Origin: Oscillospiraceae bacterium
GTDB lineage: Bacteria > Bacillota > Clostridia > Oscillospirales > Ruminococcaceae
Assembly: GCA_045627405.1 (NCBI GenBank)
Contig: JAZQNP010000092.1
Span: 23,591 to 87,590, forward strand
Direction: 5' to 3'
Length of the DNA: 64,000 nt
The translations under genes were made by a program, and so were the position numbers. Under the pieces are notes generated by a model, which did not search any database, was not told where the DNA came from, and was given only the letters and a program-made list of their open reading frames with translations. Below are positions 1 through 64,000 of the stretch, piece after piece (position 1 is the first letter of the stretch; every line of letters starts with the position of its first letter).

Positions 1-858
1 AGCATGTATGATGCCATAGATCTGCCTTTTATCTGCGGCATTGACTGTCAGGATTATATGGAGAATGTCTCCGCGGAAGCGCGCGCGGCATATATACTGA
101 ACGGCGCAGTTGACGGAACGATTGTGTTGCTGCATGATGCAGCAGGCAATGAAAAAACGGTGGAGGCATTAAAGATCGCGATGCCGCAGCTTGCGGCGGA
201 GGGATATGAATTTGTCACACTGTCTGAGCTGTTTGCGCGGCAGGGCGAGACGCCGAAGGATTATATTCTCTATACCTATGTGACAAAGTATCCGTGCAGC
301 GGATATGAACTGAAACGGAATATATATACCGGAAAATTATCCGGAGAAACCGGCGCAGCAGATTGGCAGAATCTGTCTCTGGATCCGGCGGAGCTTGCCG
401 CTTTGGGCAGCGACTATGCGATTGAGGTTGCATATTACGGCGCATATCAGCCTGTTTTGAATTTGCAGAAATGGACCGGCGCGGCAATCTGGTATTCCGT
501 GCAGCCTGCATATTACAACGGAGAGCATGCCTGTTTCCTGGCGGAAGATGTGTTATCTGCACTCGAAAATCTCGGTGTGACATGCACCGATCTTGACCGG
601 ATCAGCATTGCGCCGTATAGCGGTTATATGGAACTGACGCAGGCAGATCTGCTGGTACGCGGGAGCGCAGAGACGGTTGCCGGAGATGTCAATGCGGACG
701 GAGAATGTGATCTTGTCGATCTGGTTCTGCTGAACCGTTATCTGCTCTGTGATCCGACTGCTGTTTTGAAGAACGCGCTTGCCGGTGATCTGGATCAAAG
801 CGGAACACTGAATGCCGTCGATCTGACACGGATGAAGCGGATGCTGATGAACCGTTAA
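1..858 (+). CDS. Polysaccharide deacetylase (CE4-like) C-terminal fragment, an unknown ~130-aa module and a type I dockerin; 5' end truncated by the window edge
   Basis: The frame is open from nt 1, so the M at nt 4 is not the real start. The CE4-like tail reads IVLLHD...EALKIAMPQLAAEGYEFVTLSELF. The C-terminal dockerin duplication is GDVNADGECDLVDLVLLNRYLL ... GDLDQSGTLNAVDLTRMKRML. Confidence 0.6.
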   Translation, partial: SMYDAIDLPFICGIDCQDYMENVSAEARAAYILNGAVDGTIVLLHDAAGNEKTVEALKIAMPQLAAEGYEFVTLSELFARQGETPKDYILYTYVTKYPCSGYELKRNIYTGKLSGETGAADWQNLSLDPAELAALGSDYAIEVAYYGAYQPVLNLQKWTGAAIWYSVQPAYYNGEHACFLAEDVLSALENLGVTCTDLDRISIAPYSGYMELTQADLLVRGSAETVAGDVNADGECDLVDLVLLNRYLLCDPTAVLKNALAGDLDQSGTLNAVDLTRMKRMLMNR

Positions 859-903
859 ACGGAATGCAGCAGCTTAGCATAACAATGAAATATCAGCGAG
901 CAA

Positions 904-935
904 GAAAGCCCCGAAGCGATTGCTTCGGGGCTTTC
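904..935. terminator. Bidirectional rho-independent terminator between convergent genes
   Basis: Perfect 14-bp stem gaaagccccgaagc / gcttcggggctttc with a gatt loop, flanked by A- and T-rich runs. Confidence 0.8.
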
Positions 936-986
936 TGTCTGTATCTTAGGTATCGCGGGCTGTAACCGTTACCCGTGCAGAGGCGA

Positions 987-3900
987 TCAGAGCGATCCGA
1001 TCTTACCGCTGAGATATTGCAGCAGGATCGAGAGATCTGTACCGTTCAAACCGACAGTGCCGTCCAGATCTGCGTTGATCGCACCCTGTGCTGAGAGCGT
1101 TGCGGTGCTTCCGATTGCGCGAGCCAGCATGATGGCATCTGTCAGTTCGACTGCTCCGTTGCAGTCAACATCTCCGCGAATTTCAGAGACGGTTGCGCTG
1201 CCGCCGGTCAGCATCAGAACGCCGTAATACTGTGTGGTGGTGTAGCCGAGACCAGTGGTATCACCAGACCAGTTCGAGATACCGGATCTTGCACCGGAGC
1301 CGTCGTCATCGTTGATCTGCACATCGAAACCGATGACCTGATCGTTCTGGAATTTTGCGATAGAAGCAGGAATCGCGATTTCAACAAGATAGCCGTTTGA
1401 GGTGGTAGATGCAGCCGAAATATAGTCGTCGGTGCTGTGGTTATCGGAAACAGTTTTGCTGTTGTCATAGCCGACTCTGCATTGCATGTCATCGTTTTCA
1501 TATGCAGTGGTTTTGTGGTTGTTTTCGTCAAAGAACACTTCCACTGTATCGGTTTCGTAGTGGTTGGTGCTGGAAGAATGCGTGCCGTTGGGGTCTTTGA
1601 CATCAACAAGCACATACAGATAATTCTCATCCCAGAGCATTTTTGCAGTACCTGTCGCATTGGAGTTTGCGTTGCCCATCTGGAACTGGTTGACCGAGAT
1701 CTGCGGAGCGGAATCCCAGATGCTTTCAGCGGAGCCGTCAATCTTCGGTGTACCGTAGGTTGCTTCCGCATATGCCGGGAATGCCGCGAGTGTAATGGTT
1801 CCCGCAGTGTCTTCGGAGAGGGAGTTGTTCAGGCTGTTCCATGTTGTACCGTTTAGTGCAATATCGAATGAATATGCTGTGCCTGTCTTTGTGCTGTCCA
1901 GTGTAAAGGTGAGATCATTGGTGCCGGCGGAGACTGCTTTGGAATAGGTTTCGCCGCCGAAGAGAATTTGTGCTGTACCGGACTTTGCAGCGGTCAGGCG
2001 AACTGTGAGTGTCGAGCCGTTCCACACAGCTTTCCATGTACCTGCGGAACCGATTGAAGCGGCTGCCTGCACGATGAATGCGGTTTCTGCCGAGTTGCCC
2101 GCGCTGACTGCGATGGCATCTTTATTCTGAATGGTCTGTACCGGTGCAGTCGGGTCCAGCACGGCGTAGAAGGAAGCCTTAGCCTGATAATCGTCATCGA
2201 ACAGCAGCGGATAGCCGCCGATCCAGCTGGTAGAATCCGTGATGCCCCAGAACACGACTGCTGTAATGTTGCAGCCGTCTTTTTTGCAGGCAATGACAGT
2301 TTCCATGAGCTGACGGTAACGCTCTGCAAGTTCAAGCTGTGCAGCGTTGGAGTTGTCCTTGACGCTGACATCCAGCTCTGTGATCTGGACTTCCAGACCC
2401 AGTGCAGCATAGGCGCGGATTGTATCTTCATATACAGAAACAGTCGGATAGCTGAGCTGCAAGTGAGACTGCATGCCGATGCCGTCGATCAGATTTTGTT
2501 CGGCGAGAGCGGAAACGACTTTGATGATCGAGCTGCGCTTGCCGGAGGCATATTCGTTGTAGTCGTTGTAGAACAGCTTGCAGCCGGACGGCGCATATTT
2601 TCTGGCGTAGGTAAATGCGTAGGAAATATAGTCTTCTCCGATGGTCTTGATCCACGGAGAATTCACGCTGTCCTCATTGGTGGAACCGGCAGGCCGGTAG
2701 GAACCGTCATCAAGGAACGCCTCATTGACGACATCCCAGCAGTAGAAGTTCACGTTCGGATAATCTTTGGCGAGAGCTTCCATGACCGCCTTGATGTAAT
2801 TCTCCATACGTTTGAGCATGGTGTCTCTGTCAACCCATGCGCCGTCTGCGGAATATCCGACGCGGAAGAACCAATCCGGTGTCTGGCTGTGCCACACAAG
2901 GCAATGGCCGCGGACAGGAATATTGTTTGCGGCAGCAAATTCGAGCAGCGGCTTCGCGCTTGTCAGAGAGATGCCGACGCCTGTTTCGGAGCCGGTTGCG
3001 ATGCACGCGCTCTGGCTGAGAACTGCATCCGGTTTCAGCTCGTTTCCGAATGTAAGAGAATTGTAGTGTTTGAGGATCAGATCCTTGGAAGCTTGCAGCG
3101 AAAGCTCCGAAGCCGTAGATGCGCAGCCGATCTTGAAGAGATCTGCATATGCTTCGCAAAGGCTGCCGATGTCGGATTGAATGGTCGGATCGGGCAGGTG
3201 CTCGCAGACTACATCGTCGATGTAGAACGAGATGGTCTTATCCTGATCGGAAGGATTGCTGCTCCATTTCGGCTGTACATAGAAAGCGAGGTTTGTCGCC
3301 TTTTCCGGAACAGTATAGCGTGTGGAGATCTGAACCCATTCGCCTTTTGCAGTTGACTCATCAGCGAGATTTTTATACTGCGTCACGCCGTCGAGATTGT
3401 ACATCAGATAGATCTGGAATGCAGCGGTGTCGGTATAGGAACCGCCGTCGTAAGCGACCCAGCAGGAGAACGAATAATAGCCGCCGAGTTCGAGGAACAG
3501 CGTGCAATCGACAGCAGGGCTGTTCCACAGATCGGTGCGGTTTGAGGTGTAGAGCGAGTAGGTGCCGCTGTGGGCAAGCTGCGAAGAAATTGCAATGTCA
3601 CAGGAACGTGCAAACCAGTCGCTGACAGAACCGTTTTCAAAATCATAGGAGAAGCCGTCCTGCGTATCTCCTTCGTATTTCTCACCGGTTCCGGAGCAGT
3701 CATCAATGTAGTAGGGCAGTGTCGCATTGGAACACTGCGTATAAAGCGTAATGCCTGTGATGTTCGCGGGGAATGTGACATTTGCAGTCATCTGCGTCCA
3801 TTCGCCTTTGTTTGCGTTGACAGAGCCGACGCTGCCGTAGCGGGTCGCGCCGTTTTCCGTATACTTGTATCCAAGCTGGAAATTCTGTGTATCACTGCCG

Positions 3901-4229
3901 GATTCGTAATCGTAATAGAACCAGATGGATACCGTGTAGCTCTGTCCGGCGTAGAAATAGCCGACTTTGCTGCACTCACCGCCCTGCCAGTCTTTTTCAC
4001 GGTCAGTGATGTAGAAGCTGGAAGAACCGGTATGTGCCTGTTCCGTGCTGAGGGAGACCGTCGCCGCGCCGCCGTGGGACGCCCAGCCGTCAGTATCGCC
4101 GTCTTCAAAATCGTCGAAGAACAGCTCGACCGGTTCTGCGGATACAGCATATTCCGCCGGAAAAGCAGCCGCCGTACCCATTGCGGTCAGTGCTGCACAA
4201 AGCATACTGACCATACGTTTGGTTTTCAT
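987..4229 (-). CDS. Multimodular endo-1,4-beta-xylanase: signal peptide, 2x CBM22-like, GH10 catalytic domain, CBM9-like, dockerin
   Basis: GH10 motifs WDVVNEA (acid/base Glu) and ITELDV (nucleophile Glu). Two N-terminal CBM_4_9/CBM22-type modules (FDDFEDGDTDGW..., YDFENGSVSDWF...). CBM9-like block DGSAESIWDSAP...LWDENYLYVLVDVKD...DTVEVFFDENN. C-terminal dockerin GDVDCNGAVELTDAIMLARAI...INADLDGTVGLNGTDLSILLQYLSG. The N-terminus is signal-peptide-like. Confidence 0.9.
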   Translation of the reverse strand: MKTKRMVSMLCAALTAMGTAAAFPAEYAVSAEPVELFFDDFEDGDTDGWASHGGAATVSLSTEQAHTGSSSFYITDREKDWQGGECSKVGYFYAGQSYTVSIWFYYDYESGSDTQNFQLGYKYTENGATRYGSVGSVNANKGEWTQMTANVTFPANITGITLYTQCSNATLPYYIDDCSGTGEKYEGDTQDGFSYDFENGSVSDWFARSCDIAISSQLAHSGTYSLYTSNRTDLWNSPAVDCTLFLELGGYYSFSCWVAYDGGSYTDTAAFQIYLMYNLDGVTQYKNLADESTAKGEWVQISTRYTVPEKATNLAFYVQPKWSSNPSDQDKTISFYIDDVVCEHLPDPTIQSDIGSLCEAYADLFKIGCASTASELSLQASKDLILKHYNSLTFGNELKPDAVLSQSACIATGSETGVGISLTSAKPLLEFAAANNIPVRGHCLVWHSQTPDWFFRVGYSADGAWVDRDTMLKRMENYIKAVMEALAKDYPNVNFYCWDVVNEAFLDDGSYRPAGSTNEDSVNSPWIKTIGEDYISYAFTYARKYAPSGCKLFYNDYNEYASGKRSSIIKVVSALAEQNLIDGIGMQSHLQLSYPTVSVYEDTIRAYAALGLEVQITELDVSVKDNSNAAQLELAERYRQLMETVIACKKDGCNITAVVFWGITDSTSWIGGYPLLFDDDYQAKASFYAVLDPTAPVQTIQNKDAIAVSAGNSAETAFIVQAAASIGSAGTWKAVWNGSTLTVRLTAAKSGTAQILFGGETYSKAVSAGTNDLTFTLDSTKTGTAYSFDIALNGTTWNSLNNSLSEDTAGTITLAAFPAYAEATYGTPKIDGSAESIWDSAPQISVNQFQMGNANSNATGTAKMLWDENYLYVLVDVKDPNGTHSSSTNHYETDTVEVFFDENNHKTTAYENDDMQCRVGYDNSKTVSDNHSTDDYISAASTTSNGYLVEIAIPASIAKFQNDQVIGFDVQINDDDGSGARSGISNWSGDTTGLGYTTTQYYGVLMLTGGSATVSEIRGDVDCNGAVELTDAIMLARAIGSTATLSAQGAINADLDGTVGLNGTDLSILLQYLSGKIGSL

Positions 4230-4422
4230 TGAAATAACCCCTCCTGATCAATCAGTCTCTGTGTATTGTGATTTGCAGAGATTTCAGAACAAATCACCAA
4301 GATAATCATATCATTATTGCACGAAAAAGTCAAGCATTCTCGAAAAAAATTCCATGATTCGTGAAAATAACGGCGAGAACGAAAAAAAGCTCTCTGAAAC
4401 GGACAATTCTTTGTGCCGACTA

Positions 4423-4451
4423 TTGCTTTTTTCCTGAAAATATGGTATAAT
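4423..4451 (+). promoter_or_regulatory. Sigma-A type promoter of the atp operon, with an extended -10
   Basis: -35 ttgctt (4423-4428), 17-nt spacer, then tgg-tataat (-10 at 4446-4451), about 37 nt upstream of the first atp-operon ORF. Confidence 0.6.
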
Positions 4452-4487
4452 CATTAAGAATCCGGACAAAGGTGGCGTGAGAAAGAT

Positions 4488-4895
4488 ATGCCGGAAGAAA
4501 TTCTGCGGCAAGAGATGACCATGCTGAGCAAACGCGTGTTATTTTTGAATATTGCCGCATATCTGATCAGTGTGATCGTTCTCGGCGTGACGCTTGCATT
4601 TGCAGTCGGCCTGCTGCTCGGAACGGCAGTTTTGTTCGGCACGCTTTTGCTGCTGCAAATCAGCATAAAGCGGATGGCAGCCGAGGCAAAGCGCACCGGC
4701 ACGGCAAACCAGCGGCGGTATCTGTTGTTTTATGCACTTCGGCTGTTGCTGTTTGGCTGTGCATTTGCGGCTTCCCTGATCTTTTCGGCGTGGATTTCTC
4801 CGGTGGCAGTTGTGCTGCCAATGCTTTATCCGCGGCTGATTTATACTGCGGGTGCATTGTTTTCCCGATCCGGTTTTTCATCTGACGGTAAATAG
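4488..4895 (+). CDS. atpI: Small polytopic membrane protein, AtpI/AtpZ-like (ATP synthase protein I)
   Basis: 135 aa and strongly hydrophobic (about 4 TM segments). It sits directly upstream of atpB as the first gene of the operon. The call rests on position and hydrophobicity only. Confidence 0.45.
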   Translation: MPEEILRQEMTMLSKRVLFLNIAAYLISVIVLGVTLAFAVGLLLGTAVLFGTLLLLQISIKRMAAEAKRTGTANQRRYLLFYALRLLLFGCAFAASLIFSAWISPVAVVLPMLYPRLIYTAGALFSRSGFSSDGK

Positions 4896-4904
4896 AGGTG
4901 ATAG

Positions 4905-5675
4905 ATTCTGGCAATTCCACATTTTCTGACAGGTCCGCAGGAGCTTGAAGTCACGGGTGCAAAAATTCTTGCATCGTTTCAGATCGGCAGCCTGACGATC
5001 AACTTTACGGAAACGATTGTTCTGGAATGGATCGTTATGGCGGTGATTCTTGGTGTATCGTTTTTCCTGACGCGGAATCTACGGGTCAGATCGGTCGGAA
5101 AACGGCAGGTCATTGCTGAGATGGCAGTCGAAACGATTACCAATCTGGTGCGCGATACAATGGGTAAACGCTGGCTTTGGTTTACGCCGTATGTAGCAAC
5201 GATTTTCTGTTTTTCCATTTTCGGAAGTCTGATCAGTCTGCTCGGTGTGCGGGCAGTGACGTCGGATTTTTCCGTGCTGCTGACGTGGGCTGCGGTTACG
5301 TTCATTCTGATTACCGCGACCAAAATCAAATACAACGGCTTCTTCGGCTATCTGAAAGGCTTTGCCGATCCGATTCCGGTCATGCTGCCGATTAACATTC
5401 TGAGTGAGGTAGCGACTCCGGCTGCAATGGCACTGCGTCATTTCGGAAATATCGCAGGCGGCGGTATTATCATGTCACTTGTGTATTACGGACTGGCAAA
5501 TCTCAGCCGTATGATCGGTCTGGACATTCCGATTTTCACAATCGGTGTACCGGCGGTGCTTTCCCTTTATTTTGACCTGTTCTCGGATTTTATGCAGGCA
5601 TTTATCTTTATCATGCTGATGATGGTCTTTATCAGCAATGCCGGACCCTCTGAGGAAGAGACGGCATCGGCTTAA
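4905..5675 (+). CDS. atpB: F0F1 ATP synthase subunit a
   Basis: Polytopic a-subunit sequence with the conserved Arg region (LRHFGNIAGG). The in-frame region upstream of the first ATG (5037) is open back to the stop at 4902. It encodes a-subunit-like N-terminal sequence (...TINFTETIVLEWIVM). GAGGTG at 4895-4900 suggests a non-ATG start (ATT 4905 or CTG 4908). Confidence 0.85.
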   Translation: MLAIPHFLTGPQELEVTGAKILASFQIGSLTINFTETIVLEWIVMAVILGVSFFLTRNLRVRSVGKRQVIAEMAVETITNLVRDTMGKRWLWFTPYVATIFCFSIFGSLISLLGVRAVTSDFSVLLTWAAVTFILITATKIKYNGFFGYLKGFADPIPVMLPINILSEVATPAAMALRHFGNIAGGGIIMSLVYYGLANLSRMIGLDIPIFTIGVPAVLSLYFDLFSDFMQAFIFIMLMMVFISNAGPSEEETASA

Positions 5676-5704
5676 TTTGTTAATTTTAATTCAGGAGGTA
5701 CTGA

Positions 5705-5959
<255 letters not shown>

Positions 5960-6001
5960 TCTGACCGGAACGAGGAATGAAAGAAGAAAGGCTGATACAT
6001 C

Positions 6002-6496
6002 ATGGGATTTTTATCCATTGATACCGGCACCATCATTTTCACACTGCTCAATACGCTGATTCTCTTTTTGGGGCTCAAACATTTTCTGTTTAAACCTGTG
6101 CAGAAGATTTTGACAGAGCGGCAGAGTGCTGTGGATCAGACTTTGCAGGATGCCGAGGATGCGCGGACACGCGCAGAAGCGGCAGAAACTGAGTATAATG
6201 AGAAACTTGCAGCTGCAAAGGAAGAATCGGCAGAGCTTGTCCGCAAGGCGACGCGCAAGGCGCAGCAGCGTTCCGATGAGATTGTCGCAGAGGCAAAGGC
6301 GGATGCCGCAAACATCCGCCGGCAGAACGAGGAAGAGCTTGCACGGGAAAAACGCCGTGCCGAACTTGAACTGCGCTCGGAGGTTTCCGGTCTGGCAGTG
6401 ATGGTAGCCGAAAAGGTTGTCGGGCGTGAAATCAATCCCGATGACCATGCAAGACTGATTGATGAATTTATTGATTCGGTGGGTGATACAGAGTGA
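6002..6496 (+). CDS. atpF: F0F1 ATP synthase subunit b
   Basis: One N-terminal TM helix followed by a long charged coiled coil (A/E/K/R-rich). Operon position between c and delta. Confidence 0.9.
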   Translation: MGFLSIDTGTIIFTLLNTLILFLGLKHFLFKPVQKILTERQSAVDQTLQDAEDARTRAEAAETEYNEKLAAAKEESAELVRKATRKAQQRSDEIVAEAKADAANIRRQNEEELAREKRRAELELRSEVSGLAVMVAEKVVGREINPDDHARLIDEFIDSVGDTE

Positions 6497-7023
6497 GTTC
6501 AGAGGTTTCTGCTGTATACGCAAATGCACTGTTTTCACTTGCCTTGGAGCAGGGAGATTCTGTTTTACAGGAGACACGTTCAGAGCTGCGTGAGCTGGCG
6601 GTACTGTTTTCTCTGAATCCGGATCTGATCAAGCTTCTTTCCCTCCCGACGGTCTCTCTGGAAGAACGCACAGATGTTGCGAAAAAGATTTTCGGTACTG
6701 AGGGGCTTGCATGTCGGCTGCTTTTTCTGCTGATTGACCATTCCCGTGTAGGTTTCCTCTGTGAGATTGCGGATGTCTTTGACGAGCAGATGATGATTTA
6801 TCAGGATACCGTACAGGTATCCGTCACGACTGCGGTTGCGATGACACCGGATCAGAAGGAACGGATGGAGCGGGTACTATCGGAAAAGCTTGGAAAAACA
6901 GTCCGTATGACAGAGCATATTGACCGGAGTATTCTCGGCGGTGTGATTGTGCATTACGGTGATACGCAGATTGATAATAGCTTGAAATATCGGCTGGATG
7001 CTTTGAAGCAGAGACTTTCTTGA
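6493..7023 (+). CDS. atpH: F0F1 ATP synthase subunit delta
   Basis: OSCP/delta-like N-terminus ([13 protein letters not shown]). GTG start overlaps the atpF stop (GTGA). Operon position. Confidence 0.9.
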
Positions 7024-7060
7024 TGAGAAAGCCCAGAGCATTCAGATAAGAAGGTGCAAC

Positions 7061-8566
7061 ATGAATTTAAGACCAGATGAAATCACCGGCATTATCAAGG
7101 AACAGCTGAAAAATTACGAATCGAAGCTGAATCTTGCTGATGTCGGTACGGTAATTACGGTCGGAGACGGCATTGCGAATGTACACGGCTTGGAGCAGTG
7201 TATGTCCGGAGAGCTGCTGGAATTTGAGGGCGGCGTATCGGGCATGGCATTGAACTTGGAGCATGATTTTGTCGGTGCAGTTTTGCTCGGTTCCGATCAG
7301 AATATCAAAGAAGGCGCGTCTGTCCGCCGGACCAAGCGCATTGTTTCGGTGCCGGTCGGTGAGGAGCTGCTCGGCAGAGTCGTGAACGCGCTGGGCGAGC
7401 CGATTGACGGCAAAGGTCCGATTCCGACAACGGAAACCATGCCGATTGAGAAGATCGCACCCGGCATTATTACAAGAAAATCGGTGCATACACCGCTGCA
7501 AACCGGAATTAAGGCGATTGATTCGATGATTCCGATCGGCAGGGGACAGCGTGAGCTGATCATCGGAGACCGTCAGACCGGTAAGACGACAATCGCACTG
7601 GATACCATCATGAACCAGAAGGGGAAAGATGTGATCTGCATTTATGTTGCGATCGGTCAGAAGCGTTCGACGGTTGCCAATGTTGTTGAGACGCTGACGA
7701 AAGCGGACGCGTTGTCGTACACGATTGTTGTATCCGCAACAGCATCCGAACTTGCGCCTTTGCAGTATATCGCACCGTATTCCGGCTGCACGATGGGTGA
7801 GTATTTTACCAATCAGGGCAAGGATGTTCTGATTGTTTACGATGATTTGTCCAAGCATGCGGTGGCATACAGAACACTTTCCCTGCTGCTGAAACGTCCG
7901 CCGGGACGTGAGGCGTTTCCGGGTGATGTGTTCTATCTGCATTCGCGTCTGCTGGAACGTGCGTGCTGTCTGAATGAGAATTACGGCGGCGGTTCACTGA
8001 CTGCACTTCCGATCATTGAAACACAGGCGGGTGACGTTTCAGCGTATATTCCGACCAATGTTATTTCCATCACAGACGGTCAGATTTTTTTGGAAACAGA
8101 CCTGTTCAATGCAGGTATCCGTCCTGCTGTGAATCCCGGCATTTCCGTGTCTCGTGTCGGTTCTGCGGCGCAGATTCCTGCGATGAAAAAGGTTTCCGGC
8201 TCATTAAAGCTGACCTATTCACAGTACCGTGAGTTGCAGGCATTTTCGCAGTTCGGATCGGATCTGGATAAGGATACGAAGGACCGGCTCGCGCTTGGTG
8301 AGCGCGTTGTTGAGGTGCTGAAACAGGGCAAGAGCAGTCCGCTTTCGGCGGCACATCAGGTCGTGATCCTGTATGCGGTTGTCAACAACCTGCTGAAAGA
8401 TGTTCCGGTCAGCCGTGTCTCGGAATTTGAAGATGCACTGCTCACGGAAATTGACGATCTGAACAGTGACATTGTTCAGACGATCACCGAGACAGGAAAG
8501 CTGATGCCGGAGACGGAGGAACAGCTCAGACAGGCGATTACTGCATTTGTGCAGAGCTTTGTCTGA
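7061..8566 (+). CDS. atpA: F0F1 ATP synthase subunit alpha
   Basis: Walker A GDRQTGKT and conserved alpha blocks ([39 protein letters not shown]). Confidence 0.97.
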
Positions 8567-8584
8567 CAGAGGAGGTAGTTTGCA

Positions 8585-9451
8585 ATGGCTGCTTCCAATA
8601 TGAAAGCGATTAAACGCCGGATCAAGAGTGTGGAAAGCACAATGCAGATCACCAAGGCGATGGAGCTGGTTTCCTCCTCAAAACTGCGCCATGCGAAGGA
8701 ACGTGCGGATCAGGCGGTCCCGTTTTTCAATTTGCTCTATCAGACAATGAGTGAGGTCGCATCGGAGGCTGTGGGCTTTCACTCGGCGTATACAGAGCTG
8801 CGGGAGGAAGGTGCCGCACTGTTAATTGTGATTGCAGGTGACCGCGGTTTGGCAGGCGGATTCAATATCAATGTATTCCGTCGGGCAGATGCGAGAATCA
8901 AGGAATTGCAAGCAGTAAACCGAGAGGTCATTCTCATGACGGTCGGGCGTAAGGCATCGGAGCATTATGCGAAATCCGATTGCCGGATTCTCGGTACATT
9001 TGATAATCTCGGTGAATCCATTACGCCGCGCAGTGCATATCGGATGGCGGAGCGGATTGTACGGCTGTTTGATGAGGGACATATTGCGATGATCGACTTG
9101 TTCTTCACAAATCTCGTTTCTCCGCTGACGCAGGAGGCGCGGCAGATGGCAGTGCTTCCGGTGCCGAATCTGGAACGCGCATCGGGATTACAGAGTCTGA
9201 CAAACTACGAACCGAGTCCGGAAGCGGTGTTTGATTCGCTGATTCCGCAATATCTGGCGGGCATCCTCTACTGTACGGTTGTGGATACATATGCCTCAGA
9301 ACAGGCGGCGCGCCGTCTGGCAATGGAGAATGCGTCCGATAATGCACAGGAGATGATTGACGATCTCTCCTTGAAATACAACCGTGCGCGGCAGGCTTCC
9401 ATCACACAGGAGCTGACCGAGATTGTCGGCGGTGCCAACGCACAGGAGTAA
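8585..9451 (+). CDS. atpG: F0F1 ATP synthase subunit gamma
   Basis: Gamma-type termini (IKRRIKSVESTMQITKAMELVSSSKL ... ITQELTEIVGGA). Confidence 0.95.
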   Translation: MAASNMKAIKRRIKSVESTMQITKAMELVSSSKLRHAKERADQAVPFFNLLYQTMSEVASEAVGFHSAYTELREEGAALLIVIAGDRGLAGGFNINVFRRADARIKELQAVNREVILMTVGRKASEHYAKSDCRILGTFDNLGESITPRSAYRMAERIVRLFDEGHIAMIDLFFTNLVSPLTQEARQMAVLPVPNLERASGLQSLTNYEPSPEAVFDSLIPQYLAGILYCTVVDTYASEQAARRLAMENASDNAQEMIDDLSLKYNRARQASITQELTEIVGGANAQE

Positions 9452-9474
9452 AAGAAGAACCTGATAGAAAGTGA

Positions 9475-11312
<1,838 letters not shown>

Positions 11313-11344
11313 AAAAATCAATCAGAAAAGGAATTGTGGATAGT

Positions 11345-12010
11345 ATGAAAAAGACAAAAGTTTTCGGAACAATTACGCTGATATTGGCGTGTCTTGCTGT
11401 TGTGTTGCTGCTGGATATACCGAAGTTTCTGAAATATCAGACCGGCGACATCAAGAGCATCAACGACAGCAACCTGACACTGGATAAAGGTGATTTGGTT
11501 GACGGCACCGTTGAGTATTGCTGGGGCTGGGCTGTGGAGCAGTATGACACAACATTCGGTATCCGTACTTCATCCAACAGCACACTGCGGTATTACGCAT
11601 TGGAACTTGACAAGGGTACGCTGCTGCTTTACGAAACCGGAAGTTCTGGGGATTACAGCAAGCTCGATCAGATCACAACACAAACCGGTACCTATTATGA
11701 GTCGCTGTATGATTACCTCGACGGAAAGATTGATCTGGAAGAAGTTTCGCTGCCGACATCCACGCTGGACATTCAGGGTGTTGTGAAAACGATGCCTTCT
11801 GATGTGCGCAACCTTTTCAAAGAGTGGTATGAGGACGATGCAAACTTTGATGCGGATACGGAGATCTATATGATTACCCGTTCCTCTTTCGACCGTTTGT
11901 TCATTTCTTTGATCATCGGTGCAGTGGCAGCAGTCCTTGCAATCGTATTTCTGATCGTGACCATTGTAACACACAAAAAAGAAAAATACAATCAGCAATT
12001 CGGATATTAA
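11345..12010 (+). CDS. Hypothetical bitopic membrane protein (TM helix at each end), possibly co-transcribed with atp
   Basis: Starts 33 nt after atpC. Hydrophobic segments at the N-terminus (ITLILACLAVVLLL) and C-terminus (LIIGAVAAVLAIVFLIVTIV). I recognise no motif. ATG 11345 is preferred over GTG 11336 on RBS spacing. Confidence 0.5.
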   Translation: MKKTKVFGTITLILACLAVVLLLDIPKFLKYQTGDIKSINDSNLTLDKGDLVDGTVEYCWGWAVEQYDTTFGIRTSSNSTLRYYALELDKGTLLLYETGSSGDYSKLDQITTQTGTYYESLYDYLDGKIDLEEVSLPTSTLDIQGVVKTMPSDVRNLFKEWYEDDANFDADTEIYMITRSSFDRLFISLIIGAVAAVLAIVFLIVTIVTHKKEKYNQQFGY

Positions 12011-12054
12011 TGAATGCCCGACGGGGCAGCGTATAAAAAGGGGATTTGATTCTA

Positions 12055-13755
12055 ATGAAAAGAAAACACCGATTTCTTGCCATGTTGTCCGCTTTGGCTC
12101 TGCTGATGCCGCATATTTCTGCTATACCGGTGCAATTTGCAAGTGCTGCGGATGATACACAGGATGACTGGCTGCATGTCGAAGGTGACAAAATCTGTGA
12201 TATGAACGGCAATGAGGTCTGGCTGACCGGCGTCAACTGGTTCGGCTACAATGTCGGCTCGCAGGTGTTTGACGGCGTATGGTCAGTTAATATGCACGAC
12301 TGTCTGCGGTTGATTGCGGATCACGGCTTCAATCTGCTGCGCGTGCCGATGTCCACAGAGATTATGCTGCAATGGAAAAACAATGAGCCGGACAGCATGA
12401 TCAAGGTCAATACCTACTCCAATCCTGAGTTGACGCTCGAAGGGATTGAGGGCGGAACGGTCATGTACAGCTTTGACATCTGGAATCTGGCGGTGCAGTG
12501 GTGCAAAGAGCTTGGCATCAAGATCATGATTGATGTCCACAGCGCATCCACCAATGCAGCAGGTCACCAGTGGGCATTGTGGTACGATGACAAATTCAGC
12601 ACGGAAGACTGGATTGAAGGTCTGACGTGGATGACAGAGTACTATAAAAATGATGACACGATCATTGCGTTTGATCTTGAAAATGAACCGCACGGCAAAA
12701 AGGATGAGGGCAATTTTGCAAAATGGGATGACTCAACAGATCTGAACAACTGGAAATATGCCGCTGAGCGTTGTGCTGCTGAGATTCTTGCCATCAATCC
12801 GCATGTGTTGATCATGGTTGAGGGCATTGAGAGTTATCCGAAGTTTGACGAGGGCGCAGACTGGAATTCCGTATCGAGTGATTACACAAGACCTCCGTAT
12901 CCGTACAGCAATTACTACGGAGCGTGGTGGGGTGCAAACTTCCGCGGTGTACGGGATTATCCGATTGATCTTGGTGCTTTTCAGAGCCAGCTTGTATATT
13001 CCCCGCATGACTACGGTCCGGAGGTTTATAAGCAGGAGTGGTTTTATCTGAATGATGACAGCAAGACCTTCTCGCGTCAGACATTGCTGGATGATTACTG
13101 GTATGACACATGGGCATTTATTGCCGAAGAGCATATTGCGCCGCTGCTCATGGGCGAATGGGGCGGCTGGGTCGATGAGGAACACGATCTGACCGGTGAA
13201 AATGTCCACTGGCTGCAAGAAATCCGTGATTATATGATCGACAAGCACATTCATCATACATTCTGGTGCTTCAATGAAAATTCTTCTGATACCGGCGGAT
13301 TGGTTTACGACAATTTCGGCACTTGGGATGACGTGAAATATGACTTCATCAAATCGGCACTCTGGCAGGATCAGAACGGTGTGTTCATCAGTTTGGATCA
13401 TCAGTATCCGATCGGTGCAAACGGACAGTCGCTCAGCGATTATTACGGCGGCAGCGTTTCGACCGGCAGCGGATCGACTGCTACCACGACATCCACAACA
13501 ACGACGACTACTGTGACAGACGACACCTTTGTGATGTACGGTGATCTCGATGAAAACGGTATTATCAATACAGCTGATGCAATTCTTCTCTGCCGCGCGA
13601 TCGCAGGGGTAGATGGCTTGCATTTAACTGTACAGGGGCGTATCAACGGAGATTGTGACGGGATCACAGGTTTAGACCAACGCGATCTCGTGTTGCTGCT
13701 TGGATTTATTGCCGGCAAGTACACATTTGATCAGCTTGGAAGACCGCAGACATAA
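12055..13755 (+). CDS. GH5 endoglucanase (cellulase) with Thr-rich linker and C-terminal dockerin
   Basis: GH5 hallmarks FDLENEPHG (acid/base Glu) and MGEWGG (nucleophile Glu). Signal peptide, TTTSTTTTTT linker, and dockerin GDLDENGIINTADAILLCRAIAG...INGDCDGITGLDQRDLVLLLGFIAG. Confidence 0.85.
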   Translation: MKRKHRFLAMLSALALLMPHISAIPVQFASAADDTQDDWLHVEGDKICDMNGNEVWLTGVNWFGYNVGSQVFDGVWSVNMHDCLRLIADHGFNLLRVPMSTEIMLQWKNNEPDSMIKVNTYSNPELTLEGIEGGTVMYSFDIWNLAVQWCKELGIKIMIDVHSASTNAAGHQWALWYDDKFSTEDWIEGLTWMTEYYKNDDTIIAFDLENEPHGKKDEGNFAKWDDSTDLNNWKYAAERCAAEILAINPHVLIMVEGIESYPKFDEGADWNSVSSDYTRPPYPYSNYYGAWWGANFRGVRDYPIDLGAFQSQLVYSPHDYGPEVYKQEWFYLNDDSKTFSRQTLLDDYWYDTWAFIAEEHIAPLLMGEWGGWVDEEHDLTGENVHWLQEIRDYMIDKHIHHTFWCFNENSSDTGGLVYDNFGTWDDVKYDFIKSALWQDQNGVFISLDHQYPIGANGQSLSDYYGGSVSTGSGSTATTTSTTTTTTVTDDTFVMYGDLDENGIINTADAILLCRAIAGVDGLHLTVQGRINGDCDGITGLDQRDLVLLLGFIAGKYTFDQLGRPQT

Positions 13756-13761
13756 CAAAAC

Positions 13762-13792
13762 AAACAGGCGGCTATATCATGCCGCCTGTTTT
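13762..13792 (+). terminator. Rho-independent terminator after the GH5 gene
   Basis: Stem aaacaggcggc / gccgcctgttt with an 8-nt loop, then T residues. Confidence 0.75.
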
Positions 13793-13812
13793 GCAGATCG
13801 GAGGGGTGTGAT

Positions 13813-15033
13813 ATGTCAAATCTGGAACAGGTACCTGCGTCGGAGCGAATACACATTGGATTTTTCGGTGCCAGAAATGCCGGAAAATCCAGCCTTGTCA
13901 ACGCAATCACCGGTCAGGAGATTTCGATTGTTTCCTCTGTTGCAGGAACGACAACCGATGCAGTCAGCAAGAGCATGGAATTGCTGCCGCTCGGAGCGGT
14001 GCTGATCACAGATACCGCCGGATATGACGATGATGATGCTGCGCTCGGCAGACAGCGGATTGAAAAATCGCGCAGAGAGCTGTTTCGCACGGATATTGCG
14101 GTATTGGTGGCTGACGCTGCAAAACCGCTTGGTGAAACGGAACAGACGCTGATACAGTTGTTTGAACAGGAACACACGCCATATCTAATCGCGCTGAATA
14201 AAAGTGATGCGTATACGGAGCGTTTACAAACATTACCGCCGAATGCACTCTATGTCAGTGCGAAAACCGGTGAGGGCGTGCAGGAACTGAAAGAGATGCT
14301 GGGTGCGATTGCAAAGCAGGATGCGCCGGAGCGGTATATCCTGCGCGATCTTGTACAGCAGGACGATGCCGTGATCCTTGTTTGTCCGATTGATGAATCC
14401 GCACCGAAAGGCAGACTGATCCTGCCGCAGCAGCAAACACTTCGCGAGCTGCTGGATGCACATACATCCGCGCTGGTGGTGCAGCCGGAACAGCTTTCAT
14501 CGCTGCTGCCTCTTCTGACAACGCCGCCGCGTATGGTCGTGACAGACAGTCAGGCATTTTCAGCCGTTGCTGAAATTGTGCCGGAGACCGTTTCGCTGAC
14601 ATCCTTTTCGGTTTTGCTTGCGCGGTATAACGGGTATCTGAAAACAGCAGTGGAAGGTGTGCGCGCTTTACAGCTTTTGCAGGACGGCGCAAGGATTCTG
14701 ATTGCAGAGGGTTGTACACATCACCGCCAGTGCAACGACATCGGCACAGTGAAGCTGCCGCGTGCGATCAGAAAGTTGACCGGAAAAAACTTTGTACTGG
14801 AGTATTGTTCAGGCGGAACATTTCCGACTGATTTGCGCGGATATGATCTCGTCGTTCACTGCGGCGGATGTATGCGAACCGAGCGTGAGATTCATTGGCG
14901 GATGCGGACGGCTCTTTCGCAGGGCGTGCCGTTTACCAATTACGGAATTACACTTGCGGCGTGCAGCGGCATACTGGATCGTGTGCTGATGGGCGGACAG
15001 TTATTGGACGAGGGATCATCTTGCAGTCAGTAA
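13813..15033 (+). CDS. hydF: [FeFe]-hydrogenase maturation GTPase HydF
   Basis: N-terminal GTPase P-loop GARNAGKSSLVNAITGQ. C-terminal cluster-binding motif CTHH...(about 50 aa)...HCGGC (CxHx(n)HCxxC). Confidence 0.85.
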   Translation: MSNLEQVPASERIHIGFFGARNAGKSSLVNAITGQEISIVSSVAGTTTDAVSKSMELLPLGAVLITDTAGYDDDDAALGRQRIEKSRRELFRTDIAVLVADAAKPLGETEQTLIQLFEQEHTPYLIALNKSDAYTERLQTLPPNALYVSAKTGEGVQELKEMLGAIAKQDAPERYILRDLVQQDDAVILVCPIDESAPKGRLILPQQQTLRELLDAHTSALVVQPEQLSSLLPLLTTPPRMVVTDSQAFSAVAEIVPETVSLTSFSVLLARYNGYLKTAVEGVRALQLLQDGARILIAEGCTHHRQCNDIGTVKLPRAIRKLTGKNFVLEYCSGGTFPTDLRGYDLVVHCGGCMRTEREIHWRMRTALSQGVPFTNYGITLAACSGILDRVLMGGQLLDEGSSCSQ

Positions 15034-15062
15034 TGAAATCTGTTTTGTGTTTGTGAAATGCG

Positions 15063-15098
15063 ATTCCGCTGCATCCTTTTTGCAGCGGAATTATTTTT
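15063..15098 (+). terminator. Rho-independent terminator after hydF
   Basis: Stem attccgctgca / tgcagcggaat followed by tattttta. Confidence 0.8.
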
Positions 15099-15108
15099 AT
15101 GACGAGCC

Positions 15109-15137
15109 TTGACAATTTTTATGATATATGGTATAAT
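15109..15137 (+). promoter_or_regulatory. Sigma-A type promoter for the ACT-hom operon
   Basis: Consensus -35 ttgaca (15109-15114), 17-nt spacer, extended -10 tgg-tataat (15132-15137). Confidence 0.7.
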
Positions 15138-15193
15138 GATTGTGTTGTAAAAACAAGTGTGCGCCGCAGACGGATGAATGGGGGAGAAGAGAA

Positions 15194-15637
15194 ATGTCTG
15201 ATCGTGCGAAAAACTGGGTTGTTGTCGATGCGGGTGTCTTGCCGGATGTCATCACAAAAACTCTGACGGTCAAGCGGATGCTTGCAAACCGTGAGGAAAA
15301 AAGCTCATCGGCAGCGTGCCGGACGGTCGGCATTTCACGCAGTGCATTTTATAAATATCGGGATTCGGTATTTCTCTATGAGGAGCAGATGCAGGCGCGG
15401 ATTTTCACAGTTTATCTGCTGCTGACAGATGCCGCAGGTGTGCTTTCCGGTGTGCTGCACGCATTGACAGAAGCCGGCGCGAATGTGCTGACACTGAATC
15501 AGAGCATTCCGGTTGACGGCGCAGCGACGGTCACAGTCACATTCCGAACGGAGGATGCTGCCGGAATTTCAGTACTGTGTACGTCACTCAGTGAGTGTAA
15601 GGGCGTTGTAGAAGTGCGGCTGCTCTCCGGTTCTTGA
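15194..15637 (+). CDS. UPF0735-type ACT domain protein (PheB-like)
   Basis: N-terminal HTH-like block GISRSAFYKYRDSVF followed by an ACT-fold region. Start is chosen at the ATG preceded by gggggagaagag. Typical partner gene upstream of hom in Firmicutes. Confidence 0.7.
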   Translation: MSDRAKNWVVVDAGVLPDVITKTLTVKRMLANREEKSSSAACRTVGISRSAFYKYRDSVFLYEEQMQARIFTVYLLLTDAAGVLSGVLHALTEAGANVLTLNQSIPVDGAATVTVTFRTEDAAGISVLCTSLSECKGVVEVRLLSGS

Positions 15638-15676
15638 AAATTAGGAAAGGAAACTCCGTGAGCGTTACGCGGAGAA

Positions 15677-16936
15677 ATGAGGGTTATGAAGAAATTTGCA
15701 GTTTTGGGTTACGGAACGGTCGGTTCGGGTGTTGTCGAACTGTTTTATAAAAACAGAGCAAAAATTGAGCAGAAGGCGGGCGCGCCGATGGAACTTGGAT
15801 ATATCCTTGATCTGCGCGATTTTCCGGATTCGCCGTATGCCGACAAATTTACTAAGGATCTCAATGTGATTCTGAACGATCCGGAGATCTCCGTTGTTGC
15901 AGAGTGCATGGGCGGTGTGGAGCCGGCGTTTACATATCTGATGCATTGCCTTAGTCAGGGAATCAGTGTTGTGACTTCCAATAAAGAGCTTGTGGCGCAG
16001 AAAGGCGCGCTTATGCTTGCCGCCGCAAAAGAGAATTCCTGCAACTGTTTCTTTGAGGCGAGTGTCGGCGGCGCAATCCCGATCATCCGACCGCTTCACC
16101 GCTGCCTTGCTGCGAACGATATTTCGGAAATTTACGGCATTCTGAACGGCACAACAAACTTCATTCTCGACAAGATGCTCAGTGATGATATGTCATTTGA
16201 AGATGCGTTGAAGCTTGCGCAGGAGCTTGGCTATGCAGAGCGTGAGCCGAGTGCGGATGTTGACGGTCACGATGCCTGCCGCAAGATCTGTATTCTGGCA
16301 TCTCTTGCGTATGGGAAGCATGTATATCCGGAGAGTGTATACACGGAGGGCATCCGTGCAATTACACTCGAAGATGCTGCCGCGGCGGATGCATTAGACG
16401 GTGCTGTCAAGCTGATCGCATCGGTGCAGAGACTCGATGACGGCAGAATTCTTCCGGCGGTTATGCCGATGTTTGTTCCGCATGAAAATCTGATTTCGCG
16501 TGTAGACGGCGTATTCAACTGTGTTGAGGTTGTCGGTGATGCGATTGACCGTGCATATTTCTGCGGAAGAGGCGCAGGCAAGCTCCCGACGGCGAGCGCA
16601 GTGATGGGAGACGTTATTGAGGCTGTGAAGCATCATAAGACGGTGTTCTCTCAGGATTGGACAGATGTCGGGACACAGGATTTTGTTGCGGGGATAGATG
16701 CACTTTGCAGCGGCTTGATGATTCGGTTTGCTGCTGCGCATGATGCGGCAAAGATCAGCGAGTTCTTTGCGGAATATCTTGCAAAGCTCGGATATACCGA
16801 TGAGCCTGTTATGGCAGTGGACAACGCGTGCCTGATTTCCGTGAAGCTGACAGCAGCCGAACGCGATGCGATCTGTGCTGCGGCAGCAGATGCCGGCATG
16901 GCAGCAGCTCATACGATTCCGGTGATGCCGGCATAA
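15677..16936 (+). CDS. hom: Homoserine dehydrogenase
   Basis: NAD-binding GYGTVGSG, catalytic-domain blocks (NGTTNFILDKM, AQELGYAEREPSADVDGHDA), C-terminal ACT-like region. The start could instead be ATG 15686. Confidence 0.9.
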   Translation: MRVMKKFAVLGYGTVGSGVVELFYKNRAKIEQKAGAPMELGYILDLRDFPDSPYADKFTKDLNVILNDPEISVVAECMGGVEPAFTYLMHCLSQGISVVTSNKELVAQKGALMLAAAKENSCNCFFEASVGGAIPIIRPLHRCLAANDISEIYGILNGTTNFILDKMLSDDMSFEDALKLAQELGYAEREPSADVDGHDACRKICILASLAYGKHVYPESVYTEGIRAITLEDAAAADALDGAVKLIASVQRLDDGRILPAVMPMFVPHENLISRVDGVFNCVEVVGDAIDRAYFCGRGAGKLPTASAVMGDVIEAVKHHKTVFSQDWTDVGTQDFVAGIDALCSGLMIRFAAAHDAAKISEFFAEYLAKLGYTDEPVMAVDNACLISVKLTAAERDAICAAAADAGMAAAHTIPVMPA

Positions 16937-16957
16937 TTCGGGTATAAGTGAAAGAAA

Positions 16958-16989
16958 AAGGGGACTGCACGAAGTGTGCAGTCCCTTTC
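16958..16989. terminator. Bidirectional terminator between hom and the convergent CE2 esterase gene
   Basis: Stem ggggactgcac / gtgcagtccc, A-run upstream and T-run downstream. Confidence 0.8.
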
Positions 16990-16992
16990 TTG

Positions 16993-18729
16993 TTATTCAG
17001 CCCATTTATAGAGGGTCAGATTTTTGAATGTGATATTGCCGGAGGAGATGGAGCCGAGGAAGAAAGCAATTTCAACAGAATCATCTGCGCTGTTCACACG
17101 GAATGTTTTGGTGATCGTCTGGTACTCACCGGTACCCGTTACCGTGTCATTACAGTAAGATTTCTCAGTCTGATCTGTATTGCGCACTGCGTAATTGATC
17201 GCAGAACCGCTCGGCGGATTGACAGAGAACGTCAGTGTGTACTCTCCGGCGGAGAGGTTCAGACCGCGCAGATAAGCAATCATGGATTCATCATTACCGC
17301 CGCCCGCCGTGATATTGATATTATACGATCTGTCCCAGTCGCTGAAATACGGCCATGCGTTTGCTCCGGAAGCGGAATCGTACGAAAGGCTGTATGTGCC
17401 GTTTGCAGCAAAGTCCAGTCCGATACCGCTGTATTCCATACCGAGTGCATCACAGAGATGACTTGCCAGCAGATAGGAGTTCAGCTCATGTGTTTTTGCC
17501 GACGGATGCCAGTCGGCACCGATGCCGTTGTTTGTAAAGTCGTGCGTCGGAGACTGATAGCAGCTGACCTTTGCGTCTCCGAATTCTGCAACGGCTGCTT
17601 CGAGATACGGATATAGTTCCTCACATCCCATAATACCCAGCGTGCAGACGATAACAGCATTCGGATTGTTCTTACGAATTGTTCCGAGGAACTTAACGTA
17701 TTTTTCCTGATATTCCAAACCACGCGTATCCAGATCCTTGGTTGCATAGGAATCGTCATTTGTACCGAGGTTGATTACGATTGCATCGACAGGGTTTTGC
17801 GCAAAATCCCACGGAACAGTATAATCGGAAAGTGAACCTGTATTTTCATAGATCGGCGGAACGAGGGAAGCCGTGTTGATTGTTCCGTCGTTGGAGTAGC
17901 CCGAGACAATTCCGTATCCGCTGTAACAAACCGCGCTGTAATCAGCGTTCAGAAGCTGCGCTGTCAGATAGGCATAGGAGAGAGAGAAATTCTCAGTTCC
18001 GGTCGAAAAACTGACATATTGTGAATCTGCTTCGACGCCGTAGGCACAGGTGATGGAATCGCCGATGAATTCAATGGAGAGAGCTTTTTTCGCAGTCGCT
18101 TTGACCGGAGAAGCAGCAGAAGAAGTCACGTCAAATTGCTTGACGCCGATTGCACCGTTATTTGCCTCAGAAAGATGCATGACTTTTACAGTAGCCGTCC
18201 GTTGTGTGCTGCCGGAGAACAGTTCAACCACTTGCTCCGGTTCGCTCATGACCACATCAGCAACAAGTTCTCCGTCTACATAGACGCCGTAACGCGGACG
18301 GTATTTTTCATCTGAATAGACACATCCGTCACCCTCAATGGTAACACTTGCTTTGGTGCCAGTCACAGTGCATTCAACCGCCGAGCCGCTTTGAACAAGC
18401 CATGATACACCGTCATTGGAAAGTGTGCGTCCGATTTTCTTGACATTGGTATCGGTCAGCGAAACAGTCTGCGTTTTCAATTCTCCGGTACCGGAGTTTC
18501 CCGCTGCGATAAGATCCCGTTTCAGCAGTGTGAGATCAATCGCATTCACTTTGCCATCCGCATTGTAATCATCTGCTTTTGTAACGGTGTCAGAAGCTGT
18601 CAGCGAGCGGATCAGATGAGTCACTCTTGTGTCGATGACAGGTTCCGCTCCGATTCCGGATGCAGGAATCATAGAGCAGGTGAGTACCGCTGCTGCACAT
18701 GCAACTGCCAAGTATTTTACAGATTTCAT
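16993..18729 (-). CDS. Secreted SGNH/GDSL carbohydrate esterase (CE2-like) with an N-terminal dockerin-like segment and a C-terminal CBM-like beta-sandwich
   Basis: Signal peptide. One dockerin/EF-hand-like segment, DYNADGKVNAIDLTLLKRDLI. A beta-sandwich followed by the GDS block (EFIGDSITCAYG), an INLGTNDD block and a DWHPS block, which is the CE2 layout. The C-terminal ~140 aa look like a carbohydrate-binding beta-sandwich. Confidence 0.75.
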   Translation of the reverse strand: MKSVKYLAVACAAAVLTCSMIPASGIGAEPVIDTRVTHLIRSLTASDTVTKADDYNADGKVNAIDLTLLKRDLIAAGNSGTGELKTQTVSLTDTNVKKIGRTLSNDGVSWLVQSGSAVECTVTGTKASVTIEGDGCVYSDEKYRPRYGVYVDGELVADVVMSEPEQVVELFSGSTQRTATVKVMHLSEANNGAIGVKQFDVTSSAASPVKATAKKALSIEFIGDSITCAYGVEADSQYVSFSTGTENFSLSYAYLTAQLLNADYSAVCYSGYGIVSGYSNDGTINTASLVPPIYENTGSLSDYTVPWDFAQNPVDAIVINLGTNDDSYATKDLDTRGLEYQEKYVKFLGTIRKNNPNAVIVCTLGIMGCEELYPYLEAAVAEFGDAKVSCYQSPTHDFTNNGIGADWHPSAKTHELNSYLLASHLCDALGMEYSGIGLDFAANGTYSLSYDSASGANAWPYFSDWDRSYNINITAGGGNDESMIAYLRGLNLSAGEYTLTFSVNPPSGSAINYAVRNTDQTEKSYCNDTVTGTGEYQTITKTFRVNSADDSVEIAFFLGSISSGNITFKNLTLYKWAE

Positions 18730-18847
18730 AGCATATTCCCCTCTTTCTGATATAAAATACCATCCTTATTATAAAATACTTCTTCTAATTTGTCAATCAT
18801 GTTTTTTCAATATCGCATTCGTACTGACTAATGCATATATAATCAAA

Positions 18848-18878
18848 GCACCCCGTACAGTTATCCTGTACGGGGCGT
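18848..18878 (-). terminator. Terminator after the SpoIID-like gene
   Basis: Stem ccccgtacag / ctgtacgggg immediately after the stop codon, with T-rich flanks. Confidence 0.7.
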
Positions 18879-18881
18879 TTT

Positions 18882-20345
18882 CTATTCATTTTGGGAAGTC
18901 GTATTGACCGACAGATCGGTCTGCGATCCCGAAGCAGCACTGCTTTGTGCCGTTGACGAGGAGCTGATGTCAGAACTCGTCGTCGTATCGGATGTCGAAC
19001 TCACGGAAGAAGCCGTGGTAGATGTCGTATCTTTGGTCGTTGCCGAGGTATACTTTGTCTCAATCACCGCATGGGTTGCACTCGGATCGGAGTAATCAGC
19101 ACTTTCGGTCATCGCAATATTGGCGGATGCCGCCTCTGTGCCTTCCTGGTAAACGAATTCAAATTTTGGTGATTTCAAACCAAGAACAGCACGCAGATCA
19201 TTTCCTTTGACACGCACAGTACCGCCGATCACGGCATAGGCGACATAGCCGCCTTCTCCGTATTCGAGTTTGATCCATTCATACGGTGTGCCTGACAATG
19301 TAACACCGTAGGTATTTTGGAGCTTGGCTTTCAGTGTGCTTGCAGAATAGACCTTATAGGAGTTATAATGCGGATCCGAAGTTTCATCGTGCTTCACAGG
19401 GATGCTGACAAGGTAGGGAATATCAGCGAAGAAGACATCCTTACAGGATGCCGTAGCACCGCCGCTGGAAGCGTAGAACATCGTCAATGCCGGCTGATTG
19501 TTGTAATACACAGCAATGCCGAGCACGGATCTGACTGCATCAATGATTTTTTGCGAGGGATTGGACTTGCAGGCGAGACCGGACGGTCCGCCGTTGTAGA
19601 TATAGAACGTATAGGCGGCAACCGCCTGTGCTTTCAAAGCTTCGGTAGAGAAGCTGGAACCCATCTCGTTATTGACGATCTGGGCAATGATATTGACGAC
19701 TGTATCGGTTTTGCCGTTTACAGTCAGCCGTTCGGTTTCCGGAGTACCCGTTTGAACGAGTTTGGTACCGGGATAATAAAATGCTAAGATTTGATCATAC
19801 GTCCAACCGTCATACATAGCATAGAAATTCGCGCCGTTCTGGCTCATGCCAACGCCGTGTCCGAATCCGGACGAATAGAACACAACGCTGTCGGGATCAG
19901 CGACGATCGTGGTAGAAGCTGTAATCGTCGGTTCCGCGATTGTAGTAATCGTGGTTGTAACGGTCTCATCGAGGATGGTATCTGTTATCGCTGCAGTTGT
20001 CGTCGTAAGCGGGTCGTCCGGCTCCGTGTTTGCTGCCTCGTAGCTCGTCAGGGAAAGACTGTCCTCATATTCATAGAGATTTGCTTTCCAATCGGAGTCA
20101 ACAGTATAATACGCATCTGCATCTGCGGAAAGCTCCGTCAGACTGTCCTCCGGCATGACCGGTCCTGTGATGGCTTGTACGTCCACCGCATTCGCGTGAA
20201 ATCCCGAAGAGGCGGCATATGCAGTATCGGCAGCTCCTGAGCGCTGCGCAGCGGCACTGTCGCCCTGTACGCCACATGTACTGGTGAAGCACAGAGCAGT
20301 AGAAACCAGAATCGCTACGCGGCTTCGTCGCATTCGAGCTTGCAT
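18882..20345 (-). CDS. SpoIID/LytB domain protein with Thr/Ser-rich linkers
   Basis: SpoIID signature GFGHGVGMSQNGANFYA. N-terminal signal or anchor. T-rich linker and an S/T-rich C-terminal tail. Confidence 0.8.
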   Translation of the reverse strand: MQARMRRSRVAILVSTALCFTSTCGVQGDSAAAQRSGAADTAYAASSGFHANAVDVQAITGPVMPEDSLTELSADADAYYTVDSDWKANLYEYEDSLSLTSYEAANTEPDDPLTTTTAAITDTILDETVTTTITTIAEPTITASTTIVADPDSVVFYSSGFGHGVGMSQNGANFYAMYDGWTYDQILAFYYPGTKLVQTGTPETERLTVNGKTDTVVNIIAQIVNNEMGSSFSTEALKAQAVAAYTFYIYNGGPSGLACKSNPSQKIIDAVRSVLGIAVYYNNQPALTMFYASSGGATASCKDVFFADIPYLVSIPVKHDETSDPHYNSYKVYSASTLKAKLQNTYGVTLSGTPYEWIKLEYGEGGYVAYAVIGGTVRVKGNDLRAVLGLKSPKFEFVYQEGTEAASANIAMTESADYSDPSATHAVIETKYTSATTKDTTSTTASSVSSTSDTTTSSDISSSSTAQSSAASGSQTDLSVNTTSQNE

Positions 20346-20826
20346 AGTTTCTCTCCAATATTCAATCTCACCGGCTGAAACCGGCTTTATTTCCCCAAGA
20401 TTGTTGTGGGGATTTTGTCTAATCGTTTGTGTCGTCCTTTCGCGGCAGGCATGGAGCAGCCGCGCGCACCATAGGAAAAGCGCATCTCACATCCTTTGAA
20501 TTATGAAATTGATGGTAATAACCGGTAGAAAACTGTTTATGAAAAACAGAAAATCCAAAACAGATGCGGCGCGCTCAGAGAAGAGGTGCAGTTTCTCGTT
20601 CTATTGCAAACAGAATTCATTCTGCGAATCTATCTCTTTTGCTGCGGGAAATCATATCACAAAAAATGTGTTGTGCGCCGCAAGGAGTCCTGCGTTGCGT
20701 GCGGCAGTGCGCCGCAATCGCGTGTGATATGAAGCAGCATATTCCGCATGCAGTCGATTGGATGGGAGATAAAACCGTCCGTTTCATCATCGAATCCGCA
20801 GGAGGGCATACGAATCATGACCCTGA

Positions 20827-22389
20827 TCAATCATCTGTCGGCCCATAGGGGACAAAGAGATCGGGATCGTAGTTCATGCTATGGTTGTTATAATATGATA
20901 AAGGATACAGTGCGTTGGTATTATATCCGCTGTTCTCGGTTCCCTCATAAGGATCCTCACCGGTACGCAGCATTCTTGCCATCACAATGAGTTTGGCGTT
21001 GGCTACCGTGCTGTTGCAAGTGTAAAGCGTCAGCAGGGGATCGCCGTAGGTCACATCGACATCGTTATAAATAATGTTGCGCTTCTTGGCTTCATTGACA
21101 TAATCGTAAAATTCTGTCTCGCTGTTGAAGTAGAGTGAGTTCCAGCAGTCGAACGCATACTCAGATTCCGTGTCTTCGCTGTCCACAAGAAATACCGCAA
21201 AGATCTTATAGTCATAGTTCTTATACAGCGACTGCAAGTGTACAATCGGATGTTCAGAGTAATAACTGTAATTCCGGATATAATCTTTGAGACTGCCGAA
21301 CATGGAACGGTTGTTCATGTTATGACCGTATATTACAAGATTATCGGAGTTCTTTGAAATGCGTCTGTGATTGACGACCTCATCAAAGTGGCAGCGATAA
21401 TCGAGGAAAATACAGCCGGCTTTGCTGGTTTCCTGATTGAAGGAACGATTGAGATAATAGTCGTTGGTGTTAACCGAGATGTCGTCAGATTTTTTCTGCA
21501 CGACAGGGTAGCTGATTTCCGTGTCAGGGATCGTAATATACCCGACGAGATCGGGATTCTGACTCAGGAGCAAATCAGCGATTTCGTTCTGCTCTAAATA
21601 TTCAACCACGGTACCTGTTTCAGGATCCGTGACATAGGAATCCTCTGAGAAGCCTCTGTTGCTGCGTGTCTCTGCGAGTCGGTTCTGGATTTCTTCATAC
21701 TCCTTTCCGGAGTGATACAGCATCAAGTAATAGTTGCTGATCAGGAAGGTACAGACCCCGACAACGACCAGAGCTGAGAAAAATATAATTTTACGAATGG
21801 ATTCCAGCAGAGAGTCCCCGCGCCAAGGGAAGATATATTTTAATATATCAACAAATGTAAACTTGCGCTTTTTCTTTCTCTTTTGATTTCCGTTCTGTGC
21901 CTTGGATTTGGTTCCGGCATTCGGGCTTGTCCCGGATTTCCTTCCGGCTCCTGAACCAGTATCCGCAGGAGTTCCGGCTTTCTTTCCGGTAGTTGCTTTC
22001 TTGTCAGAATTGGTCTTCGGCTGTTTCTGCTTCGTGGCAGCAGAAGCATTTGCATTGCGTTCCTCAAAAGAGTTTGCGGCGGACGGCGGCTCATTCAATC
22101 GGCGTTTCTGCTCAATTTCTTCGAGTATTGCCGTCACATCGCCCGTTTTCTGGCTCACACTGTCATTGGTATCCGAAGTTCCCTCCGCTGAGCGGTCTGC
22201 GCCGTGCGATTCCGCATGTCCTGCGGCTTCCGCATTTGCATTCAGCTCATTGTCGGTTCGTCCGTTCACCGCAGAAGCGGCTTTGTCCGTCAGAGACGGC
22301 GAGCCTGAAACGGTAGAGGACGCCTGATCCTCAGGGGAGATCCCCGTCAGATCGTCGGCATAATTTGGTTCACGATTGTTTTTTTGCAT
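20827..22389 (-). CDS. srtB: Class B sortase with a long low-complexity N-terminal extension
   Basis: Sortase B blocks VIYGHNMNN and LLTLYTCN (TLxTC catalytic Cys). One TM helix (IIFFSALVVVGVCTFLI) preceded by about 195 aa of S/T/A/K/N-rich sequence. Confidence 0.8.
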   Translation of the reverse strand: MQKNNREPNYADDLTGISPEDQASSTVSGSPSLTDKAASAVNGRTDNELNANAEAAGHAESHGADRSAEGTSDTNDSVSQKTGDVTAILEEIEQKRRLNEPPSAANSFEERNANASAATKQKQPKTNSDKKATTGKKAGTPADTGSGAGRKSGTSPNAGTKSKAQNGNQKRKKKRKFTFVDILKYIFPWRGDSLLESIRKIIFFSALVVVGVCTFLISNYYLMLYHSGKEYEEIQNRLAETRSNRGFSEDSYVTDPETGTVVEYLEQNEIADLLLSQNPDLVGYITIPDTEISYPVVQKKSDDISVNTNDYYLNRSFNQETSKAGCIFLDYRCHFDEVVNHRRISKNSDNLVIYGHNMNNRSMFGSLKDYIRNYSYYSEHPIVHLQSLYKNYDYKIFAVFLVDSEDTESEYAFDCWNSLYFNSETEFYDYVNEAKKRNIIYNDVDVTYGDPLLTLYTCNSTVANAKLIVMARMLRTGEDPYEGTENSGYNTNALYPLSYYNNHSMNYDPDLFVPYGPTDD

Positions 22390-22472
22390 AGCAAAAGAAC
22401 GCCTCCATCATCTGCACGGATGCACCGATCAGTACACGCGAGTGAACCGCGGGCTGTCAGAAGCATTCATGC

Positions 22473-23051
22473 TCAGGTCATGCTGCGCGGGTCAAGTTCA
22501 GCCCGTGCGAGCAAAATTTGTTTCGCAATCTGAAACACGCATACAGCGGTCATGTGCCGGATGCCGCTTCGATCAAGGTTCCCCAGTTCGGAGAAATCCA
22601 GCTTTGCGGCAGCCACCTGATTCCGAAAGGCGAAGCCCGCGTAAACGGTTCCGACAGGAAGTTCTGCGGAGCCGCCGCCGGGTCCGGCCAGTCCGGTTAC
22701 TGTCAGGCATAAATCCGCGCCTGAAAGACGCGACAGCCCTTCCGCCATAGCATAAGCAGTCTGGCGGCTGACAGCACCGTATTGATCGAGGATACCGGAC
22801 GGTACATGAAGCAAGTTACGCTTCATCCGATCAGAATAGGTGCAAATACCAAGCTCAAAAACCTGAGATGCGCCTGGCACTGATGTAATACGTTCGGAGA
22901 GCAGACCGCCTGTCAGGCTTTCGCCTGTTGCGACAGATAGGCTATTCTCCGATAATAATTGTACTACATCAGGGCAGTCTTTGTCAAGATTTCCATGTAG
23001 AATTTCAGAATCTTTACCATACTCTTCGCAAATGACATCCTGAATATGCAT
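22473..23051 (-). CDS. pncC: CinA-family C-terminal domain protein (nicotinamide-nucleotide amidohydrolase PncC-like)
   Basis: Motif ATGESLTGGLL and a later LTVTGLAGPGGG block typical of the CinA/PncC domain. Confidence 0.75.
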   Translation of the reverse strand: MHIQDVICEEYGKDSEILHGNLDKDCPDVVQLLSENSLSVATGESLTGGLLSERITSVPGASQVFELGICTYSDRMKRNLLHVPSGILDQYGAVSRQTAYAMAEGLSRLSGADLCLTVTGLAGPGGGSAELPVGTVYAGFAFRNQVAAAKLDFSELGNLDRSGIRHMTAVCVFQIAKQILLARAELDPRSMT

Positions 23052-23261
23052 ATTTCCTCCAAATTTTACATTCTGTTTGTGAATGAAGTGTGAATTTGTA
23101 ATTATATATACCGTTTAATTTATCAACATTTTCCGATTTTCTCCGACACAGAACACAATATGTAGTTTTCAGAGAAAATATCACGATTTTTTTGATGTAG
23201 CGTTCATGTCGGGCTTGCTGAACGGTTTCATGTGTCAAAATGACATGATACGGCACTATAT

Positions 23262-23301
23262 ATAGAAAAGCGCATCCCTTGAAGTTTCATCCAAGGGATG
23301 C
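23262..23301 (-). terminator. Terminator after the aminotransferase gene
   Basis: Stem gcatccctt / aagggatgc, followed on the minus strand by gcttttct. Confidence 0.7.
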
Positions 23302-23314
23302 TGCTTTGTGCAGT

Positions 23315-24517
23315 TTACTTCCCGTACGCCTGTGCGAGCTTTTGGAATGCCGGCAGACTGCGCTCGATCATTTCCGTGGTGACACAGTAAGCGATACGGA
23401 CGTAGCCCTCGCAGCCAAACGAATCCGACGGAACGAGCAGCAGTTCAAATTCGCGTGCTTTTTTACAGAATGCGTTTGCATCCGGTTCCAGAGCCTGTAC
23501 CCAGAGATAGAAAGCTCCGTCCGGATTGATGCAGCGATAACCGTACGCAGTCAAGTTGTTGTAGAGCAGATCGCGATTTTTGCGATAGACAGTGAGGTCA
23601 GCGGTTTTTCCGAGATTCTCTGCAACCACGCGCTGCATCATGCTCGGTGCGCAGACGAATCCGAGTGCTCTGCCGGCACCGCACACTGCCGCATATACGA
23701 GGCTGCTGTCCTGCATGTTCGGGGATACGACAATGTAGCCGATGCGCTCGCCGGGCAGAGACAGTGATTTGCTGTATGAATAGCAGACAAAAGTATTGTC
23801 ATACAGATTGGTGAGATACGGAACGACAGCGGTATCATCATAGACCAGTTCGCGGTACGGCTCATCTGCAATCAGATAGATCGGATGACCGTATTCTGTT
23901 TCCCTCTCACGGAGAATGCCGCAGAACGCTTTGAGATTCTCTTCGGTGAAGATGACACCGGTCGGATTGTTCGGCGTGTTGATGATCACCGCTTTGGTGT
24001 CCGGCGTAATCAGTTCACTGAATGCGGCAAGATTCATCTGGAAATTTTCTGTATCGGCAGGAACAACAGTCAGCTTTGCACCGGCTGCCTCGACGAAGAC
24101 GCGATATTCCGGGAAGAACGGTGCGAACGTCATGCAGGTATCGCCCGGACAGAGAATCGCGTGGAGTGTAACGGTCAGAGATGCGGCTGCTCCGCATGTC
24201 ATGTAGATGTTGGAGGCAGAGATGCCGGCGTTGAAACGGCTGTTCAGATCATCTGCGATTCTTTTGCGGGTCGGTTCTGCGCCGACGGCAGAAGTGTAGC
24301 CGTGCAGCAGCACGGAATCCGTTTCATCCATCAGTCTGCGCATGGAGGCGTGTACTGTCTCCGGAGCAGGAACACTCGGATTGCCGAGGCTGAAATCAAA
24401 CACATTTTCTCTGCCGATCTCCTGCGCGCGGCGGTTGCCGTATTCAAATGTTTCGCGGATGACAGAAGGAGCCTGTCCGAGTGCCAGCATAGATGTACTA
24501 TACGGTTGGAAAGCCAT
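23315..24517 (-). CDS. Class I/II PLP-dependent aminotransferase (aspartate/aromatic type)
   Basis: PLP-lysine block YSYSKSLSLPGERIGY and NNPTG block (INTPNNPTG). Start is moved to the internal ATG (MAFQPYST...) preceded by GAGG. The upstream 47 codons of the ORF lack support. Confidence 0.85.
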   Translation of the reverse strand: MAFQPYSTSMLALGQAPSVIRETFEYGNRRAQEIGRENVFDFSLGNPSVPAPETVHASMRRLMDETDSVLLHGYTSAVGAEPTRKRIADDLNSRFNAGISASNIYMTCGAAASLTVTLHAILCPGDTCMTFAPFFPEYRVFVEAAGAKLTVVPADTENFQMNLAAFSELITPDTKAVIINTPNNPTGVIFTEENLKAFCGILRERETEYGHPIYLIADEPYRELVYDDTAVVPYLTNLYDNTFVCYSYSKSLSLPGERIGYIVVSPNMQDSSLVYAAVCGAGRALGFVCAPSMMQRVVAENLGKTADLTVYRKNRDLLYNNLTAYGYRCINPDGAFYLWVQALEPDANAFCKKAREFELLLVPSDSFGCEGYVRIAYCVTTEMIERSLPAFQKLAQAYGK

Positions 24518-24700
24518 AGGTGAAAACCTCTTTTCTGATGAATTTGACACAAACCGCACAACGGTCTGCCCTGTATGTATGATACCAGAAAAATCAGGAT
24601 TTGTCAACCGGAGAAGATGCGGTGAATTTCCGAATCCGACAAAATCTGCACAGCACATGCGCTATACTGAATCTATAAACAGAGAAAGGATGACCGCAAA

Positions 24701-25045
24701 ATGGTTGAAATCAAACAGGAGCCGCAGAAACTGACGGTATTTTTAAGCGGAGAAATTGACCATCACCATGCAAAGGAAATTCGTGAGACGGTTGATTATG
24801 CCGTGCGCGAACAGCTCCCGCCGGTGGTGGTGCTGGATTTTCGCCGTGTGACTTTTATGGACAGTTCCGGTATCGGACTGATCATGGGACGCGCACATTT
24901 AATGGAGGAATACGGCGGGGTACTGGAAATCCACAATCCCTCGCCGCAGATCAGAAAAGTGCTGCGTATTTCCGGTGCGGACAGGCTTGCTGTCCTGCGG
25001 ACGCAGACATTCGGAAAGGAACAGGATCATGAATACGCTCAATGA
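24701..25045 (+). CDS. spoIIAA: Anti-sigma F factor antagonist SpoIIAA (STAS domain)
   Basis: STAS-domain sequence with the phosphorylatable Ser context (FMDSSGIGLIMG). First gene of the spoIIA-type operon. Confidence 0.9.
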   Translation: MVEIKQEPQKLTVFLSGEIDHHHAKEIRETVDYAVREQLPPVVVLDFRRVTFMDSSGIGLIMGRAHLMEEYGGVLEIHNPSPQIRKVLRISGADRLAVLRTQTFGKEQDHEYAQ

Positions 25046-25490
25046 ATTAAAATGCACATTTCCGGCGCGCTCTGAAAACGAGAGCTTTGCAAGAACGATG
25101 GTATGTGCCTTTGCTGCACAGTTGGATCCGACGGTTGAAGATCTCGCAGATCTGCGGACAGCAGTTTCCGAAGCCGTGACAAACAGCATTGTCCACGCCT
25201 ATCGCGGGTGTGAGGACGGCATTGTGTCCGTGACAGTGCGCCTATTGCCCGGCGCGGTGATCTACATACGGATTTCCGATCGCGGCTGCGGCATTGCTGA
25301 CATCGGACAGGCGATGACGCCGCTCTATTCCAGCGCGCCGGCAGAAGAGCGGGCGGGACTTGGATTCACAGTGATGCAGAGCTTCACTGACAAGCTCACT
25401 GTCCGGAGCAAGATTGGCAGCGGCACGACGGTTGTCATGAGAAAGTGTATGCGTCATGCAGACGAAGCAGATGCCGAAACCTGCGGTTGA
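25029..25490 (+). CDS. spoIIAB: Anti-sigma F factor SpoIIAB (serine kinase)
   Basis: HATPase-type N box (EAVTNSIVHA) and G boxes (DRGCGI, GLGF). Start at the ATG overlapping the spoIIAA end. Confidence 0.9.
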   Translation: MNTLNELKCTFPARSENESFARTMVCAFAAQLDPTVEDLADLRTAVSEAVTNSIVHAYRGCEDGIVSVTVRLLPGAVIYIRISDRGCGIADIGQAMTPLYSSAPAEERAGLGFTVMQSFTDKLTVRSKIGSGTTVVMRKCMRHADEADAETCG

Positions 25491-26127
25491 TGCGGAGGCG
25501 CATCTTGGGCTTGCACATCTGTGTGCGAACCGATTTCGCGAACGCGGCATTGAATACGAAGAATTGTATTCCGCTGCCTGTATGGGACTGGTCAAGGCGG
25601 CGAATGCGTTTGATTTGTCGCGTGGTGTATGCTTTTCGACCTATGCAGTGCCGGTGATTATGGGTGAGATTCGGCGTTTGTTTCGGGAAGGAAAAAGTGT
25701 ACACATCGGAAGAAAGCTGCAAACGCTGTCTGCGCAGGCGATGAAGATCTGTGATGCACTGCGGCAGGAAACCGGAAAGGAGCCGACGGTCAGACAGCTT
25801 GCCGACGCGCTGCAAATATCCGAGGCGTATGCCGCGGAGGTGCTGAGTGTCTCACAGCCGACAGTTTCTCTGACTGTTCAGACGGATGACGGACTGAAAG
25901 AAATGGCATTGACCGTACCTTCTCCGGAAACTGCGCTGACGGAGCATCTGGCATTGCAGCAGGTCTTGTCACTGCTCTCGGAAAAAGACCGTTTGCTGCT
26001 GGATCTGCGTTACGAACAATGTTTGACACAGTCTGAGACAGGCAGACGTCTCGGCATGACACAGGTGCAGGTTTCCCGTCGGGAGAAAAAGCTGCTCTTG
26101 TTTCTGCGGAATGAGCTTCTGAAATAA
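25456..26127 (+). CDS. sigF: Sporulation sigma factor SigF
   Basis: Sigma-70 regions 2-4 (YAVPVIMGEIRRLFRE; C-terminal HTH TQSETGRRLGMTQVQVSRREKK). Third gene after spoIIAA and spoIIAB. The exact start is uncertain (25456 or 25471). Confidence 0.85.
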   Translation: MQTKQMPKPAVDAEAHLGLAHLCANRFRERGIEYEELYSAACMGLVKAANAFDLSRGVCFSTYAVPVIMGEIRRLFREGKSVHIGRKLQTLSAQAMKICDALRQETGKEPTVRQLADALQISEAYAAEVLSVSQPTVSLTVQTDDGLKEMALTVPSPETALTEHLALQQVLSLLSEKDRLLLDLRYEQCLTQSETGRRLGMTQVQVSRREKKLLLFLRNELLK

Positions 26128-26130
26128 AAC

Positions 26131-26170
26131 AAGGGGACATCCGGCGATTCGGATGTCCCTTTTGAGTTTT
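26131..26170. terminator. Bidirectional terminator between sigF and the convergent regulator gene
   Basis: Stem aaggggacatccg / cggatgtccctt followed by ttgagtttt. Confidence 0.8.
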
Positions 26171-26175
26171 GAATA

Positions 26176-28440
26176 TCAGTCGTTGCTTTCCGGATAATCC
26201 TGCACTTCTTCATCCTGCTTTTTTCTGCGGCGATATTCCGTCGGCGTAATACCGACATTCTTTTTGAATTGGTGCATGAAGTGAACGTAGTTGCTGTATC
26301 CGCTCTGGTCTGCGATATAGGCAATGCTGTAATCGGTACTGGAAAGGAGCCGCTTGGACAGTTCAATGCGGCTGTTGATGACATCCTGCGTAAAGCTGAT
26401 GCCGAAGCAGCGCGTATACAGTTTCTGGAAATATCCGCGGCTCAGAATCAAATCCCGGCACATGGAATCAATATTCCAGTCTTCCTGCGGATTGCTGTAA
26501 ATGCGCTCACGCAGGCTGACAAATTCCCTGTAATATGGGGAAGCCTTTTCGTTTTGTTTGGATGCTCGGCTTTCCTCCGTCTGTGCAAGGACAGAGCGGG
26601 CGATTTCTTCAAGAGAAGTATCGGCAGGGATATAATCGCAGAAGTAACCAAAGCTTGCAGAAATCTTATACGGCTTCCGGGAACTCTGATTATAGTGTTC
26701 CAGATAACCGGTAATGGCATAGACCATGCGCTGACAGGCATCTACCTCGTAATCCTGATAGCCGACAATCGCAAAATCCGCATCCTCAATGCGAGCGCAG
26801 CGTTCGTAGGTGGTGCAGCAGTTGTTCATGGCATTGGCAAGCACAGTCACTGCGCTGTCTCCCTCGGAATGTCCATATGTCTCATTGACTTGCCGCAGAG
26901 AATCGAAGCTTGCATAGAGCAGCAAAAACCGTCTGTGTTCATTTTTTGCGGCTGTAAAGCATTCCTCGGAAAACTTCTTGTATCCCTCTCCGTTATACAG
27001 ACCCGTCAGAGCATCGCGGATGGAAGAGAGATAAATGCGGTTGTTGAATCGTTTGAGATAATTCTGCATACGGACAAATTCCAGAGCCGTGTTGACATAG
27101 GATGTCCATGTGCAGTAGATCTTATCGTAGGTATCCAGCCGCTCACCGAAGCATACCACAGAAACACCGAAAAACCGGTCATCATGGTGAAGCGGGGTGA
27201 AGAAGAACGTCGCCGGTTTATCCCGTTCTTCGTGCAGACGCGGCAGCATTTTTGCGAAAGCGAACGGTTTTGTGACGACCACACTCTGTTTTCCGTCATG
27301 GAGAATTTTCAGCAGCATATGCTGCGGGAATCCTTCTCTGCGGTACTCAGACGGATTTTCAAGCGCACCGCCGCCCTCCCAATCCTCACAGAGGCAAAGA
27401 TAGTACTCCTTGCATCCGCGGATCAGGTACGCATTCTGTCGCACAGCATCCATACATTCATCGAGTGTTTCCTGCCGTGTCAGGCGAATGCCCATATTGC
27501 TGTTTTCAAACATAATCTGATAGTAGTCCAGATCTTCATCGACCCGGATCTGATGTTTCAGATAATCAAGATCCGCACCGCAGGAGCAGCTGTTTCCTGT
27601 GATAACTTCAATGCGTTCGGTCTGTGTCAGCGCACAGGTTTCGCCGGTCATCATCTGATAAAGCTTGGCAACGCTTTGTGCGCCGAGCCGGAAGTTCTTT
27701 CGGACATAGCTTGTGAGCGGAATCAGACTTTGCGTTTCTGTCAGAGATGCGTCATATCCGGTGACCATGACATCTTCCGGAATACGAATGCCGTTTGCGA
27801 TCAATTCGTGACAGAGTGCTTTTGCCATCGGATCGTTGCCGCAGACAACGCCCTGCGGCAGCTTTCTTTTTCCGCTGATCAGCTCCGCAGCAAGCTCTTT
27901 GGCAGAGGGGTACCAGTAATCGCCGTATATGATGTTTTCATCCGGTACAGAGAGTCCATGCGCTTCCATCGCGTCCTGAAAGCCCATCACGCGCTGGATC
28001 GCAGTTTGATTATCGGCAGGACCGGTCAGACAAATCAAATCCGTCAGACTGTGTACGGTCAGTAAATGCTCCGTGATCGCAGCAAAGCCTGTTCGGTCAT
28101 CCATAGTCAGGTATGGGAAAATATCGGATATGGTATCAATTACAAGCACCGGGAGTTTTTGCTCTTTGAGAAGCTGATCCAGGATTTCCTGTTCCTCCGT
28201 CGCATGCATGGAATTGCGCAGATAGAGAATACCGTCCAGCATCTGGAAATTTATATAGGAGAAGATGTTGCACTCCGATTTCTGATGCGGTGTCATTGTC
28301 GGATAGTTGGTGATGCAGGAGAACACAGCAACATCCATGTCCAGCGAGAATGCCTGTGCAGAAATGCCTTTCATCAGGCGACGCTGCATCAGTTGTTCTG
28401 TTTCACACGCGATCACGCCGATCAGCAGTCGTTTTTTCAT
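26176..28440 (-). CDS. Cytoplasmic multidomain regulator: LacI/PBP type I sugar-binding-like domain, unknown middle domain, degenerate GGDEF domain, AraC-type HTH
   Basis: N-terminal PBP-like fold without a signal peptide. GGDEF-fold blocks DALTGLYN and YGHSEGD, but the signature reads EDADF. C-terminal AraC HTH pair (...SRGYFQKLYTRCFGISFTQ... IAYIADQSGYSNYVHFMHQFKKNVGITPTEYRR). Confidence 0.75.
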   Translation of the reverse strand: MKKRLLIGVIACETEQLMQRRLMKGISAQAFSLDMDVAVFSCITNYPTMTPHQKSECNIFSYINFQMLDGILYLRNSMHATEEQEILDQLLKEQKLPVLVIDTISDIFPYLTMDDRTGFAAITEHLLTVHSLTDLICLTGPADNQTAIQRVMGFQDAMEAHGLSVPDENIIYGDYWYPSAKELAAELISGKRKLPQGVVCGNDPMAKALCHELIANGIRIPEDVMVTGYDASLTETQSLIPLTSYVRKNFRLGAQSVAKLYQMMTGETCALTQTERIEVITGNSCSCGADLDYLKHQIRVDEDLDYYQIMFENSNMGIRLTRQETLDECMDAVRQNAYLIRGCKEYYLCLCEDWEGGGALENPSEYRREGFPQHMLLKILHDGKQSVVVTKPFAFAKMLPRLHEERDKPATFFFTPLHHDDRFFGVSVVCFGERLDTYDKIYCTWTSYVNTALEFVRMQNYLKRFNNRIYLSSIRDALTGLYNGEGYKKFSEECFTAAKNEHRRFLLLYASFDSLRQVNETYGHSEGDSAVTVLANAMNNCCTTYERCARIEDADFAIVGYQDYEVDACQRMVYAITGYLEHYNQSSRKPYKISASFGYFCDYIPADTSLEEIARSVLAQTEESRASKQNEKASPYYREFVSLRERIYSNPQEDWNIDSMCRDLILSRGYFQKLYTRCFGISFTQDVINSRIELSKRLLSSTDYSIAYIADQSGYSNYVHFMHQFKKNVGITPTEYRRRKKQDEEVQDYPESND

Positions 28441-28569
28441 AAGCGACCTCCATCGTGTCCGGTTTCATCTGTTTACAATTTTTATCAGTATAGCACAAAA
28501 AGACATATATGTCAAGTTGTTTTTTCTTCTTTCAAACAATATTTGTGTAATTACGGTAAAAAAAACAAG

Positions 28570-28607
28570 GCAAAAAGTATATCCCGACCGGTTTATCGGT
28601 CGGGATA
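28570..28607 (-). terminator. Terminator after the thrH-like gene
   Basis: Stem tatcccgaccg / cggtcgggata, then tactttttg on the minus strand. Confidence 0.75.
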
Positions 28608-28639
28608 AGACATGTTCAATCGTATTCAGTTGTGTCTTA

Positions 28640-29242
28640 TTAAGAAATCGCATCCTTGATGGCTGCTGTCAGTTCCTCATAGGTCTCGAACGCAGGCAGC
28701 TCAGGGTGATCCTTTTTGATCTGCTCAGTGCTGCGGAAGAGAAAGCCCGCTTTGCTAGCGAGGATCATTCCAAGATCGTTATAGCTGTCGCCGCTGGCGA
28801 TGGTCTGGAAGCCGATCGACTGCAATGCCTTGACGGTTGTCAGCTTTGACTGTTCGCAGCGCATTTTGAATCCGGTGACTTCACCGTTTTCTGCAACTTC
28901 CAGAGAATTGCAGAAGATTGTCGGATAGCCGAGCTTTGCCATCAGCGGTGCAGCAAACTGTGTGAAGGTGTCACTGATAATGATAACCTGTGTCATTGTA
29001 CGGAGGTTGTCCAGGAACTCCTTTGCACCCGGCATGGGTTCAATGGTAGCGATGACATCCTGAATCTCTTTGAGACCGAGACCGTGTTCTTTCAGAATCG
29101 CAATGCGGTAGCGCATGAGCTTATCATAATCCGGCTCATCGCGTGTGGTCTTTTTGAGTTCGGGGATGCCGGTTGCCTCAGCGAATGCAATCCAGATTTC
29201 CGGAACCAGAACGCCCTCTAAATCCAAGCAGATGATATGCAT
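28640..29242 (-). CDS. thrH: ThrH-like HAD phosphatase (phosphoserine phosphatase / homoserine phosphotransferase family)
   Basis: Near-collinear with Pseudomonas ThrH as I recall it: MHIICLDLEGVLVPEIWIAFAE.TGI..L..TTRD.PDYD.LM..R..IL, later ISDTF...F..PLM..LG.PT..C and GDSYND. Confidence 0.75.
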   Translation of the reverse strand: MHIICLDLEGVLVPEIWIAFAEATGIPELKKTTRDEPDYDKLMRYRIAILKEHGLGLKEIQDVIATIEPMPGAKEFLDNLRTMTQVIIISDTFTQFAAPLMAKLGYPTIFCNSLEVAENGEVTGFKMRCEQSKLTTVKALQSIGFQTIASGDSYNDLGMILASKAGFLFRSTEQIKKDHPELPAFETYEELTAAIKDAIS

Positions 29243-29386
29243 ATAACATGTCTCCTTTACATAGATAGTAGGATGTGCAGCAGATTGCTTACGGCATTAT
29301 TATACCACATTTCTGCTGATTCGTCAATGTTTTCTGCGTCTTGCAGACGGATCGTGTGAAAAATTGGGGGAATTTTTGCGGAGTGC

Positions 29387-29415
29387 TTGCACTTTTACCC
29401 GCATTGTGGTATACT
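29387..29415 (+). promoter_or_regulatory. Sigma-A type promoter for the lipoprotein/HAD operon
   Basis: -35 ttgcac, 17-nt spacer, extended -10 tgg-tatact (29410-29415), 25 nt upstream of the ATG. Confidence 0.55.
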
Positions 29416-29440
29416 GAACGACAGAAAGGATGGAGATAGT

Positions 29441-30346
29441 ATGAATTATAAAGGCGGCATTGCGGCGATTGCATCGCTCGCTCTTTTCCTGACAGCATGC
29501 GGCGGAACTGAAAGCAGTGTGTTTTCCGCATCAGATCCGGTTCCGACTGAAAAGCATATGGTGATACTTGGCGATTCCATTTCTGCCGGGTACGGACTGG
29601 AATCGCCGGTAACGGATAAATACTCTACACTCCTGATGAATATGCTCAATGAAAATGACGATCAAATTGTCTGGTCCGAGTATAACTATGCTGTCAGCGG
29701 TGATGACACTACGGATCTGATTGACCGGCTGGAATCGGGCAGAGCTGTGCGCCTTCCCTCTGCGGATACTATTATAATTTGTATCGGTGCGAACAATCTG
29801 CTCGGAGCCTATACAAATTATTTGCAGTCTTTGATCGGTGATGCAGATGTGACACAGATGACAGATGAGGAATTAGAGCAGCTCGAAAGCGATATACTGG
29901 AAAAAATGCAGAACGACACCGACATACAGACGGAGCTGGAAACGGTGATAGATGAAGGGCTTGTGCGGATGGAGAACGATCTGGAAACGATTTACACCTG
30001 GATCCGCGAGCGGAATGCTGACGCAGATATTTATGTGATGAATATATACAATCCGTATGCAGGTGTCACGCAGACGCTGCCGAATACAGATTTGGAAATG
30101 GGGGCGTTTTCGGCAGAACAGCTGGAACGCTGCAACAATATTCTTTCCGCATGGGAGGCTGCACATACCGATCTCATTCCGGTAGACCTTGCAGAAGAAT
30201 TTGCAGGATATGATCCGGTGCCGATCATCGGAGATACAAGCGGGGCAGGGGATGTCTATCTTGATCCGCATCCGAATGCAGAAGGGCATAAGATCATAGC
30301 CGATCTCCTTTTTGAAACGATTTCAAGAACACAGGCGGCATCATAA
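29441..30346 (+). CDS. GDSL/SGNH hydrolase lipoprotein
   Basis: Lipobox LFLTAC at the N-terminus, GDS block VILGDSISAGYG, a CIGANN block and a C-terminal DPHPN (DxxH). Start at the internal ATG with RBS aaaggatggag. Confidence 0.8.
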   Translation: MNYKGGIAAIASLALFLTACGGTESSVFSASDPVPTEKHMVILGDSISAGYGLESPVTDKYSTLLMNMLNENDDQIVWSEYNYAVSGDDTTDLIDRLESGRAVRLPSADTIIICIGANNLLGAYTNYLQSLIGDADVTQMTDEELEQLESDILEKMQNDTDIQTELETVIDEGLVRMENDLETIYTWIRERNADADIYVMNIYNPYAGVTQTLPNTDLEMGAFSAEQLERCNNILSAWEAAHTDLIPVDLAEEFAGYDPVPIIGDTSGAGDVYLDPHPNAEGHKIIADLLFETISRTQAAS

Positions 30347-30385
30347 ATCACAGTGTTTCATGTGAAACAGCGGAAGGAACAAACG

Positions 30386-31057
30386 ATGTGTGAAAAAATC
30401 AGGCGATCCGTGATATTTGATCTTGACGGTACATTGCTGGATACATTGACGGATCTGAAAAACAGTCTGAATATTGCTTTGCAGCAGTCCGGATTTCCGG
30501 AACGGACACAGGACGAAGTACGGCGATTTGTCGGAAACGGATTGGCAAAACTTGTTGAACGGGCTGTGCCGCAGGGAAAAGAAAATCCGCTCTATGAAAC
30601 AGTTCTTCTGGAAACCCGCACGCAGTACGCGCTGCACTGCGAAGAATTCACGGCTCCGTATGATGGAATCCTTCCGATGCTGCGTGTATTGCATGATGCA
30701 GGCTATGCGCTGGGCGTTGTGTCGAATAAACCGCATAAACAGGTCGTTTCCTTATGTGAAACCTACTTTTCCGGGTATATGGATGGCGCAGCAGGCGGAC
30801 AGGACGGAATCCCACTGAAACCGGCACCGGATTCTATTTGCAGTATGATGTCGCAGTTGCAGAGTGATGCAGCACATACGGTCTATGTCGGTGACTCTGA
30901 TGTGGACATAGATACAGCGCGAAATGCCGGTGTTCCGTGCATCAGTGTGTTATGGGGATTCCGCGATATAGACTTGCTTATCAAAGCAGGCGGAACTTTA
31001 TTTGTGGATGCGCCGTCAGAAATCACGCATAAGGTTTCGGAGATTTTTGGCGATTGA
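30386..31057 (+). CDS. HAD-family phosphatase (phosphoglycolate phosphatase-like)
   Basis: Motif I IFDLDGTLLDT, motif II VVSNK, motif IV VGDSDVD. Start is chosen at the ATG giving MCEKIRRSVIFDLDG. Confidence 0.8.
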   Translation: MCEKIRRSVIFDLDGTLLDTLTDLKNSLNIALQQSGFPERTQDEVRRFVGNGLAKLVERAVPQGKENPLYETVLLETRTQYALHCEEFTAPYDGILPMLRVLHDAGYALGVVSNKPHKQVVSLCETYFSGYMDGAAGGQDGIPLKPAPDSICSMMSQLQSDAAHTVYVGDSDVDIDTARNAGVPCISVLWGFRDIDLLIKAGGTLFVDAPSEITHKVSEIFGD

Positions 31058-31061
31058 GATG

Positions 31062-31099
31062 AAATCAGCCGTAGAAAATTGACTTTCTGCGGCTGATTT
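31062..31099 (+). terminator. Probable terminator after the HAD gene
   Basis: 10-bp stem aaatcagccg / cggctgattt with a long (18-nt) loop. A ttgact(17)tataat promoter for the next gene overlaps it. Confidence 0.5.
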
Positions 31100-31163
31100 G
31101 CTATAATATGGTATAATATACATAAACTATAATTAAAAATATTTTTGGAAAAGGAGCCGCGCT

Positions 31164-34100
31164 ATGTGGGATCGGAAAACTGACCGGTTGTTTCTGGAAC
31201 TGCGTGAGGATGCTGTATTGCTGTTTGATCAGCAGACGATGCAGCTGATTTATATGAATTCTGCCGCAAAAACGCTGCTGGGGAACTACTCGGAACAGAT
31301 CAGCTGCACGACACTGTTTCCTGATCCGGCAGTCGAGCGATTGATTCGCCGTACCGTGGCAACAGGCAGAATGTCCGGCATCACGCTTGATTCCGTGCCG
31401 TGGTTCCCGGAACGCGCGGTGGTTCATATCACGCTGGCCGTCTGGGACGATGTTCCTGCGATCGGTATTGCAATCGACCGGAGACCGTACGGGCCGCCTG
31501 CGGAAGCGATGCAGATGATGAAAGCGGTGCTGACTTCCGCCTACTTTACCGCACTGCGTATTGATTTGCAGGAGCAGAGTGTTTCCGTTGTCAGTGACAA
31601 GAACCCGCTGATGAATACGCAGGCGAAATTTGCATCTTACGCTGATTTCATTCAGCTTTATGCTGAGGCGATGATTCATCCGGAGGATCGCGCACAGTTT
31701 CTTGCGAGTTTCACGGTGGAGCAGCTTCGGCTGTTTGTTGAGGCGAATACAATGCCGGCGTGTACAGTGCGCAGATCTCAGCAGGAAGAATACCGCTGGG
31801 CAAGCTTTGCACCCGCATCTGTGAATGAGCATATTGTTCTGCTGCTCGGAAAGGACAGCAATGAGCAGCGTCTGCAACAGGAACGCTCCGACCGTTACCG
31901 CACGGAGCTCAAAAACCTTTCCATGCGCAATCATTATATCATTTCCGGTGTCGGGGATATTTTCCGCCTGATGCTGCACATAGATCTGCAAACAGGCGAA
32001 ACAATCATTTGCTCTTTGCATCCTTCTCTGCGTCCGTTCTTCAAAGAAAACGATGAAACGGTGTATCAGTTTGATGCTGTATGCACGCAGCTTTTGCGCC
32101 TTGTTCATCCCGATGACTTACACTTGCTGGATGGCGTGAAAACACTGGATCAACTCTGTGCTTCGACCGAGGAGCATATTATACTGGAATACCGAAGAAT
32201 CACTTTGAACGAAGATCCGGATACCAGTGCGAGATGGACACGCGCTGTCATCACATTTCTGCGCGGTGAAAACGGTATTCCGACCGGTGCGATCTACGCT
32301 GTGCAGGATATTGACGATCAAAAACGTCAGGATCTTGCGATGAAGCATTCACAGGAAACATTGACGACGCAGTTTTATACGCTGATTGAAAATCGTTTCC
32401 TTTGGTTCATTGAATATGATTTCGGTGAACAAATTGCCCGATGTTATCAGATAACGAACCATACCGTTCAGCCGCCGCAGGAGTGTCCGTTCGGACAGTT
32501 TTTTGAGAGACTGATTATGCCGAACTGTCATCCGGAGGATTTCAAACGTGTCGCGCTGTCACTGCTGCCGCGCGCTGTTGAGGATGCTTACCGCAGCGGA
32601 AAACGGCAGGTATCTGTTGAATACCGGCATCGCAGTGCAGAAGGCGGCTGGAAATATGTACAGGCAGAGATGTATCTGCAAACGGATGAAAATCAGAAGC
32701 CGCGTGCAATGCTCTATGTCTCAGATATTGACAGCGAGGTGCAAAGCCGTGATTCGCTCAGTAAATCCGAACACGAACAGTTGGTTCTTCGCCGGAAGTT
32801 CAGTATGATGGTGCAGGATTCCTTTGTCAGTGTCGGTGAGGTCGATCTCGACGCTGACCGGATCTCACATTATCAGATTGTCGGTTCGGATATGGTGCTG
32901 CGTGAAGATCCGCTGCCGTTCAGTGCGTTCTGTGAGGCATATCCAAAACGGTTTATACATCCTGATCATCAGGATCGTTTTCTGAAACAGTTTTCCTACC
33001 AGCAGATTTTGCATGCGGCACGCGAGCGCACGCAAAAGATCAAGCATCTGTTTTTGGTGGACATCAACGAAGATAAACAGTATTATTGGTGCAATATTGC
33101 AGTGCGATTTTTCCGGGATGAGAACGGGAAAGCATTTCTGATGACGCATGTGGAGAATGTGAATGATGAAATCCGCCGCCGTGACAGACAGCTCCACGAT
33201 ATGTTTGAATTGAAGCAACAGCTTCAAACAAATCTCCGAAACAAGGAACGGGCGCGCATTCGCAAAGCGCATCTGTTTCTTAATATCGCCAGCAATTTCC
33301 AGCTTGCACTCAATCAGATTTACGCAACGCTCGAACATCTGGAACATGAACTGCCGGATGATACGGAAAGCCGTTCCGATTTCCGAAAAATGTTTTCAGC
33401 ATACGAACGCCTCTCGGCTATGACAGATTGCGCCAAGGACGTTCTGCTGCTGGAAAATAATCAGCTGCCGATTCTGAAAGAGCCGACACCGCTGCCCCGG
33501 TTGATTGACAAGATCAAGCAAAAAGCGATTCCTGCGCTGCGCGAGCGGAATTTGCAGATGATGGCATATACCAGTCATGTCACGCACGAAACGGTGTTCT
33601 GCGATTCCAACCGACTCTTATATATCATTGAAAATGTGTTTGTCAATGTGATGCAATCGCTTCCGAGCGGTTCTGCCGTCACTTTACAGCTCACGCAGTC
33701 TGCAATCGCAGGAGCTGCGGATCAGGCGATGTATGAGTTTTCTCTTGTGACACACGGTGACCGTGTTTCACAGGATATTCAGAGCGGATTATGCTCTCCG
33801 ATTCCGAAGTCTGATCCGCTGCGTTCGCTGGAAGATGTATTTGTGCTTCATCAGAATGATGAACAGCAGCACAGTCTGTATTTAAGCAAGCGTTTGATTG
33901 CACTGATGGGCGGCACACTTGAATTCGTTCGGCTTCCGCAGCATGCAAGCGCAGTCATTCTCCGGCTTCCGCTGGTTTTCTTTCCTGATATTGTCATGTT
34001 TCCGCACCGATTTTGTTTTGGTAAGCGGGTGTTTGTATGGGATTCTCAGCAATCCTATGCAATGGCAACGATGGAAATGCTGCGCGAGATCGGCTGTCTC

Positions 34101-34397
34101 AGTGAGTGGCAGGCGGATTTTGAGCATGCGTGTGCTTACTTGCGGATGGCAGTCGCACAGAATCAGCCGTACGCGATTATTTTTGTGCGGCAGAGTGATT
34201 TGAACAGACAGAACCGCTGCTGTCTGGATGAACTTTTGCAGCTGCATCCGGATACGCCGATTCTGGTGCTTGCCGATGCACCGGCAGACGCACACACAAA
34301 GCCGACAGTTTCTTCTAATGCTGTACGGTATGTTCGCACGCCGCTGTTTCGTTCCGTTTTGGCAGAGCATTTGCGCAGCATTGCAGACAATGTATAA
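31164..34397 (+). CDS. Cytoplasmic multi-PAS signalling protein with degenerate HisKA/HATPase_c and receiver-like modules (pseudo hybrid histidine kinase)
   Basis: About five PAS-like units, four of them ending in a recurring HP(E/D)D motif (IHPEDRAQF, VHPDDLHLL, CHPEDFKRV, IHPDHQDRF). A coiled coil follows. Then come a DHp-like helix (KAHLFLNIASNFQLALNQI), an N-box-like IIENVFVNVMQS, and a G2-like LYLSKRLIALMGGTLEF. The C-terminal module is CheY-like in shape (KRVFVWDSQ...YAIIFVRQ...TPILVLAD). Confidence 0.7.
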   Translation: MWDRKTDRLFLELREDAVLLFDQQTMQLIYMNSAAKTLLGNYSEQISCTTLFPDPAVERLIRRTVATGRMSGITLDSVPWFPERAVVHITLAVWDDVPAIGIAIDRRPYGPPAEAMQMMKAVLTSAYFTALRIDLQEQSVSVVSDKNPLMNTQAKFASYADFIQLYAEAMIHPEDRAQFLASFTVEQLRLFVEANTMPACTVRRSQQEEYRWASFAPASVNEHIVLLLGKDSNEQRLQQERSDRYRTELKNLSMRNHYIISGVGDIFRLMLHIDLQTGETIICSLHPSLRPFFKENDETVYQFDAVCTQLLRLVHPDDLHLLDGVKTLDQLCASTEEHIILEYRRITLNEDPDTSARWTRAVITFLRGENGIPTGAIYAVQDIDDQKRQDLAMKHSQETLTTQFYTLIENRFLWFIEYDFGEQIARCYQITNHTVQPPQECPFGQFFERLIMPNCHPEDFKRVALSLLPRAVEDAYRSGKRQVSVEYRHRSAEGGWKYVQAEMYLQTDENQKPRAMLYVSDIDSEVQSRDSLSKSEHEQLVLRRKFSMMVQDSFVSVGEVDLDADRISHYQIVGSDMVLREDPLPFSAFCEAYPKRFIHPDHQDRFLKQFSYQQILHAARERTQKIKHLFLVDINEDKQYYWCNIAVRFFRDENGKAFLMTHVENVNDEIRRRDRQLHDMFELKQQLQTNLRNKERARIRKAHLFLNIASNFQLALNQIYATLEHLEHELPDDTESRSDFRKMFSAYERLSAMTDCAKDVLLLENNQLPILKEPTPLPRLIDKIKQKAIPALRERNLQMMAYTSHVTHETVFCDSNRLLYIIENVFVNVMQSLPSGSAVTLQLTQSAIAGAADQAMYEFSLVTHGDRVSQDIQSGLCSPIPKSDPLRSLEDVFVLHQNDEQQHSLYLSKRLIALMGGTLEFVRLPQHASAVILRLPLVFFPDIVMFPHRFCFGKRVFVWDSQQSYAMATMEMLREIGCLSEWQADFEHACAYLRMAVAQNQPYAIIFVRQSDLNRQNRCCLDELLQLHPDTPILVLADAPADAHTKPTVSSNAVRYVRTPLFRSVLAEHLRSIADNV

Positions 34398-34401
34398 TAA
34401 G

Positions 34402-34446
34402 AAGCGGACACATTCGTTCTTTTCGGATGTGTCCGCTTTATTTATG
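34402..34446. terminator. Bidirectional terminator between the PAS protein gene and convergent rnfB
   Basis: Stem aagcggacacat / atgtgtccgctt followed by tatttat. Confidence 0.8.
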
Positions 34447-34463
34447 ATTCTGACTGTTTCATC

Positions 34464-35267
34464 TTAATTCGTATCTTCGCAGTTGCAGATCGCACCGGTC
34501 GGGCAGTTTTCACGGCATACGCCGCATCCGGCACATTTTTCGTAGTCAATCCTTGCGAGAAAATCGGTTACGGTAATTGCCTTATGCAGACATTTCTTTT
34601 CGCAGATTTTGCAGCCGATACATCCGTTTTTGCAGTTCAGCTTCGTTGTTTTTCCGTTGTCGTTCGACGAACAGCGCACATCGAAATGCTTTTCCGTCGA
34701 ACGCAGAGACAGCAGATGATTCGGACATACGGCAGCACATTTTTCACAGGCAACACATAGTCCGGGCTGAATATCGGCAATGCCGTTTATAATGTGGATT
34801 GCATCGTATTTGCACTCCTTTACACAATCTCCCAGTCCGATGCAGCCGTATGCACAAGCATTTGCACCGCCGAATAACCGTTTGGCAGCAGCACAGGACT
34901 GAATACCTTCATATGTGTATTTTTGCGTTGCGGCATTACAGTTGCCGCGGCATTTCAAAACCATGACTACGGGCTTGATTGCTTCCGCTTCTTTTCCCAT
35001 AACTGCGGCAACCTTTGCTGCTGTTTCTGTACCGCCCGGTCTGCACAAATTGGTAGCAGCACCGTCGTTGACAACAGCTTGTGCGTAATCTGCACAGCCG
35101 GCATATCCGCAGGCTCCGCAATTTGCGTGCGGCAAAATCTCATCAATGGCAGAGATGCGTTCATCGGTCTGAATCGCAAACAGTTTGCTTGCGATAATCA
35201 GGAGAATCGCAGCGAGCAATCCGAGTGCTGCGAAAATCACAATGGGAATCAAATAAGTTTCCGTCAT
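34464..35267 (-). CDS. rnfB: Rnf complex subunit B (polyferredoxin)
   Basis: N-terminal TM helix, a CGACGYAGC-type cluster, and several CxxCxxCxxxC 4Fe-4S motifs (CVACEKCAAVCP, CIGCKICEKKC, CAGCGVCRENCP). Last gene of the rnf operon. Confidence 0.9.
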   Translation of the reverse strand: MTETYLIPIVIFAALGLLAAILLIIASKLFAIQTDERISAIDEILPHANCGACGYAGCADYAQAVVNDGAATNLCRPGGTETAAKVAAVMGKEAEAIKPVVMVLKCRGNCNAATQKYTYEGIQSCAAAKRLFGGANACAYGCIGLGDCVKECKYDAIHIINGIADIQPGLCVACEKCAAVCPNHLLSLRSTEKHFDVRCSSNDNGKTTKLNCKNGCIGCKICEKKCLHKAITVTDFLARIDYEKCAGCGVCRENCPTGAICNCEDTN

Positions 35268-35277
35268 GATGCCCTCC

Positions 35278-35871
35278 TCATCCCATACCTGAAAACGCGA
35301 GAAAACTCAGAGAAACAATAGATGCTGCAATCAAGGTTGCCGGAACGCCCTTGAACATTTCCGGAATATCTGAGCTTTCCAACCGGTTTCGTACACCAGC
35401 AAAAATCAGAAGAGCCAAAGTAAAACCGATTCCGGCACAGGCTGCATAGAGCAGAGCTTTCAGATAACCGGTTGAGAATTGAGCGGAAGATGCAAACTGA
35501 TCAATATTCAGCAGCGTTACTCCGAGAACCGCGCAGTTCGTTGTAATCAGCGGCAGATAAATACCCAGTGCCTTATGCAGCGGGGGAATTACCTTTTTTA
35601 AGACAATTTCCACAAGCTGTACAAACAGCGCAATCACCAGAATGAATGTCATTGTTTGCAGGTAAGCAAGCCCCATCGGTGCAAGCAGCAGCATATAGAT
35701 CGGATAGGTGATCGCAGTGGAACAGACCATTACGAAGATGACAGCCGTTCCCATGCCGAGGCTGTTTCCAATATCCTTGGATACGCCGAGAAACGGACAG
35801 CATCCCATAAATTTCGACAGAACAAAATTGTCTGTCAGAATTGCGGAAAGTACGATTGCACAGATACTCAC
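35278..35871 (-). CDS. rnfA: Rnf complex subunit A
   Basis: Rnf-Nqr family sequence (ILTDNFVLSKFMGCCPFLGVS ... ITTNCAVLGV). Start is assigned to GTG 35871, which overlaps the rnfE stop (GTGA). The longer ORF-track version (to 36063) overlaps rnfE. Confidence 0.9.
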   Translation of the reverse strand: MSICAIVLSAILTDNFVLSKFMGCCPFLGVSKDIGNSLGMGTAVIFVMVCSTAITYPIYMLLLAPMGLAYLQTMTFILVIALFVQLVEIVLKKVIPPLHKALGIYLPLITTNCAVLGVTLLNIDQFASSAQFSTGYLKALLYAACAGIGFTLALLIFAGVRNRLESSDIPEMFKGVPATLIAASIVSLSFLAFSGMG

Positions 35872-36539
35872 TGTGAACAGCCCCCTTTCGCAGCAGCGCA
35901 GGTATCCGCTAACGGACAGCCCTGACAACCGACAGTACGCGGTGCCTCGCGGTGTGCCAGCTTGCTGATGACTGCAATGACGCAGCCCAGAACAAAGAAT
36001 CCGCCGGGCGCAAGTGTCAGAACGGAAACCGAGTATTCTCCGGTAAGCGGAATGCCGAACCATGTACCGGCTCCGAGTATTTCGCGTAATGAGCCGACAA
36101 TCAGCAGCGATAGCGTAAATCCGACGCCCATTCCTGCACCGTCAAGTGCGGAACGAAGAACATTGTTTTTACAGGCGAACATCTCCGCTCTGCCGAGAAT
36201 AATGCAGTTCACGGTAATGAGAGATAAAAATGTTCCGAGTGCCGTATACAGCTCCGGCAGATAGCCGTGCATTAGAAATTCGATCAGCGTCACTAAGCCA
36301 GCAATAATGACAATGTATGCCGGCAGCTTCACTGATTTTGGAATGACTTTTCGCAGCGCGGAGATGACAACATTGGAGCCGATCAGGACAAATGTTGTGG
36401 CGAGACCCATGCCGAGTGCATTTTTTGCCTCCTGTGTGACGGCAAGCGTCGGACACATGCCGAGCAGCCCGACGAGATTTGGATTTTCACGCAGAATGCC
36501 TTTGGTGAATTCAGAGGACAGCGGTGTTTTATTTTCCAT
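35868..36539 (-). CDS. rnfE: Rnf complex subunit E
   Basis: Rnf-Nqr family (NPNLVGLLGMCPTLAVT ... ITVNCIILGRAE ... LREILGAGT). ATG 36539 is preceded by AGGAGG at an 8-nt spacing. Confidence 0.9.
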   Translation of the reverse strand: MENKTPLSSEFTKGILRENPNLVGLLGMCPTLAVTQEAKNALGMGLATTFVLIGSNVVISALRKVIPKSVKLPAYIVIIAGLVTLIEFLMHGYLPELYTALGTFLSLITVNCIILGRAEMFACKNNVLRSALDGAGMGVGFTLSLLIVGSLREILGAGTWFGIPLTGEYSVSVLTLAPGGFFVLGCVIAVISKLAHREAPRTVGCQGCPLADTCAAAKGGCSQ

Positions 36540-37050
36540 TTTTAATCGCCTCCTCATGTTCTATGTAGGTTCTGAGCGCGAGATCAACTGCATTCCGGAT
36601 GCCGGAAGAAGATTTTGTTGCACCGGAAACGGCATCGTATTCCGAACCGGGTGTGTTCCGCCCGATAAACTGCGAGAGAAACGCGTCTTGCTGCACTTTG
36701 TCAGCTTGTGTCGGAGAATCTTCAATCGAGACAATGCAGACACCGCTGACGCTGCCGCTGGAATCCAGTCCGATCAGGAGATGTTGACCGTCCTTTTCGT
36801 ATCCTGTCGATGTCACATCAAAAATGATGCGCCCTGCTGCATCTGTGATGACCTGATTGATGCCCTCAAAATTCTGTTCCAAAGGTGTGTAATCAGATTC
36901 TCCGAAGGCTTCTGTCAGGCTTTGCTGTAAGCGTTCTTCTTCTGCGGCGGCAATGGTATCTGCGGTCAGGTCGTTTGCAAATGCGAGCGCGCCGCAGACA
37001 AATGCGCAGATCAGTGTCAGTACTAGCGGTGCTTTGACGGCATCAGGCAT
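36529..37050 (-). CDS. rnfG: Rnf complex subunit G (FMN-binding)
   Basis: N-terminal TM helix and FMN_bind domain with flavinylation motif SGAT (AVSGATKSS). ATG 37050 is preceded by AGGAGG and overlaps the rnfD stop. Confidence 0.9.
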   Translation of the reverse strand: MPDAVKAPLVLTLICAFVCGALAFANDLTADTIAAAEEERLQQSLTEAFGESDYTPLEQNFEGINQVITDAAGRIIFDVTSTGYEKDGQHLLIGLDSSGSVSGVCIVSIEDSPTQADKVQQDAFLSQFIGRNTPGSEYDAVSGATKSSSGIRNAVDLALRTYIEHEEAIKNGK

Positions 37051-37969
37051 TGTTCTGCACCTCCTTTTTGGCAAGATCAGTGCCGAACGGTCTGCTTGCA
37101 GTTATCCGGTCAATATACGGTGTCAGAAGATTCATCAGCAGGATAGAGAACGAAACACCCTCCGGATACCCGCCGAACTGACGGATGACAAATGTCAGAC
37201 AGCCGCAGCCGATGCCAAACAGCAGCTTTCCTTTGGCAGTCAGCGGGGTGGTGACATAATCCGTTGCCATAAAGACAGCACCGAGCATCAGCCCGCCGGA
37301 GAGAACCTGTGAGAGCGGATTGTTTCCTGCAATCCATGTGCAGAGTGCAAAGCTGCCGATGAAACTGATCGGTGCAGCAGGGGAGATGATTCCGCGCAGA
37401 CAGAGATAGATTCCGCCGAGCAGCAGTCCGAGTGCGCAGGTTTCTCCGATGCAGCCGGCAGTATTGCCGAAAAGAAGATCCCAGTAGGTTTCCTCAGCAC
37501 CGGTCAGCGGCGTCGCTGAGGAAACTGCATCCGTGTGAGGAAACCGGAATGTTGTCATGGTCGAAGTGAACGAGAGCATCAGTACAATGCGTGCGACCAC
37601 TGTCGGATTTGCAAAATTTTGTCCCAAACCGCCGAAAAGCTGTTTTACGATTACGATTGCAACAAAGCTTCCGATTGCAGCCTGCCAATACGGAAGATCC
37701 GGCGGCAGATTCATGCCAAGCAGCAGACCGGTCACAGCCGCACTGAGATCACCGATCGTCTGCGGCCGCTTCATAAGAATGCGGCAGAGAAATTCAAATA
37801 AAACAGCAGAGCCGGTCGTTACGAGCAAGAGGATGAGCGCGCGCATACCAAAGTTCATACAGCCCGCCAGCGCGGCAGGGAGCAGTGCCAGCAGTACACA
37901 AAGCATAATATGCCATGTCGGAAGCGGCGCACGTTCATGCGGTGACGCTGCAACAAGCAACTGATTCAT
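37043..37969 (-). CDS. rnfD: Rnf complex subunit D
   Basis: NqrB/RnfD family: ASPH N-terminus, KQLFGGLGQNFANP, flavinylation motif DAVSSATPL, FMATDYVTTP. Confidence 0.92.
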   Translation of the reverse strand: MNQLLVAASPHERAPLPTWHIMLCVLLALLPAALAGCMNFGMRALILLLVTTGSAVLFEFLCRILMKRPQTIGDLSAAVTGLLLGMNLPPDLPYWQAAIGSFVAIVIVKQLFGGLGQNFANPTVVARIVLMLSFTSTMTTFRFPHTDAVSSATPLTGAEETYWDLLFGNTAGCIGETCALGLLLGGIYLCLRGIISPAAPISFIGSFALCTWIAGNNPLSQVLSGGLMLGAVFMATDYVTTPLTAKGKLLFGIGCGCLTFVIRQFGGYPEGVSFSILLMNLLTPYIDRITASRPFGTDLAKKEVQNNA

Positions 37970-37981
37970 CGCTGCACCTCC

Positions 37982-39259
37982 TTATGTTTTCGGTAACAGC
38001 TGTTTTGCCAGCTGATGTGATTCGGCAAGCGGACGTCTGGCAGGGCAGACATACGAACAGCATCCGCAGTTGATGCAGAGCCGGAGGTGATGGCTTTCCA
38101 ACGCGGCAATATCCTTCGTGCGAAATGCGCGTTCCAGCTCCATCGGCATCAGCTTCATGGGACAGGCTCTCATACATCTGCCGCAGCGAATACACGCAGA
38201 TGCTTTCTGTGTTTTTACGGTTTTCATTGCGAGCAGCCCGTTTTGCTGCTTGGTAACCGGCAGATCAAGCGAAAACAGAGAGACGCCCATCATCGGACCG
38301 CCGCTGAATAATTGCTTGACTGATTCTAAATCACATTCCGCGAATTTCAGCAGATCACGCAGCGGCGTACCGATCGGGACACGCAGATTGCAGGGCTTGT
38401 TGACTGCATCGCCGTCTACTGTCACAACACGTTCCACCAGCGGAATTCCCGTCTGACTGTAACGGTAAAGATAGGCACAGGTACTGATATTCAAAACAAT
38501 GACACCGATGTCGGCAGGAATCTTCCCTTCCGGAACCACTCTGCCGCAGGTGTGATAAATCAATACTTTTTCTGCGCCCTGCGGATAGACCGGCGGAAGC
38601 GGAACCACAGACACATCCACGAACTCCTTGCATGCCTCGGTAAGCTGCCGGATGGCAGCGGGTTTGTTGGATTCGATGCCGATACGAGTTTCTTTGATGT
38701 TAAGTAATTTCATCAGCAGACAAACCCCGCCGAGGATTTCTTCCGGTGCTTCGATCATCTGACGACAGTCGGTAGTCAGATACGGTTCGCATTCTGCGCC
38801 GTTTAAGATGAGCATATCAATCTTTTGTTTTGCATTGAGCTTGATATGTGTCGGAAAGCCGGCACCGCCCAGGCCGACACAGCCGGAAGCACGGACAGCG
38901 TTCAGCAGATCTTCTTTCGTCTCGATGACAGGTGCCGAACACATTGGAGAAAGTGTTTGTTTTCCGTCCGGTTCAATCTCGATACAGGGGACAAGCGCGC
39001 CGTTAATGGTCTGATACTGTGTGACAGCAGTGACTGTTCCGGAGACACTGGAATGAATCGGTGCAGAGAATTCGCCCTGCATCTCACCGATTTTTTCTCC
39101 GACCGTCACCGTATCGCGCTGTTTTACAATCGGTACGCACGGTGCGCCCATATGCATTTGCATCGGGATACGAACGAGTTTCGGCAGCGGGATGCACTCT
39201 GTCATCTTTGCTTCCGTATGCTTTCTATGCGGTAAATGGATCCCGTTCAATCGTTTCAT
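37982..39259 (-). CDS. rnfC: Rnf complex subunit C
   Basis: RnfC N-terminal domain, SLBB/NADH-binding block GLGGAGFPTH, and two 4Fe-4S motifs (CIRCGRCMRACP, CINCGCCSYVCP). RBS aaggagag. Confidence 0.92.
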   Translation of the reverse strand: MKRLNGIHLPHRKHTEAKMTECIPLPKLVRIPMQMHMGAPCVPIVKQRDTVTVGEKIGEMQGEFSAPIHSSVSGTVTAVTQYQTINGALVPCIEIEPDGKQTLSPMCSAPVIETKEDLLNAVRASGCVGLGGAGFPTHIKLNAKQKIDMLILNGAECEPYLTTDCRQMIEAPEEILGGVCLLMKLLNIKETRIGIESNKPAAIRQLTEACKEFVDVSVVPLPPVYPQGAEKVLIYHTCGRVVPEGKIPADIGVIVLNISTCAYLYRYSQTGIPLVERVVTVDGDAVNKPCNLRVPIGTPLRDLLKFAECDLESVKQLFSGGPMMGVSLFSLDLPVTKQQNGLLAMKTVKTQKASACIRCGRCMRACPMKLMPMELERAFRTKDIAALESHHLRLCINCGCCSYVCPARRPLAESHQLAKQLLPKT

Positions 39260-39294
39260 CGCAAATATGTCTCTCCTTATTTCTATGCAAAAAC

Positions 39295-39355
39295 AGCAGT
39301 ATCTCCGGCGGCGTTTTTACGGATTTCGTGCCGCCGGAGATATATTTTTTATTTT
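39295..39355 (-). terminator. Strong hairpin between the XRE regulator gene and rnfC (terminator or leader structure)
   Basis: 12-bp GC-rich stem atctccggcggc / gccgccggagat with U-runs possible on both strands (ctgtttttgc on minus, atatattttttattttt on plus). Confidence 0.65.
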
Positions 39356-39404
39356 TATATGTTCGGGGACTATCTTTTTTTGTGATCCTGTGGTATAATA
39401 GAAC

Positions 39405-40118
39405 TCAGGATCTGCGCTGCGGCTGCAATTCGTCACGCGTTCTGGTGATGCTGTCCTCACTGATCTTAATCAGATTCAGCAGGGAAGATGCATATTCCTC
39501 GAAGTCCTCTGAAAGCGTTGCAGTTGTGACATACAAAGTTTCAGTATCTTCGACAGCATCATTTGTGCCGAGCGCGATGCCGCTGGATGCGGCTTTGATA
39601 TTTGATTCATTGAGTGAAATGATTGCATTCGCGCTGTCGTTCGCAACAACCTTCGGCACTCGGAAGAGCTTCTGGTCGTTGTGCGGGCAGGCATTATAAA
39701 TAATGCGGAACAGCTTATAGACCGACAGCATCAGATATGAGGATACCTCTCGGATCAAAGTGACCGAATTGGCACGCTGCGAGAAAGAAAACAGCAGACT
39801 GATAGAATTGTTGATGATCTTACGGTAAAAGCGAATCGCCTCATTGGAAGGCATCTCGTTGTTTCCGTCGTCATCGGGGATTTCTTCCAGAGTCAGTGTT
39901 TTTCCGCCCGGCTCCGGTGTTCTTCCGAGCAGATAATCGCAGGATACATTATAATAGTCTGCGATGCGGACCAGAAAATCCAGTCCGCATTCCCGGATGC
40001 CTTTCTCATAGTGAGAAAGCAGTGCCTGCGAAATGCCGAGATCTTTTGCAGCCTTTTTCTGGCTGATCTTACGTTCTTTTCTTTGCAGCGCGATGATGCG
40101 CGGAAAATCGTCATTCAT
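39405..40118 (-). CDS. XRE-family HTH regulator with an uncharacterised ~170-aa C-terminal domain
   Basis: Cro/C1 HTH: RKERKISQKKAAKDLGISQALLSHYEKGIRECGLDFLVRIADYYNVSCDYLLGR. Start at the internal ATG preceded by a GGGGGAAGGAA-like RBS. Confidence 0.8.
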   Translation of the reverse strand: MNDDFPRIIALQRKERKISQKKAAKDLGISQALLSHYEKGIRECGLDFLVRIADYYNVSCDYLLGRTPEPGGKTLTLEEIPDDDGNNEMPSNEAIRFYRKIINNSISLLFSFSQRANSVTLIREVSSYLMLSVYKLFRIIYNACPHNDQKLFRVPKVVANDSANAIISLNESNIKAASSGIALGTNDAVEDTETLYVTTATLSEDFEEYASSLLNLIKISEDSITRTRDELQPQRRS

Positions 40119-40304
40119 GAGTTGAATTTCCTTCCCCCTGCGTATTCCATCAGTGTGCTGAGAAATGCACCGATGTACGATTTCATTATATAACAATCAG
40201 TATAATTTGTAAAGAGGAAAACAGAAAAAATATCCGACAAATTTTCATTCGTTTTTTTGTATATATCGTCAACGCCGTTTTCAATCGGCAGAAAGGATAC
40301 TTTT

Positions 40305-40940
40305 ATGCGCAACTACCATATTTCCATGTACCGGCACGGCAGAACCAATGCCAATGATAAGGGGCAGTATATCGGCACAACGGATCTTCCCTTGAATAAC
40401 CTTGGAAGAAACGAACTGTATGAGAAGGCAGATCGCTTTGTATATCCGCGGTTTGAGCGCGTATATACCAGTCCGCTGCTGCGCTGCACGGAGACTGCCG
40501 AGATTCTGTTTCCGGATCGTGAGATCGTGGTAGCCGAGGAGTTTCGTGAGCTGCACTTTGGAAAATTCGAGGGGAAAACTGCCGAGGAGCTGGTTGGCGA
40601 TGAGGCGTATCGCACATGGCTCAAAGGCGGCATGGACGCAAAGCCTCCGGAGGGCGAAAGTGTTGCAGAGCTTTGCATCCGGACATATCAGGGACTTTAT
40701 CGCATTTTGCTGGAAATGATGCAGGAGCAGATGCAGCATGTTGCGATTGTGACCCACGCCGGTGTGATTTCCAATGCGCTCGCCTGCTTCGGTGTACCGA
40801 AGCTGGATCCCAAACAGATTCGGATTTCAGCAGGTGAAGGGTTTGAAATCCAGATCAATCCACAGATGTGGCAGCAATCTCAGGCGTTTGAAGTGCTGGG
40901 ATTGACGCCGTTTTTGCCCGAAGAGGCAGATACCTTCTAA
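40305..40940 (+). CDS. Histidine phosphatase family protein (phosphoglycerate mutase/CobC-like)
   Basis: Catalytic RHG motif (MYRHGRTNAN), later LRCTETAEIL and a VTHAGVI block. Confidence 0.8.
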   Translation: MRNYHISMYRHGRTNANDKGQYIGTTDLPLNNLGRNELYEKADRFVYPRFERVYTSPLLRCTETAEILFPDREIVVAEEFRELHFGKFEGKTAEELVGDEAYRTWLKGGMDAKPPEGESVAELCIRTYQGLYRILLEMMQEQMQHVAIVTHAGVISNALACFGVPKLDPKQIRISAGEGFEIQINPQMWQQSQAFEVLGLTPFLPEEADTF

Positions 40941-40951
40941 GGGGTGTTGAA

Positions 40952-41410
40952 ATGCTGCTTGAAGTATTGATTGCAGTTGTAGTGATCATTGTAATTTTAT
41001 TGTTGGTCGGCGTGCCGGCCGGATCCATTCTGAATTTGCTGATTCTCGCACTCAGCGGCTTGCTTCTTTTAATGATCGGCTTTTTTGTGCTGTTCTTTTT
41101 GATTACGGATATCGCACTGCTTTTTTTCCGTCGCGTCAAAGGGACGTTCATCCGCTTTGATGACACCGGGCGATATGACCGGGCTGTCTATGCAGTCGGT
41201 GATAAGGAGTATACCTGTACATTTCCGGCGGAAAGTATTGCCCGCCGCAAAATTTACCAAGAACAAACCCAGTATACGCTGCTGACTTCACGCCGAAAGC
41301 AAGGGAAAACCGCATATGATAAGCACAGTCTGTTTATCATTACAATCGGCAGTATTTTCGCTTATCTGCTGGCTGCTTTATGTATATGGGCTGCTCTGAC
41401 ATGGTTATAA
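40952..41410 (+). CDS. Hypothetical membrane protein
   Basis: Two N-terminal TM segments and one C-terminal TM segment. Sits 12 nt downstream of the phosphatase gene. No recognisable motif. Confidence 0.5.
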   Translation: MLLEVLIAVVVIIVILLLVGVPAGSILNLLILALSGLLLLMIGFFVLFFLITDIALLFFRRVKGTFIRFDDTGRYDRAVYAVGDKEYTCTFPAESIARRKIYQEQTQYTLLTSRRKQGKTAYDKHSLFIITIGSIFAYLLAALCIWAALTWL

Positions 41411-41415
41411 CATCA

Positions 41416-41458
41416 AAAACGACTGTATCCGAACAGACAGATACAGTCGTTTTCCTTT
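41416..41458. terminator. Bidirectional terminator
   Basis: 14-bp stem aaaacgactgtatc / gatacagtcgtttt between convergent genes. Confidence 0.8.
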
Positions 41459-41459
41459 A

Positions 41460-42188
41460 TTACACTCGATAACCCTGCTGACGAAGTTGATCAATCAGAT
41501 CACCGAGGATCTGTGTGTTTGTGGAAGAAACGGAATGCAGCAGGTAAATCGCGCCGCCGTGTGCCATATCGCTGAGAGAAGCGAGTGCCGTGGCAGGATC
41601 CGGTTGATCGTCCGTTTTCCAATCGACATGGGCAGCACTCCAAAAAACGGTCTGATAACCAAGCTGCTGCACCACAGACAGCGAATGCTCATCGTATTCT
41701 CCGCAAGGCGGACGGAAATACTGCATCTCATATCCGTAACGGTCAAGCACATATTGGTGCAGGCCCATGATCTCCTCTTCCAGCTCGTCATCACTGAGCG
41801 TCGGGATCGCAGCGTGCGTCATACCGTGATTTCCCAGCATATGCCCTTCGTCAATCATCCTTTGTACCAGTTCCGGTTCACGCTTTGCATAATCGCCGGT
41901 GAGGAAAAACATCGCATGTGCGTCTTTTTCCTTTAAGGTATCCAGAATCTGTGCGGTATATCCGTTTTCATAGCCCTGATCAAATGTCAGCAAAATTTGT
42001 GTGCTGTCGCCGCCGAAAGCGTATGCGCCGAGTTCGCTGTATTGTTCCTGAAACTGTACAGCACCTGTCGGACGGTTCTCGGCATCTTTCTCGATGCCCT
42101 GACCGTATCCTGCTGCCGATGCTGGAACAGCCGGTATTTGTGACAGCATCAAAGCTGCACCGCAGCACACAGAAAGCAGTTGCTTCAT
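41460..42188 (-). CDS. pdaA: Polysaccharide deacetylase, PdaA-like (delta-lactam biosynthetic de-N-acetylase family)
   Basis: NodB-domain blocks LTFDQGYENGYT, FFLTGDY, EGHMLGNHGMTH and YFRPPCGEY. Signal peptide. Assignment to PdaA specifically, rather than a generic CE4, is tentative. Confidence 0.65.
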   Translation of the reverse strand: MKQLLSVCCGAALMLSQIPAVPASAAGYGQGIEKDAENRPTGAVQFQEQYSELGAYAFGGDSTQILLTFDQGYENGYTAQILDTLKEKDAHAMFFLTGDYAKREPELVQRMIDEGHMLGNHGMTHAAIPTLSDDELEEEIMGLHQYVLDRYGYEMQYFRPPCGEYDEHSLSVVQQLGYQTVFWSAAHVDWKTDDQPDPATALASLSDMAHGGAIYLLHSVSSTNTQILGDLIDQLRQQGYRV

Positions 42189-42260
42189 GCAGATCATCCT
42201 TTGCAAATGATTCATTGCGGGCGTGTTCCCGCATAAATAGGATGTGCATGAGAAAAGAGC

Positions 42261-42803
42261 TTATCCGCGGGAATCCGTGCCGCTTCTCTGTGCATCCAAT
42301 TCCGCTTTTTCATATAGATAACGGAAATGATAACCTGCCCATACAAAAATGCCGGTTGCAGCGGAAGGAAGTGCCATAAGGATTTGTCTTGTCTGAGAGA
42401 GTGCGGAAAACGGATCCGCACCGTTCAGAATCAGGCGGTGAAGCTGAATATACGGTGCATTCAGCAGCAAAAATACATTGAGCATGAGGCTGCTGCTTTG
42501 GTTACATTTCAGAATCACCCAGAGCAAAAACACCGGAATTGCTGTTTCGATACCGAGCAAAATCGGTTTGAGCGGTGATGTTTTGATCCTTGTTGTGCGA
42601 TATGCAGAAATATCTTCCAGTGCAGATTTGGAAGCGCAGTCAGCCATCAGCAGCGCGTGCGCAAGGACGCCGCACGCAAGACTGAGCCATCGAATCCATT
42701 CAGCGGATATAATCGCAAAAGAAAAAGCCAGAATCAGGCATAATATTTCCGATACCACGAGCCATGCCAGACAGCGCAGGTAATGTTTTCCGAAATGCAG
42801 CAT
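42261..42803 (-). CDS. Hypothetical polytopic membrane protein
   Basis: About 5 hydrophobic segments. Start is chosen at the ATG preceded by GGAGGAAG. No recognisable motif. Confidence 0.5.
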   Translation of the reverse strand: MLHFGKHYLRCLAWLVVSEILCLILAFSFAIISAEWIRWLSLACGVLAHALLMADCASKSALEDISAYRTTRIKTSPLKPILLGIETAIPVFLLWVILKCNQSSSLMLNVFLLLNAPYIQLHRLILNGADPFSALSQTRQILMALPSAATGIFVWAGYHFRYLYEKAELDAQRSGTDSRG

Positions 42804-42935
42804 ACTTCCTCCGTATTTTGATGATGAAGTGTGCATACGACGATATGTATGCATCTATATTATACATGATTTTCACAGGAATGTCCAGTCTGTTTCAGAG
42901 AAATTAGAAACTTTTTGCATCGGTGCGCAGAATGC

Positions 42936-42964
42936 TTGACGAAATTACGATTTTGCGATATAAT
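42936..42964 (+). promoter_or_regulatory. Sigma-A type promoter for rpe
   Basis: -35 ttgacg, 17-nt spacer, -10 tataat (42959-42964). Confidence 0.65.
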
Positions 42965-42999
42965 AGAGTCTGAATGATCGGTTCAGGAGGAAAATATAT

Positions 43000-43650
43000 A
43001 TGACTACGATTTCAGCGTCCATTCTCAATGCAGATCTGACGAATCTTGCAAATGCTGCGGCGGTGGTCGAACAAGCCGGTGCAGACCTTCTGCATTACGA
43101 TGTGATGGACGGCTGCTTTGTAGATAATATTTCGTTTGGTTTGCCTGTGCTGAATGCGCTGCGTAGCTGCACCGCCCTGCCGATTGACGCGCATCTGATG
43201 ATTCGGGAGCCGCTGCGGTTCGTGGAACGCTTTGTCAAGGCGGGGGCTGATTTGCTTTCATTTCATATTGAAAGTGACTCGGATGCTGCTGAGACAATCC
43301 GGGAGATTCATGCATGCGGCATTCATGCCGGTGTAGCACTTTCTCCTGACACGCCGACAGAAGCTGTTTTCCCGCTGCTCAAATTGCTGCAACCGGAGGA
43401 TTTTATACTGCTGATGACCGTGCAGCCGGGACTGGGCGGTCAGGCTTTTTTGCCGTATGTGCTTCCGAAAATAGAAACACTGTATCAGCGCATTCAAGCC
43501 GAGCAGTTACCCCTGCACATCGAAGTGGACGGCGGTATTGCTGCCGGGACCGGAAAACAGTGCAGGGAAGCCGGCGCAGATTATCTGGTTTCCGGATCCT
43601 ATATTTTCCGTGCAGCCGATCCGCATGCTGCTGTGCAGTCGCTTCGCTAA
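43000..43650 (+). CDS. rpe: Ribulose-phosphate 3-epimerase
   Basis: Blocks SILNADL, LHYDVMDG.FV.NISFG, DAHLM, MTV.PG.GGQ.F and VDGGI. RBS caggagg. Confidence 0.92.
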   Translation: MTTISASILNADLTNLANAAAVVEQAGADLLHYDVMDGCFVDNISFGLPVLNALRSCTALPIDAHLMIREPLRFVERFVKAGADLLSFHIESDSDAAETIREIHACGIHAGVALSPDTPTEAVFPLLKLLQPEDFILLMTVQPGLGGQAFLPYVLPKIETLYQRIQAEQLPLHIEVDGGIAAGTGKQCREAGADYLVSGSYIFRAADPHAAVQSLR

Positions 43651-44219
43651 GTCGCAGCGGCGGCATTTGCGACTGCTGACACCGCATCGGTTTCGTAAAC
43701 GCATTTGCCGTATTCTGATAATCTTGCTTTGTTGAGTGCTGAGCTTCGATAGGGCTTGCCGTATTCTAAAAGCAGATGATGTGCGCGGGAGGCACCGTTT
43801 CGGTTCAGTTTCAGAGATAAGATCCACTGTGCATCAAATTGATGCAGAGAGCTGCTGATGATATGCGACTGTTCCTGCATCAGTTGTCTGCAACAGGCAG
43901 ATAATACTTTGTAATCAGAGAATCTTGCTGCCAGTCTGACGGTTTTGGACGGATGCTTATGCTGCTTTGTTTGACCGGAGATCTGTGCTGTAAAATACGC
44001 AATCAGCCCGCCGTCGGAAACAGCGATCAGCTCGACGGTGACGGGTAGTTCCGAAAAGCGGATCCCACTGGCTGCTTCTGCATGCATCAGCATATATGCG
44101 AGCAGACGCAGCATCTGCGGAGAATCTGCGGGGGGAGTTTCTCCGTGCAGAAAGAATTGCAGCTCATCCGCAGTGAGCTGCACTTTTACCGATCTTGCGG
44201 AGAGCTGTGTGACTGTCAT
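43647..44219 (-). CDS. mecA: Short MecA-like adaptor protein
   Basis: N-terminus M.V..LS..SVKV.LT..EL and a C-terminal duplicated EYGK pattern (LLLEYGKP ... LSEYGKCVYETDAVSAV). Both resemble the MecA ends (LEYGE...SEYGK...A...). By-eye match only. Confidence 0.5.
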   Translation of the reverse strand: MTVTQLSARSVKVQLTADELQFFLHGETPPADSPQMLRLLAYMLMHAEAASGIRFSELPVTVELIAVSDGGLIAYFTAQISGQTKQHKHPSKTVRLAARFSDYKVLSACCRQLMQEQSHIISSSLHQFDAQWILSLKLNRNGASRAHHLLLEYGKPYRSSALNKARLSEYGKCVYETDAVSAVANAAAAT

Positions 44220-44275
44220 GAGGATGATCCTTTCCCGTGAGAACGCAATTCATGCAAAAGGTGGTGCTTTCGAGC

Positions 44276-45217
44276 ATGAAAGAAAAATCAAAGACGGCCG
44301 GAAGCATTGAGCGTACCGTAACGCTTGCAGCACTGATTTGTATAGCGGTATACGATTACGGGATCCGCATTCTGATTCTGTGTGCTGCTGCTGTTTTTGC
44401 ATCTGTTCTGACCGAACTGGTTTGTCTGTATGTTCGCCGGATTCCGTTTCGTCTCCGGCATTTAGACGCTGCTGTCTGCGGATTGATTCTGGTCATGATG
44501 ATGCCGCAGACGGTTTCTGTCTCACTCGTTATCATGTCCGCGATTTTTGCAATTATCATCGGAAGACAGATGTTCGGCGGACGGGAACATTCGGTAATTC
44601 CTGCTGCTGCGGTCGGTTATTGCTTTGCACTGCTGAATCAGCGTGCGCAAATGACTTTATTTCCCGCAGAAAAAGCCATTCTTCCGTTTGAAAATATCCC
44701 TGTCGATTCTCTGGTTCCAGGCGTTTCTGTCATCTGGAATCAATCCGGTGATTTCAGCAGCAATGTGTCTGATTATCTGCTTGGACTGCCTTCTCAGCCG
44801 ATCGGCACAAGCTCTTTGCTTTTACTTGCAGTGATTGCTGTTGTTCTGATCTTTCGCCGTTCTGCATCGGCTTGGGTGATGCTTCCGATGCTGATTGTAC
44901 TGCTGACAGGAAATCTGGCTCTTAGCAATTTTCATAATCCTGCCATTATTTTTGCCGGCAGTTGTCTGACAAATCAGACGCTGTTTAGTGTGATATATCT
45001 GTACAGCGATCCTGATTTTGCGCCGCCGCATATTGCAGGCGCACTTTATGGCGTGTTATCAGCCTTGTTGATTCTTGTGTTCACGCGTGTTTTCGCTGTA
45101 TTTGATGCGCCTGTTCTTCTGGCAGTGATTCTCTCTCCGCTTCCGCTCGGATTGCGTTCAATCCATTTGGAATCCAACAAACAAAGCCGGAAAGGGGATA
45201 TTGCACATGCCGAATGA
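44276..45217 (+). CDS. RnfD/NqrB-family paralog lacking the flavinylation motif
   Basis: Alignable with the window's rnfD. GIRILIL..VLTELVC...LDAAVCGLIL...AIIIGRQMFGG matches GMRALIL..VLFEFLC...LSAAVTGLLL...AIVIVKQLFGG. Where rnfD has DAVSSATPL, this protein has DSLVPGVSV. The start is uncertain (GTG 44237, ATG 44252 or ATG 44276). Confidence 0.75.
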   Translation: MKEKSKTAGSIERTVTLAALICIAVYDYGIRILILCAAAVFASVLTELVCLYVRRIPFRLRHLDAAVCGLILVMMMPQTVSVSLVIMSAIFAIIIGRQMFGGREHSVIPAAAVGYCFALLNQRAQMTLFPAEKAILPFENIPVDSLVPGVSVIWNQSGDFSSNVSDYLLGLPSQPIGTSSLLLLAVIAVVLIFRRSASAWVMLPMLIVLLTGNLALSNFHNPAIIFAGSCLTNQTLFSVIYLYSDPDFAPPHIAGALYGVLSALLILVFTRVFAVFDAPVLLAVILSPLPLGLRSIHLESNKQSRKGDIAHAE

Positions 45218-45827
45218 GCGTCCCCGTATTTACGGAACCGCGTTCTTGTTCCGAAAGAATCTGATCCTGTCCGAGGCGTTGATTGCCGCACCGACGGCTG
45301 CATGTGCCGATACCATTGCGCACGCGCTGATGCTATGCTTTGTGTTTGCCTGCGTATCCGGCTTAACAATCTTGCTGTCATCATTTTTTCCACGGCGTAT
45401 GCCTTATGCGTTTCGTATTCTATCCTATTCTCTCATAGCGGCTTTGGTGTATATCCCGACGAAACTTGCAGCAGATTTTTTGTTTGCCGATACAGACGCT
45501 GCCGGGCTGTATTTGCCGCTGTTGTCATTTGGTATTTTACTGACCGCACAGCATGACCAGTTGTTTCGTGCGGAACGCCTGTCCAAAATGCTCGGCCGTC
45601 TGATCTGTGCGATTGCAGGCGCATGTGCAGTGATTCTTCTGATGGGCGTTTTACGCGAATTGTTCGGCGCGGGGACATTATACGGTTACATGATTTTCTC
45701 TGTGCCGCCGCTGCCTGCCATGCTGACGCCTGCATTTGGGATGGTCATGCTGGCTTGTTTCTGTGCGCTTGCGCAGGCGATATGTCAGACCGAGCGAAAG
45801 GAGGCAGCTGATGATTCCGATCGCTGA
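45207..45827 (+). CDS. RnfE/NqrD-like (Rnf-Nqr family) paralog lacking the conserved Cys pair
   Basis: Shares LRELFGAGT (rnfE has LREILGAGT) and the overall 6-TM layout. The positions of GMCPTL and VNCIIL read AAPTAA and FGILLT. ATG 45207 is preceded by aaagggga and overlaps the upstream gene by 11 nt. Confidence 0.7.
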   Translation: MPNERPRIYGTAFLFRKNLILSEALIAAPTAACADTIAHALMLCFVFACVSGLTILLSSFFPRRMPYAFRILSYSLIAALVYIPTKLAADFLFADTDAAGLYLPLLSFGILLTAQHDQLFRAERLSKMLGRLICAIAGACAVILLMGVLRELFGAGTLYGYMIFSVPPLPAMLTPAFGMVMLACFCALAQAICQTERKEAADDSDR

Positions 45828-46383
45828 ATTACTTTTAATCCTGACGCAGAATATCGTTTTCAGCTACGCGCTAGGAATTCCGAATATTGCAAAATCCGCT
45901 GTGCAAAGACGAATGCTGCTGCTTTCCGGTTTATTGGTTGCGATATTTGTGACGTTGAACAGCGTTTTGCTCGCACTGATCCGCCCGCTTCTTTCGCAGA
46001 CAGATACGACTTTGATATTGCCGCTTTGCTGTGTAGCTTTGAACGGCGTTCTCGATCTGATTCTGTTGATTCTGATTGCTGCCGTCGGCGGTATGCGCGC
46101 ACGCACGCTGATTCCGCATCTGCATGCGACAGCGTTCTCCGGTGCTGTGCTGGGTTCACTTCTGCTGAGTTACAATGCCGCGAACACGCCGCTGCTTGCA
46201 GCAAAAAACGGACTCCGCTGCGGTCTGGGATATTTTCTGGTCTGCTGCATGCTGGTGCTGGCTGCACCTGCACTCCACAGTGAAAAGATGCCTGCTGCCG
46301 TGCGCGGCTGGCGCGGAATGTTTCTCTATATCGGCGTCATAGCAATGGCGGTTGCATGTATTTCCGCCGGCTTGGAAAGTTAA
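45811..46383 (+). CDS. RnfA/NqrE-like (Rnf-Nqr family) paralog
   Basis: N-terminus LLLILTQNIVFSYALGIPNI versus rnfA LSAILTDNFVLSKFMGCCPFL. ILPLCCVALNGV versus LPLITTNCAVLGV. ATG 45811 is preceded by AGGAGG and overlaps the upstream gene by 17 nt. Confidence 0.7.
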   Translation: MIPIAELLLILTQNIVFSYALGIPNIAKSAVQRRMLLLSGLLVAIFVTLNSVLLALIRPLLSQTDTTLILPLCCVALNGVLDLILLILIAAVGGMRARTLIPHLHATAFSGAVLGSLLLSYNAANTPLLAAKNGLRCGLGYFLVCCMLVLAAPALHSEKMPAAVRGWRGMFLYIGVIAMAVACISAGLES

Positions 46384-46395
46384 AACAGAAAGAAG

Positions 46396-47658
46396 GTGCG
46401 TCCTTTGCTGCATAGACGAAAAGGAAGAAAAATCTACACTTATCGCGTAAAAAATCGCCGGGTATTCAGCAAAAATCATCCGATGCGATCTGCATTCGGG
46501 CTCATCCTGACACTTGTGCTTGCAGCATTTGCCGGTATCGTCGGATACAGCGTGATTGCACCGGTCTATGAACGGTTAACGGCTGAGGCACAATCTCCGA
46601 CAACTGTGCCGGAACCTTTTGATGCATCTGCGGTTGCAGACTCCGTATCGGGTTTGACACAGACTTCAAAGACTTCCGTTTCTGCTGAAATGACAATGCA
46701 GACAACAACCACGACAACTGCAACGCAGCTGTCATTTGATGAAGATACTATGCTCATATACTGTGTATCAGAGGATGACATGACTGATCTTTCCGCATTG
46801 GAGCAGACAGCTGTTTCCGCATCCAATCTCGGTTATACTGCGCTGGCATTCCCCTTAAAAATTGTTGGCGGCACGCTGACATACGCCTCGGCGGTTGATG
46901 CTGCAAATATATCGGGTGCGACGCAGGAGGATTATCTGACACTTGCGCAAATCACCGATCTTGCCAATGAAAACGGTTTGGAGTGTATGGCGTTTTTTGA
47001 CATGCTGAATGATCAGACATACCCTGCGGTCTATCAGGACGGTGCGTACACGATTGCCGATTCCGGTCTGCGCTGGCTGGATATGTCATTTGAAGGCGGC
47101 GGAAAACCCTGGATGTCTCCGTTTTCTCCGCAGGCGCAATCCTATCTCTTATCACTCGCCGAAGAGATCTCAAACAGCGGATTCACAAAGCTGTTCTGTA
47201 CGGATCTGATTTTTCCGAATTTTTATGATTCTGACGTGTCCTATATCGGTGACAGTGTATCCAATCCTGCGCAGCGCGCAAATGCGCTGGCATCTGTGCT
47301 GAACGGCATTGCGGAATCTGTTTCCGGAACTGTATACACTTTTGATTTTATGGAAGCTGTGAACGGTAGTGTTGAAGTGCTGGATTCCGATTCTCTCAAT
47401 GCGGATACATTCTGCGTACGTTTCGATCTGACAGCGGAAACCGATTCTTTTTCATGGAACGAAACATCATATGTTTTTACCGGAAAAACCGCATCGGAAA
47501 AATCTGCGGAGCTTTTTCAGATTGCAAAAGAAATTTCAGGCGAGCGCACACTGTATCCGTGTGTAGTGAAAAGCGGTATGACAGACGAAGAACTGTCTGC
47601 TGTATTAGAAGTGTTTTATGATGCCGGATGCAGAACAATTCTCGTATCCGTAACCTGA
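46396..47658 (+). CDS. Membrane-anchored extracytoplasmic protein with a DUF4015-like (putative glycoside-hydrolase TIM barrel) domain
   Basis: Basic N-terminus plus a TM helix (FGLILTLVLAAFAGIVGY) and a T-rich linker. The block KPWMSPFSPQAQSYLLSLAEEISNSGFTKLFCTDLIFPNF resembles the DUF4015 core as I remember it. Starts 12 nt after the RnfA-like gene. The start is uncertain (GTG 46396 or ATG 46483). Confidence 0.5.
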   Translation: MRPLLHRRKGRKIYTYRVKNRRVFSKNHPMRSAFGLILTLVLAAFAGIVGYSVIAPVYERLTAEAQSPTTVPEPFDASAVADSVSGLTQTSKTSVSAEMTMQTTTTTTATQLSFDEDTMLIYCVSEDDMTDLSALEQTAVSASNLGYTALAFPLKIVGGTLTYASAVDAANISGATQEDYLTLAQITDLANENGLECMAFFDMLNDQTYPAVYQDGAYTIADSGLRWLDMSFEGGGKPWMSPFSPQAQSYLLSLAEEISNSGFTKLFCTDLIFPNFYDSDVSYIGDSVSNPAQRANALASVLNGIAESVSGTVYTFDFMEAVNGSVEVLDSDSLNADTFCVRFDLTAETDSFSWNETSYVFTGKTASEKSAELFQIAKEISGERTLYPCVVKSGMTDEELSAVLEVFYDAGCRTILVSVT

Positions 47659-47662
47659 ATGT

Positions 47663-47711
47663 AAAGCGCAGATGTGACTATATTGTCGCAGATGCGCTTT
47701 GTTGTTTTTTT
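47663..47711 (+). terminator. Rho-independent terminator ending the Rnf-paralog operon
   Basis: 16-nt imperfect stem aaagcgcagatgtgac / gtcgcagatgcgcttt followed by gttgttttttt. Confidence 0.75.
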
Positions 47712-47809
47712 GCGCTGAAATCAATTATTTCACAGACTATTCATTCTTTTCACTGCGATTTATGCTATAATATATGTAACATTTGGTATTGACGGAGGTG
47801 CATTTCATT

Positions 47810-50800
47810 ATGAAACGAATCGTTCGGAAACATATTGCTTGTATCACAGCAGTCGCTTTGCTGGCTGTCGGCAGCACAAACACATTGCCGGTACTGTCGC
47901 CGGCGGGCAGTATGGCGGCAACGGATTCCATTCTGGACTTTGCAAATAGGCTGACAGCGCAATCTGTACAGAACCCGTCGTGCTTTGCGGCTCTTCGCTT
48001 TGCGACAGACGAACAGGTTTTTTACCGCGATGATACGGCTGTCGGAACCGAATATGATGCGTTCAGCGTGATCAACGGCAAAGTCATGGTGAAAAAAGCT
48101 GCGACATTGACATCTGCCGAACGCCAAAACGAGGGTGCTTCGGACGGATATATTCCTTTTGATGACGCTGCTGAAAAAATCGGATGTGAGATCACGGAGC
48201 AGAACGGCGATTATATTGTGGTCTCGCCGTTTCAATCTGCCGCGCTGATCGTGCGGTCTAACGGCGCAGTGCCGGCATACGGTGCTGTCAGTGAAACAGA
48301 CGGCTATCAGAATTTGCATGTGATGCAGTATAGTACTGCGGCGGATGCTTATGCTGCGTACAGGTGCTATCTGACAGATCAGACGGTTGATTATGTTGAA
48401 CCCAATCGCACGCTGTATCTTGCATCTGCGGCTGAACCGCAGTTTATCAGAGTGAATGATCGCTGGGGTCTGGATGCAATCGGCGCAGATGAATACCGCA
48501 GTTGGCTTTATTCTGTCAAAACTAATCTGCCGGAAATTGTGGTTGCTGTGATAGATACCGGTATTTATCAGGAACACAGTTGGTTTGAAAACCGCATTGC
48601 AGAGGGCGGAACCGGTTTTACATATGATGAAAAGGGGAGCTATGAGGACGGTCACGGACACGGTACACACTGTGCCGGCATCATTTGCTCTTCTACTCTG
48701 GATAATGTGAAGATTCTTCCGATCAAATGCCTGAGTGATGAAGGATACGGCTCCACCATGGAAGTATACTGTGCGATGATGTATGCGGCAGAACAGCAGC
48801 CGGATGTGATCAGCATGAGTCTTGGCGGAATCGGTATTTCTCCGCTGCTTTCAGATGCATGTGCGGTATTTGCTGAGAATGATATTCCCTGTGCAGTGGC
48901 TGCCGGAAACGAGTCAATTGATACGATGTATGCACATCCCGCGAGCGTGGATTCTGTTTTTACGGTTTCCGCAGTTGGCAATGATTCATATGACGGCTCC
49001 TCAGATTTATATGGTGAGGATGCGTATTCACTTGCTTATTTCAGCAATTTAGGCTCAAAGGTTGATTTTTGTGCGCCGGGTGTCGATATTGAAAGTGCCG
49101 GTATCGACGATCCGAACAGCACAACCTATAAGAGTGGTACGAGCATGGCAACACCTTATGTTGCCGGATGTATTGCGGATTTGCTGTCTTATGACGACAC
49201 CTTCACCTCGGATGAGATTTATCAGCTTTTGAAGCAGTTTGCATATGATCTTGGTACTGCGGGCTATGATGAATCCTATGGCTGGGGCATGGTTCGGCTT
49301 TTTGCAATGAGTGAAGACGGAAAATTCTGCGCTGCACCGACTGCCTCTCTGGTGTCCGGCTCCTATGACGGAGTACAGTCTGTGGCGCTTTCCTGTCCGA
49401 CTGAAAATGCCGACATCTATTACACGCTTGACGGCACTGTACCGACAGCGGAAAGCGGAATTCTGTATGACGGTAACTCTATCAGCATTGAAGCATCGTG
49501 TGAGCTGCGTGCAATCGCAGTGTTCGGCGGTACATCGAGTACAGTAATTTCGCGGCAATATGAGATTCTCTGTAAACCTCCGGTGATTACACCGGTCAGC
49601 GGGCAATATGAAGATTCTGTGACGGTGTCCATTTCCTGCGTCTCCAATGATGCGAAGATTTATTACACATTGGACGGTTCAACGCCGTCAGCGAAAAACG
49701 GCACGCTGTATTCCGATCCGTTTACGGTTTCAGAATCTGCTGTTCTGCGGGCTGTTGCAGTTTCCGGAAAGGCAGAAAGTGAAATCACGCGTGCTGATTA
49801 CTGCATAAACGGCGAGGAAATCTCCGATCCCTATGTCATCATAGACGGTGTGCTGGTTGCTTATAACGGCGTCGCATCCGTATTGGATCTGTCTGATTTG
49901 TACATTACCGCCGTCGGTGACAATGCATTCACCGGCAACAGACTGCTTACGAAGATCATACTCCCAGACAACGTTGCCAAACTAGGTGCAAATGCGTTTC
50001 AAGGCTGTGAAGCCTTGGAATTCGTCACAGCTGCCGGCGTCACAGAGCTTGGGACAGGTGTGTTCAGCGGTTGTACTGAACTGTACCAAATTCTGACCGG
50101 AGCTGTGCAGGAAATTCCGGATTACGCATTTTACCTTTGTGGCAATCTATCTCAAACAGAGGATTGCTTTATCCATGTGACATCCGTTGGCGACTATGCC
50201 TTCTACGAATGTGACTGGCTGGGCTCATCCGGTCTGGATTGGACACAAATTCAATCCATCGGTGACTATGCGTTCAGCTATGCATGGTTCTATGATGATG
50301 TCTCGCTCGATTCTCTGGAACATCTTGGCATACATGTGTTTGATAATGCCTACGGGTTTAGCAATATCTCACTGCCGAATTCGCTCACTGTTCTTCCGGA
50401 AGGTACATTCCGGAACTGTAATAATCTCACATCATTATCTGCACCGGGAATCATTGAGATCGGGGATTATGCAATGGCATTCAGTTCATACGAACCACTC
50501 GACACCGGCACGCTGTTTTCGCAGATTACAAAGATCGGCAGCTATGCATTTTCTGATTTTAATTTCAACGGATCGGTTGAGTTTACCAATGTCACAGACA
50601 TTGCGGAAAACGCATTTTCATATGCTGAGGCAGATTCGATGTCTTTCCCAGCGTTGCAGCATACAGGTCATAATGCATTTGCGAACGCATACTCCGATGT
50701 GTTATACTTAGAGCATATTGAGACAATCGCTGAAAACACATTTTCTTCGTATTCTCCTTATATTGTGGTAGTCGGTGACGAGCTGACTGAGATGGATGTG

Positions 50801-53800
50801 AATGCAGCATCGAACTACTGGCAGATGACACTTGCAGGACCGGCGGTTTCTCCCGCAAGGACTTTTGCAAATTCTCATTTGCTTACCTACTATGAAACAC
50901 CCGGTGTCTATCTTGACACAGAAGGTGAATCGCTGACATTGCAGCAATATGATCCGCAAACAATCGCGGCGTACCCACTCGGTTTCGGTCTGTCTCTGGA
51001 ATGGTACAGCGCAGCAGATGAGAACGGTGCAGATCCGGTCTATCTGCAATCTGCCAATGCACTGGAAATCAATGTGATGGAGAGCAGAACCTATTATTAC
51101 TATGCTGCTGTATACAAAGACGGCGCAGAAGTCGCACGGTCCAATGTGCTTCGTCTTGAAGTCATTCCGACGGAAATCATCGGTACTCTGAGTGAAAAAG
51201 ACCAGATGACGCTGATTGACTGGGATCAATATGAAAGCGGAGCGATAGCATATCAGTTTTCACCTGAGACAGCGGATTATTATTATTTCGAGGCTCACGG
51301 ATTCTCTGCGGATATTACCGTATTGGATCAGTATGGCTCTGTACAAAGGTACTACGCAACCGCTTATGTTGAACCGGGAGATGTCTATACCGTACTCATC
51401 AGAAAGTCCGGTTCAGAGCGATGGAATGCACTGTATATCTCAGATACATATATTTCCAACTATTTTGACGGTGAAATCACACTGGATGCGGATGTTTATC
51501 AGTATACAGGCAGTGCAATCGAGCCACCGGTATCTGTTATCTATAATCATGAATATTATGACAATGATACTTGGGAGTATGTCGAGGAGCAAATCACTCT
51601 GACAGAAGGCACAGATTATATTGTTCGTTATGATAATAATATTGATCCCGGAACTGCCTATGCATTTGTGTTCTGCATGGGGGATTACACATCGTTCTCA
51701 TATAGCACATTTAAGATTTATAGGCCGATTTTGGAGGATACGCCAGAATCTGTATATGATTTCACATACGGCAAAATTCCGTATTTTTGCTTTGAACCGG
51801 AGGAAACCGACGAATATCTGATCTATACCGAATATGCAGACGATCTGACAGAGCGGTTTGAAAGCGAAAGCAACTCATCCTATTATACTGATACAATCCT
51901 GACGATCTATGATTCTGATTGGAATGAAATCGGTTATAATGATGACGGCGGACAACTGCTGTTCTCTGCGATTTGGCTTGACCTCGAAGCAGGACAGAGG
52001 TATTATGTTGTACTCGACGCATGGAGCAGTTCGGAATCTGCGAGCGTATGCATTTCCAGAAAAACTCATCTCGGCATAGAGGGGTATCTGGAAGCAAGTA
52101 TATATAATTATGTTTATACCGGTGAGGCGATTGAACCGGAGTACAAATTCTATGTAGACGATGTCCTCTTAACAGAGGGAACCGATTATACAGCCCGCAT
52201 TTTTCACAATGTAAATCCCGGCTCAATGACTTTGATCGTAATTGGTCAGGGCAGCTATTGCGGCATGTACGTTTTTACAGAATTCTCCATTTCTATTGAT
52301 TTTGATGAATTGGATGACACGGTGATTGAAATTGAACCGGATGTGCCGTTTACGCTGAGCGAGCTGCGGCAGATTTATTCGCTCAATATTCCAAGCATCG
52401 GTTTGTATTGTCTGCGTCCGACCGATGCAGACGATGAAGCGGATTACTGCGGCGAGTGCTACACATACTACTATGATGGGATGTATGAAAGCTGGTACTG
52501 TACAACAAAATTCACTCCTGAGTATCCGGAATACGAATTGTACCCGGGTATGTATTATCTGATTCTCACACAAGATGCAACAGAAGAGCGCGAATTCATT
52601 CTTGAAACAGTTGAAGCATACCGGTCACTGTATTATGCAGATGTGACGGTAACAGATGCTGTTTACACCGGTGAACTGATTGTTCCGAAGGTAACCGTTA
52701 TTTACGAAGGCACTGAATTGACGGAAAATGTGGACTACATTGTGTCTTGCAATCAGCCGATGATTACATGCGGTTATTATACTCTTATCATTCAAGGAAT
52801 CGGTGAATACTACGGTAATGCTTACGCATATTTCCAAATTGTACCCGATCTTTCTGCCGAAATGCAAATACTGACGGAAGAAACAAACACTGTTACGGCA
52901 AATACAGGAGGAGAAACGGCATTTTACAGCTGGATACCGGATGAATCGCAGTATTGTCTATGGAAAGATCAACTGGAATATACAACGATTTCTGTATATG
53001 ATTCTGACATGCAGATCATCGAATACAATGATGGAATCGGTCTGATTTATACCGAAGTATATGTGGAACCGGGAAATCAATATTATATTTCAGCGGCGTT
53101 TGCCGACAGAACCATGACGGGCAGCTTTGATTTCACTCTGACTTCCGATTACGCTCTGCTGGATTATTGTGAAGTAGATACAGAGAACCTTCTGGCGTAC
53201 CAAGAAAATGCGCAGGTTCCGGATTACACAGTGAGGAACGGAGACACTGTTCTGACAGAGGGCGTCGATTATGAGGTGTTTTATCTCGGCGGAAATGATG
53301 ATTATGGCAGAGCAGAAATCTGTTTCAAAGGGAAAGGGCATTATATCGGCTATCTGGATTTCAGTTTTTACATTTATCCCGATCACTGGAACGATGTGAT
53401 TCCGGATCAGCAGATTGATTTGGCTGCGGAAGAAACCGTATTCACGGAACGCGGCTTGCCGGGAGCTGTAACGCTGTATACCTTTACAGCAGATCATGAT
53501 GCAACATATTATTTGAATCTTCCGAATACAGACAGTGCAGCAGTTACAGCATTTGTTTACGGCACAGACGGATTCATCTGCCCGCTCAGTCAGCATACAT
53601 TTGAACTGAAAGCCGGAGACACGATTCAGATTCTTTGCATGACTGACTGGCTGGAAACGAGCTATGATATTTACGACATGTACTCTGTTCAGGTAACTGA
53701 ATCCGCACCGATCGAATATTATTGGACAGAAAACGGACTCTGCTACTATCTCGAAAACGGTCTTGCGTATCTTCTCTATGTGGATGATATGATGCTTGAA

Positions 53801-54178
53801 ACCGGCTTCTATATTCCCGATGTTATTTATGATCCGGAAGGTGGAATACAGGGTACTTTTGCCGGAATCGGTGAAGAACTCTACCGGCATCTTGCATTTA
53901 CAAATACCATCTACTGCGAACAGGGCGGACTTGTTGCGGATTACTGTTCGGAAAACGGATATTGCTATGCGTTTACTGACCCGCAGACAACACTTGCCGG
54001 TGATGTCACAGGCGACGGCTTGGTCAATCAAAATGATGCATGGACGCTGCTGCGCTGGATGACTGAGGCGAGCGGCATGCAGATGACTGAACAAGGATAT
54101 GCAAACGCCGATATCAACGGCGATGGCATTGCCGACATGCTGGACGTCAATCAGATTCTCAGATACACAGCTTCATAA
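47810..54178 (+). CDS. Giant secreted subtilisin-like (S8) serine protease with Fn3-associated/CHB_HEX_C-like repeats, BspA-type leucine-rich repeats, an alternating beta-module array and a C-terminal dockerin
   Basis: Signal peptide. Catalytic triad contexts are VAVIDTGI (Asp codon 48554-48556), HGHGTHCAG (His codon 48659-48661) and SGTSMATPYVAG (Ser codon 49142-49144). Two IYYTLDG(T/S) repeats. LRR region with repeated IGDYAF/AF..C..L units. Dockerin GDVTGDGLVNQNDAWTLLRWM...ADINGDGIADMLDVNQILRY. A tgc-tataat -10 lies at 47766-47771. Confidence 0.85.
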   Translation: MKRIVRKHIACITAVALLAVGSTNTLPVLSPAGSMAATDSILDFANRLTAQSVQNPSCFAALRFATDEQVFYRDDTAVGTEYDAFSVINGKVMVKKAATLTSAERQNEGASDGYIPFDDAAEKIGCEITEQNGDYIVVSPFQSAALIVRSNGAVPAYGAVSETDGYQNLHVMQYSTAADAYAAYRCYLTDQTVDYVEPNRTLYLASAAEPQFIRVNDRWGLDAIGADEYRSWLYSVKTNLPEIVVAVIDTGIYQEHSWFENRIAEGGTGFTYDEKGSYEDGHGHGTHCAGIICSSTLDNVKILPIKCLSDEGYGSTMEVYCAMMYAAEQQPDVISMSLGGIGISPLLSDACAVFAENDIPCAVAAGNESIDTMYAHPASVDSVFTVSAVGNDSYDGSSDLYGEDAYSLAYFSNLGSKVDFCAPGVDIESAGIDDPNSTTYKSGTSMATPYVAGCIADLLSYDDTFTSDEIYQLLKQFAYDLGTAGYDESYGWGMVRLFAMSEDGKFCAAPTASLVSGSYDGVQSVALSCPTENADIYYTLDGTVPTAESGILYDGNSISIEASCELRAIAVFGGTSSTVISRQYEILCKPPVITPVSGQYEDSVTVSISCVSNDAKIYYTLDGSTPSAKNGTLYSDPFTVSESAVLRAVAVSGKAESEITRADYCINGEEISDPYVIIDGVLVAYNGVASVLDLSDLYITAVGDNAFTGNRLLTKIILPDNVAKLGANAFQGCEALEFVTAAGVTELGTGVFSGCTELYQILTGAVQEIPDYAFYLCGNLSQTEDCFIHVTSVGDYAFYECDWLGSSGLDWTQIQSIGDYAFSYAWFYDDVSLDSLEHLGIHVFDNAYGFSNISLPNSLTVLPEGTFRNCNNLTSLSAPGIIEIGDYAMAFSSYEPLDTGTLFSQITKIGSYAFSDFNFNGSVEFTNVTDIAENAFSYAEADSMSFPALQHTGHNAFANAYSDVLYLEHIETIAENTFSSYSPYIVVVGDELTEMDVNAASNYWQMTLAGPAVSPARTFANSHLLTYYETPGVYLDTEGESLTLQQYDPQTIAAYPLGFGLSLEWYSAADENGADPVYLQSANALEINVMESRTYYYYAAVYKDGAEVARSNVLRLEVIPTEIIGTLSEKDQMTLIDWDQYESGAIAYQFSPETADYYYFEAHGFSADITVLDQYGSVQRYYATAYVEPGDVYTVLIRKSGSERWNALYISDTYISNYFDGEITLDADVYQYTGSAIEPPVSVIYNHEYYDNDTWEYVEEQITLTEGTDYIVRYDNNIDPGTAYAFVFCMGDYTSFSYSTFKIYRPILEDTPESVYDFTYGKIPYFCFEPEETDEYLIYTEYADDLTERFESESNSSYYTDTILTIYDSDWNEIGYNDDGGQLLFSAIWLDLEAGQRYYVVLDAWSSSESASVCISRKTHLGIEGYLEASIYNYVYTGEAIEPEYKFYVDDVLLTEGTDYTARIFHNVNPGSMTLIVIGQGSYCGMYVFTEFSISIDFDELDDTVIEIEPDVPFTLSELRQIYSLNIPSIGLYCLRPTDADDEADYCGECYTYYYDGMYESWYCTTKFTPEYPEYELYPGMYYLILTQDATEEREFILETVEAYRSLYYADVTVTDAVYTGELIVPKVTVIYEGTELTENVDYIVSCNQPMITCGYYTLIIQGIGEYYGNAYAYFQIVPDLSAEMQILTEETNTVTANTGGETAFYSWIPDESQYCLWKDQLEYTTISVYDSDMQIIEYNDGIGLIYTEVYVEPGNQYYISAAFADRTMTGSFDFTLTSDYALLDYCEVDTENLLAYQENAQVPDYTVRNGDTVLTEGVDYEVFYLGGNDDYGRAEICFKGKGHYIGYLDFSFYIYPDHWNDVIPDQQIDLAAEETVFTERGLPGAVTLYTFTADHDATYYLNLPNTDSAAVTAFVYGTDGFICPLSQHTFELKAGDTIQILCMTDWLETSYDIYDMYSVQVTESAPIEYYWTENGLCYYLENGLAYLLYVDDMMLETGFYIPDVIYDPEGGIQGTFAGIGEELYRHLAFTNTIYCEQGGLVADYCSENGYCYAFTDPQTTLAGDVTGDGLVNQNDAWTLLRWMTEASGMQMTEQGYANADINGDGIADMLDVNQILRYTAS

Positions 54179-54181
54179 TAC

Positions 54182-54219
54182 ATAAGCCGCTGATGCAAGA
54201 GTCAGCGGCTTATATTTTG
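54182..54219 (+). terminator. Rho-independent terminator after the protease gene
   Basis: Stem ataagccgctga / tcagcggcttat followed by attttgc. Confidence 0.8.
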
Positions 54220-54380
54220 CTCACAGCGTAAATAGATGCGCGATATTTTGCACATTCTTCTTTTGAAATACAGTTACCACTTGCTTTTTTGTCGGAAATA
54301 TGATATACTATACTTATCTTAGTATGCCATGCATACACATTAGGAAGTATGCCGGAGCTTTCCGGCGCAGGAGATGGAAT

Positions 54381-55157
54381 ATGACTCGTAAAAGACGAAT
54401 TCGCTGGGATCGTATCGCACTTGTGTTTCTGCCGATTTTTTTTGTGATTCTGCTTCTTTGCACACATTGCAGGCACAAGGATCCGGAAGCAGAAAGCAGC
54501 AGTATGTCAGATGCTGCCGGCGTACTTTCGATTCCGACAGATGATTCGGATGCGCAGCCTACACTTGCAGAAGCGGATGCCTTCGTCGTGGTGATTGATC
54601 CGGGCCACGGCGGCGATGACGGCGGTACGACTGACGGGGATTCTCGCAATGAAAAGGACGATAATCTTCGCATTGCACTAGCAGTTCATGAGGTGTTGCA
54701 ATCTTATCCCGATGTGCAGGTCATTCTGACGCGCGATACCGATGTCTTCATTTCCTTAGAGGATCGATGCAAAATTGCGAATGATGCCGAAGCAGATGTG
54801 TTTGTATCACTGCACCGCAACAGTGCCACAGAAGGCAACGGGATTGAAATTTGGATCAATAACCAGGACAATTCCAGTGACAAACGTCTTGCCGGATACA
54901 TCATGGAACTACTGGAAGATGTCGGAATCTCTAAGAACCGCGGTATCAAGTCCGGCTATCGCACGACCAATGACGGCGACAACTACTATGTCAACTATTA
55001 CACGGACATGCCGAGCTGCCTGATAGAAATGGGGTTTCTGACCGCAGAGATAGACAATCAGTATTTCGATGAGCGTTTGGACTCTTACGCAGAGGCAATC
55101 GCAACCGGAATTATCGAATACGGGACCGATCTCGGTCTGTACGAAACGGAGACATAA
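54381..55157 (+). CDS. N-acetylmuramoyl-L-alanine amidase (Amidase_3 family, CwlD-like), membrane anchored
   Basis: TM anchor, then VVIDPGHGGDDGGT, NEKDDNLRIAL, ILTRDTD..ISLEDRCKIAN and ADVFVSLHRNS blocks. Confidence 0.8.
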   Translation: MTRKRRIRWDRIALVFLPIFFVILLLCTHCRHKDPEAESSSMSDAAGVLSIPTDDSDAQPTLAEADAFVVVIDPGHGGDDGGTTDGDSRNEKDDNLRIALAVHEVLQSYPDVQVILTRDTDVFISLEDRCKIANDAEADVFVSLHRNSATEGNGIEIWINNQDNSSDKRLAGYIMELLEDVGISKNRGIKSGYRTTNDGDNYYVNYYTDMPSCLIEMGFLTAEIDNQYFDERLDSYAEAIATGIIEYGTDLGLYETET

Positions 55158-55179
55158 ACATATTTGAGGTGAGAATAAC

Positions 55180-56904
55180 TTGGAAACGGTGACATATACA
55201 CTGTTGAAACGGCTCGCAAAGCAGACTGTGAATGCAAAAAAGCGGTTTGCAGTTCTGGGGAACTGTGCAACACAGCAGCTTTCCGCTGCAATCGCAGGAG
55301 AATCCGTCCGGCGCGGCTGTACGATGCAGGTGTTTGATGCAGATTACGATCAAATGGCGGCACAGTTTCTGGATCCGCAGTCAGAGCTTTATGCTTTCCA
55401 GCCGGATTTCATTCTGATTTTTTGCTGCATTGAAAAGCTGAAACAGCGATTTTATGATACAGTCCCGTCAGAGCGGACATTATTTGCAGAACGGGAATTT
55501 GCCCGCTTTTGCAGTCTGTGGGAGGCTGCATCGCTCCATTGCTCTGCAAAAATTCTGATGTTTGATTTTCCGGAGCAATCGGATGCAGTATTTGGCAGCT
55601 TTGCACTCCGGACGCCGGTTTCTTTTTTGTATCAGCTCCGAAAGCTGAACCAGATGTGCGGAGAATCTGTTGCTGCACAATATCCGAATGTTTATCCGGT
55701 TGCACTGAGCGATGTACAGCGCGAACTCAGAAATACACAGTTTTTTGATCCGAGGATGTGGTATCTGGCAAAAATGGCAGTAAAAACCGAGGCATTGCCT
55801 GCGGTTGCAGCGCGCGTACTGGATACTGTTCTTGCAATAAACGGGAACATCAAAAAATGTGTCATCACCGATCTGGACAATACCCTTTGGGGCGGTGTCA
55901 TCGGTGACGACGGCTTGGACGGTATTCAGCTCGGAGAGCTTGGAGACGGTCCGGCATTTGTTGCATTGCAGCGATGGCTGCTGGAATTGAAGCGGCGGGG
56001 TATTCTGCTGGCTGTATGCAGTAAAAATGACGAAAAAAATGCAAAAGAACCGTTTGAGAAGCATCCCGAAATGGTATTGCGTATGGAGGATATCGCAGTT
56101 TTTGTTGCAAACTGGGAAAATAAAGCAGAGAATATCCGCCGGATTCAGCAAATACTGAATATCGGCATGGACAGCTTCGTTTTTCTGGACGACAATCCTT
56201 TTGAGCGCAATTTAGTTCGTGAAATGCTGCCGGAAGTGACTGTACCGGAGCTTCCGGAGGATCCGGCATATGTTCCTGCTTATCTGGAATCTCTTCATCT
56301 GTTTGAGGCAGCCGGGTTTTCCGATGAAGACACTGCCCGGACTGCGCAGTATCAGGCAGAAGCAAGCCGTGTTGAAGCGCAGGCAAGCTTCACAAATTAT
56401 GAGGATTATCTCAAATCGCTGGATATGCGGGCGGAGATTCTTCCGTTCGATTCATTCCATTATCCGCGGATTGCACAGCTCACACAGCGTTCCAACCAGT
56501 TTAATCTGCGCACGGTGCGGTACACTGAGCATGAGATCGCTGCATTGACAGAGGATCCGTCCGTGATTACACGCTATGTGACGTTGACTGACCGCTTTGG
56601 TGAACACGGTCTGATCAGTGTTGTGATCCTGAAAAAGCAAGCGGATGCGCTGTTTATTGACACATGGCTCATGAGCTGCCGTGTATTGAGACGCGGCGTG
56701 GAGCAATGTATGTTTAACAAAGTAGTGGATCTTGCCAAGGAATCCGGGTGTAAATACCTGATCGGGGAATATCTCCCAACTGCCAAAAACAGCATGGTTG
56801 CTGACTTTTATCCGTCTTTTGGCATGGAGTCCATTGGGAACGGCAGATTTCGGCTCGCCTGTGATTCCTATGAACCGAAACCGCATCACATTCTGTTTTC
56901 ATAA
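55180..56904 (+). CDS. FkbH-like HAD-IIIC family protein with a C-terminal GNAT-like domain
   Basis: HAD-IIIC signature VITDLDNTLWGGVIGDDG, later LAVCSKNDEKNA and FLDDNPFER. TTG start preceded by GAGGTGAG. Confidence 0.7.
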   Translation: METVTYTLLKRLAKQTVNAKKRFAVLGNCATQQLSAAIAGESVRRGCTMQVFDADYDQMAAQFLDPQSELYAFQPDFILIFCCIEKLKQRFYDTVPSERTLFAEREFARFCSLWEAASLHCSAKILMFDFPEQSDAVFGSFALRTPVSFLYQLRKLNQMCGESVAAQYPNVYPVALSDVQRELRNTQFFDPRMWYLAKMAVKTEALPAVAARVLDTVLAINGNIKKCVITDLDNTLWGGVIGDDGLDGIQLGELGDGPAFVALQRWLLELKRRGILLAVCSKNDEKNAKEPFEKHPEMVLRMEDIAVFVANWENKAENIRRIQQILNIGMDSFVFLDDNPFERNLVREMLPEVTVPELPEDPAYVPAYLESLHLFEAAGFSDEDTARTAQYQAEASRVEAQASFTNYEDYLKSLDMRAEILPFDSFHYPRIAQLTQRSNQFNLRTVRYTEHEIAALTEDPSVITRYVTLTDRFGEHGLISVVILKKQADALFIDTWLMSCRVLRRGVEQCMFNKVVDLAKESGCKYLIGEYLPTAKNSMVADFYPSFGMESIGNGRFRLACDSYEPKPHHILFS

Positions 56905-56942
56905 TTTTTTAATGAAATTTTCTTGAAAAACAGAAAAAGTGC

Positions 56943-56971
56943 TTGAAATTTTCGGGGAACTGTGCTATAAT
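56943..56971 (+). promoter_or_regulatory. Sigma-A type promoter for the small acidic protein gene
   Basis: -35 ttgaaa, 17-nt spacer, extended -10 tgc-tataat (56966-56971). Confidence 0.6.
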
Positions 56972-57057
56972 AATACCATTAAGATCGTTGCATCCGCATG
57001 GGCAACGGTCGGTCAAGCGTGTGACTCCAAATCGCCTTGCGGAGAAAGAGGAAAATT

Positions 57058-57432
57058 ATGAAGAAATTTACCGCACTTTTACTGGGTACTGCTGCGATTG
57101 CCGGTGCCGCTGCGGCGATTGTGCTTTTGAAACGCCGTCAGGATGAGGCATGCTGTCGATATGATTCCGATGACATGGATGATGATGAATTCTTCTGTGA
57201 GGATTGCGGAACCTGCGGCGTCTGTGATGAGGAAAATCTGGATGTGGATATTCCCAGCGAGGCAGATGAAGCTGCGGAGGCTATAAAGGACGCTGCTGAA
57301 AACGCGGCAGATGCAGCAGAAGACATCGTGGATGATGTGAAAGATGCAGCGGAAGATATTGCAAAAGATGCAAGGGATGCAGCAGAAGACATCATTGATG
57401 ATGTCAAGGACGCAATCAAAAAGAAAAAGTAA
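57058..57432 (+). CDS. Small membrane-anchored, extremely acidic protein with a CxxCxxCxxC cluster and 11-residue repeats (YtxH-like appearance)
   Basis: N-terminal TM helix (LLLGTAAIAGAAAAIVLL), then CC...CEDCGTCGVC, then three AAEDIxxDxKD repeats and a KKKK tail. RBS gagaaagaggaaaa. Confidence 0.6.
   Translation: MKKFTALLLGTAAIAGAAAAIVLLKRRQDEACCRYDSDDMDDDEFFCEDCGTCGVCDEENLDVDIPSEADEAAEAIKDAAENAADAAEDIVDDVKDAAEDIAKDARDAAEDIIDDVKDAIKKKK
57313..57411 (+). repeat. 3 x 33-bp in-frame tandem repeat
   Basis: Units 57313-57345, 57346-57378 and 57379-57411 (gcagcagaagacatcgtggatgatgtgaaagat and two variants). They encode AAEDIVDDVKD, AAEDIAKDARD and AAEDIIDDVKD. Confidence 0.85.
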
Positions 57433-57462
57433 TTTTTCCAAGGCACCGAACTTGTAAGCTGT

Positions 57463-57500
57463 GAAACGGGATGACGCATATCGGTTCATCCCGTTTTTTT
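57463..57500 (+). terminator. Rho-independent terminator
   Basis: Stem gaaacgggatga / tcatcccgtttc-like followed by ttttttt. Confidence 0.8.
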
Positions 57501-57517
57501 ATGGGATGTGAAGAATC

Positions 57518-58348
57518 ATGCAAAAAATTCTTGGGTACCTGCGTCGGGCTGTCGAGGAATTCGGTCTGATTGAAAACGGCGATGTGATTGCAGTCGGGAT
57601 TTCCGGAGGGAAAGACAGTCTTGTGCTGCTTCGTGCGCTGCATGACTTTCAGCGGTTTGGTCTGTATGACTACCGTTTAATCGGGATTACGCTGGACCCG
57701 CAGTTCGGCGGTGTCCCGACCGATTATTCCGCAGCAGCAGATTTTTGTAAAGATCTCGGCGTGGAGTATCACTTGCTTCGTACATATATCGGTCAGATCG
57801 TTTTTGATCTCCGAAAGGAGAAGCATCCGTGCAGTCTATGTGCAAAACTGCGCCGCGGTGCGCTGCACGATGCCGCAAAATCGTTTGGATGCAACAAGCT
57901 CGCGCTGGGACATCATATCGACGATGCAACCGAGACATTTCTGATGAACCTGTTTATTGAGGGACGAATCGGTTGTTATGCCCCAAAATCCTATTTGCCG
58001 CGCAAGGATCTGACATTGATACGGCCGCTGAGCTTTACACCTGAAACGGATATTATCCGTGCGGCAAAGAAACATGTTCCTCAGATTGTGAAATCACACT
58101 GTCCTGTGGACGGGCATACTGCGCGTGAAAGCATGAAAAACTTTATCCACGAACGGGAACATCAGGATCCCGGCTTTAAAGCGCGCGTTTTCGGTGCCAT
58201 GCGGCGGGCAAATGTAGACGGATGGGGTGGAAAGACGTATTATCGCAATCTCGCAATGGATGATCCGGCAACCAACGGCAAACCTGAGCGTTTTCATTTA
58301 CTGGAAAAGCAGAGAGAGGAGAATGCACGTGCGGATTCTGGGAATTGA
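57518..58348 (+). CDS. ttcA: PP-loop ATPase of the TtcA/TilS-like tRNA thiolation family (tRNA 2-thiocytidine synthase-like)
   Basis: PP-loop SGGKDS (GISGGKDSLVLL), Cys motifs CSLCAKLRRG and CPVDGH, and an LALGHHIDD block. Confidence 0.65.
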   Translation: MQKILGYLRRAVEEFGLIENGDVIAVGISGGKDSLVLLRALHDFQRFGLYDYRLIGITLDPQFGGVPTDYSAAADFCKDLGVEYHLLRTYIGQIVFDLRKEKHPCSLCAKLRRGALHDAAKSFGCNKLALGHHIDDATETFLMNLFIEGRIGCYAPKSYLPRKDLTLIRPLSFTPETDIIRAAKKHVPQIVKSHCPVDGHTARESMKNFIHEREHQDPGFKARVFGAMRRANVDGWGGKTYYRNLAMDDPATNGKPERFHLLEKQREENARADSGN

Positions 58349-59354
58349 AAGCTCTTGTGACGAAACGGCTGCTGCTGTTGTAGAAGATGGCAGACGTATT
58401 CTTTCCAATGTGATTGCATCACAGGCACAGGAGCATATGCAGTATGGCGGTGTTGTACCGGAGCTTGCGTCCAGAAGACACTGCGAAAATATTCTTCCGG
58501 TTGTCAGGAAAGCTCTTTCGGATGCAAACATGACGCTGAATGAGATCGACGGCATTGCTGTGACGTATGCGCCGGGTCTGATCGGTGCGCTTCTGGTCGG
58601 TGTGAGCTTTGCAAAGGGTCTTGCATTGATGGCGGACAAGCCGTTGATTCCTGTGCACCATACAGAAGGACATGCTGCGGCAAATTATCTCGCACATTCA
58701 GATTTGGAGCCGCCGTATCTTGGCTTGATTGTGAGCGGCGGTCATACGCGTATTGCAGAAATTCTGGATTATACGACATTCCGTACCGTCGGGAAGACGC
58801 GTGACGATGCAGCAGGGGAATGCTTTGATAAATGTGCGCGTGCGATGGGCTTTCCGTATCCGGGCGGCGTACATGTGGATCAGGCGGCGCAGCGCGGAGA
58901 TCCCGCAGCGTTCAAACTCCCGAAAACGAAAATGGACGGAAATCCGTATGATTTCAGCTTCTCAGGATTAAAGACCTATATCGTGAATTTGCTTCATCAC
59001 GCTGAACAGTGTCACGAGACAGTGAACACGGATCATCTTGCTGCGGCATTGCAGCATGAAATCGCAGCGGTTCTCACTGAAAAAACAATCCGTGCAGCAG
59101 AAGAACTGCATTATACAAAAATCGCATTATCCGGCGGTGTTTCCGCAAATTCCGGTGTGCGCAGCTATTTGCAGAATGCGTGTGATGCGCACGGATTCAC
59201 ACTCTATATGCCGCCGTTATCCCTTTGCGGAGACAATGCAGCTATGATTGCAGCACAGGGGTTTTATAATTATCTTGCCGGAATTACAGCGGATGAATCC
59301 TTAAATGCAGTCGCTTCAAAAGAATTACGCGGCGAATTGGGACTATCATTATGA
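58323..59354 (+). CDS. tsaD: tRNA N6-threonylcarbamoyladenosine synthesis protein TsaD
   Basis: ILGIESSCDETAAAVV N-terminus, the HH metal motif region (PVHHTEGH) and an LSGGVSAN block. Start at ATG 58323 with RBS GAGGAG, overlapping the upstream gene. Confidence 0.92.
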   Translation: MHVRILGIESSCDETAAAVVEDGRRILSNVIASQAQEHMQYGGVVPELASRRHCENILPVVRKALSDANMTLNEIDGIAVTYAPGLIGALLVGVSFAKGLALMADKPLIPVHHTEGHAAANYLAHSDLEPPYLGLIVSGGHTRIAEILDYTTFRTVGKTRDDAAGECFDKCARAMGFPYPGGVHVDQAAQRGDPAAFKLPKTKMDGNPYDFSFSGLKTYIVNLLHHAEQCHETVNTDHLAAALQHEIAAVLTEKTIRAAEELHYTKIALSGGVSANSGVRSYLQNACDAHGFTLYMPPLSLCGDNAAMIAAQGFYNYLAGITADESLNAVASKELRGELGLSL

Positions 59355-60076
59355 CCTATGAGTATGAACAAATTAAAGAGGGACTGTATGTTTGCAGAAG
59401 TGAAATCCACACGTTTGGCACAGATGCGTTTTTGTTGACAGGATTTTCCCGTTATCATGCAAAAGACCGCGTTTGCGATCTTGGCACCGGCTGCGGCATC
59501 ATCCCGATGCTGATGCAGCGTGACCGTCCGCCGCGAATGATATATGCCGTAGATATTCAGCCGGAAGCACTTCAGCAGCTGCAATCCGGCATTTCCAAGT
59601 GCCGTATTACACCGCAAATCCAGCCCATCTGTGCGGATTTGCGAAATCTATGGGATGATGCTCCGCTCGGACAGTTGGAACTGGTCGTATGCAACCCGCC
59701 GTATAAGGCGAATCAGGCGGGCATATTGTCTGACGATCCTTGTAAACAAATTGCGCGGCATGAGACCATGTGCAATATCTCGGATATATGTGAAGCTGCT
59801 GCAAAGCTGCTGAATTATCACGGTCGCTTATGTCTTTGCTGCCGTCCGGAGCGACTGACTGACGTGATGTGTGCAATGCGAGAAAGCGGAATTGAACCCA
59901 AACGGTTACGCTTTGTCTGCAAGACCCCGGACAGTCCGCCGTGGCTGTTTTTGTTGGAGGGGATCAAAGGCGGAAAACCGTTCCTTCGTATGGAACCGAC
60001 CCTGTTTGTGCGTTCCGGTGACGGAATGACCTCGGAAGCTGCACAAATCTGCCATTTTGGAGATGATAAAATATGA
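59351..60076 (+). CDS. SAM-dependent N6-adenine methyltransferase, tRNA1(Val) m6A37 (YfiC/TrmN6)-like
   Basis: SAM motif DLGTGCGI and catalytic NPPY (VVCNPPYK). ATGA overlap with tsaD. Confidence 0.6.
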   Translation: MTYEYEQIKEGLYVCRSEIHTFGTDAFLLTGFSRYHAKDRVCDLGTGCGIIPMLMQRDRPPRMIYAVDIQPEALQQLQSGISKCRITPQIQPICADLRNLWDDAPLGQLELVVCNPPYKANQAGILSDDPCKQIARHETMCNISDICEAAAKLLNYHGRLCLCCRPERLTDVMCAMRESGIEPKRLRFVCKTPDSPPWLFLLEGIKGGKPFLRMEPTLFVRSGDGMTSEAAQICHFGDDKI

Positions 60077-60909
60077 GCGGGATGTTATATGTTGTCGGTA
60101 CGCCGATCGGTAATCTTGGTGACATCACCGAAAGGCAGCTGGAAACTTTGGAGCGTGTTGACTTTATTGCCGCTGAGGACACCCGTGTCACACGAAAGCT
60201 TCTTTCTCATTTTGATCTTCATACGCCGCTTGTCAGTAACCACGAACACAGCACAGAAACGGTGATTCAGCATATCATGGATCGTCTGCACAGCGGTGAA
60301 CAATGTGCTGTTGTGACTGATGCAGGCATGCCTTGTATATCTGATCCGGGTGCTGTCTTGGTGCAGCGATGTCAGGCAGAGGGGATTCCGATGCAGGTTG
60401 TTCCGGGACCAAGTGCTGTCATTTCCGCGCTTGCCGTCTCCGGGCAGGACACCGGTCGGTTTTGTTTTGAAGGCTTTCTCTCCGTCACAAAAAAACAGCG
60501 GTCTGCACATTTAGAATCTTTGAAACATGAAACCCGTACTATGGTATTTTACGAAGCTCCGCATAAGCTGGTCAATACACTGCGGGATATGCTGGAAGTT
60601 TTTGGTGACCGCTCTCTGACAGTGTGTCGGGAATTAACCAAGCTGCATGAAGAAGTGAATAAGATGACCATTTCACAAGCACTAAAATTCTATTCAGATC
60701 AGCCCCCGCGCGGAGAGTTTGTTCTGGTCATCGCAGGTGCGCAGGAATCTGAAACAGATCCGCAGCCCAGCATGGAAAGCGTTGTCCAAATTGCGAAGGA
60801 GCGGATTGCAGACGGGGAACGTGCCTCTGATGTATGCCGACAGCTTGCCGCAGAAACCGGTTATCCCAAACGCGTACTATACCAGGCTGTACTAGATACA
60901 AATACATAA
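60073..60909 (+). CDS. rsmI: 16S rRNA (cytidine1402-2'-O)-methyltransferase RsmI
   Basis: LYVVGTPIGNLGDIT N-terminus, AAEDTR, TDAGMPCISDPG and GPSA blocks. ATGA overlap with the upstream gene. Confidence 0.9.
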   Translation: MSGMLYVVGTPIGNLGDITERQLETLERVDFIAAEDTRVTRKLLSHFDLHTPLVSNHEHSTETVIQHIMDRLHSGEQCAVVTDAGMPCISDPGAVLVQRCQAEGIPMQVVPGPSAVISALAVSGQDTGRFCFEGFLSVTKKQRSAHLESLKHETRTMVFYEAPHKLVNTLRDMLEVFGDRSLTVCRELTKLHEEVNKMTISQALKFYSDQPPRGEFVLVIAGAQESETDPQPSMESVVQIAKERIADGERASDVCRQLAAETGYPKRVLYQAVLDTNT

Positions 60910-60910
60910 T

Positions 60911-60949
60911 AAAGAGAGACTGCACCAAACGTGTGCAGTCTCTTTTTTC
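60911..60949. terminator. Bidirectional terminator between rsmI and the convergent transporter gene
   Basis: 15-bp stem aaagagagactgcac / gtgcagtctctttt followed by a T-run. Confidence 0.85.
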
Positions 60950-62195
60950 ATTCATCTGTTTTCGTTCCTACATCAGGTTCCTGCATAGGAGCATCCTGTG
61001 TTTGCTTTATTGTTTCTGTTTCAGTGCATGAAACTTCCGGATTGTCCTCGGCAGCGGGCATATTATCAATGGCATCTTTCAGCAGCGCGTACCCGATCGC
61101 AAAAAGCGGTACCGCAACAATGATTCCGAGGATACCGCCGAAGCCGCCTCCGAGAATGACTGCAATCAGAACCAGTAATCCCGGCAGACCAATGGAATCT
61201 CCGACAACCTTTGGATAGATAAACTGTCCTTCAATCTGCTGCAAAACCAAAATAAATATGATAAACCAAATGGCTTTTTCCGGTGCCTCCACCCAAACCA
61301 GCAGCAATCCGATGCCGCCTCCGATCCATGCGCCGATGATCGGCAGCAATGCGGTAAAACCGGTCAATATTCCGATTGTGACCGCATAGGGAAAGCGGAA
61401 GAGTGCAAGTCCGGCAGTACACAGTGTGCCAATGATGATTGCCTCCACAAACTGTCCCGTCAGGAAATTTGCAAAGGCTGTTTTTGTCATGTGCAGAACA
61501 CGAAAAACCTGCGGCTCGTAAGGGTCAGGAACAATCAGCTGAACAATCTTGTGAAACACATAGATGACGCGCTTTTTATTTGCAAGAATATAAATCGCAA
61601 TAATGAATCCGAGGATTACATTTGTAGCGGCAGAAAGCATCGAACGAGTTGCATTGAATGCAGTACCAAGGACGGTTTCGACTTTTCCGTCAAGCAAATT
61701 GCCGAGAAATGTTACAAATGAATCCCAGTCCATATCAAATTCATGCAGCTTCTCAGAAAAATAAGCCGGCGCATTCATCGCGGCAAGGCGATTGTCAATC
61801 ATGGAAATCAACTGCTCGCTGCTGCTTGGCATTTTTTCAATCAGCGTATTGACAGCAGATGTAATCTGAGGGATCATCAAAAAGATGATGAGAGCCAGAA
61901 TGCTTGCACCAAGTGCCGCAGTTGTGATCCCGCAAAGCACAGGACAGAGTTTCTGCACCCATTTCTTTTTTGAGCGCGCCAAACCGATAAACACCTTTTG
62001 GCGAAACAGATTCATGAGCAGATTGATTACAAATGCAATGCAAACGCCGTAGATCACAGGCTCTAAAATGGCAAGCAACCACGAAAAGATGCTGCGCAGC
62101 ACGGAAAAATGCTGCAACGCCATATAGAGCAAAATGCCGTATGTCACCAGAATAAAGAGTGTTTTTGTGCCGGGCTTTCGATCATGTTTGCGCAT
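60948..62195 (-). CDS. AI-2E family transporter (PerM/YhhT-like)
   Basis: About 8 TM helices with the typical late blocks (LLPIIGAWIGGG, PGLLVLIAVILGGGFGGILG). Acidic C-terminal tail. Confidence 0.75.
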   Translation of the reverse strand: MRKHDRKPGTKTLFILVTYGILLYMALQHFSVLRSIFSWLLAILEPVIYGVCIAFVINLLMNLFRQKVFIGLARSKKKWVQKLCPVLCGITTAALGASILALIIFLMIPQITSAVNTLIEKMPSSSEQLISMIDNRLAAMNAPAYFSEKLHEFDMDWDSFVTFLGNLLDGKVETVLGTAFNATRSMLSAATNVILGFIIAIYILANKKRVIYVFHKIVQLIVPDPYEPQVFRVLHMTKTAFANFLTGQFVEAIIIGTLCTAGLALFRFPYAVTIGILTGFTALLPIIGAWIGGGIGLLLVWVEAPEKAIWFIIFILVLQQIEGQFIYPKVVGDSIGLPGLLVLIAVILGGGFGGILGIIVAVPLFAIGYALLKDAIDNMPAAEDNPEVSCTETETIKQTQDAPMQEPDVGTKTDE

Positions 62196-62212
62196 AGCGG
62201 TTCCTTCTCTTG

Positions 62213-64000
62213 TTATTCAATATGTTTGCTGTCTTCTGATTTTTCCGCACGCTGATATGCCAACCGATGCAGCACTTCCTGCGAATTTAGTTTCGGATCG
62301 GCGCATTTCGGCAGGTGATACGCACCGTCTGCCGTTCGATAGCGTGCTTTGACCGGATCATCAAACTGCATGCGGAATTCTTCGTATATGCGCATTTTTA
62401 ACGCTGCATCTTTCACCGGCGCACAGATTTCAATGCGGTTTTCGGTATTACGCGGCATGAAATCCGCAGAGCCAAGATAGACTTTCATCCTGTCCGGTGT
62501 ACCAAACAGATACACACGCGCATGTTCTAAATAGCGTCCGACCACACTTCGCACGGAAATATGTTCTGTTTGTTCCGGAATTCCCGGAATCAAGCAGCAA
62601 ATGCCTCGGATCAACAGTTCTATGGTCACACCGGCGCAGGAAGCTTCGATCAGCTTTTTCATAATGATTTTATCGCAGAGTCCGTTCATGCGCAGCCCGA
62701 TGTAGGCGGGTTCTCCGCTTTTCGCTCGTGCGATCTCGTCATCCATCATTTGCAGAACGGGTTTGCGAAGCCCGTCCGGAGCTACCAAAAGTGCATTTTG
62801 CGGTTCCGGCAGACGGTTTTCCCGCAGTGCGGCGAACACTTCCGCTGCTTCCGCACCAATTTCAGGGTCAGAGGTCATCAAGCAGTAGTCCGTGTAAAGC
62901 GCAGCAGTTTTTTCATTGTAATTGCCGGTGCCGATCTGGGTAAAACATTCGATTTTTCCGCGGTTTTTTCGGGTGATACGCAGAAGCTTTGAGTGCACTT
63001 TATAATTCGACGGTCCGTAGATGACATGCACACCGGCACGTTCCAGTGTCTTTGACCATTCAATATTGCCTACTTCGTCAAAACGCGCCCGCAGCTCGGT
63101 TAAAGCAGTGACCTCCTTGCCTCTTCCTGCTGCCTCACACAGTGCAGCAATGACGCGGCTGTCTCTTGCCATTCGGTAGAGGGTAATTTCAATGCTCAGA
63201 ACAGCAGGATCATCTGCGGCTTCATCAAGCAAGCGCAAGAACGGACGAATGCTCTCATAAGGATAGTGGAGCAGAATATCATGCTTGCGCAGTTGTGTGA
63301 ACATCGCACGGTGTTCATCCACGGATGCGGATTTCTGCGGAACCATGCGTGTATACTGCAATACAGGGTCAGGAACCAGGTGCTTGCACTCATAAACAAA
63401 AGATAAATCCAACGGTGCTTTTGCAAAAAATATCTGCTCCTGCTTGATTTTCAGACGCTTGCAAAGGTATTCCAAAGCGGGCTGATAGAATGTTTCCGAA
63501 AGCTCCGCACGAATAACCGGTAAACGGTTACGCTCTTGCAGCATGGTTTCCATATCGGTGCGATAATCACCGGTACAAAGCACGTCAATATCGGAAAGAG
63601 TGATGCTTGCGGAACGTGTGACGCGCAGAATGGTTCGGTCGGTCACACGGGAATTTCCAAAAACGGTATGTGCATAAGCAAGCACAACATCTTCTGCGAG
63701 AATGAATCTTCCGCCGTTTCCAAGACGGATGATGCGCTGACACTGATCGGGAATCGGAAGAAATCCCATCCGGATACCGGATTTCGATTCCAAACGCAGT
63801 ACGATATAGAGCGTACGATCACGCAAAAATGGAAACGGTTTTCCTTTATCTGCGATGACAGGAATGGAAAGCGGACGGATTTCACGTTTGAACCACTCCG
63901 AGAGCATACGCTGTTCTGCTGCGGTTGCCGTGTGGATCGTAACCTGTTCCAGTCCGAATGCACGCAGTTCGTCCATAATCTCGTGATAAGAAGCATCCCT
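62213..64000 (-). CDS. ppk: Polyphosphate kinase 1; N-terminus truncated by the window edge
   Basis: PLD-like HKD motifs (YKVHSKLLRITRK; GRYLEHARVYLFG) and PPK middle and C-terminal domains. The reading frame stays open upstream of the first ATG (63976) to nt 64000. Confidence 0.88.
   Translation of the reverse strand, partial: RDASYHEIMDELRAFGLEQVTIHTATAAEQRMLSEWFKREIRPLSIPVIADKGKPFPFLRDRTLYIVLRLESKSGIRMGFLPIPDQCQRIIRLGNGGRFILAEDVVLAYAHTVFGNSRVTDRTILRVTRSASITLSDIDVLCTGDYRTDMETMLQERNRLPVIRAELSETFYQPALEYLCKRLKIKQEQIFFAKAPLDLSFVYECKHLVPDPVLQYTRMVPQKSASVDEHRAMFTQLRKHDILLHYPYESIRPFLRLLDEAADDPAVLSIEITLYRMARDSRVIAALCEAAGRGKEVTALTELRARFDEVGNIEWSKTLERAGVHVIYGPSNYKVHSKLLRITRKNRGKIECFTQIGTGNYNEKTAALYTDYCLMTSDPEIGAEAAEVFAALRENRLPEPQNALLVAPDGLRKPVLQMMDDEIARAKSGEPAYIGLRMNGLCDKIIMKKLIEASCAGVTIELLIRGICCLIPGIPEQTEHISVRSVVGRYLEHARVYLFGTPDRMKVYLGSADFMPRNTENRIEICAPVKDAALKMRIYEEFRMQFDDPVKARYRTADGAYHLPKCADPKLNSQEVLHRLAYQRAEKSEDSKHIE

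Follow-up and report, generated by a model that had tools for sequence, protein, structure and literature searches.

The locus described here raises the question of whether a second, abbreviated set of rnf-like genes in an Oscillospiraceae bacterium encodes another Rnf complex or something different. The window, meaning the whole stretch of DNA analyzed, comprises 64,000 nucleotides (GCA_045627405.1 JAZQNP010000092.1:23591-87590). It contains a canonical rnfCDGEAB operon and, about 7 kb away, the four genes designated here D', E', A' and H. A first-pass annotation, made from the sequence alone, proposed that these genes represent an Rnf/Nqr membrane core that has taken on a non-redox role in association with a glycan-hydrolase-like protein. 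Loss of the [2Fe-2S] cysteines and conservation of the four-gene unit lend support to this proposal, with the function itself assigned by inference. The role of D'E'A'H is very probably other than respiration, since the Fe-S site and the electron-input subunits have been lost and an enzyme of sugar-cleaving type is always joined to the unit. More specifically, and with somewhat less than even confidence, we interpret D'E'A'H as a redox-dead, Rnf-derived ion-path or conformational module that works with an extracytoplasmic envelope-glycan hydrolase, rather than as a second Rnf.

Operon structure and family membership

As listed in Table 1, D', E', A' and H are four translationally coupled genes on the plus strand (44276-47658) closed by a strong terminator, and they form a single operon. 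Checks of the reading frames and junctions reproduced the annotated layout, with overlaps of 11 nt (D'/E') and 17 nt (E'/A') followed by a gap of 12 nt (A'-H). The terminator hairpin folds with a dG of -23.3 kcal/mol (z = -3.7), and 0 of 200 shuffled sequences fold equally well. In the window, no RnfC, RnfG or RnfB homolog is adjacent to the operon, as the annotation had stated. For RnfC, this absence does not extend to all relatives: two divergent lineages (L029 and L030) keep a degenerate RnfC, designated C', upstream of D'.

Table 1. Features of the D'E'A'H region and of the canonical rnf operon in the window.
Feature	Position	Strand	Description
canonical rnfCDGEAB	34464-39259	-	same window as D'E'A'H, ~7 kb away
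rpe	43000..43650	+	ribulose-phosphate 3-epimerase; PF00834 at 1e-63
MecA-like adaptor gene	43647..44219	-	divergent from D'; PF05389 at 3e-13
D'	44276..45217	+	RnfD-like polytopic membrane protein, 313 aa; ATG preceded by AAGGTGGTG
E'	45207..45827	+	RnfE-like membrane protein, 206 aa; RBS AAAGGGGA
A'	45811..46383	+	RnfA-like membrane protein, 190 aa; RBS AAAGGAGG
H	46396..47658	+	DUF4015-type TIM-barrel protein, 420 aa, membrane-anchored; PF13200
intrinsic terminator	47662..47711	+	hairpin 47662-47701, U-run after; closes operon

Profile searches, profile-profile comparison and the fold of D' place D', E' and A' in the PF03116/PF02508 superfamilies. In the Pfam search, D' matched PF03116 at 1e-32 (114 bits) and E' matched PF02508 at 4e-13 (50 bits). 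A' scored 23.4 bits against PF02508, marginally short of the cut-off of 23.8, and is backed by hhalign, which paired the A' family with the window's RnfA at 99.1% probability. Structures of the Rnf complex exist for A. woodii (9ERI), C. tetanomorphum (7ZC6) and A. vinelandii (8AHX). The top PDB match of D' is A. woodii RnfD (9eri_D, 3.5e-8). In addition, P0027, a natural D'-E' fusion in one relative, yielded an AF2 model that is confident for the D' part only, and this part superimposes on RnfD chains with TM scores of 0.72-0.79. The earlier reading of the first three genes as RnfD-, RnfE- and RnfA-like, made by eye, is thus confirmed by Pfam, PDB and hhalign matches.

All three proteins are nearer to the Rnf than to the Nqr models of NCBIfam, the latter giving lower scores. 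D' scores 55 bits on TIGR01946 (rnfD; cut-off 207) and E' scores 25.6 bits on TIGR01948 (rnfE; cut-off 213), with all nqrD, RsxE and rnfE models far under cut-off for E'. A' gives no NCBIfam match, including to TIGR01943 (rnfA), which its relatives match at 58-98 bits. The canonical rnfD, rnfE and rnfA of the window score 294, 241 and 230 bits on the same three models. Identity is 30% over 103 aa between D' and RnfD and 24% between E' and RnfE, and BLASTP of A' against canonical RnfA returned no significant match. Judged by these comparisons, the paralogs are ancient rather than recent copies.

Cofactor sites and descent from rnf

The intramembrane [2Fe-2S] center of Rnf, AE1, is ligated by four cysteines, two from RnfA and two from RnfE. 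In the window, E' carries AAPTAA and SFGILL at the two ligand sites and A' carries LGIPNI and AFSGAVL, leaving 0 of 4 ligands. The first-pass annotation recognized that ligands had been lost and counted three of four, having read LCCVAL as the second cysteine site of A'. That pairing is a misalignment; canonical TTNCAVL pairs with AFSGAVL, so that all four cysteines are missing. Across the E' family, neither site is a cysteine in any of 22 sequences. In A', site 1 is a cysteine in 3 of 138 cluster representatives and, in the site tally of cluster representatives, site 2 in about 55%.

It could be proposed that D'E'A' swaps into the canonical Rnf, drawing RnfC, RnfG and RnfB from the operon about 7 kb away and providing a second isoform. 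A complete rnfCDGEAB is indeed present in the same window and the same genomes. In F. duncaniae, where D'E'A' is CG447_09840-09830, the locus is entered as a “putative rnf operon (rnfDEA)”, one of two putative rnf operons, and this is the sole literature mention that we found (PMC10781979). However, electrons in Rnf pass from RnfB through AE1 to the FMN of RnfG (PMC11889175), a path that cannot run in D'E'A' because there is no AE1 without the four cysteines. The invariant partner of D'E'A' is likewise DUF4015 and not C, G or B. Nearness to canonical rnf is also clade-specific: the window and L001 have it, and no canonical rnf lies within 8 kb of D'E'A'H in L002, L004, L023, L024 or L026. An Rnf isoform is therefore highly improbable.

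Residues of the ion path were compared in the same sequences. The equivalent of RnfE R67 is Arg or Lys in 21 of 22 E' sequences, and most of the 22 have an acidic residue at or adjoining the E115 equivalent; functional roles of these gating residues have been described in A. woodii Rnf (PMC11889175). The E' loop RELLGxGT (RELxGxGT) is conserved and has the counterpart LREILGAGT in RnfE. Two residues from the Na+ site region are not retained, RnfA E88 and, for the window's clade, N112.

The flavinylation motif of RnfD has been lost from D', as the annotation had claimed. HMMER and loop alignments pair canonical DAVSSATPL with DSLVPGVSV, which lacks S-x-A-T, and the acceptor Thr falls opposite the Val of DSLV in the HMMER alignment. 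The pattern [ST][GSAT]A[TS] is missing from the loop in 20 of 22 sequences, the exceptions being L011 (P0011; TSGAT) and L024 (TAAS). L030, which lies outside this 22-sequence scan, keeps KSAT (FVKSATAQM). A Ser/Thr occurs four residues downstream of the lost acceptor (G-[VLI]-S) in about 20 of the 22. Some flavin chemistry is conceivable because this loop Ser and the riboflavin-contacting Asp (DP motif) are kept, and flavinylation may persist to some degree through the conserved Ser.

Relatives of the operon connect it to canonical rnf. On TIGR01946, canonical RnfD scores 294 bits and D' scores 212 in L030, 185 in L029, 134 in L023, 120 in L024 and 55 in the window. A degenerate RnfC persists in basal relatives, one of which also has the S-A-T motif, so that D'E'A'H is best described as a stepwise-degenerated rnf duplicate. 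At the level of sequence and gene order, these comparisons establish its descent from a duplicated rnf operon through the series rnfCDGEAB, C'D'E'A'H and D'E'A'H. The extant intermediates run from mecA-C'-D'-E'-A'-DUF4015 through a truncated C' to forms with no C'. RnfG, RnfB and all four cysteines were lost in this series, and the window's clade also lost RnfC and the RnfD flavinylation motif. C' of L030 retains two 4Fe-4S motifs, and such motifs in basal forms suggest a possible electron requirement in the ancestral system.

One-way electron transfer might have survived as a residual wire that runs from C', where present, through D' flavins to the outer face, with the D' loop Ser flavinylated, and supplies a redox-dependent step connected with H or the envelope. 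L030 fits such a system with its C', its S-A-T motif and its TIGR01946 score, and the loop Ser/Thr and the TSGAT of L011 are compatible with it. ApbE has been documented to use Ser acceptors (PMC8238504), and RnfC-RnfD provides a cytoplasm-to-periplasm flavin/FeS path in Rnf (PMC11889175). Nevertheless, C' and [S/T]GA[S/T] are both missing from the loci of the window, of Faecalibacterium and of Allofournierella, and from most others. The C' of L030 lacks the NADH/FMN motif GLGGAGFPT, the window's clade has lost the riboflavin-contacting Asn (NP motif), and no extramembrane redox partner, FMN-binding or otherwise, is encoded. We consider a surviving wire quite improbable.

Conservation of the operon and its barrel partner

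The order rpe/(mecA-like)/D'-E'-A'-DUF4015 was found in more than 20 independent loci. It is kept in Ruminococcus/Oscillospiraceae MAGs, Allofournierella, Faecalibacterium and low-GC lineages, and the hosts are gut and rumen Oscillospiraceae. Searches with the A' profile recovered about 190 clusters at 50% identity (E<=1e-30). The D'-E'-A'-DUF4015 unit thus stays together across deep divergence; the DUF4015 partner is retained in every lineage examined, and RnfG or RnfB occurs in the unit in 0 of the more than 20 loci. These data also bear on whether D', E' and A' are simply decaying, functionless duplicates of rnfD, rnfE and rnfA. Their extreme divergence and lost cofactor ligands could be read in this way, but every locus has intact, translationally coupled ORFs with RBSs, and the family-specific motifs are conserved. 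Together with the natural fusion, the number of diverged clusters and the gene order kept across genera, this effectively refutes decay. The repurposed core suggested by the annotation is left standing on all three counts: the cysteines and the Thr are not conserved, C, G and B are not constant partners, and the genes are conserved and intact.

The most constant upstream neighbor is rpe (L001, L003, L004, L006, L007, L023, L024, L026, L028 and L029). In several relatives it lies directly 5' of D' on the same strand, with an overlap of 4 nt in L006. The divergent MecA-like gene reported upstream is also present, with a PF05389 match that covers profile positions 122-220 only and NCBIfam matches far under cut-off. 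It has the same position and orientation in L001, L004/5, L024/25, L028 (weak) and L030 and is not present in L023, L026 and L029, making it a recurrent and not a universal neighbor.

H belongs to DUF4015 according to its PF13200 score, which exceeds the gathering cut-off (28.8 against 27 bits), and its GH-like TIM-barrel model. All three Pfam families named in the annotation were accordingly recovered. The match of H is partial (profile positions 32-181 of 313), and the L029 ortholog matches at 132 bits over positions 1-310 of 313. The predicted architecture has a basic tail in the cytoplasm and a single TM helix, with a disordered Thr-rich linker leading to a barrel outside the cytoplasm. 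In the AF2 model (pLDDT 84), residues 29-66 are helical, 78-107 are disordered and 119-418 form the barrel, which has pLDDT >90. The cytoplasmic tail and TM helix are highly conserved. Foldseek matched the barrel to Cthe_0052, Cwp19, GH66, GH20, PelA and GH36. Residues D206, W227, D229 and E257 are invariant across lineages, and the conserved Asp/Glu point to putative catalysis. No characterized DUF4015 member with a known substrate was found in the literature.

A proposed envelope function and related systems

In the ion-path module that we favor, D', E' and A' would retain the assembly of the RnfD/E/A core. With its N-terminal tail and TM helix, H would stand in for a single-helix-anchored subunit, for example RnfG, and its TIM barrel would sit over the outer face of E'/A'. 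The Arg/acid pair that acts as the gate to the Na+ site in RnfE is retained in E', and E'/A' would most likely still conduct or bind a cation and switch between inward and outward states. An ion gradient or the membrane potential would drive this switching instead of electrons. The switching, or plain scaffolding, would control or position the hydrolase-like domain of H, which may act on an envelope glycan, for example peptidoglycan or a secondary wall polysaccharide or exopolysaccharide. The unit occurs in Faecalibacterium, which does not sporulate, and this argues for a housekeeping role in the envelope. Alternatively, H could be linked to D'E'A' through membership of one regulon and not through physical contact.

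RnfD and NqrB share the Amt/Rh/urea-channel fold, and RnfA and RnfE form an alternating-access pair. D'E'A' might be a channel or transporter for solutes, importing or exporting a small molecule or oligosaccharide that H handles, and the whole would then be a hydrolase-plus-permease unit. In favor of this, the D' model shows weak similarity to Rh, urea-transporter and Amt channels (TM ~0.3-0.4), alternating access of RnfA/E is established (PMC11889175), and the genes are tightly linked to a secreted-type glycosidase. However, no sugar-kinase or catabolic genes were conserved beside D'E'A'H in the neighborhoods compared. To our knowledge, no Rnf/Nqr homolog transports an organic solute. RnfD is moreover reported as an electron-transfer subunit only and not a channel (PMC11889175). 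On this balance, solute transport appears unlikely.

D'E'A' could also be a passive scaffold, chaperone or anchor for H that moves neither ions nor solutes, the Rnf fold serving solely for docking. This would be consistent with the loss of all redox ligands, the strong conservation of the H tail and TM helix, and the status of the window's clade as the most degenerate one, as seen in the NCBIfam results for D' and A'. Three polytopic proteins of about 700 aa, maintained over about 190 clusters, would nonetheless be much for an anchor, and the gating pair and RELLGxGT loop are still constrained. A purely passive role is distinctly unlikely.

The composition of D'E'A'H matches no described system, as the annotation had suspected, and its one listing as rnfDEA came without analysis. 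It shares with Rnf the homology of three subunits, the D-E-A order, the RnfD fold, the gating pair and, in basal relatives, an RnfC-like gene. It differs in lacking RnfG, RnfB and, in the window, all four cysteines, in having RnfC absent or degenerate, in having lost the flavinylation motif in most lineages, and in its obligatory DUF4015 partner, which is never seen with Rnf. The six subunits, four cysteines, acceptor Thr motif and NCBIfam scores that define Rnf are all wanting.

Na+-NQR arose by rnf duplication and subunit loss, during which the FMN/NAD and Fe-S sites of NqrA disappeared (PMC4014512). D'E'A'H followed a similar course, and C' of L030 lost GLGGAGFPT much as NqrA lost its cofactor sites. 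NQR, however, recruited NqrF and kept NqrC, the [2Fe-2S] cysteines and flavins, and is still a redox pump; D'E'A'H lost those features, has no NqrA, NqrC or NqrF genes or cofactor ligands, and recruited a glycosidase-like protein. The “NQR/RNF-like” systems of Actinobacteria and CPR are fusions of NqrB/RnfD with an NqrF NAD-binding domain in ApbE/FMN-binding clusters and are predicted one-way electron conduits (Meheust 2021, eLife, PMC8238504). They too are partial Rnf/Nqr derivatives around a PF03116 protein. In contrast to their PF03116-PF00175 fusion, D' is single-domain and has no NqrF domain or FMN-binding partner, E'/A' and DUF4015 are present, and neither ApbE nor FMN_bind is encoded inside the unit in the window or the compared loci.

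The H model resembles Cwp19 of C. difficile (5OQ2/5OQ3), PelA GH166, GH66, GH36 and TM1410 (Foldseek E 1e-9 to 1e-7), including conserved acidic residues at barrel positions and an extracytoplasmic location. Identity of these proteins to H is 10-16%, and H is a DUF4015 and not a GHL10 protein. Cwp19 is S-layer-anchored and is not encoded in a membrane-complex operon. FtsEX is a transporter-derived membrane complex that has no ancestral transport activity and controls an extracytoplasmic wall hydrolase. D'E'A'H may parallel it in function, an analogy drawn from gene linkage; FtsEX relies on an ABC ATPase rather than an Rnf-type ion path, and the two are unrelated in fold and energy source.

Organization and Rnf ancestry of the unit

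The window encodes a conserved Rnf-derived module that lacks the [2Fe-2S] centre and is always linked to a DUF4015 protein. It comprises genes for RnfD-, RnfE- and RnfA-like membrane proteins (D', E', A') and a membrane-anchored DUF4015 (PF13200) protein (H). D' and E' overlap by 11 nt and E' and A' by 17 nt, a 12-nt spacer separates A' from H, and a Shine-Dalgarno-like sequence precedes all four starts. On re-examination, the first-pass annotation was correct in describing four plus-strand ORFs with these overlaps, this gap and a terminator. No Rfam family reached its gathering score anywhere in the window (1-64000), including in a check for an upstream riboswitch or RNA element, and a promoter scan of the 56-bp spacer between mecA and D' detected no plus-strand sigma-70-like site; the promoter probably lies within mecA or farther upstream. 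The canonical rnf operon in the window is complete and scores above the NCBIfam cut-offs, with its motifs intact (DAVSSATPL in RnfD, GMCPTL/VNCIIL in RnfE, GCCPFL/TNCAVL in RnfA). Its closeness to the D'E'A'H unit is clade-specific and shared by one relative's locus (L001).

Features of the unit and its surroundings in the window
Feature	Position	Strand	Description
PAS-domain protein gene	31164-34397	+	1077 aa; convergent with rnfB, ends beside the rnfB 3' end
Canonical rnfCDGEAB	34464-39259	-	complete
CE4 polysaccharide deacetylase gene	41460-42215	-	signal peptide
Membrane protein gene	42261-42854	-	unannotated; adjoins the CE4 gene
rpe	43000-43650	+	just upstream of the unit
MecA-like gene	43647-44219	-	divergent from D'
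D'	44276-45217	+	313 aa
E'	45207-45827	+	206 aa
A'	45811-46383	+	190 aa
H	46396-47658	+	420 aa
Terminator hairpin	47662-47701	+	dG -23.3 kcal/mol, z = -3.7, then U-run; ends the unit
Secreted protein gene	47783-54178	+	2131 aa; directly downstream

Pfam searches bear out the proposed family assignments: D' matches PF03116 at 1e-32, E' matches PF02508 at 4e-13 and H matches part of the PF13200 profile at 28.8 bits, with A' just below threshold for PF02508 (23.4 bits, 0.4 bit short of the gathering score). Against NCBIfam, D' reaches 55 bits for rnfD (cut-off 207), E' 25.6 for rnfE (cut-off 213) and A' has no match; the window's canonical RnfD, RnfE and RnfA score 294, 241 and 230 against the same models. 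By BLASTP against the canonical subunits, D' shares 30% identity with RnfD across 103 aa and E' shares 24% with RnfE, and A' gives no significant match to RnfA; the paralogous copies are ancient. As A' is too weak for BLASTP, profile methods were used instead. Its homology to RnfA is secured by the profile alignment of its family with the window RnfA (hhalign, 99.1% probability), and its relatives match TIGR01943 (rnfA) at 58-98 bits. Relatives of E' match rnfE/RsxE best and those of D' match rnfD best, and the triad therefore stems from Rnf rather than Nqr. The AF2 model of the D' part of a relative resembles RnfD chains most closely (TM 0.72-0.79), followed by NqrB, with Rh/urea/Amt channels only distant; in the model of a natural D'-E' fusion, the E' part has a pLDDT of about 50, too low to judge how D' and E' pack.

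Cofactor sites and ion-path residues

In the Rnf complex of A. woodii, the RnfA/E pair holds AE1, an intramembrane [2Fe-2S] centre ligated by four Cys, and provides the Na+ path by alternating access; RnfD has FMN covalently bound at T156 as well as riboflavin, and RnfG has a one-helix anchor and sits over the RnfA/E cavity (PMC11889175). In the window, AAPTAA replaces GMCPTL and SFGILL replaces VNCIIL in E', and LGIPNI replaces GCCPFL and AFSGAVL replaces TNCAVL in A'. All four Cys are thus missing rather than three as first reported, the LCCVAL segment belonging to a different helix. Cys occurs at either E' site in none of 22 sequences spanning all lineages, and among 138 A' representatives (50% identity) it occupies the first site in three and the second in about 55%. 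Judged from these residues, no member could form a four-Cys centre. The possibility that the unit is a swap-in module for the canonical Rnf is contradicted both by the missing AE1 ligands and by the absence of linkage to canonical rnf elsewhere.

The canonical flavinylation motif of D' is lost by alignment, as originally claimed: HMMER pairs the acceptor Thr of RnfD with the Val of DSLV in the window, and the [S/T]-x-A-[S/T] pattern is missing from this loop in 20 of 22 D' sequences. This does not imply a complete lack of flavin, since a Ser/Thr four residues downstream of the acceptor position (G-[VLI]-S) is kept in about 20 of the 22, one relative has a perfect motif, and ApbE is able to use Ser acceptors (PMC8238504). 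That relative (L011, protein P0011) reads TSGAT at residues ~148-152, matching [S/T]GA[S/T]; in its nearest relatives the loop has TSGVS, and the match may be fortuitous or may mark a flavin site retained or regained. The riboflavin-contacting Asp is kept in D' as 'DP', and the Asn of 'NP' is lost in the window's clade.

Several ion-path features are retained. In A. woodii, the R67-E115 pair of RnfE gates Na+ binding (PMC11889175). A basic residue equivalent to R67 is kept in 21 of 22 E' sequences, an acidic residue lies at or beside the E115 equivalent in most, and a RELLGxGT loop is present in all. In the window E', the Arg is R72 and its acidic partner D119. In A', the RnfA residue E88 is not conserved; N112 is kept across the broad family and is Ser in the window's clade. 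We consider it distinctly improbable that D'E'A' serves as a passive scaffold. Some E' proteins also carry an in-helix Glu at or beside the lost second Cys/Asn of RnfE, namely those of L023 (Allofournierella), L026 (Faecalibacterium) and L007 ('LVVEPLI') and of L029 ('LVVSEVI'). This membrane-embedded carboxylate could be a candidate cation ligand in the Faecalibacterium- and L029-type proteins; it is absent from the window's clade.

Conservation and intermediate forms

Word searches detected 38 D' relatives, all of which match PF03116 and one of which (P0027) is a natural D'-E' fusion. Gene order was surveyed in about 17 Oscillospiraceae/Ruminococcus MAG loci, the divergent metagenomic loci L006 and L007, and those of Allofournierella (L023), Faecalibacterium (L026), a low-GC lineage (L024/25), L027/28, L029, L030 and L031. 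All of these that are long enough to show it, Allofournierella and Faecalibacterium included, have the genes in the order D'-E'-A'-DUF4015, which answers the earlier question of neighbourhood conservation. A profile search of genome contigs with a narrower D' alignment recovered only close Oscillospiraceae MAGs. Among 1.84 billion representatives, the A' profile matches 190 clusters (50% identity) at E<=1e-30 and 1527 at E<=1e-10; the named family members all belong to Oscillospiraceae and carry the annotation 'Rnf-Nqr domain containing protein' or 'RnfA'. Decay of duplicates is refuted because the ORFs are intact, translationally coupled and bear family-specific motifs.

Two relatives preserve a degenerate RnfC-like gene (C') directly upstream of D'. 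The first-pass description of a triad without a C subunit consequently holds for the window unit and fails for these loci. L030 has the order mecA (minus strand), C', D', E', A', DUF4015. Its C' (696-2237, 513 aa) contains RnfC_N and both 4Fe-4S Cys motifs and scores 207 bits for rnfC (cut-off 246), with DSLSGKPLN in place of the NADH/FMN motif GLGGAGFPT. Its D' is nearly canonical (212 bits, the S-A-T motif kept as FVKSATAQM), and its E' and A' have already diverged and lack the Cys (47 and 72 bits). A residual electron wire is plausible for such L030-type forms and, as an account of the unit, very unlikely. In L029, C' (5347-6411) is truncated to 354 aa, lacks the first ~150 residues and scores 118 bits; D' scores 185 bits and the DUF4015 protein is full-length (132 bits). 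C' is absent from the Faecalibacterium-type, L024-type and window-clade units, whose D' proteins score 134, 120 and 55 bits, respectively.

These forms make up a series from rnfCDGEAB, by duplication, to C'D'E'A'H and then to D'E'A'H, in which AE1 loss and DUF4015 recruitment were early and loss of the C'-D' electron wire late. Na+-NQR is likewise proposed to originate from an rnf duplicate, with NqrA having lost its cofactors (PMC4014512). After Rnf proper and Na+-NQR, the unit adds a third outcome for the rnf operon, and living intermediates document the dismantling and re-use of a respiratory ion pump.

The DUF4015 partner, proposed function and neighbouring genes

In the AF2 model of H (pLDDT 84), residues 29-66 form a long transmembrane helix, 78-107 a disordered linker rich in Thr, and 119-418 a confidently predicted barrel. 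Foldseek matches are Cthe_0052, C. difficile Cwp19 (5OQ2), GH66, GH20, PelA GH166, GH36 and TM1410. Across all lineages, residues D206, W227, D229, GGK(235-237), Y250 and E257 vary little or not at all. Within the clade, few parts of H are as well conserved as the cytoplasmic tail (KKGRKIYTYRVKNRRVFS) and the juxtamembrane segment, which fits docking to a membrane partner. Across residues 1-55 (window 46396-46560; KKGRKIYTYRVKNRRVFS..HPMRS), the tail is conserved above most of the catalytic domain. The tail and helix are included in the JGI call (P0349, 420 aa) and omitted from the NCBI call (P0159, 292 aa), which starts downstream. The helix was also considered as a relic of the RnfG anchor; BLASTP gave just a 17-residue hydrophobic match at E = 0.035, which is not evidence for that origin. 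The literature yielded no DUF4015 member with a known substrate; one paper describes DUF4015 in a fusion with YkyA, a domain that also partners a peptidoglycan deacetylase (PMC12700454).

The four proteins would assemble into a single complex in the membrane, H taking the place of a single-helix-anchored subunit. E'/A' may have kept the ability to bind or conduct a cation and to change conformation, with the gradient as the present driving force; such switching would control or position an envelope-glycan hydrolase. The full proposal, that D'E'A' uses the ion-motive force via RnfA/E-type alternating access to toggle the DUF4015 hydrolase at the RnfG site, is put forward with considerable doubt. 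A hydrolase-plus-permease pair is an unlikely reading as well. If the gradient-driven proposal is true, remodelling of the cell wall or of exopolysaccharide would be tied to membrane energisation in Oscillospiraceae, Faecalibacterium among them. The unit would then be a counterpart of FtsEX with ions as its driving force, and would provide a naturally occurring 'redox-free' version of the Rnf/Nqr ion path to serve as a model.

Literature on DUF4015, PF13200, Rnf-Nqr, Rnf with sporulation and Rnf-like systems without RnfC contained no description of the system, in agreement with the initial remark on its composition. The sole mention found is in F. duncaniae, where the unit is listed as 'rnfDEA' and treated as Rnf in a legend; the supplements hold no entry for its locus tags (PMC10781979). 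On sequence grounds, the evidence says that the unit is not an Rnf in the functional sense and cannot run the Rnf electron path; its own function we infer. This sets right an annotation carried over into models of physiology: the unit does not give Faecalibacterium and related bacteria 'two Rnf complexes'. The unit also gives DUF4015 its first strong functional context, and is core-genome-like in a family dominating the human and ruminant gut. As a natural RnfA/E pair without [2Fe-2S], it offers a system to ask what the scaffold alone does with ions, which bears on the debated Rnf/Nqr coupling mechanism.

The most constant upstream neighbour is rpe, which overlaps D' by 4 nt in L006. The short divergent MecA-like gene, a possible link to regulated proteolysis, recurs in distant lineages, being present in the window, L001, L004, L024, L028 and L030 (there upstream of C'), and is missing from the Faecalibacterium and Allofournierella loci. 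The pair of CE4 and membrane protein genes is kept in L001 and L004, and a CE4 gene lies downstream of the unit in L029. A sporulation-specific role, suggested by mecA, a CE4 deacetylase and spoIIGA/sigE near L024, was rejected as a general explanation because the unit occurs in Faecalibacterium and Allofournierella loci without those neighbours.

In one clade, an SdpI-family membrane protein gene lies between A' and the DUF4015 gene (L004 10102-10464, L005 2813-3175). In P0110 (323 aa, from a 7.5-kb ENA contig), a single ORF combines the C-terminal half of an E' with a whole A'. Since RnfE and RnfA are oppositely oriented in the membrane, such a protein would have an odd topology if it were a real fusion, and the ORF may be a read-through or assembly error. 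The 1077-aa PAS-domain protein has no recognised output domain (Pfam, E<=1e-3). The 2131-aa protein, syntenic in L001 and L004, contains a subtilase S8 domain, CHB_HEX_C/Fn3_assoc, BspA-type LRR_5 repeats and a C-terminal dockerin, and the organism is therefore probably a cellulosome-bearing ruminococcus-like bacterium.

Follow-up and report, generated by a model that had tools for sequence, protein, structure and literature searches.

A predicted secreted, dockerin-bearing S8 protease with leucine-rich repeats and a long beta-sandwich array in a cellulosome-type Oscillospiraceae bacterium

The gene and its modules

Positions 47810–54178 (+) of the window, i.e., of the whole 64,000-nt stretch of DNA analyzed, form one uninterrupted open reading frame (ORF) of 2122 aa, the translation containing no internal stop. 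An earlier note had described it as a dockerin-bearing subtilisin with leucine-rich repeats (LRR), and the Pfam matches to Peptidase S8, LRR_5, and Dockerin_1 agree with this description (Table 1). The note had also assigned to the gene a promoter and a terminator of its own. The terminator was recovered by the scan. The putative promoter is graded as plausible only, since TGCTATAAT, which is present upstream of the gene, was not listed by the promoter consensus scan because no −35 hexamer matches.

Table 1. Features of the S8–dockerin gene and its flanks, in window coordinates
Feature	Position (nt)	Strand	Basis
Extended −10-like element TGCTATAAT, putative promoter	47763..47771	+	Read in sequence
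Ribosome-binding site GGAGG	47794..47798	+	Sequence reading; 11 nt upstream of ATG
Sec-type signal peptide, aa 1–37	47810..47920	+	Basic n-region, hydrophobic helix aa 4–22
N-terminal alpha/beta domain, aa 38–142	47921..48235	+	Conserved in orthologs; pLDDT 80–90
Subtilisin-type (I9-like) propeptide fold, aa ~143–206	48236..48427	+	Profile and fold comparison
Peptidase S8 catalytic domain, aa 242–493	48533..49288	+	Pfam, E 1.5e-37
Catalytic residues D249 (VIDTG), H284 (HGTHCAG), S445 (GTSMATP); oxyanion N367	48554 (D249); 48659 (H284); 49142 (S445)
Two CHB_HEX_C_1/Fn3_assoc beta-sandwich modules, aa ~512–590 and 595–664	49343..49801	+	Pfam, E 9.5e-34, two stretches
BspA-type LRR region, aa ~680–1035, about 12–14 units	49847..50914	+	Pfam LRR_5, E 3.5e-40, three stretches
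Ig-like beta-sandwich module D0, aa 1040–1121	50927..51172	+	AlphaFold all-beta; weak Ig_7 hit, E 0.016
Alternating array, aa 1122–1965: five PPC/collagen-binding-domain-like modules (A1–A5), four Ig-like 'YTG..P..LTEGxDY' modules (B1–B4)	51173..53704	+	Motif positions, model
Small alpha/beta pre-dockerin module, aa 1967–2059	53708..53986	+	Strands and two helices in model
Dockerin, aa 2063–2119, two Ca-binding loops DVTGDGLVNQND and DINGDGIADMLD	53996..54166	+	Pfam Dockerin_1 (PF00404)
Intrinsic terminator, 13-bp stem then T-run	54182..54213	+	Scan

The signal peptide is likely cleaved near SMA/A, as read from the sequence; in the AlphaFold model, its helix is followed by disorder at aa 23–37. 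Neither a lipobox nor an LPXTG motif was found in the protein. The N-terminal domain, with a mean column identity of 49% across 10 orthologs, yielded no significant PDB or Pfam match when 10 members were searched, and one of the 10 weakly matched Cu_amine_oxidN1 (E 0.017). The inhibitor-I9-like propeptide proposed in the earlier note stands as a fold and does not stand as a Pfam match: no Pfam family, the I9 model included, matches aa 1–240 even at E ≤ 5. In the PDB profile search, pro-subtilisin E (3whi) is aligned by the family profile from profile position 170, and in Foldseek the AlphaFold model (pTM 0.81) is closest to unprocessed pro-subtilisin E (3whi; E 1.6e-20 over 381 columns) as well as to pro-Tk-subtilisin and fervidolysin, the alignments to unprocessed pro-subtilisins spanning 381–423 columns.

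The catalytic domain scores 129.9 bits with PF00082 against a cut-off of 21.8, and proteinase K and subtilisin BPN' are matched at E about 1e-50 in the PDB profile search. The Asp, His, and Ser positions given previously for the catalytic triad are exact and in frame. Together with the oxyanion Asn367, these residues are invariant in 15 full-length homologs and also in 12 orthologs and paralogs, and the S8 profile alignment that the note had called for aligns the Asp–His–Ser order and the oxyanion Asn to 2b6n. The profile match and the triad place the protease, as judged from sequence, among the S8 subtilases, subfamily S8A-like.

The protease is followed by two CHB_HEX_C modules, each bearing one IYYTLDG motif (at aa 536 and 617), and by the LRR region of about 350 aa (LRR_5, 137.3 bits, cut-off 27.7), where twelve '..IG..AF' units at aa 699–978 are spaced by 22–25 aa with a single gap of 42 aa. 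Pfam, motif positions, and the model thus support the two IYYTLDG repeats, the BspA-type LRR, and the long module array noticed at first reading.

In its own AlphaFold model, the tail consists of all-beta beads (mean pLDDT 80.6); the pTM of 0.44 makes the inter-domain geometry unreliable, and therefore any length of the 'stalk' is an estimate. When a profile of 49 A modules was compared with PDB, the best matches were the PPC domain 2luw (E 1.4e-3) and the ColG collagen-binding domain (CBD) 5iku (E 1.8e-3), both with marginal E-values; other collagenase CBDs and cCPE rank below these two. Foldseek compares the tail with 5iku at probability 1.0 but TMt 0.29. The Pfam PPC model (PF04151) matches two of the 49 A modules at E < 1 (best E 0.073), and in the gene's own A and B modules no Pfam model is significant and PPC gives no hit. 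Compared across orthologs, array modules in the same position are 24% identical and those in different positions 14%, and the tail retains a length of 1073–1115 aa in 11 out of 12 homologs, though their identity is 22–33%; this constancy of length and position speaks for an architecture that is fixed and functional. Bacterial alpha-2-macroglobulins and complement proteins also rank high in Foldseek (E 1e-11 to 1e-8), as if the tail were a protease trap of this kind rather than a stalk. However, TM-scores of 0.06–0.12 and rmsd of 24–40 Å correspond to a generic likeness of beta-sandwich strings, and, as the protein has no CxEQ thioester motif and the all-beta model no helical thioester domain, the trap is effectively refuted.

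The pre-dockerin module is conserved in 10 orthologs and has no match in the PDB search. The C-terminal domain, regarded in the earlier note as a bona fide two-segment dockerin, proved to be one: it exceeds the Pfam cut-off of 22.9 bits both within the whole protein (28.9 bits) and alone (36.1 bits), both Ca-binding loops are intact, with 12 residues each, the AlphaFold model shows three helices, and the solved dockerins matched are from Ruminococcus flavefaciens and Clostridium thermocellum, the best being R. flavefaciens group I dockerin 5m2o_B (E 1.2e-5).

Composition, distribution, and evolution

The impression, gained by eye in the note, that the gene is rich in AT and Tyr holds when computed. 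The gene has GC 0.461, compared to 0.493 in the window and 0.534 in the genome, and GC3 0.456, compared to means of 0.623 for GC3 and 0.548 for GC over the genome ORFs; among 1344 long ORFs it ranks at the 0.7th percentile by GC, the 0.9th by GC3, and the 99.7th by Tyr content, which reaches 12% in the tail. Such values, below the first percentile for GC and GC3 while both paralogs have ordinary GC, could suggest a recently acquired foreign gene. However, in its orthologs (30–40% identity) the syntenic position is unchanged, MecA-(Rnf-like)-DUF4015-[gene]-Amidase_3-FkbH, with neighbor genes diverged to a similar degree, and therefore the AT- and Tyr-richness does not reflect recent transfer. 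Moreover, the whole contig is AT-shifted (GC 0.495), GC falls by 1–4 points from the first to the second half of the gene in most orthologs, it is mainly the Tyr/Asp/Glu/Thr-rich tail that carries the shift, and no near-identical sequence was found other than this gene in an unchanged context. The foreign-gene explanation is thus rejected as highly improbable.

The genome encodes three S8 peptidases in total, all of one design: this protein and its two paralogs. Of the other 44 species of the genus, 43 have the tail array, as do all 22 high-quality genomes, in one to five copies each, vs two out of 200 sampled genomes of the family; the whole array is carried by at least 42 clusters at 50% identity. 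One uncultured rumen/gut genus is marked by this fixed architecture, which is near-universal there, occurs in multiple copies, and has not been described so far. In the short members of the family, S8 and the dockerin are kept along with half of the tail, and LRR and CHB are lost.

Between two near-identical strains, the gene has accumulated 38.5 non-synonymous vs 13.5 synonymous differences, and its pN/pS is 0.83, compared to 0.39 for pooled flanking genes. The high ratio fits a fast-evolving surface protein, and relaxed constraint outside the catalytic domain would give the same result; we count it against the functional reading given below.

A probable tethered protease and its alternatives

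Most likely, the protein is a self-activating secreted S8 zymogen, tethered C-terminally via its dockerin, with the protease at the end of a long stalk; this interpretation, in which we are reasonably confident, draws on sequence and structural models. The protein would be exported by the Sec signal peptide; the propeptide, preceded by the extra conserved N-domain, would fold and transiently inhibit the S8 domain, and then, as the pro-subtilisin fold suggests, be removed autocatalytically. As the catalytic domain is N-terminal to everything else, it would stay attached to about 1600 aa of non-catalytic modules, i.e., two CHB_HEX_C sandwiches, the BspA-type LRR arm, and 10–11 Ig-like or PPC-like beads. 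The dockerin would plug into a cohesin of the bacterium's own scaffoldin system, and this combination of N-terminal protease, stalk, and tether would hold the active enzyme tens of nm out, at the cellulosome or at the surface of the cell. The LRR arm and PPC-like modules would most likely bind targets or insoluble substrates. As for the role, the leading candidate is, tentatively, cleavage of proteins of the plant cell wall or feed at the surface of fibres, which would provide access and nitrogen; processing or turnover of cellulosome components is a lesser possibility, and attack on surface proteins of competitors is rather unlikely.

BspA-type LRRs are typical adhesin modules, and Tyr-rich composition, as in the tail, is common in binding surfaces. 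Three quarters of the protein are non-catalytic modules of the binding type, the LRR adhesin HupY/LrrG gives a weak NCBIfam hit, and the fastest between-strain evolution is observed in the non-catalytic parts. All this would agree with a protein that is mainly an adhesin or structural stalk, the LRR and beads binding plant fibre, host glycoproteins, or microbes, and S8 serving only self-processing or shedding. We consider this unlikely: the catalytic residues are invariant throughout the family, S8 is its most conserved part (47–62% identity vs 24–32% for the tail), and, as the short members keep S8 and lose LRR and CHB, the protease rather than the LRR is the constant element.

The genome, an Oscillospiraceae MAG, has machinery to match the dockerin, being of the cellulosome type: it contains 88 dockerin and seven cohesin matches, including a Coh-Doc adaptor that adjoins a large Thr-linker scaffoldin on contig C93. 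The dockerin studied here stands apart as an outlier from the roughly 95 others of the genome, sharing no more than 42% identity with any of them, and no cohesin gene is adjacent to the gene. For the dockerins on LRR proteins in R. flavefaciens FD-1, binding to the tested cohesins was negative in most cases (PMC5301203), and, according to a review, the S8 double dockerin of C. thermocellum binds scaffoldins of several species (PMC12484212), although scaffoldin binding in itself also favors the tether. Hence the protein might not bind its own scaffoldins, being released free or having a non-cohesin or foreign partner. Still, nearly every member of the family, the short forms and both paralogs among them, has kept the C-terminal dockerin, both Ca loops are intact in the present protein, and several cohesins are encoded in the genome, which leaves this alternative improbable compared to the tethered protease.

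Comparison with known systems

Cellulosomal S8 and cysteine peptidases and dockerin–LRR proteins have been documented (PMC2930009, PMC5301203, PMC12484212); the design principle of dockerin-borne S8 proteases and LRR proteins is therefore already known. One known case is the cellulosomal S8 protease of Clostridium (Acetivibrio) thermocellum, which carries two dockerins in tandem (PDB 8x39/8x3a; Chen et al. 2024, cited by PMC12484212). Like the protein studied here, it is a secreted subtilisin fused to dockerin, and in that review it is proposed to be located on scaffoldins and to serve processing or the recycling of nitrogen, not the degradation of polysaccharides (PMC12484212). The dockerin described here weakly matches the solved double-dockerin chain (E 3.6e-3). 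In contrast to the C. thermocellum protein, it is a single dockerin, ~1600 aa of CHB_HEX_C, LRR, Ig-like, and PPC-like modules separate it from the protease, and an extra N-domain precedes the propeptide.

The cellulosome of R. flavefaciens FD-1 is likewise of the Ruminococcus type and includes proteins with a signal peptide, LRR and/or peptidase, and a C-terminal dockerin (PMC2930009, PMC5301203, PMC4081043); the closest solved dockerin, 5m2o_B, comes from this species. However, in FD-1 the LRR and peptidase proteins form separate classes, and the cellulosomal peptidases are of the transglutaminase-like/cysteine, metallo-, carboxy-, and VanY types (PMC2930009). No architecture combining S8, LRR, and a PPC/Ig array is described in the FD-1 cellulosome papers (PMC2930009, PMC5301203, PMC4081043). 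An S8-peptidase-like domain within a protein of the cohesin–dockerin system is also found in ScaO-type scaffoldins of A. cellulolyticus, C. alkalicellulosi, and A. mesophilus, which, unlike this protein, where Pfam finds no cohesin, carry cohesins and FN3 repeats (PMC11557425, PMC6780208).

As in the collagenases ColG and ColH, the protease is followed by beta-sandwich modules, here with a possible PPC/CBD fold and a possible role in substrate binding, and the best PDB matches of the A modules include 5iku. These clostridial collagenases (M9) carry PKD and collagen-binding domains. Here the protease is a serine S8 rather than a metallo M9 enzyme, and the PPC/CBD likeness is marginal (E about 1e-3) and does not imply collagen binding.

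Cell-envelope proteinases (lactococcal PrtP/lactocepin, the streptococcal C5a peptidase ScpA) are pre-pro-S8 enzymes of ~1100–2000 residues with N-terminal catalysis, beta-sandwich spacers, and a C-terminal anchor that holds the active enzyme off the cell. The same succession of N-terminal S8, long spacer, and C-terminal anchor is seen here, the putative anchor being a dockerin instead of LPXTG. The Pfam scan of the protein gave neither a PA-domain insert nor an Fn3 A-domain, LPXTG is absent, and all NCBIfam hits to named S8 equivalogs are far below the cut-offs; by these features the protein is not a member of the group, and it would work like one. By analogy, it appears to be, in design, a cohesin–dockerin equivalent of these enzymes, which in Gram-positive bacteria are anchored to the wall.

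Protease domain, flanking modules and dockerin

The gene is a single open frame of 2122 codons without interruption, and the architecture ascribed to its product in the earlier note, a dockerin-bearing subtilisin with leucine-rich repeats, is real and was read correctly. When the family profile was compared with all PDB sequences, proteinase K and subtilisin BPN' were matched at E about 1e-50. The catalytic triad claimed for the protein is in frame on D249 (VIDTG), H284 (HGTHCAG) and S445 (GTSMATP); these residues align in a proper S8 profile alignment and, together with N367 of the oxyanion hole, are invariant in 15 full-length homologs and also in 12 orthologs and paralogs. Since the triad aligns and is invariant in homologs, a misaligned active site is no argument against this assignment.

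Features of the protease gene and of its product (nucleotide positions in the window; aa, residues of the protein)
Feature	Position	Strand	Source and remarks
Open reading frame	47810-54178	+	
Extended -10-like element TGCTATAAT	47763-47771		read in sequence
Ribosome-binding site GGAGG	11 nt before ATG	+	read in sequence
Terminator, 13-bp stem	54182-54213		terminator scan; begins 3 nt past gene end
Signal-peptide helix	N-terminus		AlphaFold model of aa 1-520
Conserved alpha/beta domain	aa 38-142		AlphaFold model
Beta-alpha-beta unit	aa ~143-206		AlphaFold model; packed against catalytic domain
Peptidase_S8	aa 242-493		Pfam, E 1.5e-37
CHB_HEX_C_1/Fn3_assoc, two modules	IYYTLDG at aa 536 and 617		Pfam
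LRR_5, three stretches, ~12 units	aa 699-978		Pfam, E 3.5e-40
Dockerin_1	aa 2063-2119		Pfam, above cut-off; 36.1 bits scanned alone

No Pfam family matches residues 1-240, even at E 5, and the N-terminal region was therefore described from an AlphaFold model of aa 1-520 built from ten orthologs (pLDDT 75, pTM 0.81). The alpha/beta domain that follows the signal peptide has no significant relative according to the PDB profile search and Pfam. The top structural matches of the model are unprocessed pro-subtilisin E (3whi), pro-Tk-subtilisin and fervidolysin, with alignments of 381-423 columns, compared to about 275 residues in mature subtilisin, and the alignment of the family profile to 3whi starts at position 170. 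Thus, the I9-like propeptide proposed from the sequence is supported at the level of the predicted fold, but not by the Pfam I9 model, which gave no match.

The other modules were also identified correctly: both IYYTLDG repeats lie in CHB_HEX_C_1/Fn3_assoc modules, the BspA-type LRR is recognized as LRR_5, and the two-segment dockerin as Dockerin_1. The dockerin forms three helices in the model of the C-terminal part (aa 1040-2122) and weakly matches the structure of the S8 double-dockerin protein from C. thermocellum (8x39/8x3a). Its assignment to a dockerin group via the nearest neighbours in the genome was dropped; it is an outlier, at most 42% identical to the others. As for the flanking signals, described as the gene's own extended -10 promoter and a terminator, the terminator is confirmed, whereas the promoter at TGCTATAAT is plausible only, because this element is absent from the promoter-scan list and no -35 hexamer fits it.

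The tail module array

Pfam yields no match in aa 1040-2060, and module-by-module scans at E up to 5 gave nothing usable. In the AlphaFold model of the tail (aa 1040-2122, pLDDT 80.6), all-beta beads are followed by a small alpha/beta module and the dockerin. The model and sequence motifs together define the order of modules: an Ig-like module D0, then five A modules (A1-A5, about 100 aa each) alternating with four B modules (B1-B4, about 75 aa each, with the motif YTG..P...LTEGxDY...G.G.Y.G).

The best PDB match of a profile of 49 A modules is the metalloprotease PPC domain 2luw (E 1.4e-3), the second being the ColG tandem collagen-binding domains (CBDs; 5iku, E 1.8e-3), and further matches include other collagenase CBDs and the C-terminal domain of the C. 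perfringens enterotoxin. All of these represent one fold, and Foldseek matches the whole tail to 5iku at probability 1.0. Because the E-values of the PDB profile matches are marginal and the Pfam PPC model matches two out of 49 A modules, we call the A modules, with some reserve, PPC-like in fold and do not count them as PF04151 members. In the solved glycosidase 8zvk_A (AaBgIC, 785 aa), residues 623-718 match the A-module profile (E 7e-3) and residues 715-777 match dockerin (E 8e-7), the two matches spanning 623-777; hence a PPC-like module right before a dockerin also exists there.

Neither the PDB profile search nor Pfam revealed a significant relative of the B modules, and the PDB profile search gave no significant match for the pre-dockerin module. 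The tail profile, searched against 1.84 billion representative proteins, retrieved 12,346 proteins at E <= 1e-10, and thousands of giant proteins contain 10-68 copies of the B-module stretch (profile positions about 557-633). Thus, the B module is a widespread building block unmodelled by Pfam. Three library proteins of 5737-7213 aa (P0140, P0141 and P0145) carry 57-68 copies of it.

An alpha-2-macroglobulin-like trap was considered as well, as such matches rank high, but the TM-scores for macroglobulin and complement are 0.06-0.12, and both the CxEQ motif and the helical thioester domain are lacking; these matches reflect only strings of sandwiches.

Genomic setting, distribution and strain-level variation

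The gene was described in the earlier note as looking richer in AT and Tyr codons than its neighbours, and computation bears this out: its GC content is 0.461 (GC3 0.456), compared to 0.493 in the window, 0.495 in the contig and 0.534 in the genome. No other among the genome's 1344 long ORFs exceeds it in length, and within this set its GC ranks at the 0.7th percentile and its Tyr content at the 99.7th. Tyr reaches 12% in the tail, where GC is 0.43-0.44, and the protein is strongly acidic (320 Asp and Glu residues vs 78 Lys and Arg). Recent horizontal transfer could account for such composition, yet orthologs at only 30-40% identity occupy the same slot, flanked on one side by a MecA gene, often an Rnf-like triad, and then DUF4015, and on the other by an Amidase_3/FkbH pair. 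The neighbours (DUF4015, 37-45% identity; MecA, 33-54%; Amidase_3, 60-64%; FkbH, 79-80%) have diverged about as much as the protease gene, and GC drops by 1-4 points from the first to the second half of this gene in most orthologs. As synteny is conserved and the neighbours are similarly diverged, recent acquisition is rejected as the cause of the AT and Tyr richness.

The contig itself (C92, 88.7 kb, the window being C92:23591-87590) has the lowest GC among the large contigs, two others (C28 and C63) also being near 0.50. Its mis-binning is unlikely, since no close duplicate of any of its core genes exists on the other contigs of the bin.

The DUF4015 gene (window 46396-47658) lies directly upstream of the protease gene in six out of nine ortholog loci examined (the window and L090, L092, L093, L095, L096), with or without the Rnf-like triad; in the window, a terminator-like hairpin separates the two genes, and the arrangement may be no more than conserved synteny. 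In one metagenome contig (JGI 3300011006), which carries an identical protease, the 420-aa frame is replaced in the orthologous stretch L097:6233-7463 by three short ORF calls (61, 184 and 140 aa); the gene is possibly broken in that strain, or this may be an assembly error.

Dockerin matches number 88 in the genome (2.25 Mb, 114 contigs, 98.7% complete), and there are seven cohesin matches, on contigs C18, C112, C53, C13 and C105 and twice on C93. The cohesin set includes Coh-Doc adaptors, and at the end of contig C93 a large Thr-linker scaffoldin is directly preceded by a Coh-Doc gene, a layout of the R. flavefaciens type. The only S8 peptidases encoded in the genome are the studied protein and two paralogs (2072 aa on C86 and 2066 aa on C70), which have the same domain order but one CHB_HEX_C module; their identity to the studied protein is about 40% for S8 and about 25% for the tail.

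The tail array was found in 43 out of 44 other species of the same GTDB genus, including all 22 high-quality genomes, in 1-5 copies per genome and mostly in frames of 2040-2150 aa, compared to two out of 200 genomes sampled from 166 genera of the family. The 150 best library matches include at least 42 clusters (50% identity) in which the array is matched in full, as one, two or three stretches. The tail spans 1073-1115 aa in 11 out of 12 homologs at 22-33% identity, and A modules are 24% identical at the same position across species vs 14% at different positions within one protein. Given the retained length and the similarity of A modules by position, these alignments indicate that the array is old and position-specific, and not a recently expanding repeat. 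Related sequences come from MAGs of the rumen, horse faeces and similar guts (labelled "MAG: Oscillospiraceae bacterium" or "Ruminococcus sp."), and named members are MAG proteins annotated as "leucine-rich repeat protein" or "S8 family serine peptidase [Oscillospiraceae bacterium]". Some members are shorter (about 1130-1170 aa) and combine S8 with the C-terminal half of the tail and a dockerin, CHB_HEX_C and LRR being absent; they are encoded at L010:1216-4584 and L011:7860-11348, and tail-array matches in the genus also occur in frames of 1093-1200 aa.

A 98%-identical copy of the gene is present in two JGI metagenome contigs (from 3300011008 and 3300011006), collinear with the window across about 23 kb. 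Between the strains, the gene has 13.5 synonymous and 38.5 non-synonymous differences (pN/pS 0.83; S8 0.42, CHB modules 1.9, tail 1.2), with pN/pS of 0.39 in nineteen flanking genes pooled; as the counts are small and the comparison of close strains inflates such ratios, faster change of the non-catalytic surface parts is only suggested. A local divergence hot spot against the 98-99% identical strain is an HTH_3-type regulator gene (window 39405-40187 = L096:1596-2378, minus strand), with about 75 mismatches in 1 kb (27.7 non-synonymous, 7.3 synonymous) compared to 0-10 sites per kb in its neighbours.

Possible role and comparison with known proteases

Peptidases and LRR proteins have long been listed among dockerin-bearing cellulosome components, their function being obscure; in R. 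flavefaciens FD-1 they are catalogued as separate classes (PMC2930009, PMC5301203, PMC4081043). The structure of a C. thermocellum S8 protease bearing two tandem dockerins has been solved (8x39/8x3a; PMC12484212), and ScaO-type scaffoldins contain S8 domains (PMC11557425). In the literature searched, we found no description of the architecture combining S8, CHB_HEX_C, LRR, a PPC-like/Ig-like array and a dockerin. The architecture is a new one within a known kind and is strikingly conserved genus-wide; the mechanism is not new. In one uncultured rumen/gut genus, the two classes are fused in a fixed protein of about 2100 residues, near-universal and with several ancient paralogs, and so wide a conservation suggests that it does something important where cell and fibre meet. 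The protein is a well-defined candidate for experiments on its cohesin partner, its substrate and its possible inhibition by the organism's own serpins, and two module families without a Pfam model, the divergent PPC-like and the Ig-like "YTG...LTEGxDY", have been defined. If the protein is only what it appears, this is a useful annotation and no surprise; dockerin-borne subtilisins are already known.

Cellulosomal peptidases have been proposed to process or turn over components, to recycle nitrogen and to clear protein barriers from biomass (PMC12484212, PMC6780208), and protection against subtilisins is the role suggested for cellulosomal serpins (PMC12484212, PMC5301203). In the genus, 38 out of 44 species have serpins, often as tandem arrays and in as many as 10 copies, compared to 46 out of 200 genomes of the family sample, mostly with single copies. 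The source genome has three serpin matches (C71:294-2032, minus strand, and C81:75369-76421, plus strand), two of which neighbour each other, beside a dockerin fragment, on C71, a contig of 2 kb. Strict co-occurrence of serpins and the protease was not found: six protease-bearing members of the genus lack serpins, and many genera have serpins only. It is conceivable, though we consider it improbable, that the three stalked S8 proteases and the large serpin complement of the genus form one offence/defence system in competition for plant fibre, where the proteases, extending outward from their scaffoldin, would cleave linkers, adhesins or cellulosomes that competing fibre degraders expose, the LRR and PPC-like modules would pick the target, and the organism's own serpins would shield its own complexes.

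The reading that we prefer is the following one. Judging from its sequence, the gene product is a pre-pro-subtilase destined for export; its active site is intact, it carries modules of binding type, its dockerin is bona fide, and cohesins are encoded in the same genome. The propeptide would be cut off autocatalytically, and the catalytic domain, being N-terminal to the stalk, would stay joined to it, while the dockerin would pin the C-terminus on a cohesin. The protease could then act tens of nanometres from its anchor, with targets bound by the LRR arm and the PPC-like modules.

PrtP and ScpA are wall-anchored cell-envelope proteinases, and the protein studied here likely follows the same logic of an anchored protease held out on a stalk. 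It differs from them in lacking, according to Pfam and a motif search, the PA insert, the Fn3 A-domain and the LPXTG motif.
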